Assembly (NCBI GenBank): GCA_001643675.2
Contig: LSRY02000050.1
Span: forward strand, 594,553-658,552
DNA from: Monocercomonoides exilis PA203
Lineage: Eukaryota; Protista; Preaxostyla
Length of the DNA: 64,000 nucleotides
Direction: 5' to 3'
Of the stretch, positions 1-64,000 are shown one piece after another (positions within the stretch are counted from its first letter, which is position 1; the number at the start of each line of letters is the position of its first letter). Position numbers and translations under genes: made by a program. The notes beneath the pieces were generated by a model, which ran no database searches, was not told where the DNA came from, and saw only the letters and a list, made by a program, of their open reading frames with translations.

Positions 1-202
1 GTCTTTATCAAAAAAAAAGTCTGATCAAATTTACCAAAACACTAATTGATAAATAAAGGTTTATCTTTTTGAAAGAAAATGATGCTTTGAGCAGCAAAAG
101 TCTGTTTCTGTTAAAGTATTTTCATGTAATTCATTATTTACTAGAAATGTACAAGGTCAATTAGACTATTCATGCAAAGAGACTTATTCTTTTTAACTGT
201 AG

Positions 203-6292
<6,090 letters not shown>

Positions 6293-6344
6293 TTTTAACG
6301 AATTTTTAAAAAATTTTTTGTTTGATCATTTCCCACATTTCAAA

Positions 6345-6850
6345 ATGACAAGGGCAGACTCTGATAAACCTCTTGAAATTCTGTTTTGCCCATCATGGTT
6401 ATAATTTTGTTTTTTAAAAATATTTAAATTTAGAAAGTTTATTTGTTTTTCCTTTATGTGATTTTCAGTAGCAATCTTTTATACCCAAGGGAAAATCCTG
6501 CTTTAAAAAGACTGATGTATGTGTGTAAGTCATGCGATCATCAAGAGGAAGCAACGGATCATTGCGTTTTTAGACATTCTTTGAAACACACAGAATCTGA
6601 AAGGCCAAGAATTATCCACTCTCTTATTACTGATCCAACTCTTCCAAGAACTGATAGTGCAAGGTTTTGAACTTGTTTTTTAATAAACTACTCACAAAAA
6701 TTTGTAACATTTTTTTTTTTCAGTTGCCCCGTATGTGGATATAATAAAGCTGTATTCTTCCAGTCAAACACAGGAAAGGAGGCAGAACAAACGATGATGA
6801 TGACTTACATTTGTTGCAATCCAGATTGTCGGCATTCTTGGACAACTTGA
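6345..6850 (+). CDS. RPB9: DNA-directed RNA polymerase II subunit RPB9 (3 exons)
   Basis: Exons 6345-6397, 6469-6663 and 6724-6850 splice to ...FCPSCSNLLYPREN...LMYVCKSCDHQE...DPTLPRT...CPVCGYNKAVFFQS...YICCNPDCRHSWTT*. This gives two zinc ribbons and the DPTLPR motif diagnostic of RPB9. Confidence 0.95.
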
Positions 6851-7797
6851 ACATTTTCATATAGATTATATTATGCATCGTTCTCGTTTTTGATATTTGT
6901 TGTTCGATTGAGATTTCTGTCTAATGGCATGAATTAAATACATGAAAAATATCTTGACACACATTTAATAAATTCTATTTTCAAAAATTTGCAAATTTGA
7001 TGGAATTTATAACATTTCGTTTAAGGATTATTTGAAATTGTCAATTCTTTTTTCAATGAAGATTTTTGTAACAATTTTTATCTTATTGTGTATATGTTTG
7101 GAGAATTTTTCAAGCACTTGAATAAATATTTGATTTTGTTTTTTCAGGAAAAGAATTTCATAAGACCAACGAAGAAGTTGAACTTGTTAATTGAACATTA
7201 AAAGAAGAATTTCATTTTACTGAAAAGCAGAAATGGCATAGAATATGTTGTTTTGTTACAGAAAAAGCCACAATTTGTTCCAAACTTGTTTTGCAAATTT
7301 TTCAAAGTAAGTCAAACATTTTCAAATTTCAAAAAGGTCGAAAAAACAAAAATTGAGAGAAAAAAAATTAAGATTGAGAGTGGAAAAAAATTAATAAATC
7401 AATTAGTTTTGTTCCATTTATGACTTTGAAATAAGAAAACTATTCATTTTTGAAAGAACAATTTTCTTTGATCGATTCCTTATTCTTTCATCAATTTTGT
7501 AAAGTTCATTGATTAAAATGAAAAATAAAAAATATATTTGTTAAAACATAAAATGACAAAAAACTTTGTTTAATGAAAATAGTTCTTGTTACGAAAAAAT
7601 ATTATAAAAAGAATATCAAAGAAAAACTGTTTCTCCAAATGAAACTTCTTCGCATAACTCGTCAAATATAATTATTTGGATGAATCAAATTGAAAATCTG
7701 AAGAGAACATGTTCATTTGCAAGTTTAAAAGGATATTTAGAAAAAAAATTTGAATCTTCTTGTTTTTTTCTTTTCTTTTATTCATTATTGAAATCAC

Positions 7798-7897
7798 ATT
7801 AAAAAGCATTAGCTTCTTAATTCTCGAGAACTAATGAAAATACAACTCCTCTTTCTATTTGGGATAGAGCTCCGTTTTATGGGCTCAGCCGATCAAT
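7798..7897. repeat. DIRS left inverted terminal repeat
   Basis: 7840-7897 is the reverse complement of 12713-12770; 7798-7866 is the reverse complement of ICR 12401-12469. Confidence 0.92.
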
Positions 7898-7908
7898 AAT
7901 TATAAACA

Positions 7909-8961
7909 ATGAGCGTACTTCAGCCTGGACTCGAGTCGAGTCTGAATTCCTTATCTCAGGATATCAGCGGACCTCCGAGCAGCGTGGGATTTACGCAATC
8001 CACCTCCAGCATATTTTCCTCATCAGCCGCAACTATTCCAACACAAAATATTGCAATGAGCCTTGAAAACACATCAAGCCGAGAAGATCACAATGTTACA
8101 AACTTGCTCCATCCACCTTTCCAACAATCTTCAAGCTCTTCTCATCCCCAAATATTTCCAAATCCAACAACACTTGAGCAAAACCCAATCCATTCTCCGC
8201 AAACGACGCAGCAGCAGAATATTCTTCAAACGATAGACACTTCGCAAGAACACCTGATGGAGAAAGACAATTATCAACCGAACTTCAAATACATTTGTTT
8301 CTCGCTTTTCGGAGATAAAACAAAGGATTCAATATTCGAAATGCATTTTCATGAACAAGCAGGCTCAAATGCCACAATTTACTCGAATTTCTCAGCACCT
8401 CCGTTCATTCCAGAGGCTATCCACCCAATTCAAAGAACATCAAATTGGTGCTACGACGCTCTAGAACAAAATGGATTCAAAATCGAAGAAAAATTGATAT
8501 CGGCAATAAAAGCGCTTATAATTGGAAAAGATATGGTAGATAAGGGATTGGACCCAAGTGCAGTTTTGGCTGATTCTTTCTTAATGATGGTTAAAGCACT
8601 CCAGGAAGCGAGAACACAAAGGATCCAAGCAGTTTATGGGTTCAGAGCCGCAAGGACATTAAAAGAAGAAGATGGAGACCAATTGCTTTCCAAGAGGCAA
8701 CTTGAAACGTTGAAGATCGCTGAGCCGAAACAAAAATTGCTTCCTCGACGGCAGGGATGGATCAGACCGTACACAAATACATTCTCACTTAAAAACCAGT
8801 TTTTTCGGACAAGAAGGATCCCATTTACAAGAAGAAAATTCAGTTCAAACAGCAGCAGAAGCTCCCAGAGAACCAGCAGAACTTGGAGCTCCAACCAATG
8901 GGATCCTCGAAGAAAGTTGGAGGAAGAACAAGACTCTTTCTCAAGAACTGGTCCGAAATAG
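7909..8961 (+). CDS. DIRS ORF1, putative Gag-like protein
   Basis: 350-aa ATG ORF starting just inside the left ITR, upstream of and overlapping the RT ORF; basic Arg-rich C-terminus. Assigned by position only. Confidence 0.7.
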   Translation: MSVLQPGLESSLNSLSQDISGPPSSVGFTQSTSSIFSSSAATIPTQNIAMSLENTSSREDHNVTNLLHPPFQQSSSSSHPQIFPNPTTLEQNPIHSPQTTQQQNILQTIDTSQEHLMEKDNYQPNFKYICFSLFGDKTKDSIFEMHFHEQAGSNATIYSNFSAPPFIPEAIHPIQRTSNWCYDALEQNGFKIEEKLISAIKALIIGKDMVDKGLDPSAVLADSFLMMVKALQEARTQRIQAVYGFRAARTLKEEDGDQLLSKRQLETLKIAEPKQKLLPRRQGWIRPYTNTFSLKNQFFRTRRIPFTRRKFSSNSSRSSQRTSRTWSSNQWDPRRKLEEEQDSFSRTGPK

Positions 8962-10808
8962 GGACCAGGAGAATTATAGAGAAGGGAGCTTGTCCTGTTT
9001 GGAGAAGCAGAGAGGCACGAGACAAGCTGAAAAAGGAAGTCAAAGCAGGACATGGTTTTATTGGATCCCAGGAGCAGGAGAGGGAGTGCGAGAAGTGGAT
9101 AACGGAAGCACTGGATTGTGGAATATTGAAGAGGATCAAGTTCGAAGATGCAAAATGCCTGAGCAAACTGTTTTTCGAAAAAAAGAAGAACGGGAAATGG
9201 AGACAAATATTGGACTGCAGACCTCTGAACAAAGCCCTGAAATCAATCAAGTTCAAGCTGGAGGATCACAGAACTGTGGAAAAGTTGATGGAAAAGGGAG
9301 ATTTTGCAACCTCATTGGATCTCTCTCAAGCATATTTCTTAATCCCTGTTCGCGAAGATTTCATCCCGTTTTTGGCTTTCAAATTTCATCAAGAAACAAT
9401 AGCGTTTCAATGCCTTCCATTTGGAATGAAGGATGCCCCAAGAATCTTTACGAAGATCATGCGTTCAATTATAAAGCTGGTGAGAATGAAATGGAAAGTT
9501 CGTTGCATCTCTTATCTGGACGATGTCCTCTTTCTTCACAAGGACAAACAGAAGCTGGAGCAAATAACAAAGGAGGTTATGGATTGGTTCTCCCAACTTG
9601 GTCTGATGGTCAACAAGGAGAAAAGCGAACTTCAGGCAAAACAAAGATTCAACTTTCTGGGATGGAAATGGGATTCGATTCAGTCGACAGTGGCTCTGAA
9701 CGAAGAGAGAATTGCCTCCATTGTTCAGAAGTGTTACATGGTACTGATAAACACAATGAAGAGGCGTCCAATCTCAGTCAAAAAATTTGCTTCAATTGTG
9801 GGACAAATAAGCGCTGCCAGATTTGTCCACACAGACGCATCATTACACATGACAAACCTTTATCAATGCCTAATGAAGAATGTCAACATCAATGGATGGA
9901 ACGGACTATGTCGACTTCATTATGGAATCATTCCAGAATTGACATTCTGGATAAGCGAAGTCAGGAAGAGAAAACAAAGAACGCTTCAATCCTTTGGCTC
10001 CCCTCAGGTGACGATCACAACAGATGCCTCGCCATGGGCATGCGGAGGAAGTGTAAAGATATCAGGACAATTCAAGAAGATTTTTCACGTCCCTTTGAAC
10101 AGAGTTGCTCAAAACCAAACGTCAAACTTCAGGGAATTACTTGCAGTCAAGATTGCGCTTGCAAGGTTTTCTCAGGATATAGCAAAACTGTCGGAAAGGA
10201 AGGTGTTGATACGCTCGGACAACACATCGGTAGTTTACAACATAAACAGATGGGGAGCAGGAAAGAATCTGCGACCTCTATTGAAAGAGATCAGGAAACT
10301 TGTGGAGAGTCAGGGAATCCAGGTCAAAGCAGTTCATATTGCAGGAAAAAGAAATGTGGAGGCAGATGCCCTGTCAAGACTCGAGCAGTCGGGAGATTAC
10401 GAAATCAAAAATCAGGCTCTTCAGATGGCACTCAACTACCTCAGGATCAAACCGACTCTAGATGCGTTTGCCAGTGCAAAGAACAGAAAGCTTCAACGGT
10501 GGTGCGGGCCAGGCAGCAGATTATGTCAGGACGGTCTAAGCTATCCGTGGAAGGGCGAGGTGGTTCTTGCCCATCCGCCAATTCCACTGATCCTTCAGAC
10601 GATGAGGAAAGCGTTGAAGGAGAGAGCGAAGATGATTCTTCTGATACCGGATTGGACGAATCAGATTTGGAGCCAGACCCTTCAACTGTGGAAAAGACGA
10701 TTCATGAGATGGAGATGTTCACGAATGATATTACTACCAGGGCAGGGTTTGAAGGCGAGAGGAGCAGCGCTTCCTCCGGGAGGTTACCTGGCAATAAGCT
10801 TTCCCTAG
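8883..10808 (+). CDS. DIRS reverse transcriptase / RNase H / DNA N6-adenine methyltransferase-like polyprotein
   Basis: RT motifs KWRQILDCRPLN, LDLSQAYF, CLPFGMKDAPRIF and YLDD; RNase H motifs TTDAS, NFRELLAV, RSDN and HIAGKRNVEADALSR; C-terminal MT-like DAFAS...W...HPP...LIPDW. The track start is TTG; the first ATG is at 8898. Confidence 0.93.
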   Translation: MELQPMGSSKKVGGRTRLFLKNWSEIGTRRIIEKGACPVWRSREARDKLKKEVKAGHGFIGSQEQERECEKWITEALDCGILKRIKFEDAKCLSKLFFEKKKNGKWRQILDCRPLNKALKSIKFKLEDHRTVEKLMEKGDFATSLDLSQAYFLIPVREDFIPFLAFKFHQETIAFQCLPFGMKDAPRIFTKIMRSIIKLVRMKWKVRCISYLDDVLFLHKDKQKLEQITKEVMDWFSQLGLMVNKEKSELQAKQRFNFLGWKWDSIQSTVALNEERIASIVQKCYMVLINTMKRRPISVKKFASIVGQISAARFVHTDASLHMTNLYQCLMKNVNINGWNGLCRLHYGIIPELTFWISEVRKRKQRTLQSFGSPQVTITTDASPWACGGSVKISGQFKKIFHVPLNRVAQNQTSNFRELLAVKIALARFSQDIAKLSERKVLIRSDNTSVVYNINRWGAGKNLRPLLKEIRKLVESQGIQVKAVHIAGKRNVEADALSRLEQSGDYEIKNQALQMALNYLRIKPTLDAFASAKNRKLQRWCGPGSRLCQDGLSYPWKGEVVLAHPPIPLILQTMRKALKERAKMILLIPDWTNQIWSQTLQLWKRRFMRWRCSRMILLPGQGLKARGAALPPGGYLAISFP

Positions 10809-12397
10809 TCAAGAAGGCTGGTGAGCAGTGGTTTGAGCAAGGCCTTCGAAAACTTAATGTTCCGGACAGCATGATAATACACATTAAAAATAGTGTTGCC
10901 ACGTCAACATGGACAACATACACATTTGGATTCGCACATTTCGCAAACGCTTGGATCAAGGGGAATATGGGGGAGTTACCGTCAGATCCTGTGATTTGGG
11001 TGAGGAAGTGCTTGGACACTTTCATATGCTTAGATAATGAGGGTTTTCCTCCTCAGTGCTTAAAGCAAACAAGGTCCGCAGTGTCGCTATTCACTAGAAG
11101 TGCTTTCTCTTTCGATTTAGGAACAGTTCCGATAATAAAGACATTCTTTCGATCTATCATGAGAAAGGAAAAGAAAAGAGCTCCGTACGAGGAAATATGG
11201 GATCCACAGGTCCTTTTCAATTATCTCCGAACTCTGTGGCCCAACGAGACTTTGAGCGTATACTCTCTGACATTGAAATCAATAACTCTGTGTATGTTAT
11301 TCACTGCATGCAGGTTTTCAGAACTGGCGAGCATTTCAATGAACGATTCGATAATCTCTGAGAATGCAATTCATCTTTCAGTGCAATTGAAAACAAGACT
11401 CGCAAGATCGTTCATCACAGTCCCTAAACTGAAGGAGATCCAGTCAGATGTTTGTCCAGTGCGTGCAGTATTGGAACTTTGGAACCAAATTAAAGTTTTG
11501 TATCCAGGAAGAGACACATTCATTATAAACACGAGAACCGGATCAAGAATGTCAAAGGATGGAATTCGTAAACTCGCAAAGGAGGCAATGAAGCAGGCAG
11601 GAATCAACCCCTCGTTTCGGCCTTACACTATAAAGCATGCAGCTTTGTCTGCTCTCCTTGCCGCTGGAGTTCCGGAGGTTATGGTAGCACATTTTGCCAG
11701 ATTGTCTCCCACAGCTCACACACCAACGAATTCTTACTTCAAAACAAACACTGCTCAAGCGATGGCCCAGGTTCTGACAGAGCACCAACCATTCCCACAA
11801 ACGGGGTCTCAAATACAACCTTGGAGTGCACAAATAACTCAAGGATCTTCTTTTGCAAACATCCAAGCTCCAATCCAATCTGCAATAAACGTGTTTCCTG
11901 TTCAACATGATATGGTCCTTTCACCTCAACCACATCCTTCGCAACTGCATCAACAACAACCTCAGACGTTTAATTTTCAGCCCTCCTCTCAGTATTTTCA
12001 AAGCCTGCAACCTTCAAATTCAATTGGATTATCGCTGGCGCAACCACAAACTTTCAATTCCCCACAACTATCTTTACAGGCAAATTGTTCCATTCCAACA
12101 CAACAGCTTCCCTCTCTCACAGAACAGAGCATTGACATGGACATCGAAGAGTCGCAATCATCGCAGACCATTGGAGAGGAGAAGGATATCAATAAGGAAA
12201 ATGAAGAAGTCAAAGAAGTTGAAGATAAACTGCACAATAAGGAAAACATTTGTATAGATCAGGAAGAGGATTCGAAGCGATCATGTTCCCATTCAACTGT
12301 CAAGAAATCAAGAAATATTTGCACACGAACAGAGAGAGTAGTAACAAGAGCCTACGCAATATTAATGGAACAGGAGACACAAAACATGCCCAATTAA
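8990..12397 (+). CDS. DIRS tyrosine recombinase (integrase) ORF overlapping the RT ORF
   Basis: YR domain from about 10810: core-binding region SVATSTWTTY, catalytic box I LFTACRFSEL, CPVRA, box II region YTIKH...NSYF. The true start is unknown. Confidence 0.85.
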   Translation: MSCLEKQRGTRQAEKGSQSRTWFYWIPGAGEGVREVDNGSTGLWNIEEDQVRRCKMPEQTVFRKKEEREMETNIGLQTSEQSPEINQVQAGGSQNCGKVDGKGRFCNLIGSLSSIFLNPCSRRFHPVFGFQISSRNNSVSMPSIWNEGCPKNLYEDHAFNYKAGENEMESSLHLLSGRCPLSSQGQTEAGANNKGGYGLVLPTWSDGQQGEKRTSGKTKIQLSGMEMGFDSVDSGSERRENCLHCSEVLHGTDKHNEEASNLSQKICFNCGTNKRCQICPHRRIITHDKPLSMPNEECQHQWMERTMSTSLWNHSRIDILDKRSQEEKTKNASILWLPSGDDHNRCLAMGMRRKCKDIRTIQEDFSRPFEQSCSKPNVKLQGITCSQDCACKVFSGYSKTVGKEGVDTLGQHIGSLQHKQMGSRKESATSIERDQETCGESGNPGQSSSYCRKKKCGGRCPVKTRAVGRLRNQKSGSSDGTQLPQDQTDSRCVCQCKEQKASTVVRARQQIMSGRSKLSVEGRGGSCPSANSTDPSDDEESVEGESEDDSSDTGLDESDLEPDPSTVEKTIHEMEMFTNDITTRAGFEGERSSASSGRLPGNKLSLVKKAGEQWFEQGLRKLNVPDSMIIHIKNSVATSTWTTYTFGFAHFANAWIKGNMGELPSDPVIWVRKCLDTFICLDNEGFPPQCLKQTRSAVSLFTRSAFSFDLGTVPIIKTFFRSIMRKEKKRAPYEEIWDPQVLFNYLRTLWPNETLSVYSLTLKSITLCMLFTACRFSELASISMNDSIISENAIHLSVQLKTRLARSFITVPKLKEIQSDVCPVRAVLELWNQIKVLYPGRDTFIINTRTGSRMSKDGIRKLAKEAMKQAGINPSFRPYTIKHAALSALLAAGVPEVMVAHFARLSPTAHTPTNSYFKTNTAQAMAQVLTEHQPFPQTGSQIQPWSAQITQGSSFANIQAPIQSAINVFPVQHDMVLSPQPHPSQLHQQQPQTFNFQPSSQYFQSLQPSNSIGLSLAQPQTFNSPQLSLQANCSIPTQQLPSLTEQSIDMDIEESQSSQTIGEEKDINKENEEVKEVEDKLHNKENICIDQEEDSKRSCSHSTVKKSRNICTRTERVVTRAYAILMEQETQNMPN

Positions 12398-12400
12398 TGA

Positions 12401-12504
12401 TATCCCAAATAGAAAGAGGAGTTGTATTTTCATTAGTTCTCGAGAATTAAGAAGCTAATGCTTTTTAATTCGTTAGAGAACTAATTAATATACAACTCCT
12501 CTTT
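12401..12504. repeat. DIRS internal complementary region (ICR)
   Basis: The first part is the reverse complement of the element's left end. The second part (ttcgttagagaactaattaatatacaactcctcttt) is the reverse complement of the right end, 12756-12791. Confidence 0.92.
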
Positions 12505-12712
12505 TCCCTCCACAAAGCGAAGCTTTTCCCACCCATGGAACTTACAGTTAATAAAACCTTTTCTTGCATTTAGAAAGTCTTCGTGTTTTGTAGTCATAAA
12601 AGAAAGATATAACTCCTCAGTGCAAATTTGCACAGCCTGTTATTGGACGCAAACTTTTTAATTCTTTTTAACTTTTTCATCACATCAGCAAACACCACAA
12701 ATTTCACGTCAC

Positions 12713-12791
12713 ATTGATCGGCTGAGCCCATAAAACGGAGCTCTATCCCAAATAGAAAGAGGAGTTGTATATTAATTAGTTCTCTAACGAA
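12713..12791. repeat. DIRS right inverted terminal repeat plus right-end extension
   Basis: attgatcggctgagccc...gttgtat is the reverse complement of the left ITR core. Confidence 0.92.
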
Positions 12792-13481
12792 ATAAAAGAT
12801 GAAAATTTAAAAAAAGTTCTTCTGAGGATGTTTTTTCAAGTTTGGCAGATAATCGATATTGAAAATTCAAATTTTAAAGTGGAAAAATATCAAACATCTG
12901 ATGCTCCAAAACGAACTTGTTGCAGTCTGTTATATGGGACAAAATTTTGTGTTTTATGAATTTTGTTCCACACAGTTCTTTCAAAGATTTTTTTCGATTT
13001 TTATATTTTCATATTTAATATTGCACGATCATGGAAGAATAATTTCCATACGATTGCAGAAAAAGTTTGGAACAAATCATTGTATTTTTCATAAATGAAA
13101 GAATTCTGTCCCATATTTGCTTATAATTCATAATCGTATTCACTGATTAGAAAGTCAAATATTCCACTTCATCAATGAAGTTTTGGTTAATTGCAAAACA
13201 GATTGTATTTTCAAATCCTCGTGTTAAAACTGTGATTTGCAGAATTTTCAACATTTAAAATTCTTAATGATGAAACTTGTTGAGTGTTTCCAAATCAGAA
13301 ATTGGAAATCATTCATTATTCAATTTCGTTCTTCTTCTTCTTTTTCTTTTTCTTTTCTTTGTCTCGTTTCGAAGTTATGGAAAAACAGTTGATACAAAAT
13401 ATCTCTTTTGTTTTCTTTTTTGTGAAATGATTAAAAATAAGAAAATTGAAAATATAGAGTTACAAAATACAATGTATTTCC

Positions 13482-14936
13482 TCAAACATTCACAAGATAA
13501 TCTGAAATACTCAAAGATAAATTGCCATAATATTTTTTATCGAGAAATTCAAACATTTCATGAAAGTTGGTGATGGTATCTTCGTATCCTTCTTCTTCCA
13601 TCTTTTCAAGCACCTTCCTTTTTGTTGCCTTTCTTTTCACTTTTTCCTTTTCATCGTCATCCTCTTCTTTCAACCTTATTGAAACGTTCATAAAGAATAT
13701 TAAGCTGTCATGTGCAATAAAGTCATTCAACGTTGGTCGCTGCATCTCCTCCAAAATAGCATCAATAGCATCTCCTTTCAACAAGTCTTCGTCTTTCACA
13801 ACTCTATTTTCTGCTGCATTTCTCAAAGGAAAAGTGCATTCAGAGCTAATATCTCTGTTATTATCCCCAGCTGCTCGATATACCTGAACAATGTTTTTGA
13901 GCAGAGCAACATTTTCTTCATTCTCTAATTTGCATCTGAGGAAATAATAACCCGATGTTTCGAGCCATCTTTCGATTATCAGCACTTCATTCGCTTCTTC
14001 TTTGTTCATTTCCTCTTCTTTTTTTCTGTTCCAATCCACATTTCTTGATAGCTCTTCCAGTTCTCTTGCTGCTTCTCTTCCAAAATGCAACTCATTTATG
14101 ATGACTTTATCCAAGCTCATGTCTTTGTGTAATCGATTAATCAAAAACTGCCAAGCAGACTGATAGGCAAGTTTTGTGAGATTGCGATGTTCCTGATGAT
14201 AAAGAATACTTTCTTTGGTCTTATTCAAATGAAGTTCTTGCCTTAAAATCTAATCAGAAATAAGAAAAATAATAACAATATCAAAAATGAAAAAGAAGTG
14301 CTCACACATAACGATCATCAATGCAACTCAAACACAATAAAGCCATTTCCACTTCTTTTTGAACTTCGTCGGTTTCCTCTTTACTCAACGCAACATTCAG
14401 AAGACATGGCACACAAATATTTAATAATTCAGGTTCAAAATGAAAGTTCAGAGAAATATAGCACACGCAAAGATCAGTTAAAAGCTTTTCATTTTTTTCT
14501 TCGTTTTTCTCATTTTCATTAAAAATCATCTCTTTCATTCTTTTGCCCAATAATGAAGGATAAAATGCAAAATCATAAATGTGTCTCAGCATTTTGCAAT
14601 ATCCAGCTTGCTTCAACAACAAGATTGCGTTTCCCCATGACAAAGTCTTTTCTTCAATCATTTTCCCCATTTGATTGAGCAGTTCTTTTGTGAAAACTGT
14701 TAGAAATTCTTCTTCGTCCATTTCATCCATCATTTCATTCATTTCGTCAATTTTCCACACTTGTTCATCTTCTCTGCAATGTTCCAGTTCGCAAAACAAT
14801 TCTGCAATAGAATTCAAAAAAAGAAAATTTTGTTCAGAATTTGTCAATTCAAATATTAGAACAAACTTGAAAACTGCTCGGTTTTGGTCATAGCCTGAAC
14901 TCCTTTTTCACATTTATCATCATTTGACAAACTCAT
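13482..14936 (-). CDS. Uncharacterised helical multigene-family protein, copy A (3 exons)
   Basis: Exons 14936-14867, 14801-14308 and 14249-13482 join in phase with GT-AG introns. Clearly paralogous to 19773-21251 (LFCELEHC.EDEQ..KI.EMNE, VQKEVEMALL, HFGREAARELEEL, EKMEEEGYEDTIT.FH) with identical intron positions. Confidence 0.8.
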
Positions 14937-17900
14937 TCTGCTTGTTTCAAAAAATCTTCAAAAATAGGGGCAAAGTCTTGTTAATAACAAAATAAAACAC
15001 AAATACAAACAACATTGATTATCTCGCAAAATAAAAAAGATTGCAATACAAACAGTTAAATTTTTGTTATATAAAAAAGCGTTAAAGATATTGCGAAGAA
15101 GCCTCAAGGATTGGCTGTATAAGGCCAGAAATGGAAAATTTTTGTTTCTTTTTGATCAAAACCAACAATTTATTTGAAGAATATTGTTTTTTGAAAAATT
15201 AATTAACTCTTTGACTCACATATTTCTGTCCAACGGAATTAATAGCAAATACTTGAATGACGAGGAAAAGAAATCTAGCAGATTGAATGAGCGAACGGAA
15301 GATGTTTTTGTTGTTTTTTTGTGAAGAAGAATGAGTCTGAAAACCAAAAATAGATGGTTGTTGAAGGTTTGACATATTTTGTGAATTGCTGCATTTTGAG
15401 CTCATTTGTCAATGGATCATTGGGTTGCGAAAGATGAAAAGAAATGAAATTCAGAAAATCATCACAAATCGTCTGAACAAAAGAAAAGAAAAGAAAAGTT
15501 CTAGAATATGGAGAACATTCTTCTTGAGTGGCAGAAGATCAAGGTCCAATGCTTCAAATGCAAAATAATCTTGTGTCATGAAGATAAAGAAGAAGACTAG
15601 CTTTAACGGAAATGATGGAGATTTTCAAGTTTGGTGAGAGTGAAACATCAATTGAAATATTTTCATATTTTCTGATATAATAAAAAGATTTGAACATTTA
15701 AGGCCATTTTATTTACGATTGAACTGAGATTTGGAGAAGGCGGAGGAATACGACTTTTCCATGAGATACACTCCAACAAGGTTATTCCTCAACAAATGAA
15801 ATGGAGAATGGGGTTTTTGGAGGAAAGAAAGTTGTCCAATCAAATATCAGTTGCATTAGGATGAAGAGAGACAACAATTTTGAACAATACTCAGGCAATT
15901 CTTTTGTGTTGCTGCAATCTGCCATTGGAAAGTGTGAATATTCTCCATTCATCTTCAACGTTGTCTGTCAAACATTGAGGAATTTGAAAAAAATAAATTC
16001 ATCCGCTCAAATTTCAACTCAATCCCTCTTCTTTCTGGATTGATGCCGATTCAAATAGGAGATTTCATTATCATTCAGAATCAACGCATATTCAACGAAA
16101 TTCACCACTTGGCATTCCGTCAATCACATCTGATTCTTCTGAAGTGTCGGTTTTGCTGAAAAAAAACTCTATCCAAAATTGAGTTTCTCTTCCTCAACAT
16201 GGCTGATCTTGCTCTTGTGTTTTTTGTGCATGCAGTGAATGTTTGTTTTTCAATTTCCCATCCATCAATCATCCATTTTTTTATTCATCTGAGAAGAATG
16301 CAAACGCAACTTCTTTTTCTTTTTTCATCTAAAGTTGCACACGAATTAAACATTGAGAGGCCATTGAAAAGAATAGAGCAATGATCAAAAGAGGAAGTTC
16401 CCCTGATGAAGATATTTGATGAAAAGGCTGAAGAAAAGAAGATAGTGAAACAGAGAGAAGAAAATGAAGAAGATGTTTCTTTCCAGATGATTTTCAGCCA
16501 CAACAGTCTCAGTCAGGTTATCGAGAAAGTTGACGAGCTTTTTGTTTTTTTCATGATTTCTGTGAAAGGGAGATATTGAATGGAAGAACAACATTGAAAA
16601 CAACCTTCTCAAAGGAAGTTGAGCGGAATGATTGAAGTGTGTTGTTTTTATTATGCTGAGGAAGACTGAAAAATATTGTTGAGATAATTTTAGGGAGAGA
16701 AAGATGGGGAAGATGATGATGCTGTTCATGACAAAGTTTTCGACGATGATGAGGAAGATGGATGGACTTCATCCAAAAAGAAAGGATTGTTAGTGGAGCA
16801 GGGGAATTCTGGTTGTTGCACACAATAAATTGAAATTCACTGTTTGAGAAAGAGACGGAAGCGAAGATGGTGCAGAAGAGAAGGGAGAAGATCACTCTTT
16901 CTATTTGATTGGATTCAACAGACAAAACAAATATTCTGAAATGGTTTCTGATGAAGAAGAAAAAACGGAAGAGCGAAAGAAATCGCGATTTTTGACTGAC
17001 GCTTTCTTTTTTCAGTCCATGTGTGTCTGTACCTTGAACATCATCGTGAAAGCACTATCTGTCTGAAAAATCATTATTTATTCAACTTACATTCAAAAAA
17101 AGAGTTAAAAGAATGTCAAATCAGACATCATTCAATTCTGTCTTTTTTTTTGCGCTTTTATGCAACTTAAGGAATTCAAGAGTTCACTGAACAAAACTGT
17201 TTTGAAGATACGAAAACAACAACAATAAACGTAAATGTTGCGCTCATTCAGAAGGAAATCAAAGCATTTTCATCAACATAAATGCAAATTGATACAGAAC
17301 AGCTGGCTAAAATAGATTCGTAATTATCTGCTTCTTTATCCATTGGGAGTTGTCAAAAATCATTGTTTGTTGTTTGGCTTCATTTCCTTTGAACCTCTTG
17401 TTAGCTTCTCAAATGACAAAAAGAAATAGAAGGAGAGGATGAAAAACATCTTCCACGGAAAAAAGTTTCATTTCCATTTGAATGAAAAGTCAATCACACG
17501 TTGAAATCCAATTTATTCGTATCAGTCACATGAAGATGATGAAAATGAATAGGACGGATGAGAACAATTTGTTTTCTAAAAAAATGAGATGATGGAAAGG
17601 AAGAACAAAATAGAATGAAAAAGTTGATGCTTGTCAGTGTTAAGTATTTTTTATGGAAATAATAAACGATATCCTTTTTGCTTTGGAATTTGAGAGTTAT
17701 TCCTGATGAAACAATCTGTTGGGATTCCCCAAAGAGTTTCATTTTTGCGAATTTCCTTATGAAGCAAAGTGTGTCATCATCTTGAATAAAAAATACTCTT
17801 CAATGGAAAAACTTTTTTATACAAGTGTATAAAATTCTGATAATTGATCAATCAATAATTTTGAAGATATTCTTTGCTTTTCTTTGCATTATTAATCAAC

Positions 17901-18039
17901 TCAAAATAAATAAATAAATAAATAAATAAACTTCGCTTTATTTTCCTTAATAAAAAAAAAATAATTAAATTAATAATTAAAAAATCAAAAACAATATTTT
18001 CTAAATTCATTAATTTTCTTAAACATTTATTAAATTTTT

Positions 18040-19240
18040 TATTTATTTATTATTATTCTTCCTTTTATTTTCACTTCTTCATTTCTTCGAGGCAGAACGG
18101 GAAGGCCGCAAATAACCAGATGGAGCATAACCAGCAGCGATCGAAGAAGAAGGCGAATTGGATGGGCGAAAAGGGGCAGAAAGAGGACAAGAAGAAGAAG
18201 AAGAGGAAGAGGAAGAGGAAGAGGAAGAATTGCTAACATGGCGATGTTGAGAGGAAGAAGAGGAAGGAGAAACAGAAGAAGAAATTAAATTAGAAGTTGA
18301 AGAAGAAGAAGAAGAAGAAGAAGTTTGAGAAGAAGAAGAAGAAGAAGAAGAAGAAGAAGAAGAAGAAGAAAAAAGAGAAGAGGAAGAAAATTCATCATTT
18401 CCAAAAGTCGAACAGTTGAATGCTTTGTAAGTTGAAAAAGCAATCAACAAAAAAACTGAAAAAGTTGAACAACAGAAAGTTGGCTCTAGTTCCTGAAGGC
18501 GAATCAAGGACGGTAGAGTCGCATTGGTGTGTGATTGAAAATTAGAGGCACTTCTCTCCGGTTTAGATTTCATAAGCCAACAAATCCAATTGAAAAAAAA
18601 GGGAATAGTGGAAAACAGATGAACACAGATGTTTGCTATTTGAATCACAAAAATAGCAAAGTCGTTCCGTGTTGCAGTTCGAGAATAAAATGGCTATTCA
18701 AACAACAAAATTCTCAAATAAGAAGAAGCTGCTCTTCTTCACAGCCAAGCATTAAATATCATCAATGAAGAGATCGAAGGAGAAGGAAAAGGAGAAGAAA
18801 ATGTGTTTTCTTCAAAAATACAACTTTAAATGGATTGTTCCTGAAAATGATGCACAACATGAAAAAAAAGCTGTTCATTGGAATGGAAATAAAAAATGTA
18901 TGAAATTAAAATAATTAGTTTTGCATTTATTTTGAAAATTCCTCAAAAGAACACACCTGTCCTTTCTATCGCAAATGCAGAGGATTGTTCAACCACTGAT
19001 GCTGTCAATCTCCTTTTCCATTGTTTCTCAGTGCTTCTTTCTCGGTCTTCCTTTATTCCCACACAAACATTCTGCTTTTGATGTAATCATCCACTTTTTT
19101 TCTGAAAAAAAATTTTTTTGCATTTATTCTTTCCAAGTGCTGTAAAATTGTTGACGTTCCTTTTCGCTCTCAACTAAATGCTTTTCAATCGAATTTGTTT
19201 TTCATCCCCTGCTCCAATTGAATTCAAAAAAATATGCAAT
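18040..19240 (-). pseudogene. Degenerate fragment of a Ser-rich gene family, paralogous to about 43450-47600
   Basis: 18692-19043 aligns by eye with 47132-47484; only short broken ORFs; boundaries approximate. Confidence 0.5.
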
Positions 19241-19772
19241 TCCCATCTGATGACTGTATCTCGACATTCAGCACTTTTCTGATGCTCTCCTCAGAAAAAC
19301 AAAGGAATTGGCCATTTTTTTATTTTATCAGATTCTTGCACTCTGAAAAGATGATTTATAAAAGAATCTTCAAAACAAACAAGAACAATAAAAAACGCAT
19401 ACACGCAAATATTTCGATTTTTAAAAAACAGTTGAATTTCCTTTAAAGATGCTTTTCACAAAAATCGTCTCCCTCAATTCCATCATCAATTCCCCTCTTT
19501 CGCTGTCTCGTGCAACCTCTCAAAATAATATCGTCCATTCCGCAGAAAATATTTGCTAACCGTCTCTCATTTCAACAAGGAATATTTTTGTTCTTTCAAA
19601 TCAAATGATCTGAATGTCCATTACTGCAAACACAAAAAAAGATTTATCGTTTTTTCTTTGTTTGTTTGTTTGAAAAGACTTGTCAAATAACATTAACAAC
19701 ACAGAATGGTATAACAACTTATGCTTTCATGATTATTTTGAGTTTTTGTTTTGCGCCGATTTCTTCTTACCA

Positions 19773-21251
19773 ATGATATCTGAATTCAAATCAAATGACG
19801 AATTTTCGTTGTTTTCTGTCTGCGATGCATTTTCAAAAATGCAGTCAACGAGTGCACCTGAAAGGTTTAATGGTTTGTGCTTGTTATTGCATTAAAATTC
19901 ATGATTATTGTGATTTAATTAATTCTTTATTTATTTGAAGAATTGTTGTGTGAACTTGAACATTGCAATGAAGATGAGCAGAGAAAGAAAATCGGAGAAA
20001 TGAATGAAATAGTTGATAGAATGCGTGAAGACGAACATAAATCTGTTTTCAGCACAGAATTGTATGATAAAATATACAAAATGATTGAAGAAAAGAAAAT
20101 GACAATGGAAAATGCAATTTTGCTGCTGAAGCATGTAGGATATTGCGATGTGCTGAAAAATTTTTGGAATCCATTCGTTGAAAAATCTTCATTGAGCAGA
20201 AGATTTGAAAAGATGATTTTTGAAGAGGAAAAGAAAGAAAAAAAGAATGAAAATTTTCTGGTCGATCTTTGTGAATGCCATCTTTTTCTTAAAAACGGAT
20301 CATCTTATGAATTACTTTCAATTTGTGTGCCTTGCCTTCTGAAAGCTGCCTCAAAGAAAGAGGAAAGCGAGGAGACTCAAAAAGAAGTGGAAATAGCATT
20401 GCTGGCTTTGTGTGAAATAGGATTTTTTGTATGGGCACTTCTTTTTCATTTTTATTATGTTTGCTTTTTTTCCCCTTTATTTTTGATAGAATCTGAAACA
20501 AGAACAATATTTGAAGGATATTACAGAAATCATCAAACATCAGCAGAAACACAGAAATCTCACAAAAATTGCTTATCAATCTGTTTGGGACTTTTTCATT
20601 CACCGATTTTGGTTTGACAATAGCTTGGAAGAAGTTATTGTGAATAAGATGCATTTTGGAAGAGAAGCAGCAAGAGAACTGGAAGAGCTAACAAGAAATG
20701 TGAATTGGAAGAGAAAAGAAGTGGAACCAGGAAAAGAAACGAGAGAAGTGTTTATTTTGATGAGATGGCTGCAAACATTCTCGATTTATTTTCAAAGTTG
20801 TCGATTGAAGAATGAAGAAAATGTTGAGCTGCTCAAAAACATTGTTCAGGTGTATCGAGCAGCAAAAGGGAATAATGGAGTAATTTGCAATCTCTGCATT
20901 TCCTCCTTGAGAATTGCGGTGCAAAGAAGAGTTGTGAAAGTTGAAGACTTGTTGAATGGAGGAGCTGTTGATACTGTTTTGGAGGAGATGCAGCGACCGA
21001 AGTTGAATGACAACATGGCGTATGAATGCTTTCAATTCCTTGTGAATGTTTCATATCGATTAAAAGGAAAGGAGAAAAGTGAAAATGATGAAATGAAAAG
21101 AAAGGCAATCAAAATGGAGATTTTTGAAAAGATGGAGGAAGAAGGATACGAAGATACCATCACCACCTTTCATAAAATATTTGAATTTCTCAATAAAAAA
21201 TATTTTAATGAGTTACCTTTTAATATTTCTGATTATTTTGTTTATGTTTGA
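19773..21251 (+). CDS. Uncharacterised helical multigene-family protein, copy B (3 exons)
   Basis: Exons 19773-19872, 19941-20428 and 20490-21251 join in phase with GT-AG introns; paralogue of copy A. Confidence 0.8.
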
Positions 21252-22297
21252 AGAAATACATTGTATTTTGTTACTCTTTATTTTCAGTTTTCTCATTTTT
21301 CATTCATTTCACAAAACAGAACAAAAATTTATTTTCATATGTTTGCTTAAAGTGATTTGTCATCCAGATTCATCAAAATGAAGTGAAGAAATAACAACAA
21401 AAAAAAGATTCAATTTTTGTTTTTCCAAATGAAAATAATAATAATAATTAAAAATCATGAATATCTCCATTTTCTTCTTTCTTTCACCAAAGTTCTTCCC
21501 AAAATGAGTTGATAAACATTTTTTATTTCAAATTCTTTATTCATTCTTTTGATTGTTTTGAGAAAAACAACCTCTTTTCAGCTCATTGGCAAAAAGAAAA
21601 TTGTGTTTTCTCAATGCTTCCTTTGCTTTCAGGGAATATCAGAAACCCTCAGTGAATGTTGAAAAGGCAACAAAAACAGCAAACAACGATGTTGATGCTG
21701 TTTCAAGTGAAGAGAAACATTCAACCCAAACGCTTTCCTCTGCCTGTTTATTCATTCTTCATCATTTCCATTTCCAAAAGCTATTACTATCCGTTTGCAG
21801 CATCTGAAGGAAACAAAAATGTTTAATTTGAAAATCGGAGAAGAGGAAGATATTCTGATGGGAGTTTTGATGCATCCCTTGAAGATTGAAAGAGAAAGAG
21901 AGAAGAATAAAAAAAATCAATATCGAATTGTTCATTTGAGTTGATGGACTTTTTGTGAAGAATTTCAAGTTTGAAATGCTTCTTGAATTGGAAGAAGAAG
22001 AAGAAGAAAACAAAAATAATGGAATTAAAGTTGAGAATTCTGAAGAAGAAGATGATAAAGAATTTGAAATAGAAGAAGGTGAAGAGGAAGAAAAGAAGGA
22101 AGAGGAAGAAGAGGAAGAAAAAGATGAAGGAGAAGAAAAGTATAAATGACTTTTACGCTTTGATGAACTTTTTTGTTGGGGTGATAAGTCTAAATCTGGA
22201 AAAGGCTTTTCGAATTTTTTGTCAGCTATGATTATTTATCTGTTGTTCTTCATTTCTTTTGTTGAATATGGTTTTTTCTCTATTATTTTTTGAGGAA

Positions 22298-22576
22298 CTA
22301 TACATCTCGACGAAGCCCAAGACTGAATAATGAAACATCATGCTCTCTGTTTGGAACAGCATAAGTTACAAAAAGTGCTTCGAACGGAGTCCAAGAAGAA
22401 GCAGCAACTTTTATTTTTGTACAATAAGTAGAATGTTGGCCGTCATATAGATTTTTTGCATCTATCATTTTAATGAGTGAAGTTGGTACCTTAATCGTTG
22501 TTGCGTCAACAAGCAACTCAATGTGTGGAAATTCTTCAGTTGTGATTGATGGAGGGAGAGGAGGATATGAATTCAT
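22298..22576 (-). mobile_element. Fragment resembling a PIF/Harbinger-ISL2EU (IS5-like DDE) transposase
   Basis: LLVDATTIKVP...YDGQHSTYCTKIKVA...FVTYAVPNREHD follows the D(G/A)T-x-I...Y-x-G...K...HD pattern covering the first two catalytic Asp residues; truncated, no TIRs seen. Confidence 0.45.
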
Positions 22577-24412
22577 ATTGATAAGTTCATCAAGTTAATG
22601 AATATGAACTTCAATTGTGCTGTTGGACACCACGGATTGCGAAAGTCAAAGAAAAAAAAGATTTTTCCTCAGTGGTGTTGTCTGGAAACCAAAAAAAAAA
22701 AAATAAATAAATAAATAAATAAATAAATAAATATCTCCAATTTATCAAGAACAGTGATTTTTTTTTTGTCTTTTTCTCGGATCAAATTGAAGAACAGATG
22801 ATATTTGATTCCCTAATACAACAAGACTTTCAGGTGATAATTGTTAGAAATTTTTTTTCTTGATTTTGGATAAACATTTCAAAAATAAATCCGAATGTGT
22901 CGGAATCACTTTCACTGCTTTCCTCTAATTCGAAACATTTTTCAATATTTTTTGTGTCTGTTTTCTTTTTTGATGAAAAATATCATGATCCGGTAGTGTA
23001 TCTGTTATTAAACAATGACCTTGTCACACATTTTGTTGGTTCTGGACGATTGAGATTTTTTTGTTAAACAATAACGATTCTGAGCGATGAAAAAAAGAAG
23101 ATTTCGAAGTGAAAACGCATTCTTCCGATGGTTCAGAAATAATTTCTTGTTGACAAATGATATTGAAAGAAGATGAACAAAATAGTTAAGCAACTTTCAA
23201 AGAACTCTTGTTTTCGATTATCAAATGATTTGATGATTGATCAAGAGTAACACTTGAAAGCGAGTGAAGAGATTCCATTGATGAATTGAGGAAGGAAGAA
23301 CTGCAATGTTGTTTCATGGAAACTTTTTTTATTGCATTTCTGTGAGAATGTCATATAGAAAAGTGAATTTTTTTACCAAGCAATTATTGTTATTAAACTC
23401 TTTTTAATCCATTTCTTGGAAAGGGAATCATTAATAAACAAGTGCACTATACCAAAAGTGAAAAGTGTGCATGATAAAACTTGTGTTTGCGTCAAAATAT
23501 GGGTAATTCTTTTTGAAAAGTCGCTACAGATCAAAATATTGTCCCATCGCAGTAAATATAAATACACTCCGTGACCATTATTCAACATTTGTTTTTCATA
23601 TTTTAAATTTGTGTTTTTTTTATCATGAAAAACAAAAGGATGGAAAAAAAAACTGTTTTCAAAAATTTTTGAATATTGCTTTTTGATCAATTTTGTAAAT
23701 TTGATTTAATGGTGATATTACAATTTTTATTTGTCATTGCACTTGCTTCTTTGCAACACATTTGTGGTGTAATCGATTTCAAGAGTTTATGAATTGAAAA
23801 ATCAGTTTGATTTATCAAATACTAAATTTTATAGTTGTTGTGTTTATCTACTTTTAGAGAAAAGCGATTACGTTGGGTACGGACGAATCAAGTTTTTATT
23901 TCAAATGGACTATTCTGCATTTTCTGTTTCATGTGTGAAAGAGGATTTGTTCAAATTTTAATTCAAAATTACATCTGCGGAACATTGTTTAATTACTGCT
24001 TTTTTCCATTACAATGCATGCTTAAAAGGCAGACATGACGCTGTTCTCCAAAATTCTTCAGCTTATAACAAGTGATTCCACATGCTATTTAACAAGGAAA
24101 ACATCAAAAGGAGAAAGTGCAAAATATAACTCAGTTGATATGAGTGAACAGCTTAATTTCAAATGAGGAAGAATTAGATTCGTTTCATTGGTTCAAACAC
24201 AACCAAATGAAAATGATTCATTCACTTCCTCTACAACATCCACACAACACCAGATGACAATCCACCAACACCTTTGATTCCATCTGACAAATTAATTCTT
24301 CACACATTTTCATATGGCGAATATTTCGATCCGAAGTATCACAGATCATTAGCTCCTGATTACGTCTTTTTGGTGTTGAGAAAAGGAGAAAAAGGTACAG
24401 AAAGATATTTGT

Positions 24413-27400
24413 TTGTTCATACTCCAACTTCGCATTCTTTTTAGAACGAACAAACAAGAAGCGACATCATTCGTAGAGAAGAGACAACTGATAACGAGAA
24501 AATTGAGCACAGTGAGAACACAACAGCATAAGATTCTTCTTTCTATAAAGCAACAGGAAATGAAAGAAATGAAGGAAATTCATCAAACGAAAACAAAGTG
24601 AAAGAAGGAAGTGCCTTGATTGCAGCTGTTCAGAGAGAAGTTGAACAGAAAGGAGAGAGAAGCAACTCTTATACTCAGATTGACATCGCTTGCATTGAAA
24701 TAGGCAGCATACCAAAGGTGACAAAACACATTCTATCAACACTCACTTCTTATGTGATGATGTTTACAGACATTTCTAATATTGTCATTTTTTTGGAGAT
24801 TTAGAACAACACAAGGCAACTGATCACAACAAATTTCACAGAGATTTGTACTTATCTAAATTCAGATTCAGATTCATATTCATATTCAGATACAGCAACG
24901 TCACAAACAACGATGACTGCCACAGTATCATCGAATTCTGCATCCCCTTCAACACCTTCTGCTTCACCACAATCTTCAATAGCAGACTTGTCGTTCAGCA
25001 TTCTGCAAGAAATATTCTCGTCAGCTGCAGATGTTGAGCATTTCTTCCTGTTTAGCTACTCCTTTTCCTCCTCTTTCAAAGAAATGCCTCTTCTTTTCAA
25101 TGGTTCAAATGATCAATTTACTCATTTCCTGCTATTTGAGTCAAGAAAAACAATGCATCGAATTATGCAGCAGCAGACAGAACTGCTTGTTATGAGAAAA
25201 GAGGAAATACTGAATGAGATGCAGACGCTGAATGAATGGCTCAGATTAGTTGATTTGAGTGAAGTCCTCCGCATTCGCTTGACAAAAGAGGAGGAAGAAT
25301 TGGAAAGAGCCATTCCACCAAATGTAATTGTTACAGGTTTCGCCAAAGCAAAGTTTGCCCAACTGCAATTCTTGTTTGAACTTAATTCTGCTGACAAATG
25401 GAGATGAACAGATTGTCCCAAAAATGTAATTCAGAAACTGATAAAGCTGATTTGCTTGCTTCATTTCCAGCTTTTCTTGGTACGCAAAAGTATCGTCATT
25501 GTTATGGATGTTCTTGTGAACATTTCAACAGACAACTTGGGTGTGTCTATGCTAAAGATATCTGAATTCTCAGAAATGGCAGGTGCTCAGATGATTGCAC
25601 AAGGCGGGAACTACGAATGGCTCTGCGAAATATTCTCAGAGCGGGAAAAAGCGAAGACAGAAATCAAAACAAGGAGGAGCACTTTGCAGACGAATAGAAA
25701 CGATGAAGGAAAAGGCACTGCCAATGAGTCAGACGAAGCACCACAAAATGAGAAAGCCACATCTTCTGATGGAAAAAGTGTGCATTCAGGAAAAGTGACA
25801 GAATCACAATACAAGGCAAACATTGCGTTGCGGTTTATGGAACTAGAACATAATGAGAAGGATGCATTTTGATACAGAAAGAAAAGATTGCGGCAGTTTC
25901 CAGGTGCTGATTCTTGCTCACTCAAAGTTATTTTCTCACCTTCCGTAATTGACATATTTGACTATCCAATTGATGCATTCGCGTGCGAGATATCGTCATC
26001 AATGCTCATAGAACAAGAAAAAAGAGCATCATATTTTGAGGCTACTCTCATTTTGATAGAGTCAATCATCACTTTCATCTATATCATGAGGAGCATGAGA
26101 GTGAATATTGAAGGACTCCCAAATGACCAAACAGAAGACGAAGAAAATAACAACCAACAAGATGGAAACGAAGAAGTCGACAGGCATTATCATAAAGATG
26201 AATCGAGAGAAGAAGGAGTTGGAGTTGGAGTTGGAGAAGGAGGAGAAGGATCATTTGAAGAGGGAGCTATTGAAGACGAAATAGAAGAAGAAAGGCAAGA
26301 AGGAAGAGAAAGAGACGGAGAAGGAGAGCGAGCCAAAAAGAGAAAAAAGGAAGGCATTGGAAATGAAGATGGAGACAAAATTGAAATAAAGCCTCAACAA
26401 CAACCACACAAAGAAGTTGAATGCAAAGAAACAAAAAATGCAACTTGTTTTGAAGGCACTACTGTTCTGCGGACGAGCGATCTTAACGAGTTTATTACAC
26501 AGCATACACACTATCGACCAGAAAACTTTGCAGAGAAGAATTCTTCAGTTGCGGTCGAAGCGTTTCAAACTCTTTCAGAGATACAACACAAGTCGTCAGA
26601 AAATAAGAAAGCCGAAGAAAGTCAACAAGAAGACAACGAAAATGCTTTGACATTTTTCAATGAAGCAGAAAGAATGAGATTAAATAGCTGAATAGCAACT
26701 GTGGAAGAGAATGTTTGATTGTTGAGCCTGTTGTTGGGAATACAGAAGCTGAAGTGATGAAATACACAAGCGAGTGGGATCAACGTCATTCAGAAAGAGA
26801 AAAAGAAAGAGAAAGGAAAAGAAAGAGAACGGGATATGATTTGGGTTCATCTTTGGCATTTCAAACAAACTATACAAGCCATCTTGACAGCATAACGTAG
26901 AGAGAAAGAAGATGGATGATGTGGGAAGGAAAGGTGCTTCAAGTTGTTTGCCGCAAAGTTGATGAGCCTCCAGTGTCAACAATACGTGAAACTAACATGA
27001 AAAGATTACAGGAATACTTGATTAAAAAGAGAAAGAAAGAAAATGAACAAAAGTTGACGAATATTAAAAATTAACTTTCGAGCAAGTTTTTTGGTTCACA
27101 AAAGAAGCCATACAAAGATGAGGAAGTGAAATCCACCAGCAGATTTACACTTGCAAACGAAGAGGTTTCAGAATTGTGTGCGAATAATAACGGGGAGATT
27201 CCAACAAAAGAATGCATTCAAGAGCTTACAAAAATAAGTGCAATACATCCCACTGTTCAGAATCAGAGCGGAGGTTACTATGAAATCCACAGATTCACTC
27301 GCTTACCTGATTCTTCACCTTCTGGATATATCTGTGATTTTATCATTCCTATTCTTACGGCTGGCCCTCGCTCCACATTCTGTTATGCGCTTTTTACTCT

Positions 27401-30400
27401 TCCGCTTTCTATTTCTGAGGTTCTTTCTTCGAAGATATCGTTAAAGCCGATCATCAAAGAGATTGTTAAGCTTTCTTCGAAGATCACTGTCTCCAAATTG
27501 AAGTGGATCGATACAAATTCAAATGAAGAGATGAATTACTATTGGAAGAACATGTGCACCAAACAGGCAACGCCACAAGAAGAAAAAGAAAAAGAAGATG
27601 GAATAAACGAGAGCGAATCTTCGTGCAAAACTTCCAAAGTTGCAACTGTTGAATCATAGATATCAAATGGCGGAGTATTAAATGAATAAGAAAAATAGAC
27701 AAAAGCTAAAGAAAAGAAATTAACAACAGGAAAAAAAGAAAAAACAATATCTGAATCAAAAATGAATGGTGAAATCGAAAAGTACAGAAAATCGGAAAAT
27801 TTGAAAGAACCAAACGATGAAGATGTTGGAAACAAGGAGCAAATTACTTCTTTGCGGCAAGATCCATTTCTTCCACTTTATGAGCATTATCATTCACACA
27901 CTTTGAGCAGCATTCCTTCAGGCACTTTTGTAAACAATGTGATTCTTTCTTCACCAAATGAAGCACTTTTGCTCGAAACAAATAATTATACATTGCTCTG
28001 TGCTAATGCCACCACAACTGTTCTTCTCTCTGAATTGCTCCAAAGTTGCACAAAGAGCATTCAATTGCTTGATGGAAACGATTCTTCTTCAAACAATAAG
28101 AATGGAGAAGATAGAAAAGATACCGGCAAAGCATCACTTTCAACAATTGAATCTATTTCGAATCAACTTTTGCCTCTGAAATGTCCATTTGTTCCTCCGC
28201 CATCTGCAATTTGCCATTTTACAGTGGATGACTTTGCAGTAGTTGTTGAATGCCGACGGATTTAATGGCTTGCAGACACTCCAAACAGAGCAGAAGTGGA
28301 GTAGGAAAGCCAACTCAGAGCGAAACTATGGCTAAAAGAGATTGTGGAAGGAGAGTACATCGCAGCAAAGGCGATGGAGTTGACTGTTCCACTTCATCCT
28401 GGAGCGTATTGGTGCACGGAAACAGAAGCCGAATACTGGGAGTGAATCAAAGATGCGATGAAAGAGAAGTGTAAATCAATGGATAATTGCATTTCAATCA
28501 CAGAATTCTTTACTATCAATCCGGATCATTGCTTCTTTGAACGTCTGGCTGAACTTCAAGCACTGACAAAGTTTCTCGAAGGAATGTTTAAGCCAGTGAT
28601 GATTTTTGGAGAAATATCGAACGGAGAGAAGAGGATAAAAGGATGGGAGATGTTTGAAAGGCTGAAGGAGCTGAAAGAAAACAGAGAGACAATTCAGCGT
28701 GTTGTCAAAAGAAGACAAGATTGGCCAATGCGACGAGCAATGCAGAAAGAGGCAGAAAGAATAATGGAACAAGACAGAATGACGTGGGGTCATCAGCACC
28801 CTCTCAAAGAAGAGCACAAAATGTTGATCTACATACAGATACCAGCGAGCTTTGACCAAAAGCTCAAGGTTCTCAACTCTCTGGCCTTTGAACAGAAGCA
28901 AAAGTTGTATCGGTGGCCGAACCGAACGGCAGAGATATCAGAAGAAAGAGCACATGACAAAGCAATCATTCGGAAGTTCAAACGAGAAAAGCTGCGAGAG
29001 ATTAAGGATCGTCTCAGCAAAAAGACATTTTTGACACGATTGGAGAGGAAAGACGAGGAGAAAAAGGAGTTGGACAACTTGAAGCATCTTCTGAAGCAAC
29101 AAGCAGCACATCTCAAATACCAGAAACAAGAAGAAAAGAATTCTTTCCTGAAGACAATTGATAAGATTCTGAATGGAAGCCAAAGAGGTCGCAGCGAGAT
29201 GCTTGTGGCGCCGGCTCTTTCTTCTTTAAAAGAAGGATTAGTTCGAAGACGCAGAATATCAACTTCTCTGTCTTCATCATCCTCAGCATCCATGTCGCCA
29301 TCTCTGGTCCTTTCACCTTATTCCTCCTCTTCAAATTCAGAGTCGCCTTTCAGTCATTCATCTGCTCATCCGCTTTCTCTGTCGCCTCATCGTTCGCGAT
29401 GCCATCACCACCACATCCACGTTCACCATCCCAGAAACCACAGAAAGAGCACACAGAAAATACAAAATTCTGCTTTAAATGCGAAGAAAGCTACTCGCCC
29501 AGATAAGAAATCGAAACGGAAGCTAATTCCAAAAGCGAAGAGCCAAATTTCACCATCTTTGGAAAAGGAGAAGTTTTATAGTGATGAAAGATTAACCAAA
29601 TTGCATCAAATAAAGAAACTAGCTTGCTTGTGAAATCTTCCGTGTTCAATTTTTTGGATCGCAATTCATTATCACCTTCATCTTTGTACTCGTCGCATAC
29701 TTCTCCTTCTCGCTCTTTCTCAATAAGATGTGAGTCCACTTCGTCCATCTGTTCCACTCGTTCGTGTGTTGAGCTTCCGTGGAAAGAAGCTGCAGAGTAT
29801 TCAGAGTCAGACGAAGAACGGATACTCCAGGGACGACACGTCAGAAAGATGAAGAAGAGAATAACCAACAGACAGCAAAAAATAGCAGAGCGGGACAGAA
29901 AACAAGAGCTGAAAAGAAGACTGAGGCGGAAGCTCAGAAAGGAGCAGATGCTTCATCTTAAATGGATGCAGCATGTGAGCCAGCTCTGCGAGATTAACGA
30001 CAACATCAGAGCAAAGATGAAAATAAAAGAAGAGCGGCGGAAGCCTATATCCAGAGAAGCTAAAGCAGAGGAAAAGAAAGCGATTGATAGACTGAAGCGA
30101 TAAAAAGAAGAAATGCAAAAGAAACACACTTCAATCGAAAAACAGCGCTCGAAATTGATCGATCAAATTGTTGAGCTGAGAAAGAGAATCAACAAACTAT
30201 CTTTGTCAACTTCTCCAAAGAAAGAGCCAGATGAAAAGAAGATGATGAAAGTGGAACAAAAAGTATTCCAAAAGATCAGGAGTTATGAAGAAGGAATGGA
30301 TTGAGAAATGAATGAAGAGCAAACAAAAAGCGATTTGGACAAAAACGACAAAAGAAAGCTATCAAAAACTCAACCAGTGGACACTACAAATTTTATTCCT

Positions 30401-31510
30401 CTTGCAACAATTGCCAGCATTTTGGAAGCAGAGAAGAAGGAAGAAAAGGTTGCAGAAGCCGAAAACGATTCCAAAAATGATAAAACAAAAACAGATGAAA
30501 AGCCAATATATAAATTAGAAGAAAGTAAAGAAGACACTAAGCTTATTGAAAAAGAGCTAACAAAGCAAACTGAGGAGGAAAAGGGAAATGAGAAAAGCTC
30601 TATACTAAGCAAAATGGATTAATTGCCATCACAACAAACTCAGAAAGAGTCAGAAGAAGAGCAAAAATTATCGAAAGCGGATGAAGCTTCTGTCGAAGAA
30701 GCCACGAGCAAAACAAGCGCAGCTACCCAATCAGAAGACATTGAAATAATAGACACAAGTTTGAAGACTTCGAAGCATTCGTCGACGTCTCCATAAGACA
30801 ATGACGAAGACGATGATGATGACCTTCCATTTTCTCGTCTGAGAAATGGAACAGCCTCTTCGCGAACGAGGCTGTACACTTTGTCCTGCTTCACATCTTC
30901 AATTGTCGCTTCGATGAATCGCATCAAGGATCACGTTTCTCTATCGACACAGTCATCCTTCTTCTCTGCTCTCTCAATGCTGATTTCTGAGCTGCGTTGC
31001 GAATACCCTTTTCCACCGCGTTCACGCTCACCCAGAAAGCCCTCCTTCCATCTCCTCCATTGCCCCTTTTCTTGAATTATTTGAAGAAACGAAGACACAG
31101 AGAAGGCAGACCGCGACTCGGAAAAGGGTCAAAGCAGTGCGAAAGAGCAGCAGAAACACTGTTGCAGATGATGAGCGTGCAACTGCTCACTGAATCAAGA
31201 GGGAATCTGTCAAAAGGAGACAAAAGAAAGCTGAGTCAGCTGGAGAAGATTCTGAATGAAGGCGAATAGGGGAACAAGAGAGGCAACAGTCCGAGCGACA
31301 GGATTATGCAAATAGCGATGAAGATGGACGAGATGGGGAGAAGCAGAATTCATAACCATTGGAGAAGAAACGACAGTGATGACGACGATTCAGACAGAGA
31401 CTTTGATGGAGATTTGGATGAGATTGAAATGCTTGTGAAAATGAGGTAGTTGGAGTCGGATCGTTTACGAGATAATCAAAAAGAAGGTTCGTAAACAGAT
31501 ATCGAACCAA
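24413..31510 (+). pseudogene. About 7-kb pseudogene of a large charged or coiled-coil protein
   Basis: Chain of same-strand ORFs, many in the same frame and separated by point stops (25405, 25870, 26689, 27657-27700, 30101, 30302, 30620), plus several frameshifts. Confidence 0.7.
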
Positions 31511-31678
31511 AAAGAGAAAGACAGAAGATAATGATGAAAATTAATAATTGGTTGCTTTATTTGAACAATTGTTTATGAAACGATAAACTATTGAAATGGA
31601 AAAAATAAATAAACAAATAAGCAAGTCGATGCGTGTCATCAAAATCTGATGAACGCAAAATGTCTGCAGTGATACGTA

Positions 31679-34150
31679 TTAAGTGGAACTGGAACAGTTA
31701 TCTTCTTCATCTTCATTATCTTCTTCATCTTCATTATCTTCTTCATCTTCATTATCTTCTTCATCTTCATTATCTTCTTCATTATCTTTTTCTTTTTCTT
31801 CAACGTCATCGTCTTCGTCTTCTTCATCAGAAAGAATAACAGCTTCCTTCCTTCTTTCATCATCTTCAAAATCCCATTGGCAAACATTTTGAGAAAAAGT
31901 GCATCTTGGTTCATTATCAAAATTATCTGTTTCTTCGTCTGTTTCTTCTTCGTTTCTCGGGATTTCAAAACGCTTGCACTTTTCTTTTTTCCCTTCATAT
32001 CTTCCAAAAATAAGTGCAAGCGTTTGTTTCCCAGTGGGAAATGACAAGCAAGAATACTTCTTGCTTGTTGCTTGTTTCTTTGCTCTTTCGAAAGAAACAG
32101 CAACCCTCACTTCACTCCATCTTGTATTTTCTTCTTCGTTGTATGGAGCAGCGAAAATTCTTCCTTCTTCGCTGCTCCATAAAAGATTTAATTTTAAATC
32201 TTTAACCCTCAGCTTCGGTGAGACTCTCACCTGAAGCCGAGGGGTGTATGGGAGGAAGTGCCTATTGATTGAGGCACTTCCTATCTCATCTGTTGATGAG
32301 TCAAATCTTTTTTTGAAAAAAGAGATTAGCTCATCAACAGATGAGATGTCCTCTCGAGAGTTCCGCGTTTCTCTCGAGAGGACCCCAAATTCTCCATCCA
32401 CTTCGCTTTTTCCGTGACCTTCAGCAAAAAAGGAAAGCGAAGTGGATGAGAATTTTTTTAAAACAGAAGATGAAGGATAAAGAACAAAGTGGAGGAATGC
32501 TCCATTTCGAAAGTGTGGGCCACAATCAGCCCACACTTTCAAAGAGGTTATTTGTTTAAATTTATTTTTTGTTTTACTGAGGACTGTTTCAAGGCAGTCA
32601 ACTGCGTATCTGCTGTCTTTTGATAAAACAGTTGAAAAGAAGTTGAAACAATTTTTGACAATAATGTTTTTTTGAATCATGTAAACAATTATTCCCAGAT
32701 GAGAGACCTCTTTCTTTTCATAGAAATCTCGAGATATTTGAGTTTGTCTGATTGGAAGAGTCCAGTTTTGCTTGAAGTCAAGCAAAACCAGAATCTCACT
32801 TTCTTTTAGCTCATCAAGATTTTTGTTGAACTTTTCTCTTTCTTTCTTTTCAATAATTTCGTGCTTTTTCAAGATTCTTAATTCTTCTTTTTCATCATCT
32901 GTTAATTCGATTGTTTTCATTTTTATTTCCAAACAATTCTTTCGATAACACAGATTGCATATATCTGTTCTGTTTTTTGATTTCTTCACGTGTTTAGACA
33001 TTTTACAAAAATGAGAAAAACTTATATTTAAACCTGTTTCTTTTCTCATATTTTTCCAAAGTTCATATTTTGTGGAAAAGAAAATTCTTTCTTCATTCTT
33101 TAAAAAAATTCTTCCATCTATTTCATTCATCAAATTTGTGTTTCTATTGATACAATCTCGTTCGAATATAATACGGTTTTTTCTTTGTTCTTCTTCTGTT
33201 GTTAGTAAAGTTGTTTCCTTAGAGATAAATATGGTGGATGAGGCAACTGGTGCGGATGATGTTAACAGTGAGACAGATGAGGCAGAAGATGTGAATGAAG
33301 AAAATAAAGCAGATGAAGCAGACGAGGCAGATGAATCAAATGAGGCAGTGGAGCGAGCTGGTTGTGCTGCTAAGGCAGAAGGGGTGAATGAAGAAAATAA
33401 AGCAGATGAAGCAGACGAGGCAGATGAAGCAGACGAGGCAGTGGAGCGAGCTGGTTGTGCTGCTAAGGCAGAAGGGGTGAATGAAGAAAATAAAGCAGAT
33501 GAAGCAGACGAGGCAGATGAAGCAGACGAGGCAGTGGAGCGAGCTGGTTGTGCTGCTAAGGCAGAAGGGGTGAATGAAGAAAATAAAGCAGATGAAGCAG
33601 ACGAGGCAGATGAAGCAGACGAGGCAGTGGAGCGAGCTGGTTGTGCTGCTAAGGCAGAAGGGGTGAATGAAGAAAATAAAGCAGATGAAGCAGACGAGGC
33701 AGATGAAGCAGACGAGGCAGTGGAGCGAGCTGGTTGTGCTGCTAAGGCAGAAGGGGTGAATGAAGAAAATAAAGCAGATGAAGCAGACGAGGCAGATGAA
33801 GCAGACGAGGCAGTGGAGCGAGCTGGTTGTGCTGCTAAGGCAGAAGGGGTGAATGAAGAAAATAAAGCAGATGAAGCAGACGAGGCAGATGAAGCAGACG
33901 AGGCAGTGGAGCGAGCTGGTTGTGCTGCTAAGGCAGAAGAGGTGAATGAAGCTGATATTGAATTGATGTTGCATTTGTTCCTAATTGTTTTTTGAATTTG
34001 ATCATGATCGATATATGGATATTTAAAAGTGTTTGCATGTGAAGAAGATAAATTTGTTGAATTGGACAGTTGAAATAAAATGGGTGAAGAAATGTTCTCA
34101 ACTGTCAAGTGTGATGGATTTTTCAAAAAATCAATATCATCATCTGACAA
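31679..34150 (-). mobile_element. Sola-like DDD cut-and-paste transposase with an internal 31-aa repeat and acidic tail
   Basis: Motifs TDICNLC, LLDFKQNW, DFYEKKEVSHLG, KVWADCGPHFRN and FFAEGHGKSEVDGEFG match the DF-x-x-N / D-x-G-x-HF-x-N / HGK-x-x-x-DG layout I associate with Sola-type transposases. Further 5' coding fragments lie at 34267-34764. TIRs not identified. Confidence 0.7.
33289..33951. repeat. 93-bp tandem repeat, about 7 copies, inside the transposase ORF
   Basis: gtggagcgagctgg recurs at 33348, 33441, 33534, 33627, 33720, 33813 and 33906; copies are essentially identical. Confidence 0.95.
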
Positions 34151-37049
34151 ATCAATGAGTAACTTTTTGTTTTTTTTTTTTGAGTTTTACTACTTTCAGT
34201 TGTATTCCGCTTTAACCACCATTCACAAAATAGAAAATCATAATTCGATAAAGCTGAATATTTATATTATTTTATTGAAGTTAAAGATGTGAAGTGCAAA
34301 CGATTTCTAACTTTTGGTAATGCTTTTCTTTCACTGTTTTGAACAGAGTAACCGTGAAGTTTGAGCATCCGTTTTGCATGGTCAACATTATTTTTTGTGC
34401 AATTCCATTGAGAATTGCGCAAATCTTTTTCTGTAACAGCATTCAAAAACGACTCCAACAAAAGAATCTTGTTCTTTTTATCAAGAATGTCGTATAACAA
34501 ACCGGAATGAAACAGCAAATTGTTAAAATTTTATATCCATTGAAAACGATTTTCAAAATTATTTTTTAATGACTGAAAATACTAATAGATACAACCATTC
34601 AGTGCTTCATTCAAATACTGTAGAATTTTGTTTCCTTCCAAAGAATGTTCCAAAAAATATTGCATGAACAATTTTTCTTCATGTTTTGCATAAATTTGTA
34701 AAAATTTGAAAAGTTCTTCACATAGTTGAGATTTCCTGCTTGAAGATAATTGCGAAAAAAGCATTTTTTAAAAAAAAATTTCTTTATTAATGGGAACGGA
34801 ATGATCAACATTTTTTGATCATTTTTGATCTAATTTTCAGATCAGTTAAACGTTTGCGACTTTTCAAAAAGAATTACCCATATGAAACAGAAAAAAATAT
34901 CTAAATGAATCTTAGGAGCTTAACAGTTTTGTCTTCGAAATTTTATCATAATTGAATGCAAATAACAATAACAGGAAAGATTAGAAACGTTTTCATCAGC
35001 AAAGTGCAAAAGATAATATTCGTAAGAGATGAATCTGAATAAAAGCTAATATATCTGTTTATGAATGAAAAAAATTTGATGAAATCAAGTTATAAAGTGA
35101 AATATTAGAGGAATAAGTGATTGGACTATTTTCATCAAAACAAAACAGTTAGCCCAAACATCAATTTTTGCAAATCAATTTATTCAATGTGATTCTTTGA
35201 GTTTTCCAAAAAAGTCAAAAAAAATGCAATTCATTTTTGTTTCAAATCTGTCAATGAAAATAGCGTTTATTTATTTTTCAAGGAAATAATATGGGGAGAA
35301 ATACGAACTTTCAAGCCTTTTTGCACAAAGCACAAATAAATTGTTTCACTCATAACTTTATTTCACTTTCTCAGATTTCAAAATAAATTTGATTTTCATA
35401 TCTGTAAACATGCATCATTGAAATCAAAACAAGAAGTTTTCCAACATTTTACGAATGTCAAAAAATGGACATATTTCTATTGTGTTTTTTTGTCTCAAAA
35501 AGTCAAAGAAAAGTGCATAATTTTTCAACGAAGATGTTTGAATCAAAATATTTTGTCCCATATAAAGTGTCAAAGTCTGTAATTCCAAACGATAGAAAAA
35601 ATCTTCTTCTTTTTCAGATTTTGATTTTTGTCGACTTGGAAAATAAGTTCTCCTATATTGTTATAATTTCCAGACCCATTGAAATTTTGAAACAATGAAT
35701 TGAATCTTAAATTAAAACCTGATTCATTTGAAAGAGGTCAGTTGATTTTATTGTATCGCATCTACGAAGTTGAATTGAACGTTGCAATTTCAGCACAGAT
35801 TTTTACGAAAAATATTAAAAAAATTGCAAATGTCACTTCATTAAAAGTGTTATCGATTATTTTGCGATTGAAGCACATAAAATTTCCAAAGTTTTGTTTT
35901 TGATTCTGTCTTTTTTTTCCAAACACGAAAACATGAATATTTCTTTCCAAAAGTCTATGTGTGAAAATGAAAGATAGTCAACTTAGGAAATCCCAGACAG
36001 AGTTTTTTTTTTCGAAAAATCATTTGAAATATGCTTTGTTCTGCGAAATTCTGCATAATATATTTTGATCACATGTTTGAATTTTTTTTGATATGTTCCT
36101 TTTGTTTAATTTACAAATAAAATTAAAATTTCTTAATTATATTTTTATTTTCTGTTCTCACTAAGAAAACTTCATTAAAATGGAAACAGAACCAAAACAA
36201 TGTTATCATTTCCATTCAAGAAAAGTTTCGTGAGCGGGAACAGAAATTTGATTGAAATATGAAATATTTTCTTTATCTGAAAATAAAGCAAAAGGAAATT
36301 TTCAAACGAATTTAGATAATTTTTTTTGTTCAGTTCCCTATTCGAATCGCTTTCATATGTCACGTTTTTGTTTCGAGAATCATTTTGCAAAGCATGTGTA
36401 ATATTTCAGATTAGATTTTCTGTTGGATTTTTGTGTTAATATGCATAAGCAATTTTTTTTTGTAATATACGAATATTATTTGAATTAAATGGGTTTATTT
36501 GAATTGAAGAAGTGAATTCAAATTTCATCCAATAATTCTATTTGGTGAATTGTTGAGCTGTATTGATTATGTGAAATAAGGTTTGTTGGATAAGGTGATT
36601 TGCCAGAACTCATAGAGAAAAACTGAAATTTATTGTTTGTTTTTATTTATCAAGTTGTTTTATGATCAAACATGTCATTCAAAAAAGCTTTTGATATTTA
36701 TTTTCTCATAACAAATTCATTTACAAATGATTTTTGCGGAAGGAATCATTGAAAAGATTTCAAATACCATTAGAAATAATTAATTTGTTAAAAGTTATTC
36801 GGAAAAGACTGCATTTGTTCCAATTGTTTTTTTAATTTTAGTTTTTGAAGTTTAATTCGAATAAACATTGTTGATTTTATCTTGCTGTTTTCATTTGAAT
36901 AAAATCATTCTATTCCAACTCCATCTTACAATTATTCAATTATATCTTTTGGAAAAAAAAAAAAATCCATTTTCAATCGTATTCCATTTCTTGCATTCTT
37001 ATTAATTGAACGAAACGTGAAAATAATAAAAAAAGAAACAAAAAAATCA

Positions 37050-38510
37050 TCACATTTCCAATCAGCAAATCATTCTTCAAAACAACTCAAACAATTTCTG
37101 TGCATCCATCGTGCCCAATTTCTTCAAACACAAAACTCTCTCAAACCAAAACTGACCACTTGCCCTGCCATCAAAACAGAATAAGCATTCTTTCAATCTC
37201 TTTGGAACTTAGAAAAGAACCGCAACCCCGAAAAGCTGCAATTCAAATGACATTTCATAACAATGGTTGGCTTCCTGCGAAACGAGAGATCCAATCGAAC
37301 TTCCCCAAGCAGCTCCACAACATTCAACAGCCCTCTGGCCATCCATTCAGCAAACAGCTTGAATTCAACTTCATCAAAATTGTCAATTGAAAAAGAAGCT
37401 CCAAGCATTCCACAAGCTTTTAATAATTATGATATTCATTCCACCTTTCCTCCCTTTCCACTCCACTCATATTGATTGCTCTTCCAACTCTCTTGCGTCC
37501 AATTGTCAAACAAGATGTCTCAAATACAGATGTTCTTGAAGGCTTTTTATTGTTTCTGTAACCTTCTTTATTCCACTTCTTTTTCAATTATCCTGATTAA
37601 AATAAAGAAAATTTTTAAAATCAAAAATTCAAAAAAGATAAAAAGTTCATTCCACTTCTCCTTCTGTTTCTCTTAAGCACAGAAAAGACATTTCGATTTC
37701 CACTTGCCTTTCCTCATTCTCCTCTTTCTTCCAAGTAATTCTCAAATATCAAAATACTCAAAATAGCAGTTCTTCTGCTGATGGAATGTGCGAATTTGAA
37801 TCTGATGATGTACAACATTCGCATCGTTCAATCAACAAACAAAGGGTCTGTTCAGCCTTTCCTCTTTCTTTTTGAAGGCTTTTTCAAGCCAATCTTCTTC
37901 CCAAACTTTCCTCAAATCGAGCTCCAACAAGATAATTTCCTTCAACATCTCAGCAAAAAAATGCTCATGCAGTTTCATGACTATAAAAGGATCCTTTTCC
38001 AATAACCAACATTTTATTTCTTCAGCAACATCAGAAACACCACAAACAATTGACAAAAATCCATTCAAGCCCTTCTCTTCCATTCCACCTGCCACTTCCA
38101 ACAGTCTTCTGCTCCAGGCTTTGTCACCCTCAAAAATGGCCATATAAGCAAAAAAATAAACTTCAATAACGTCCTCTGAATAATGAAAATAATCCAAAAA
38201 AAAAATATCTCAAACGCAAACAACTCAAAACACACCTTCTGAAAGCTCCCGAGAAAGAAACAATACATTCCTCAAGCTCCACTGGGACAGACAAGCAGCC
38301 GTATCCCAAAACATTCCACACAATAATCCATCAAAAAAGATACCACAGAAATATGAATTTTTCATCAGTCCCCAAGTGAGCATCGCTTGTCTCAAAAAAT
38401 TCTCCCTCTTCCTATCAGCAATAAAACACACTCCGTTTGCACGTTTGCCCGAAATTAGCTTGCTCACACGCAGCATCAGTCCCCCAGCCGATAAAACATT
38501 TCTCACAAAT
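37050..38510 (-). pseudogene. Fragmented minus-strand gene of unknown family
   Basis: Protein-like ORF pieces 38225-38506, 37832-38197 and 37193-37408, broken by stops, frameshifts or introns. Confidence 0.4.
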
Positions 38511-38708
38511 CTTTTTTATGGTACACAATTATTCCGAGTTTTTCCGTTCTCCTCAGATCACTGTGTTGGTAAACCTTGATGCATTTACAGTCTGAAACTG
38601 TGTTCATATTGATCACATTATTTTCGAACCTTTATATGAACTTATAAAAACTAGTTGTATATATAAATTGATCATATTATTGTGTAAAAGAGTGATATAT
38701 CGGTTTTG

Positions 38709-41700
38709 ATGACAGGAATTATTTCAGCGATATTTGTTGCATTTTCTGTTTTGTTGCAAACAAGTTGTGAAGAGAATACGGAGACAACTGTGTTTGTTAA
38801 AAGCGGGGCAACTGAGGAGGATGGAAAGACATTTGAAAAACCTGTTGGAAGTTTTAAAAAAGCGTATGAGTTGCTTGCTAACACAAGTGAAAGTGGGCTC
38901 ACAATAAAAGTTATCAAATCAGATGATGAAACTGATGCTCTTAAAGCTGAAGTTATAACATTTGATAAAACGTCTGGAATCACGATTGAAGGAGTTGGAA
39001 GTACGGATGCAAATGAGAAAGTTGAGATTGATTGTGATGCAAAAACAGGAAGCGATTTATTCACGTGCAAGAATAAAGTTTCGTTCAAATATTTGATTTT
39101 TGATATCACAGAAGCACCAGAACAAGAAACAGGAGAATTAGAATCAAATCCAGAACCATTTGCTTTGATTCACGCTGTTGCAGGAACAGAAAATGAAGCA
39201 GGATCAGGATCAGGATCAGGATCAGGATCAGAATCATTAACAATTGAGACCTGCGAGTTTAAGCTACCTGGCTCTGGGGGTAATATTGGAATCCATCTTG
39301 TGAAAGTGAGTGCAGGAACATTGACAATGAAAGAAGTTGAGTGTACAGACGAAGGCAATGCGGTTTCATTCACAGAAACGCCATTTTTGATTGATGGATC
39401 AGTGACGGCTGTCTCATTGACATCGTTGACATTGAGCAAAATTACCTCGACCACAAGTGCTGTGGTGAAAATTGTTGGTAAAAAAGACACAGCTATTTCA
39501 GTTTCATTAGACAGCTGCACATTTACAGATTGCGTTTCAAGCGATACTACAAGTGGAGCACTTTATGTTGAGAGCGAAAATGCAGACAGCACATTTACGA
39601 TTGGAAACACAGATGAGACAACATTTACTAAATGTACATGTACAAATGGAAAATCAGGAGGAATCTATTTGAAAATTACGGGAATTGCAGCTGATAAATT
39701 AAGTTGGCCAACAACTGGATCTAATTTAGTATTTTCTGGATGCGCAGCAAACTCAAGTAGACCCACCGGATTGTATTTGGAAGTGAATGCCGAACTTCAT
39801 AAAACCATTGCGGATGCGATGAAAAGCAGTTTTGCGGCAGATTACACACTTAATGATAATCGATGGTTTGTAGCTGCAAAAGGAGAAAGTGATGGCAAAG
39901 ATGTTGACTTCACGTTAAAATATTTTGATCAACCGACAGAGGTATTTGTGAAGAGTGAAGAGACAGGAGAAGGAGTTTCTCAAGATGGGCCTATTGGAAG
40001 TTTACAAGGAGCGTATGAATTGCTTGCAGACACAAATGAAGATGGGCTTTTTATTAAAGTCATCAAAGCCGATGATGGAACCACAGCTCTTAAAGCTGAA
40101 GCAATAACATTTGGCAAAGCATCAGGAATAACGATTATGGGAGTGAGTCTAAGTGAAAATGATGAAGAAAATGATGAAGAAAATGGAGAAGCCAAAGTGA
40201 TTGAGACAGAAGTGGAGATTGATTGCGATGCTAAAACAGGAAGCAACTTATTCACGTGCAAGAAGAAAGTTGAGTTCAGGAGTCTGGCATTCAACTTCCC
40301 ATTGTCACTGGAAAAAGAACAAATTCAGAATGATGACCCAACAGCAACAGGACCATTTGCATTGATAACTGCAGATGGTGCAGATGCAGAATTGAGCATT
40401 GTGAACTGCAGATTTGTTCGGCCAACAGCAGTTGCTCCTCCAGCTGTGATGCGTTCAAATGAAGGTGAAGAAACAGTTGGAATCCATCTTGTGAAAGTGA
40501 GTGCAGGCTCATTGACGATGACAGAAGTCAAATACGAGGGAGGCGAAACAGAAATTTCATTCGCAGCAACACCGTTTTTGGTTGAGGGAACTGCTTCAAA
40601 AGTTTCATTGACATCATTAAATTTAAAGAAGATTACATCAAGTTCAAGTGCCGTAATGAAAATCACAAGTACAAACAAAATTGAGGTTTCGTTGGACAGT
40701 TGCACATTTACAGATTGCGTTTCAAGCGATGCAACAAGTGGAGCGCTTTATGTTGAGAGCGAAAATGCTGAAAGTTCATTCACTATTGGAGATAATGGTG
40801 AAACAAAGTTTGAAAATTGCACTTGCGAAAATGGAAAATCGGGAGGAATTTCCTTGAATTTGAAAAACATTACAGCTGATAAATTAAGTTGGCCATCAAC
40901 AAAAGAGAAGTTGATGTTTTCTGAATGTACAGCGGGAGAAGCAGAAGAAACTTCGAATTCAATCAAGAATACTGGGTTGTATCTGGATGTTCCAGTTGGA
41001 CTTCATGAGGAGATCGCAGCAGCGATGAAGAAAAGTTTTGCTGCAGATTACAAAATAGAATCAAACAAATGGTTTATTGCTGCGAAAAAAGATAGTAACA
41101 GTGATGTTGACTTTGTGACGAAGTTTATTGATTTATACGACATTGCGTATGCAAAAAAAGGAGGAAATGGTTTGGGGACGGAATATGGAAAGCCAGCTGG
41201 CTCGATAAGCGAAGCATACAATTTGTTGAAAGAGGGAACAAATTCAGGAGGATTTCAAATAAAAGTTATCAAAGATGACAATGGATTGGAGGTCAAAGCT
41301 ATTACGTTGGAGAAAGAATCGCCTATTATGATCGAGGGAGTTGGAAGTTCAGCGGATGCAAATGAAAAAGTTAAGATTGGTTGCTATGCGAAATCAAATA
41401 ATGATCTTTTCACATGCAAGAAAGAAGTTTCATTTAGATACTTGATATTTGACTTCCCAACAACATTAAGTGAAGGAACAGAAGAATTGAAAGCAAACAC
41501 AAATCCATCAGCGCTTATACACGCGGCTGCAGAGTCAACATCACTTTCAATTGACAACTGTGAGTTTGCTCGACCGACAGAGGGAGAAATTGGAATTCAT
41601 CTTGTGAAAGTGAGTGCAGGTTCATTGACAATGAATCAGGTTGAATGCACTTCGGATGACGAAGTGAAATTTTCAGTGATACCATTTTTGGTTGAAGGAG

Positions 41701-42509
41701 CAAAGAAAGTTGTGATTGAGGATGTGGAAGTGAAGAAGGTGGAAGTGGAAGAGGGAGCAGCAATGAGCATCAAGAATGGAATTAAAGGAGAGGGAAAAGA
41801 GAACAAAAAGAATGAAGGGACAGAAGGGACAGAAGAGACAAAAGGGACGATTGTGGTTGTTGAAGGGCTGAAGATGGAAGAGGTGAAGTCGAAGAGTGGG
41901 AATGCAGCAGGGGTGGAGATATCGCTGGGAGAGGAGAATTCGAAGGTGAAGATGGGAAGGAAAAAGGCATGCACATTCAAGGAGTGCAAGGCAGAAAATG
42001 GAAAGTCGGGAGCGATATATATTGAGATGGAGCATGTGAGTGGGAATCTTGAGCTTCCAGGAGAGAACAAACTGGAGATTGATGGGACGAACAGCGGGAA
42101 AGGAACATCAGGAGCGTCGTTGTGCATTGTGGCTCCAGATTTTGACTCATTCAGCAAGCAGGATAATGCATTTGAGTTTGCAAAGAGCTACGATGAAGGG
42201 AAAGCAGGGTGGGTTGTTGGAGCAGCAGATGAGAATGCTGAGCCAGTGGATGTGTATGAGAAGTATCTGAAGGAAAAGAAGGAGCCAGAGCCTGAACCAG
42301 TGCCAGAACCTGAACCAGAGAAGAAAGACGAACGGAAGACAAACACAGGAGTGATTGCTGTGGCGGTTGTGGTGCCGATTGTGTTTGTGATAGCAGTGGT
42401 TGTGATAGTGATTGTGGTGGTGGTGGTGGTTGTGAAGAAGAGAAGATCGAAGCACAACTCGGATGGTGTTGGAAGAGACAAGGAACAGGAGATGAGTAGC
42501 AATATGTAA
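38709..42509 (+). CDS. Type I membrane surface protein with three internal repeats of about 380-420 aa
   Basis: N-terminal hydrophobic signal (MTGIISAIFVAFSVLLQTSC); three homologous modules (VEIDCDAKTGS.LFTCKK.V.F, IGIHLVKVSAG.LTM, C...NGKSG.I); EP-rich stalk; Val-rich TM segment followed by KKRR and a short tail; intronless. Confidence 0.88.
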   Translation: MTGIISAIFVAFSVLLQTSCEENTETTVFVKSGATEEDGKTFEKPVGSFKKAYELLANTSESGLTIKVIKSDDETDALKAEVITFDKTSGITIEGVGSTDANEKVEIDCDAKTGSDLFTCKNKVSFKYLIFDITEAPEQETGELESNPEPFALIHAVAGTENEAGSGSGSGSGSESLTIETCEFKLPGSGGNIGIHLVKVSAGTLTMKEVECTDEGNAVSFTETPFLIDGSVTAVSLTSLTLSKITSTTSAVVKIVGKKDTAISVSLDSCTFTDCVSSDTTSGALYVESENADSTFTIGNTDETTFTKCTCTNGKSGGIYLKITGIAADKLSWPTTGSNLVFSGCAANSSRPTGLYLEVNAELHKTIADAMKSSFAADYTLNDNRWFVAAKGESDGKDVDFTLKYFDQPTEVFVKSEETGEGVSQDGPIGSLQGAYELLADTNEDGLFIKVIKADDGTTALKAEAITFGKASGITIMGVSLSENDEENDEENGEAKVIETEVEIDCDAKTGSNLFTCKKKVEFRSLAFNFPLSLEKEQIQNDDPTATGPFALITADGADAELSIVNCRFVRPTAVAPPAVMRSNEGEETVGIHLVKVSAGSLTMTEVKYEGGETEISFAATPFLVEGTASKVSLTSLNLKKITSSSSAVMKITSTNKIEVSLDSCTFTDCVSSDATSGALYVESENAESSFTIGDNGETKFENCTCENGKSGGISLNLKNITADKLSWPSTKEKLMFSECTAGEAEETSNSIKNTGLYLDVPVGLHEEIAAAMKKSFAADYKIESNKWFIAAKKDSNSDVDFVTKFIDLYDIAYAKKGGNGLGTEYGKPAGSISEAYNLLKEGTNSGGFQIKVIKDDNGLEVKAITLEKESPIMIEGVGSSADANEKVKIGCYAKSNNDLFTCKKEVSFRYLIFDFPTTLSEGTEELKANTNPSALIHAAAESTSLSIDNCEFARPTEGEIGIHLVKVSAGSLTMNQVECTSDDEVKFSVIPFLVEGAKKVVIEDVEVKKVEVEEGAAMSIKNGIKGEGKENKKNEGTEGTEETKGTIVVVEGLKMEEVKSKSGNAAGVEISLGEENSKVKMGRKKACTFKECKAENGKSGAIYIEMEHVSGNLELPGENKLEIDGTNSGKGTSGASLCIVAPDFDSFSKQDNAFEFAKSYDEGKAGWVVGAADENAEPVDVYEKYLKEKKEPEPEPVPEPEPEKKDERKTNTGVIAVAVVVPIVFVIAVVVIVIVVVVVVVKKRRSKHNSDGVGRDKEQEMSSNM

Positions 42510-43449
42510 GAGAGATGGCATCAGAGAAGCGGAGAAGGAGGGGAGGGGAGAAAGAAGAAATGGAAAAAAGGAGGAGAGGAGGAGAGGAGGAGAGGAGGAA
42601 ATGAAGAAGAAAAAAAGAAAGGGAAAAAAGGAAAAAGGAGGAGAGGGGTAATATTCTTAAATTTTTATTGATATTTTTATTTTTGCAATTGTTTTTGCAT
42701 TTTGCATTTTGCATTTTGCATTTTGCATTTTTAATTTTGCATTTTGTACTTTGTATTATTAGCCATTCACAATATTGTTACTGATGGTGAAAGGAAATAC
42801 ATATTCGTATGTATATATGTGTTTTAATTGTATATGCCCACTATTCACAGACCTTATCATTCATCACTCGCCATTCACTATTTACAATAAAGCCTTGGGA
42901 TGAGTTTGAGGGTGGAGGAGAAGAAGGGGAAGAGGAGAGAAAGGCTTTTGATATTTGATATTTGTGATGGCTAAAGATTATTAGACGTTTTATTGTATTT
43001 TTGATTTGTCTATTTTTATGGGCAGTTTAACTCGGCTTTTCCAATGATAATTTTATTTTTTGTAGTTATAACTTGGTTTTATCGTTGTTTATATAAATAT
43101 TTTAATTTATATTTTTGTTCATTTGTTCATTTATTCATTTGTCCATTTATTCCGTTGTTTTTTTGATTTTCACTATTCGCTTTTGAGTTGCTCAGGAGAA
43201 AGCACTTTGCATCCGCAGGAAAGTCGCAAAGTCCTTCCTCTGACGGATTGGATATATTCAACTAATTTTTTTTTTTTTCATTTTTTCATTTTTCAATTAT
43301 TTGACTGGCACATCAATCAAAGTGAAATGACTTGGATGCTTTGTTTCGCAGCTCACTTTGTTTGGAGCACAGGAATGTGTGCCGATGAACAAGAATCAAA
43401 ACATGAAAAACAAAACAATTCCTTTTTTTTTTAAATTTTTTTTTAAATC

Positions 43450-46400
43450 AAAGAGGGAGTTCGTCCCCCAAGTTTGATGCTGCCAAAGCAGTTTCTTCAG
43501 GAAATGAAAAAAAAATTACAAGAAAGCAGATGAAATGAGGCGGAGGAAGGAAGGGAAGACAAGATGGATTCTGAATGATGCTCCTGCTGCAACAGAGCTT
43601 TCCTCTGCCCCTCGCTTTACTCTCCTCAAGACAAACAAAGATCCCTTTTGATTGCTGATCCTTTTTCTGCTTCATTCCTCATTCCTCTTTTCCTCTACAT
43701 CACCTTTCTGACAAATCGTATCAGCTGCTCCAACGTCAATCTCCTTCCTGAAATAATATCTTTTATTCATTCAGCTCCACCTTTCCTCTTCCTCCTCCTC
43801 CTTTTCATTCCTTGCTCTCATATCATCACCCTCTCCATGATCATCTTTTCTTCTCTTCGATCAGTCATCCAACCTCCCCTATTGTTTTTCCATTTTCCTC
43901 ATCACGAGATCATATGAATAAAATTGCATGGTTTATTATTGATTGTTAACATTTGCATTCAAAAATTTGTTCAAATGCAAAATTTCTGCATCATGCTTTA
44001 TTGAAGGCCCGCCAGCCTTATTCGCCGGAAAATTCAATATGTAAACATATGTGCATCTTTAGCTGAAATTTCTTGAATAATTTATCGATGTGTCATATCT
44101 TTTCCTCTTGTGGCACATATTCTTCAAAACTGAAGCAAGGAATTGGTTATCCATTTGCGCTTGCTTTCAAGAAATACATTCTTCATGGAATTCGGCACTT
44201 CAAAAAAATATCACGGCCTGCTTCAAGAATGTCTTTCTTTGAAAAAGAAGATGGCGGAGCAAGCCACTAAAAATATAAATATAAATATAAATATAAATAA
44301 ATATAACAAATAAATCATTTGTAAAATGCGAATTCACACTTCAACTGAACGCACCATCTCGCAACCAGCCTGGCTGATATGAATCAAAAATGCTTTTTCT
44401 GCTCTTCTTTACCACTTATCAGACTTGTCCAACTCCAAACTGAATTTCTGCTGGATGTCCAAATCCAGAGCAATGCAGCAAAGATCAACCTTCACGCATC
44501 CCAACTGTATTTTCATCACTTATGCCTTCCTCTCCAATGTCTATCCTCATGCAACATGCCAAATATCAAGCAGCTGTCTCCAGAAAGATTCCCTCAACTT
44601 TGCACAAAATCGAGAAATTCAGCTGTATGAACTTAAAAATGACTGGTGCATCAACCCTGATGCTTCAATGAAAAAAAACGACAAAACGTCATCCGAACCA
44701 TTAAATATCATAACACATTGCCAATTTGTCCCCAGTTTTGTTGAATTACTGCAATATTCCTTTTTTCTTTCCTTTCCACACAGCTGCGCAGATTCCTAGT
44801 TCCTCAGATCGATATCGCTCTTCCTTTTTCTTTCTCTCTTTCTTTCTATAAAGACTTTCCATAATTTTGGAATCTCTATCATCTGATACTTTCACTTCTA
44901 ACGCTCTTTCACTGTTCTTCTGTTTGAATACATGCCATTCATAAAATAAATTGAATCCGATTTGTCTATTTTCAATGATAATACAGCATATTCTCTTTTT
45001 CATCAATATTTGTGATGATTGAAAGAACGAACAAATGAAGAGCATACAGCTATCCAGACCATGTTCCGTGTGGTGAATGAGGCTCTTCATGCCTTTGAGG
45101 ATGAGGAAGACAGCCTTCCCCCTCTTTTGAGGAATCTGATTCCTCAAATCTTATGAATTCTCTTGGCATATGGCTTGTTATCATTCCCTTTTCTTCTGAC
45201 TGCTCATCAGATGATTCAGATGCTTCTTTCTTCTCTTTGACTTTCACAGCTGATTGAATCTTCCTCCAATATTTCTGTGAAGAGCAAGATGTTCACAAAA
45301 TATCCTCTTCCTTCATCGGCCTTTGAGGATGAAGATGAGAACAGGAAGGAGTGTTTGAGGGTGAAGACAATCAGAACAGCAGATGAACAAGAACAAGGAA
45401 GCAGCAAAAGAATCAGCTCCATTCTCAATTGGGATGGTGCTGTGGAAGTGGCTGAAACTGAAGATCCCTTTTGGAGAGGACGAGGCAGAGGTGGCTGGAT
45501 GGAAGAGGAGCGCGATGGAGAGAGACAAGAGAAGGAGATGACATAAGAGCAGACGTTGAAAGAGATCTTGAATGAACTGCATGTTGAGTGAGGATGAAAG
45601 TTGATTGAAACAGGCACATCTGAAGAATAAGCTTTATTCGAGACGTTTAGAGAGAGCGAGTGACGTGATGATGATGTTTGACGCGACAATAATAATGATG
45701 ATGATGTTTGATGCGATCAGTGCTTCGCTATCAGCAGATGAAGAAGGTTAAGAAGAAGGCGATAAAAAAGGTGACGATAAGCTTTGAAGAAAAAGAAGAA
45801 AAAAAAGAAAAAGAAGGTGAATGTGGAGAAGAAAAAGAAAAAATTGGTGAAGAAGGTGAAGAAGTTCGAGACGGAGAAGAAGAAGAAGAAGAAGAAGAAG
45901 AAGAAGAAGAAGAAGAAGAAGAAGAAGAAGAAGAAGAAGAAGAAGAAGAAGAAGAAGAAGAAGAAGAAAAAGAAAAAGAAGAAAAAGAGGAAGAGGAAGA
46001 AGATGTTGATGGAGAAGGAGAAGAAGTTGAAGGGTGAAGATCTGTTGTATCGTTATTTGAAAAGATATTCGAAGAATTATCATGATTTGAAAAATTTCTT
46101 TCATTTGTATATGACTTGTGTTGAGACAAAGAAGTGTTGCTATCTTTTGCAAATGTAGATAGAAGATCTTGAAATGCCTGTGGAGGAATCAGAGTTGGAG
46201 AAGTGACATATTCGAGCAATTGCTCACTCACCCACACATCATCGTTTCTGAAGGAAGAGGAAGATGTCTCGGTAGAAGAAGAATTTGTCTTTTCTTTTTG
46301 TTGCGTTTCAAAAAATGAGTGAGATGAGTGAGATGAGTGAGATGAGGAAGATGAGGAGGAAGATGAGGAAGATGAGGAAGATGAGGAAGATGAGGAAGAT

Positions 46401-47600
46401 GAGGAAGATGAGGAAGATGAGGAAGATGAGGAAGAAGAAGTTGAAGAAAAGGATAAAATGAAAAGAATGATTTTGTACATATGGCATTTCATTTCCAATG
46501 TTGCGAATGACAGTTGAGAAGAAGAGGAACAAATGAAATGATTTTCCTTTCAATTTGCTGTGCTGCCGATTGATAAGCATTAACACATTGGAAGGTCTGC
46601 TCTCTGATCAAATGTCAAATGAGAGGAATTATAAGAAGAAGAAGAAGAAGAAGGCAAAGAAGGCAAAGAAGAAAATTTCGGAGAAATAGAAGAAGGAGAA
46701 GTGGAAGAAGGCGAAGAAGAAGAAGATGATGATGATGGTATTGCTGATTATGATGAAATGGAAGAAGAAAAAGATGTTTACCACAAAATGAAATGATATG
46801 AGCCATATGAACTTAACAAATGCTGTTGAATGGAGAAGGCGAAGAAAAAGACTCATTGTTTATATTTGCAATTGTGCCCATCTACTTTGCAAGTTGAAAT
46901 GAATTCTAAAAGTGACGAAGTAAAAAGAAAACACTGATTTCTTTCCAGAAAATGAGTCAAAAGTGGTATAGTTGGAATTCTGTGTGATTTCAAAAAAAAT
47001 TCATTTTGCTCTGAGAGAAAACACACAATCCGGTTTATTCAATCGAAGAAAAAATGAAAAAATGAATTTTCCTGAATATCGAAACATGAAAAAAGATTAC
47101 AAACTCACTCCTTGAAACATGACAATTTGAAGGCTATTCAAACAATAAAATTCTCAAATAATAAGCTGCTATTCTCCACAACCGAGCATTAAATATAGTC
47201 AATGAAGAGATCGAAGGAGAAGGAAAAGGAGAAGGAGAAGGAACCACATGATTTGAAAAAATGCTGCTTGAAATGGATTGTTCCTGAAAATGACGCTCAA
47301 CATGAAAAAAAAGCTGTTCATTGGAATGGAAGTGAAAAGACATAAAATAAAAATAATGGGTTTACATTTATTTTAAAAATTCCTCAAAAGAACACATCTG
47401 TCCTTTCTATCGCAAATGCAGAGGATAGCTCAATCACAGATTCTATCAATCTCCTTTTCCATTGTTTCTCAGTGCTCCTTTCTCCATCTGCATTTTTATC
47501 AATAAATATCCTGCATTCGATAATATTTTCCACGTTCTTCTCATATTCAATACAAATTGACCTTTTCTTTCTTTCTAAGTGCTTTCCAGTTGTTGGGCAT
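43450..47600 (-). pseudogene. Large degenerate Ser-rich gene with in-frame stops and microsatellite expansions
   Basis: Successive minus-strand ORF pieces (47134-47343, 45731-46498, 45216-45689, 44746-45147); shares a block with 18692-19043; contains (GAA)n at 45875-45968 and (GATGAGGAA)n at about 46342-46435; boundaries approximate. Confidence 0.5.
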
Positions 47601-48205
47601 CTTCTTTGTTGAAAAAAGACTTTCCATTGAAATCAGAATTGGAAAATGGCAATTAATACAATTTGTGTTCAAATGTCAAATTGTTTTTGAAATGTTGAAA
47701 ATATTCTTTTGCCACAGTTCATGACCATGGATTTTTTTTGAAAATTCCTTAAAACCATGTTTGATGATGCATATGCCAGGTAAATTGACTTTTCACAAGT
47801 ATTTTCTGGAAAACCTTAAAGTGGTGATTGTTATTGAAAGAATGGATAATGAAGCGCACATCAGAAGTGGAACGATAAAAATCCTAATGATTTAGTAATT
47901 ATTGGATTGCATTTGCTATTTTCTTTATTTCTCTTCATTATTCAACGTTGTAGAAAAATATCAAATAAATACTTTTTCAGAAAAAATCAAGTTTTGAAAG
48001 AAAACATATTATCCCGAATAACCGGCAATAAAAGAATAATCATTCCTATTTTTTTTTTCAGTGCTGTCAAATCATGAAGAAAAAAATATTTCATTATAAT
48101 GGTCTGCCCCATAACACAATAGAATTCTTCAAAGAACTAATATTTTTGTTGAATCTCGAATCTGTGAGCAACAAACAATACCATTCAACCTTTAATAACA
48201 AGAAA

Positions 48206-51200
48206 ATGGGAAGTAGTATTTCTACAATAAATCTTGAGAAAGATAGTAAAGGAAGGACAGAGGCAATGCGTTGGATTATCAGAAAAAAATCAGAGCCACC
48301 AATGTGGATGAGGCACAATATAACGCTGGGAGATAAGGAGGGAAAAACAATGGCAATGATATGGATCGAAAGTGTGAAGACAGAGCCGCCGGAATGGATG
48401 AGACATGAAGCAACATTACCTGAAAAGGATGGGAGGATGATGATCGATTATTGGAAAATGAATGTAAAGGATGATCCACCAAGTTGGTTGAGCCATGACT
48501 ATTCATTGTGCGACAAAGAAGGAAAAACAGCGGCGATGCGCTATATCATCGAGAAAAAGGAAGAACCGCCAAAGTGGATGAGGCACAGAAACACGCTTTG
48601 CGACAAAGATGGAAGCACGATGGCCATGCACTGGATTGCAAATGTCAAAACAAAACCGCCAAAATGGATGAGACACGATATAACGCTGGGAGATAAGGAG
48701 GGAAAAACAATGGCAATGCTGTGGATTCAGTTCGTGAAGACAGAGCCGCCGGAATGGATGAGGCACGAAGCAAGATTTTCTGAAAAGGATGGGAGGATGA
48801 TGATCGATTATTGGAAAAGCAATATCGGGAGTGCACCACCGGAATGGATGAATTATAAAAATACAAAGAGATACAAAGATGGAAGAACAGATGCCATGCT
48901 TTGGATTATTAGAAAAAAATCAGAACCACCTGAATGGATGAGACATGAAATTACTCTCGCTGATAAGGAGAGAAAAACAATGGCCATGCTGTGGATAGAG
49001 AATGTAAAGACAGAACCTCCAGAATGGATGAGACATGATATAACATTTGGAGATAAGGAGGGAAAAACAATGGCGATGTATTGGATTCAGTTTGTGAAGA
49101 TAGAACCGCCGGAATGGATGAGACACGATATTACACTTGAAGATATCTTTGGATCTACAATGGCCATACTGTGGATTCAAAATGTCAATTCAAAACCTCC
49201 AGAGTGGATGAGGCACGATGCTGCGCTTAAAAATAGGAGAGGAAAGACAATTGCCATGGAGTGGATAATCGATAAGAAATCAGAGCCACCAGTGTGGATG
49301 AGACATGACATCACTCTGCGCAACAAGGACGGGCAGACAATGGCCATGCTATGGATTCAATTTGTTCAAACCAATCTGCCAGTGTGGATGAGGCACAATA
49401 TAACGCTGGGAGATAAGGAGGGAAAAACAATGGCAATGATATGGATCGAAAGTGTGAAGACAGAGCCGCCGGAATGGATGAGACATGAAGCAACATTACC
49501 TGAAAAGGATGGGAGGATGATGATCGATTATTGGAAAATGAATGTAAAGGATGATCCACCAAGTTGGTTGAGCCATGACTATTCATTGTGCGACAAAGAA
49601 GGAAAAACAGCGGCGATGCGCTATATCATCGAGAAAAAGGAAGAACCGCCAAAGTGGATGAGGCACAGAAACACGCTTTGCGACAAAGATGGAAGCACGA
49701 TGGCCATGCACTGGATTGCAAATGTCAAAACAAAACCGCCAAAATGGATGAGACACGATATAACGCTGGGAGATAAGGAGGGAAAAACAATGGCAATGCT
49801 GTGGATTCAGTTCGTGAAGACAGAGCCGCCGGAATGGATGAGGCACGAAGCAAGATTTTCTGAAAAGGATGGGAGGACAATGGCCATGTATTGGAATAAC
49901 ATTTTAAAGACGGAACCCCCAAGATGGATGAGGCACGATATCACGCTTACTGATAAATATGGATGGACAATAGCGATGCACTGGGTTTATAATGTGAAGA
50001 CAGAACTACCAGAATGGATGAGGCATGATATCACACTTACTGATAAGTACGGATGGACAATGGCCATGCTGTGGATTTCAAAATTGAAGACAGAACCTCC
50101 AGCATGGATGAGGCACGATATTGCATTTACAAATCATAAAGGATGTTCAATGGCCATGCTGTGGATTCAAAATGTGAATACAGAGCCACCAGTGTGGATG
50201 AGACATGACATTACACTTCGCAACAAGGACGGGCAGACAATGGCAATGATATGGATTAAATATGTGAAGACAGAGCCACCGGAATGGATGAGGCATGACA
50301 TTACACTTCGCAACAATTTTGAATCAACGATGGCCATGTTGTGGATTCAAGAAGTCAAAACAGAACCACCAGAATGGATGAGACATGAAATTACTCTCGC
50401 CGATAAGGACGGGCAGACAATGGCCATGCTGTGGATTCAAGATGTCAAAACAGAGCCACCAGTGTGGATGAGGCACGATATTGCATTTACAAATCATAAA
50501 GGATGTTCAATGGCCATGCTGTGGATTCAAAATGTCAAAACAGAACCACCAGAATGGATGAGACATTGTGTCACACTTGCTGATAAGGAAGGAAAGACGA
50601 TGGCAGATCATTGGAAAAGCAATTTCTGGAGTGCACCACCGGAATGGATGACTAAAGATATCACACACGCTGATGAATATGGATGGACAATGGCCATGCT
50701 TTGGATTGTGGAGAAAAATACAGAGCCACCAATGTGGATAAGACATGAAATTACTCTCGCTGATAAGGATGGACATACAATGGCAATGCTTTGGATATGG
50801 AGTGTAAAGACAGAACCACCACATTGGATGAGACATGATATCACACTTCGCAACAATTTTAAATCAACGATGGCCATGATGTGGATTCAATTTGTTCAAA
50901 CCAATCCACCAGCGTGGATGAGACACGATAATACACTTTTCAACAAATATGGACAAACAATGGCCATGCTGTGGATATGGGGTGTAAAGACAGAACCACC
51001 TGAATGGATGAGACATGAAATTACTCTCGCTGATAAGGAGAGAAAAACAATGGCCATGCTGTGGATAGAGAATGTAAAGACAGAACCTCCAGAATGGATG
51101 AGACATGATATAACATTTGGAGATAAGGAGGGAAAAACAATGGCGATGTATTGGATTCAGTTTGTGAAGATAGAACCGCCGGAATGGATGAGACACGATA

Positions 51201-53014
51201 TTACACTTGAAGATATCTTTGGATCTACAATGGCCATACTGTGGATTCAAAATGTCAATTCAAAACCTCCAGAGTGGATGAGGCACGATGCTGCGCTTAA
51301 AAATAGGAGAGGAAAGACAATTGCCATGGAGTGGATAATCGATAAGAAATCAGAGCCACCAGTGTGGATGAGACATGACATCACTCTGCGCAACAAGGAC
51401 GGGCAGACAATGGCCATGCTATGGATTCAATTTGTTCAAACCAATCTGCCAGTGTGGATGAGGCACAATATAACGCTGGGAGATAAGGAGGGAAAAACAA
51501 TGGCAATGATATGGATCGAAAGTGTGAAGACAGAGCCACCAGTGTGGATGAGACATGACATCACTCTGCGCAACAAGGACGGGCAGACAATGGCCATGCT
51601 ATGGATTCAATTTGTTCAAACCAATCTGCCAGTGTGGATGAGGCACAATATAACGCTGGGAGATAAGGAGGGAAAAACAATGGCAATGATATGGATCGAA
51701 AGTGTGAAGACAGAACCACCAGAATGGATGAGACATGAAATTACTCTCGCCGATATGAACGGGCAGACAATGGCTATGTTCTGGATTTCAAAATTGAAGA
51801 CAGAACCTCCAGAGTGGAAGAGGCACGATGCTGCGCTTAAAAATAGGAGAGGAAAGACAATTGCCATGGAGTGGATAATCGATAAGAAATCAGAGCCACC
51901 AGTGTGGATGAGACATGACATCACTCTGCGCAACAAGGACGGGCAGACAATGGCCATGCTATGGATTCAATTTGTTCAAACCAATCTGCCAGTGTGGATG
52001 AGACACGATGCAACACTTACTGATAAGGACGGATTTACAATGGCAATGATATGGATTAAATATGTGAAGACAGAGCCACCGGAATGGATGAGGCATGACA
52101 TTACACTTCGCAACAATTTTGAATCAACGATGGCCATGTTGTGGATTCAAGAAGTCAAAACAGAACCACCAGAATGGATGAGACATGAAATTACTCTCGC
52201 CGATAAGGACGGGCAGACAATGGCCATGCTGTGGATTCAAGATGTCAAAACAGAACCACCAGAATGGGTGAGACATTGTGTAACACTTTGCAACAAAAAT
52301 GGGTGGACAATGGTGATGAAATGGATTGAATATGTGAAGACAGAACCTCCAGAATGGATGGTTTATGATAATAAACTTGGCGATGATAAAGGAGAGACAA
52401 TGGCAATGAGGTGGATAATCGATAAGAAATCAGAGCCACCAGTGTGGATGAGACATGAAATCACACTTGGCAACAATTATGGAAATACAATGGCCATGCT
52501 TTGGATATGGGGTGTAAAGACAGAACCACCTGAATGGATGAGACATGATATCACACTTGGAAATAAACACGGATTGACAATGGCGATGATATGGATTGCT
52601 ATCGTGAAGACAGAACCACCAGAGTGGATGAGGCATGACACAACTTTGTGTGATGCTATGGGATGGACGATGGTCATGCACTGGATTCAGTTTGTGCAAA
52701 CAAAGCCACTATTGTGGATGAGACACTACAAAACACTTGCTGATAAGGACGGATGGACGATGGCCATGCATTGGATAAGATATGTTAAAACAGAGCCGCC
52801 ATTGTGGATGAGACACGAAAATACACTTTGCAACAAAAATGGGTGGACAATGGCAATGCTGTGGATAATATTTGTGAAAACAGAGCCACCAGAATGGATG
52901 AGACACGAAAAAACAATAAAAGGTGGTTGGGGAAAACAGACAATGGCCATGCTCTGGATTAAATATGTGAACACAGAACCGCCAGAATGGATGAAGACTG
53001 ATAAATCCTTATGA
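48206..53014 (+). CDS. About 1600-aa protein of about 53 tandem 30-aa Trp/Met-rich repeats (ankyrin-like D-x-x-G-x-T motif); predicted N-myristoylated
   Basis: Repeat consensus TEPPEWMRHDITLxDKxGxTMAMLWIxxVK (90-bp unit). The ATG at 48206 gives MGSSIS, matching the MGxxxS myristoylation consensus. The open frame extends upstream to 48074. Confidence 0.85.
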   Translation: MGSSISTINLEKDSKGRTEAMRWIIRKKSEPPMWMRHNITLGDKEGKTMAMIWIESVKTEPPEWMRHEATLPEKDGRMMIDYWKMNVKDDPPSWLSHDYSLCDKEGKTAAMRYIIEKKEEPPKWMRHRNTLCDKDGSTMAMHWIANVKTKPPKWMRHDITLGDKEGKTMAMLWIQFVKTEPPEWMRHEARFSEKDGRMMIDYWKSNIGSAPPEWMNYKNTKRYKDGRTDAMLWIIRKKSEPPEWMRHEITLADKERKTMAMLWIENVKTEPPEWMRHDITFGDKEGKTMAMYWIQFVKIEPPEWMRHDITLEDIFGSTMAILWIQNVNSKPPEWMRHDAALKNRRGKTIAMEWIIDKKSEPPVWMRHDITLRNKDGQTMAMLWIQFVQTNLPVWMRHNITLGDKEGKTMAMIWIESVKTEPPEWMRHEATLPEKDGRMMIDYWKMNVKDDPPSWLSHDYSLCDKEGKTAAMRYIIEKKEEPPKWMRHRNTLCDKDGSTMAMHWIANVKTKPPKWMRHDITLGDKEGKTMAMLWIQFVKTEPPEWMRHEARFSEKDGRTMAMYWNNILKTEPPRWMRHDITLTDKYGWTIAMHWVYNVKTELPEWMRHDITLTDKYGWTMAMLWISKLKTEPPAWMRHDIAFTNHKGCSMAMLWIQNVNTEPPVWMRHDITLRNKDGQTMAMIWIKYVKTEPPEWMRHDITLRNNFESTMAMLWIQEVKTEPPEWMRHEITLADKDGQTMAMLWIQDVKTEPPVWMRHDIAFTNHKGCSMAMLWIQNVKTEPPEWMRHCVTLADKEGKTMADHWKSNFWSAPPEWMTKDITHADEYGWTMAMLWIVEKNTEPPMWIRHEITLADKDGHTMAMLWIWSVKTEPPHWMRHDITLRNNFKSTMAMMWIQFVQTNPPAWMRHDNTLFNKYGQTMAMLWIWGVKTEPPEWMRHEITLADKERKTMAMLWIENVKTEPPEWMRHDITFGDKEGKTMAMYWIQFVKIEPPEWMRHDITLEDIFGSTMAILWIQNVNSKPPEWMRHDAALKNRRGKTIAMEWIIDKKSEPPVWMRHDITLRNKDGQTMAMLWIQFVQTNLPVWMRHNITLGDKEGKTMAMIWIESVKTEPPVWMRHDITLRNKDGQTMAMLWIQFVQTNLPVWMRHNITLGDKEGKTMAMIWIESVKTEPPEWMRHEITLADMNGQTMAMFWISKLKTEPPEWKRHDAALKNRRGKTIAMEWIIDKKSEPPVWMRHDITLRNKDGQTMAMLWIQFVQTNLPVWMRHDATLTDKDGFTMAMIWIKYVKTEPPEWMRHDITLRNNFESTMAMLWIQEVKTEPPEWMRHEITLADKDGQTMAMLWIQDVKTEPPEWVRHCVTLCNKNGWTMVMKWIEYVKTEPPEWMVYDNKLGDDKGETMAMRWIIDKKSEPPVWMRHEITLGNNYGNTMAMLWIWGVKTEPPEWMRHDITLGNKHGLTMAMIWIAIVKTEPPEWMRHDTTLCDAMGWTMVMHWIQFVQTKPLLWMRHYKTLADKDGWTMAMHWIRYVKTEPPLWMRHENTLCNKNGWTMAMLWIIFVKTEPPEWMRHEKTIKGGWGKQTMAMLWIKYVNTEPPEWMKTDKSL

Positions 53015-53126
53015 GAATTTATCTAATTTGTGTTAAATGTGTTGTTTTCGATGATTCAGAAGAATTTGCTTATTAACTGATTTCTCAATAAAGGCTATTC
53101 TCCATCCAATCGAAAAGCATGACAAT

Positions 53127-53128
<2 letters not shown>

Positions 53129-53166
<38 letters not shown>
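53129..53166. repeat. Poly(T) tract
   Basis: Run of about 38 T. Confidence 0.9.
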
Positions 53167-54390
53167 CTTTCTTTTGAAGTGACTTTCTATCTTTCTACAT
53201 ACTCTAGGAAATTCTTCAAACAAGTATCATTTTGATATCCTTTCTATAAATCTTCAATTATTTTTTATTCTATTTCATTTTGTCTCAGCAATTTATGCGA
53301 TTCATTTCATAGGTTTAGATTAGGGTTATATCTTTGTTGATTATATTTATGGGATCCGACAAAAGCCTAACCTAGTTTATTATAATTTTCATTTTCAATT
53401 TTGACAAAAAATATTGAACTATTTGAATATTGTTTGATGTTTTAATGATATATATTTCCTTTGAAATTTGATTTTGATTGGAAAGAATATGAAAATCTAT
53501 TTCTAATTATCGAATCTTGACGAATTAGCAACAAAACGCACAAAAAAATTGTTGGATTAGTGAAAATGGATTAATGGAATATATATATGAAATTAATAAA
53601 ATTGTCAATGAAATTGCTCGTTTTTCATTTTCATTGATTCAAACAATATCTTTTTTTGATCGCTTTTCGAATCCAAAAAAAGGTCTTAATTTTCGATTGG
53701 AAGTTTTGAGATAATAATAAAAACATAATTGCAATTGTATTTTCATTTTTCAACTGTTTTATGTATTTATCTTTTTGGAAAATCTGATGATCAAAATGAA
53801 ATATTTATTTAGAATAAATCAATATATTTCATTAAACATTTTAACCAACTGAGCTTCTGCACACTTTAAACATAAAACATACTGCATTATTGGGAAGTGT
53901 TCATTGGCTAACCACATGATTAAAGTACCAAACCGTTTTGTATGAAGTAATTTTTGATTTCATTCAAACTTATGTGTTTTTCACATCAATTCCAAATAAT
54001 GAACAAACATTTATATCTATCCGTTAAGTAACAAAGGAATACATTCCAATTTCATTCAGTTTTTTATCTGGATGAGTTGTGAATCCAAAAAGGAAACAAA
54101 TTGAAACTTTCAAATTTTTGAGAGCTGAAATATGTGGTTTTTCATTCAAACAATTTTAAATGATTCTAAAAAATATCAGAAAGGTGAATTTCTTTTCATA
54201 AAACGTCAAAGGAATATATTGTTTTTCGTAAATAACAAACGAGAAGTTATATAATTGGATCAAAACTTCTTGATTTAAAGAAATAATAACTTCGTTAATC
54301 AAAACTGAAATGCAAAGTTATAGAGCATTCCGAGATTCTTAGTATGCACTTTATTGATTAATTTATTCATTTTTCATTTTTTGCTTCTTT

Positions 54391-57300
54391 ATGTTGCAGT
54401 TTTCCTGGAGTCAAAGTGGGAAGTTCGTAATTTCTTCTTTAAAATTGTTATTCATAATTTATTTATTTCTTCTTATTGATACAGAAAAAATATCAAAAAT
54501 TCGAAGTTGCAGTGGCGAAGAACAATCTGACAGTGACGAAAGTGAAGAAAGCGAAGAAAATGACAGCAATGTGAATGAAGCAATTCTTTCTCCATCAGAA
54601 CCCGGATTTTTTTCTCCTCCTTCCTCGACTAAACTCACAGTCACTCATTCACCAATTATCACCCCTCCTCATTCTCCTTCTTCCTCTCTTTCGATTCCCT
54701 GTCCAAGTTCTCCTCTTCGTATTTCTTCGGTTGAACAGGAATATGAAGATGTCACAGCGACTCCGATGCTGTATTGTCCTCGTCTTCTTTATTCTGTTCC
54801 TACGAAGAGCAGTGCTGCCACTCCTTCAAAAGAAATCGAAAAAAAACCATATTCCAATTCAATATCTGCGTGGTTGATGAAGTTTGTGGAAGATGATGAG
54901 ATCCCAGTTGCTGATGATTTTTCCACACTTCAAAAAAATTTAGCTCCTCAACCCTCATTAGATCATCTTCGAGAATTTGCTCATCATTCACCATATCCTC
55001 GACCTTTATATGCATCTGGAAAAGAGAATCTTGATGAAAATTGCATCAACCATTTGGATTCAAATGAAAACAAACCATTAACAAAAAAGAAAAGGAAAAA
55101 AGCTCAATCAGCCTCTTCTGCTTCTGCTTCTTCTTCTTCTTCTTCTTCGTCTTCCACTTCATCAACTTCCTCGAAGCAAATATCATCTTCAACAGAATCT
55201 TCAAACGACCCAATGCAAACTTCAACAAAATCCAAATTTAAAGATTCGAGAAAATGCAAAAAGAGAATGAAATACACAAGCAGAGTTCAATTCAAAAACG
55301 ATACAAAATCAAGTTCACAATATCATTCTCAAGCATGCATTAGGAGTTCAACAGATTGTTCAACAATTAGTTTATCTTGTCACAAGATGACAAATAAGAA
55401 AACAATGGAAATGGAGCGAACAATAAAGGAAAAAGAAAACAAAAAAAGTGATTATGCTGAAAAAGAAGACCTGAGAGATGATCAAAATGAAAAATCCAAC
55501 CAAAGCAGTTGCAGATACTATCATCAAAGAAAATCGAAAACGGAATTCATGATAAACCTTCCATCAATTTTGGATTCATGGATTGATGATTCAGTTTTAT
55601 CCGAGGATGAAAAGGATTTATTTATGCCAGAAAGTGGACAAAACAACTTTCAAGGAGAAGATTCTTCATCACAATCATTCTGTGCATCAGAAGATGAAGA
55701 CAAAGAAAAAGAATTATTTAAACAAGAAAGCTCAGAATCAACTGAAACAGAAAAGGATTTTCAGCATTCATTATGCCATCCATTGAAAAAGAAACGAAAA
55801 ACAATCATCGAGAATGATCCGTCACAAATGCAAAAGTCAAAAAGCAGGAAAGTGTCAGTTCTTGTGAATGAAAGCAATATTTCTATTATTAAAGAAAAAC
55901 TTGAATCATTGGAAAACGATGAAAATACGATTAATGATTCCATTTCTTTTGAACAAGAAAATGCACATGCATTAGATTTGAAAGATATTTACGGAAAAAT
56001 CAACACCTCCACACTTGAGCCTCTTCCTGACGATTCAAATTCAACAACACCAATGATTACAACACCAAGATACGCATATGATACCCCCACAAAATTTGAA
56101 ACAGTTTTGAGATCACATTCAAAAGAGGAATTACAACAATACACAGAAAAAGGATTGCCTTATTGTGATGAAACTGTTAAAACTCACAAATGGGTTTATG
56201 GGATGTTTCTTGATTACTGCAAAGCAGCTAAAAAAGAACCGTTTCCTTTGAAGGCAAAACCAGTATATGGTTTTGTAAAATTACTTGGAATAGCAGTTGG
56301 TTATTCAATCGGAACAATAACGCATGGAATCAAATCATCTTTATACAATATTTCCGAAACAAGAACAGGAAAACCTGTTAAAGATAAGGTTAAAGCAAAA
56401 TTCCATAGAGCAATACTGGAAATCAAAGCTTGGTACAGGAAAAGGAAAATGAAAGGATTTCCATTACCAAAAATGAGGAAGGAGAATGAGAAGAAGTGGA
56501 AAAAACAGCCCCTCATCGTCACAGATTTGCAACGTATTTTGGAATGTTATCCCGACTGGATAGTTGAGAAGCCCCAAGAAGCTTCCCTGTTTTTATTCGC
56601 TTAATCAACAGGAGCTCGGGCACATACTTGTGCTCATGTAAGATTGAAGGATATCATCCGAGTTTACTCTCCTCCAAACTCAAATTTTATCAAAGTGACG
56701 TTTAATCTCGAGTGTGGGAAAGGGTGGAATGGTGACAATCACTGTGTCACAGTGGAAGGAGCAATTAATGAAAAACATCAACTCAACGTAATATGGTGGC
56801 TGGAGCAGTATTTGGTGGAGGAGTTTGGACTCTCTCTCACCAATTTTGACAAATGGGAGCTTAAGGAGTTGGAGGAGCAATTTATTTGGCAGCTTAGAAA
56901 GGGAGCAATGAGAGTACGACTGAAAAAAAGAGCCGTCCAAGCAGGTTATCCAGATAACCTGTTCGGATTTCATTCCTTCAGATCAGGCTTTATTTGCTCA
57001 GCTTTGCTGAAAGCAGGGGAAAACCAGGAAAAGAGGAAACAGGCGCTGGAGGCAACAGCTTTTGTAGGTAATTGGATTTTAATATCAAAATCTCAGTGGG
57101 AATATGTGAAAGAGACTGAGAAGGCTGTAATTATTGGTAATAGGCTTGGATTTCCAGATGAAACTGTAGAGGATGATGTATATTACGATATGGCACTTAC
57201 AAGTCCACAAGTTTATCATAACATCAAATTAAACGAGCCAATATGGAAAAAGGAATCAATTATACTCACATTTGACTTTTTTGTTCTTGAGATTTTGAAA

Positions 57301-58319
57301 GCCACATGCAGTGAGCTATACAGTCCAAACCGGATATAATCACGTCGAATATAATCACATTCGTATATAGTCACAATTTTCCATGCACCGACATTTTTTG
57401 CTTGTTTTTCATTCATTTTTCATCGCATATAATCACAGGGCTGAAAATATATAATCACAATTTTTATCATTATGGGTGGATTTTTCAATGAAAAATCGAT
57501 TTTTTGATCAAAAATTTCAATTTTTCGCTTTTTCAGAAATGTGCTCAAATAATTCAAAATAATATGTATTTACGCAAAAAATTAATTTCGCATGTTAAAA
57601 ATGCGTTTTTATGAAGAATTTTCAAAAATTAAAAATTTGTCCCAAAATTAATTAATAAATAAAATAAAATTTATTTTTTTCTGTGTAAAGCAGCATCGTA
57701 TATTATCACATTCGGATATAGTCACAAAAAGTTGTGCAAAAACCGATGTGATTATATCCGGTTTAGACTGTATTACCCATATAGTTGTGTGATACGATTG
57801 AATCGGTTGGCTGCTTTATCGTATTTGAATAATCATAATGTCAAGTGTGAAAAGGGAAACACATTCATGAAGCAAGCTAGAATCAATATCTTACAGAAAC
57901 TGAAGGAGAATAAAAATGTCGTGGAAGCAGCTCGAAGTTATTTAGCAGGAATACAAGCGTATTTAAATGGAAGAACGAGACTCAAATTTCAAAGACCAAA
58001 AGAAAGAGTTCCACTTAGAGAGAATAGACCAATCAACAAGTTACTTGGAACAAAATCAAGACGCAGATGGACAGCTGAGGAAGATAGGATACTGATGAAA
58101 TCATTTTTAGAGTTCAACGACTTCAAAGCAGCTAGCAAAGCATTGTTTGAAAGAACGGAAAATTCATGCAGAGATCGGATTCGTACTCTAATTAACGATA
58201 AGTCAACTGATTTTTATGAGAGGAAATTGACAAAATATGTGCAATACAAAAAGGATCATCCTCAATTGGGGAATTTCAACTCTTCCAAAAAGAAAGAAAA
58301 AGGAGAAAAGAAGAATTGA
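54391..58319 (+). pseudogene. Disrupted tyrosine recombinase-Myb/SANT fusion gene (Crypton-like)
   Basis: Reading through the TAA at 56602 gives LFLFA*STGARAHTC (box I Arg), then FGFHSFRSGF (HxxR), GNW...WEYVK (Trp/Tyr). Excising the MITE and one TA joins ...CSELY to YPYSCVIR... in frame, leading to RRRWTAEEDRILM...RTENSCRDRIRTL (Myb). 5' end uncertain. Confidence 0.85.
57321..57770. mobile_element. 450-bp non-autonomous Tc1/mariner(pogo)-type MITE
   Basis: 27-bp TIRs (cagtccaaaccggatataatcacgtcg / cgatgtgattatatccggtttagactg, 2 mismatches); TA target-site duplication at 57319-57320 and 57771-57772; repeated internal tat(a/t)(a/g)tcaca-like motifs. Confidence 0.92.
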
Positions 58320-60873
58320 CATTCTTTTCAATTGTTTGGAAGTTCATTTTCCTCAGAGAGTTATCTGTTTGTTAATATTCTCATTTTTATTTTTTCAATT
58401 TCAATCAGTTCGGCAAATCATTAGTCTATTCACACATGCACATTCCTAAAGAATAGGAGGTTGAAATATCAAAAATCTATCCACAAAATGATTTTTTTCA
58501 AAGTTTGATCATTAATGTTAAAAAAAGGAACAGACATATGCCAAAAGAGTTTTATGCTAATTGATTAAAATGCACAGGCATTCAAATAAGTTTTACCGAT
58601 GTGACACAATTATTCTAAGTTAGTTTATAGGATTTTCTGCTTAATAAACTGTTTGTTTCATAGAAAAGAAGTTTCATTCCTTGCAAATTTCTTTCTGAAT
58701 TAATTTGAATTTGTTATTTTGGGGAACAAAATAAATATTGTTTTATCTGATGAATTGAGAGATAAATGAAGTGTTAATATTTGGTTGTCACATTAATATT
58801 CAATATTACAATGCGTTGCTGTTGGAATGCAGTTTCATTCCAGGATCAATGCAATGATGCACTTCAGAGAAAACGAAGAGTGTTGCATTCCTAAAGGATA
58901 ACGAAGAATAACATACACAGCAAGGAAAATAGTAGAAACTCAATTTGAAAAGCTTGGATCGATGAAAAAGTTTGAATATCGAAAACGGGAAAAACGAACT
59001 ATCTATTTAACATTGAAGTTGATGGAATAATTTAATACAAAAGAATATAATAATGAACAAAAAGGTTATTCTTTCATTTTTGAAAGATAGTCATGAAATC
59101 ACTGATATAATTGATGAACAATATATCAACATTACACATGAAATTGGGGAAAGTGTAAAAGTTGAAATAACTGTCGTTCAATGAGTAAAAATTGTTATCA
59201 TTGGTTTTGAGATTGTGAAATTTGGAAATATTCACATCTTAAATTTAATTTTTTATTTATATTCAAGAATGAAAAAAAAATGAAACATTTGGATAAAATA
59301 AAAACACTATCACACTGATGAACAAGAGGATTTGGATTTAAAATCAATTGCATTGCAGTTGAAATGATTGAAAAGCTAAGTTTGATTTGATTCAAACACT
59401 GCAAATGACAAAGAAGATTTCTTGCAGCACTCGAACGAAATGCATTGCACTAACATTATTCAATCGATATGATTGATGTTCATAAAATGGAGGAAAAGGA
59501 ATTCAACATAAAATAAAAAGTGCTGAAATCTTCAGAATGAGACAGCATAATTTCAGAATTTTACAACCTAGTTTGAAAGTCAACACACAATTCAATATAT
59601 TGCAGAGAAATTTAAATTTTATTGCTCTTATTTCAAGCAATAAATGGATTTTCAACAATTCATTTCTTATTCATTATTTAATGGCTTCGATCGTGATCGC
59701 AAACTGATGAAAAAAGATTTTTTTCAAGCATGACCAAAGTTTATCAAGCAGTTACTCTATTATTGGCATAAAATAAATATGTGTGTATCTAGCATTGAGA
59801 AGGTTAGGGTTAAAGGGCGTTGAAATATGCCTGAATTATTCCAGCAAATATTAATAATTGATTATCACAAAATTATCAATCAATTTCTCTATCATGACTT
59901 ATAATATTATTGAATGATTATTTCTATTTATTCAAAAAGAATAATAAAATAAATTTTTTAAAATCTATCATGTACTCGGTTAGGGTTAAGCTTTTCGTTC
60001 GTTTAGTCTAGACGATTTTCATATATATATTAACCTAGACAATACATTCAAAACAAAGGGACAACTTTCATAGAAATAAATATTTTGTTTGAAAATTTCA
60101 CGATGATTGAATCAAAGTGTTTCAGAAATGTAGATTATATTAAGAGTTATTCAACAAAAAAATGTGTGTTGATATTGAAAATTTTTGACTAAAGTAGTTG
60201 GAAAAAAATGTTTGTTTTTTTGTCCAGTCATTTCTGGTCATTTCGAATTTTTTATTTTTTTCAATTTTTTTTCGATTCAGATCCAGTTTTTTGTGGTGAG
60301 ATCGATTGTAATATGGATGATTCATCATTCTATTCACTTTTTATCGAACAATATGGACTTTTCATTTTTCATGAAAATTTTATGAGAAAATTTTCGGTCA
60401 TTTTTTGGATCAAAAAAATTGTATCTCGATGAAAAAATTTTGCGAGACCTGAGACTTTACCAGCGTGTACTACATGTAATTTGTGAATTTTTGAAGTCAG
60501 TGTCAAAAATTCGAAAATTTTGAAAAAATTGATTTTTTTCATTAGCCAAGTCATATGTCAGGTCAATGAGAAAAAAGTTGAAAATATCGATTTTTGTGAA
60601 AATTTTTATTGGAAGATGATATTTCACCAAAAGTTCGGATAATTCGCGAATAGTCAGCTGAATTTTTTTCTCGGGCCAGATTGGTCTGGTTAGTGAGAAA
60701 ATGTGATATGAAGAATTTGACTGAAAAAGTGGTGATCTTAGATCAACGACCGAAAAATATGAGGTCTCAGATTCCTTTGATAATTGGCAGGTGGCAAGGA
60801 CGTGGTCCCCTTATAAACATACTCTAATCTAAATTTTTTCTACCGAGCGGTTGTGGCAGGGCAGTGCGGACAA

Positions 60874-63800
60874 GTTAGGTTAGGGTTAGGGTTCAAACTA
60901 GGTTAGGTTAGGGTTAGGGTTAGGGTTAGGGTTAGGGTTAGGGTTAGGGTTAGGTTAGGGTTAGGTTAGGGTTAGGGTTAGGGTTAGGGTTAGGGTTAGG
61001 GTTAGGGTTAGGGTTAGGGTTAGGGTTAGGGTTAGGGTTAGGGTTAGGGTTAGGGTTAGGGTTAGGGTTAGGGTTAGGGTTAGGTTAGGGTTAGGGTTAG
61101 GGTTAGGGTTAGGGTTAGGTTAGGTTAGGTTAGGGTTAGGTTAGGGTTAGGGTTAGGGTTAGGGTTAGGGTTAGGGTTAGGGTTAGGGTTAGGGTTAGGG
61201 TTAGGTTAGGGTTAGGGTTAGGGTTAGGGTTAGGGTTAGGGTTAGGGTTAGGGTTAGGGTTAGGGTTAGGGTTAGGGTTAGGGTTAGGTTAGGGTTAGGG
61301 TTAGGGTTAGGGTTAGGGTTAGGGTTAGGGTTAGGGTTAGGGTTAGGGTTAGGGTTAGGGTTAGGGTTAGGGTTAGGGTTAGGTTAGGGTTAGGGTTAGG
61401 GTTAGGGTTAGGGTTAGGGTTAGGGTTAGGGTTAGGGTTAGGGTTAGGGTTAGGGTTAGGGTTAGGGTTAGGGTTAGGTTAGGGTTCAAACTAGGTTAGG
61501 GTTCAAACTAGGTTAGGGGTTAGGTTAGGTTAGGGTTAGGGTTAGGGTTAGGGTTAGGGTTAGGGTTAGGGTTAGGGTTAGGGTTAGGGTTAGGGTTAGG
61601 GTTAGGGTTAGGGTTAGGGTTAGGGTTAGGGTTAGGTTAGGGTTAGGGTTAGGGTTAGGGTTAGGTTAGGGTTAGGGTTAGGGTTAGGGTTAGGGTTAGG
61701 GTTAGGGTTAGGGTTAGGGTTAGGGTTAGGGTTAGGGTTAGGGTTAGGGTTAGGGTTAGGGTTAGGGTTAGGGTTAGGGTTAGGGTTAGGGTTAGGGTTC
61801 AAACTAGGTTAGGGTTAGGGTTAGGGTTAGGTTAGGGTTAGGTTAGGGTTAGGTTAGGGTTAGGGTTAGGGTTAGGGTTAGGGTTAGGGTTAGGGTTAGG
61901 GTTAGGGTTAGGGTTAGGGTTAGGGTTAGGGTTAGGGTTAGGGTTAGGGGTTAGGGTTAGGGTTAGGGTTAGGGTTAGGGTTAGGGTTAGGGTTAGGGTT
62001 AGGGGTTAGGGTTAGGGTTAGGGTTAGGGTTAGGGTTAGGGTTAGGGTTAGGGTTAGGGTTAGGGTTAGGGTTAGGGTTAGGGTTAGGGTTAGGGTTAGG
62101 GTTAGGGTTAGGGTTAGGGTTAGGGTTAGGGTTAGGGTTAGGGTTAGGGTTAGGGTTAGGGTTAGGGTTAGGGTTAGGGTTAGGGTTAGGGTTAGGGTTA
62201 GGGTTAGGGTTAGGGTTAGGGTTAGGGTTAGGTTAGGGTTAGGGTTAGGGTTAGGTTAGGGTTAGGGTTAGGGTTAGGGTTAGGGTTAGGGTTAGGGTTA
62301 GGGTTAGGGTTAGGGTTAGGGTTAGGGTTAGGGTTAGGGTTAGGGTTAGGTTAGGGTTAGGGTTAGGGTTAGGGTTAGGGTTAGGGTTAGGGTTAGGGTT
62401 AGGGTTAGGGTTAGGGTTAGGGTTAGGGTTAGGGTTAGGGGTTAGGGTTAGGGTTAGGGTTCAAACTAGGTTAGGGTTAGGGTTAGGGTTAGGGTTAGGG
62501 TTAGGGTTAGGGTTAGGGTTAGGTTAGGGTTAGGTTAGGGTTAGGGTTAGGGTTAGGGTTAGGGTTAGGGTTAGGGTTAGGGTTAGGGTTAGGGTTAGGG
62601 TTAGGGTTAGGGTTAGGGTTAGGGTTAGGGTTAGGGTTAGGGTTAGGGGTTAGGGTTAGGGTTAGGGTTAGGGTTAGGGTTAGGGTTAGGGTTAGGGTTA
62701 GGGTTAGGGTTAGGGTTAGGTTAGGGTTAGGGTTAGGGTTAGGGTTAGGGTTAGGGTTAGGGTTAGGGTTAGGGTTAGGGTTAGGGTTAGGGTTAGGGTT
62801 AGGGTTAGGGTTAGGGTTAGGGTTAGGGTTAGGGTTAGGGTTAGGGTTAGGGTTAGGGTTAGGGTTAGGGTTAGGTTAGGGTTAGGGTTAGGGTTAGGGT
62901 TAGGGTTAGGGTTAGGGTTAGGGTTAGGGTTAGGGGTTAGGGTTAGGGTTAGGGTTAGGGTTAGGGTTAGGGGTTAGGGTTAGGTTAGGGTTAGGGTTAG
63001 GGTTAGGGTTAGGGTTAGGGTTAGGGGTTAGGGTTAGGGTTAGGGTTAGGGTTAGGGTTAGGGTTAGGGTTAGGGGTTAGGGTTAGGGTTAGGGTTAGGG
63101 TTAGGGGTTAGGGTTAGGGTTAGGGTTAGGGTTAGGGTTAGGGTTAGGGTTAGGGTTAGGGTTAGGGTTAGGGTTAGGGTTAGGGTTAGGGTTAGGGTTA
63201 GGGTTAGGGTTAGGGTTAGGGTTAGGGTTAGGGTTAGGGTTAGGGTTAGGGTTAGGGTTAGGGTTAGGGTTAGGGTTAGGGTTCAGGTTAGGTTAGGGTT
63301 AGGGTTAGGGTTAGGGTTAGGGTTAGGGTTAGGGTTAGGGTTAGGGGTTAGGGTTAGGGTTAGGGTTAGGGTTAGGGTTAGGGTTAGGGTTAGGGTTAGG
63401 GTTTAGCTTTAGGGTTAGGGTTAGGGTCAGGGTCTTAGGGTTAGGTTAGGGTTAGGGTTAGGGTTAGGGTTAGGGTTAGGGTTAGGGTTAGGGTTAGGGT
63501 TAGGGTTAGGGTTAGGGTTAGGGGTTAGGGTTAGGTTAGGGTTAGGGTTAGGGTTAGGGTTAGGGTTAGGGTTAGGGTTAGGGTTAGGGTTAGGGTTAGG
63601 GTTAGGGTTAGGGTTAGGGTTAGGGTTAGGGTTAGGGTTAGGGTTAGGGTTAGGTTAGGGTTAGGGTTAGGGTTAGGGTTAGGGTTAGGGTTAGGGTTAG
63701 GTTAGGGTTAGGGTTAGGGTTAGGGTTAGGTTAGGGTTAGGGTTAGGGTTAGGGTTAGGGTTAGGGTGCAGGTTAGGGTTAGGGTTAGGGTTAGGGTTAG

Positions 63801-64000
63801 GTTAGGGTTAGGTTAGGGTTAGGTTAGGGTTAGGGTTAGGGTTAGGGTTAGGGTTAGGGTTGGGGATTGGGATTAGGTTAGGTTAGGGTTAGGAGTTAGG
63901 GTTAGGAGTTGGTTAGGAGTTAGGTTAGGTTAGGGTTAGGTTAGGGTTAGGGTTAGGGTTAGGGTTAGAGGGTTAGGGTTAGGGTTAGGTTAGGTTAGAA
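60874..64000 (+). repeat. Telomeric (TTAGGG)n array with TTAGG, TTAGGGG and TTCAAACTAGG variants
   Basis: About 3.1 kb of TTAGGG with the G-rich strand running 5'->3' to the window end. Confidence 0.98.

Follow-up and report, generated by a model that had tools for sequence, protein, structure and literature searches.

Crypton-type elements encode a single tyrosine recombinase (YR), lack reverse transcriptase (RT) and long terminal repeats, and are proposed to pass through a circular intermediate, according to the available sections of their description, in which CryptonF DNA transposons carry the C-terminal DNA-binding domain GCR1_C (PMC3212892). CryptonV is characterized as microsatellite-specific in the part of a second source at hand (PMC8869645). 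Two further YR systems are linked to telomeres. In the accessible text of the respective papers, TATE of Leishmania braziliensis is a YR element that occurs in tandem clusters at a fixed position in telomeric hexamers (PMC6681497), and nimaviruses show YR-linked insertion into a telomere repeat motif, with reads spanning end, tract and end (PMC10871703).

We analysed a 64,000-nucleotide stretch of the Monocercomonoides exilis genome (the window), which contains a broken YR-Myb gene beside a telomere. The family to which this gene belongs shares with Cryptons the single YR and the absence of RT and long terminal repeats; it differs from them in that, as its relatives suggest, it targets the telomeric repeat and forms arrays. 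Its C-terminal domain is a Myb repeat and not GCR1_C as in CryptonF; searches of the Crypton-associated Pfam families gave no match, including none to DUF3504 or GCR1_C. CryptonV targets simple repeats, as this family probably does, and the two are set apart by the available description only (PMC8869645), so that they may overlap. TATE, in contrast, belongs to the retroelements and has RT/RNase H as well as split direct repeats; the available text mentions no Myb for it (PMC6681497). The present family has one gene and no RT. Nimaviruses measure about 280–400 kb, and their YR has an arm-binding/C2H2 and SAM-like N-terminus with no Myb mentioned in the portion at hand (PMC10871703). RT and RNase H, typical of DIRS and TATE, are absent from the family, which shows weak similarity to the YR of a DIRS element in the window. 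In Starship elements, which are large and carry cargo, the captain is a YR of the DUF3435 type that lies at the element's start. In contrast, units of the present family are 3.1–3.4 kb long and have no DUF3435 match. If Cryptons are taken in the broad sense of YR-only transposons, the family is probably a Crypton-like element. An element combining a lone YR with Myb was not found described in the literature searched, a scope that leaves Repbase Reports and subscription journals outside, and the available parts of PMC3537659 and PMC6759080 do not describe the family.

The sequence-only reading had proposed that three open reading frames (ORFs) are one gene in one frame, broken by a TAA and a MITE, and our analysis confirmed this. 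The premature TAA at 56602–56604 (+) interrupts the frame of the upstream ORF five codons 5' of the first catalytic Arg. Its suggested origin from a Leu codon is borne out by the closest paralogue (P0003), which has Leu at the matching position. An alternative genetic code was rejected because of this Leu and because long nearby ORFs are open in the standard code. In two of four sequencing runs, all from one sample that is possibly the window's own source, a contig carrying the same letter as the window at 56602 was seen beside a paralogue contig; total depth at 56602 was 22.4 versus 14.4 other in run X1, and 18.8 versus 11.1 in run X4. The 450-bp MITE at 57321–57770 is inserted in the linker domain, with TA at both flanks and 27-bp terminal inverted repeats identical at 25 of 27 positions. 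In the reads it is joined to many different flanks and its depth is far higher; in all four runs of the one sample, a contig of a paralogue spans the insertion site without it. Removal of the MITE plus one TA gives the exact in-frame fusion that had been predicted, since the two protein pieces abut without an indel on the intact paralogue P0171 (residues 652|653).

The length first given for the gene, about 1158 codons from an ATG at 54391, is arithmetically right, but its start codon is probably wrong, since this ATG is intronic in P0002, a named M. exilis gene model that agrees with the window gene at 97% over 946 aligned residues (stop region skipped). P0002 starts at 54310 and has two GT-AG introns (exons 54310–54341 and 54400–54422, then from 54485); a start of this type would give about 1145 codons by arithmetic. 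Checked against these exons, the probable start and a long low-complexity N-terminal region occupy 54310–56067 (+). The beginning of this region aligns with the paralogues P0175 and P0007, and its counterpart in P0004 has low pLDDT. The gene ends at 58319, and it is indeed the last one before the telomere, with no ORF above about 120 aa between its end and 60874. The window copy is an inactivated, dead relic of a multi-copy family.

The proposed order of YR and single Myb repeat held up, with a helical linker between the two, and the fusion is family-wide. The core-binding and catalytic domains of the recombinase lie at 56068–57180 (+), as assigned by alignment and by the Cre match of the P0004 model. 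The catalytic set of the window gene comprises R743, K777, H861, R864, W895 and Y905 (numbering of P0001); these six residues are invariant in 27/27 aligned proteins and all present in the window's frame, and they correspond to the R-K-H-R-H/W-Y set of the tyrosine recombinase superfamily. More widely, R-K-H-R-W-Y is kept in 148 of the 149 relatives that cover all six sites, among 192 aligned proteins. Of the two domains, Myb was recovered by Pfam. The window's own YR was missed by Pfam, NCBIfam and the PDB sequence search, and was recognised by alignment and by the fold of a paralogue; a PHROG integrase profile matched it at E 0.005. The fold was examined on an AlphaFold2 model of the intact paralogue P0004 (mean pLDDT 74.3), whose best structural match is Cre (Foldseek E 1e-6; Z 18.0, rmsd 4.8, 290 residues aligned). 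The match covers the core-binding and catalytic domains at 15–17% identity. A lox-like site geometry is a second, inferred point of likeness to Cre. The family differs from Cre in its additional linker and Myb, and in a spacer that the target matches only in part.

With the recombinase region as query, 27 proteins were identified among 4594 candidates (8 from M. exilis, 4 from Blattamonas nauphoetae and 15 metagenomic or other), of which 20 have a Myb-type Pfam match (E up to 0.05) and four a sub-threshold Phage_integrase match. When 1.84 billion representatives were searched with a profile, 307 matched at E up to 1e-30, and the best 150 of these 307 were examined. Relatives with an unbroken catalytic set were found in protists and metagenomes. 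Nor do homologues end before the Myb region: 94 of the 96 proteins with at least 270 residues after H-S-x-R match a family-built Myb profile, and Pfam Myb was detected in 40/41 members that had been chosen for having the C-terminus. In the ESM Atlas, integrase clusters were found, with no named YR-Myb cluster among the matches listed. Two scans of viral contigs and a search of prokaryote genomes yielded no relatives; the single prokaryote motif-scan match had no recombinase nearby and was taken as chance. Copies are numerous within a genome and belong to several deep subfamilies, split or broken ones included; the M. exilis copies are spread over several distant clades (FastTree, midpoint root, no support values), and the oxymonad copies have long host-like N-termini.

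The remainder of the conserved helical linker domain lies at 57773–58058 (+). Its model folds well (pLDDT 90.6) and gave no Foldseek match beyond Myb, no clear structural match and no TRFH match. The single Myb repeat follows at 58059–58199 (+), with R-D-R-I-R in its recognition helix; it scores 25.4 bits with Pfam PF00249 (cut-off 24.4), PF13921 is also above its cut-off, and the PDB matches of the family profile are Myb entries only. The family consensus R-T-N-V-D-C-K-D-R-W-R has the spacing of the hTRF1 helix, R415...L420...R423-W424-R425, as given in the available part of PMC2377444. Lys, Asp and Arg in helix 3 are the base readers of the telobox, according to the accessible text of PMC8867601. 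K-D-R is exact in 34 of 116 family Mybs, K/R-D-R/K occurs in 53 and D plus R/K in 72; the window Myb has R-D-R, with Arg in place of Lys, and nine units from one TTGGGG-bearing host have Glu (5/9), Tyr (2/9) or Asp (2/9) at the Asp position. TRF1 and TRF2 likewise carry a single C-terminal Myb; they differ in that the family linker has no TRFH match and that c-Myb profiles score as high. Per domain, profile bits were 28–31 for c-Myb/B-Myb, 22 for TRF2 and 19 for TRF1, so that the family Myb fits TRF1/2 no better than c-Myb, while the structural identity of one member (L002) is 40–41% to hTRF1 and 35–37% to c-Myb R1, slightly favouring hTRF1. The family Myb is therefore not clearly closer to TRF than to c-Myb. 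It is plausible that this repeat may bind telomeric DNA.

A link to telomeres had also been proposed, and it is supported by telomeric tracts that flank relatives and by the placement of paralogues at contig ends. In a metagenome scan of 21 loci, with a tract defined as at least two telomeric units, 13 loci had tracts, of which 19 were on the gene's strand and 2 on the opposite strand (0.39 in shuffles). In eleven of these 13 loci, TAA/TAG is read as Gln and the repeat is TTGGGG; the eleven appear to be one host, probably a ciliate. Since these 11 loci appear to represent one host and 2 of the 13 one element, the loci amount to only about four independent hosts. The TTGGGG host has nine distinct units with 37–66% protein identity, each beginning directly after a tract of 2–7 repeats located about 890–960 nt 5' of the catalytic motif; four complete units measure 3068–3199 bp. 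Overall, the units in metagenome loci are single-gene, 3.1–3.4 kb long, and arranged head-to-tail between short telomeric tracts. No RT motif was found in the other ORFs of five complete units and one near-complete unit. One unit precedes a different unit in each of L011, L012 and L013, and two units were found both after an AT-rich flank and after another unit; this order was read from short-read contigs and could be an assembly artefact, with the outer flank visible over only 5–27 nt.

In a host with TTAGGG repeats, L004 starts after (TTAGGG)3, while the contig of L002, which is 99% identical to L004, terminates in (TTAGGG)19. L003 closes on itself as a 3412-bp unit, a contig that a collapsed tandem array would equally give. 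Stretches that look like telomere repeat in translation are present in four protein models, and Blattamonas P0034 ends in such a stretch. No telomeric tract was found at L001, where 1.2 kb upstream is available, or at L020. At L007 two tracts lie downstream and on the strand opposite to the gene, L005 has an inverted word only, and L017, L019 and L021 are too short to tell. Rfam detected only a tRNA in L007 and one sub-threshold match in the window.

The units begin with a shared pattern. The spacing GTT-N9-(A/T)AC was present in 10 of 11 left ends examined from three hosts, and the eleventh has ten bases in place of nine. We infer from this pattern a lox-type left end in which two 6-bp half-sites, the second inverted, are separated by a 7-nt spacer. 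Integrated copies have telomere repeat as the outer left half, and of the spacer the first 2–3 bases alone match the telomere. Mismatched coupling sequences are found in Tn916 and CTnDOT. Phaeovirus YRs recombine on two bases of homology, as stated in the available part of PMC13236599. The geometry is close to that given for YR sites in the accessible section of PMC3212892, inverted repeats of 11–13 bp around 6–8 bp, but the arms are shorter. At the L003 junction, a perfect 6-bp inverted repeat surrounds 7 nt, and the left half is not telomeric; it is the exact reverse complement of the right half, as would be expected of joined element ends. The left and right ends of units differ. Both abut telomeric repeat of variable length, in which a terminal direct repeat of 4–6 bp, as in Cryptons, would be hidden.

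In the window, a candidate left end at 53312–53378 (+), placed as an inferred boundary, consists of degenerate telomeric repeats and the inverted word CCTAACC at 53366. Within 1–60870, TTAGGGTTA occurs only at 53320, 59804 and 59980 (0.12 expected on both strands), and these sites outside the telomere bracket the gene on the gene's strand. The telomeric word GGTTAGGGTTA at 59802–59812 (+) is the candidate right boundary. Depth is single-copy up to about 59800, and a higher-depth repeat starts directly after; at 59809 and 59978 the depth changes in a step and contigs begin. The second telomeric word, at 59978, splits two further repeated blocks at 59813–60873 (+), which are possibly non-autonomous units; the sequences before 59802 and before 59978 are 74% alike over 46 nt. 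The telomere itself, (TTAGGG)n, occupies 60874–64000 (+), and the window copy thus lies 2.6 kb from a true telomere. An element span of about 53329–59801 is tentative, because a left-end weight matrix built from distant relatives did not rank the window's left end. Neither RT nor DDE transposase was found between the candidate ends, which also have no terminal inverted repeats or long direct repeats.

The position of the other M. exilis copies was estimated from the accession order of named records, which rises with contig size throughout. The 29 records lie on 21 contigs and represent 22 loci in a genome of 18,152 genes in 82.3 Mb, as reported in the available part of PMC8767320. All 15 accession gaps that span at most 5.5 similar-sized contigs are within 0.20 of a whole contig number (mean 0.076, a value reached by 0 of 200,000 uniform draws); this gap filter was set after the data had been seen, and without it 19 of the 21 gaps lie within 0.20. 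Only 2 accessions separate two loci that are on different contigs. The accession order places the 22 loci at contig ends, which are not necessarily telomeres, since repeats themselves can break contigs. In this assembly, 10 of 101 contigs have two telomeric ends and 65 have one, so that 85 of 202 ends are telomeric, according to the same partly available source (PMC8767320). Four adjacent pairs belong to different subfamilies, like the metagenome arrays, and four pairs of near-identical copies (98.7–99.7%) are on different contigs. The six locus tags looked for do not occur in the supplements of PMC8767320. For Blattamonas, positions derived from accession order were judged too uncertain to use.

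The sequence-only reading had left a choice between a YR-only element and a domesticated recombinase; our results favour the mobile element over the domesticated gene. We consider it probable that the family is a Crypton-like, single-gene DNA transposon that targets telomeric repeats. Such an element would excise as a circle and then integrate into telomeric repeats, to which the Myb repeat would likely tether the enzyme. Recombination would take place at two 6-bp half-sites around a 7-nt spacer, 2–3 nt of which would match the target. After integration, telomere repeat would form the outer left half, and an inverted telomere-like word that belongs to the element would form the inner half. Successive insertions would produce head-to-tail arrays whose genes face the chromosome end, and older copies, among them that in the window, would be pushed inward and decay. 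The introns fit a DNA route and not an RNA route. A wider claim, towards which we lean slightly, is that this family of single-gene DNA transposons extends over several protist lineages, having captured a telomere-type Myb alongside a Cre-like recombinase, uses host telomeric repeats as half-sites, adapts to TTAGGG or TTGGGG, and builds arrays at chromosome ends.

The ancient conservation of the catalytic residues and Myb, the contig-end placement and the long host-like N-termini of the oxymonad copies would also suit a domesticated subtelomeric gene family, which would have a host role at chromosome ends, such as telomere recombination or the resolution of end fusions, and would have spread by subtelomeric exchange. 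This explanation is unlikely, as it sits poorly with a high copy number per genome, divided among several deep subfamilies that include broken and split members, with the scatter of M. exilis copies over distant clades (FastTree, midpoint root), and with sharp unit ends, telomeric tracts between units and mixed unit order. The same tracts also weigh on a different proposal, namely a DNA transposon that has telomere-like ends of its own and little target preference; contig-end placement would then arise from repeats breaking assemblies, and the telomeric position of the window copy would be incidental. The lack of tracts at L001 and L020, the inverted tracts at L007, the element-borne telomere-like words at the left ends and the fact that most contig ends are not demonstrably telomeric point this way. 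However, junction tracts hold between 2 and 7 repeats and L002 terminates in 19, element units are stacked in a single orientation, and the window copy is 2.6 kb from a true telomere, and we regard this proposal as improbable as well.

We give least weight to the idea that the YR gene has come loose from a larger element, either a TATE-like retroelement or an endogenous virus, that supplies other functions in trans. Telomere-inserting YRs are known from TATE (PMC6681497) and nimaviruses (PMC10871703), as far as these sources are available, and a DIRS-type element lies in the same 64-kb window. Yet the complete 3.1–3.4 kb units have no RT motif, no relative is found on a viral contig in two scans, the match to the window's DIRS recombinase extends over just 39 columns at 15% probability, and introns are present; this origin is very improbable.

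Target-specific DNA transposons are rare in eukaryotes, according to the available part of PMC8869645, and in the accessible text of the papers cited here, the telomere specialists TATE and nimaviruses are retroelements or large viruses (PMC6681497, PMC10871703). We marginally favour the view that the present superfamily is to DNA-only elements what telomeric retrotransposons are to retroelements, and that it represents a natural integrase specific for telomeres. Oxymonad genomes have a large fraction of unclassified repeats, as noted in the available portion of PMC8767320, and the family puts a name to part of it. If our reading is correct, it would suggest that targeting can recruit a Myb of the telomere type, and it would offer a minimal system open to testing that might also serve as a tool for insertion at telomeres. 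It would also represent a new route by which a 3-kb, one-protein element may colonise and remodel chromosome ends.

Besides the tyrosine recombinase (YR)-Myb gene, the window holds a DIRS-type retroelement with overlapping ORFs at positions 7906–12397, comprising an RT/RNase H region (8793–10808) and a Phage_integrase YR that ends at 12397; its similarity to the YR-Myb family is only faint. An 835-aa ORF with 93-bp tandem repeats (31679–34186, minus strand) gave a weak match to DUF7869 and is possibly a transposase relic. Next to the YR-Myb element, on its chromosome-internal side, an ORF of 1660 aa (48032–53014) consists of approximately 49 tandem 30-residue W/M-rich repeats, for which comparison with Pfam revealed no credible family.

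Several members of the YR-Myb family (P0013, P0016, P0017, P0019, and P0020) have a CxxC...CxxxC zinc finger at the N-terminus, which is treble-clef-like and matches PF09889 weakly. The 2064-aa member P0141 combines an N-terminal ubiquitin hydrolase domain with a second integrase match at the C-terminus, and this architecture is either a true fusion or a gene-model artefact. In the metagenome locus L002, a short stretch in the 3' region of the element (2680–2810) translates into a histone-fold-like fragment similar to NF-YB; it is possibly a captured host piece. The source label of P0021, a family member on a 2.3-kb contig, is a bacterial MAG, which is likely due to eukaryotic contamination.

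Sequencing depth rises across the repeated blocks that precede the telomere array (59809–60873). In other contigs, the telomere repeat is joined at 60335, 60517, and 60630 within these blocks, a pattern that points to telomere healing at several positions. Five copies of the telomere variant TTCAAACTAGG lie within the array, at 60892, 61485, 61502, 61798, and 62460, and its reverse complement, AACCTAGTTT, is present twice outside the array, once on each side of the gene (53369 and 59565). This variant could reflect telomerase slips, or it could be a site linked to the YR-Myb element.
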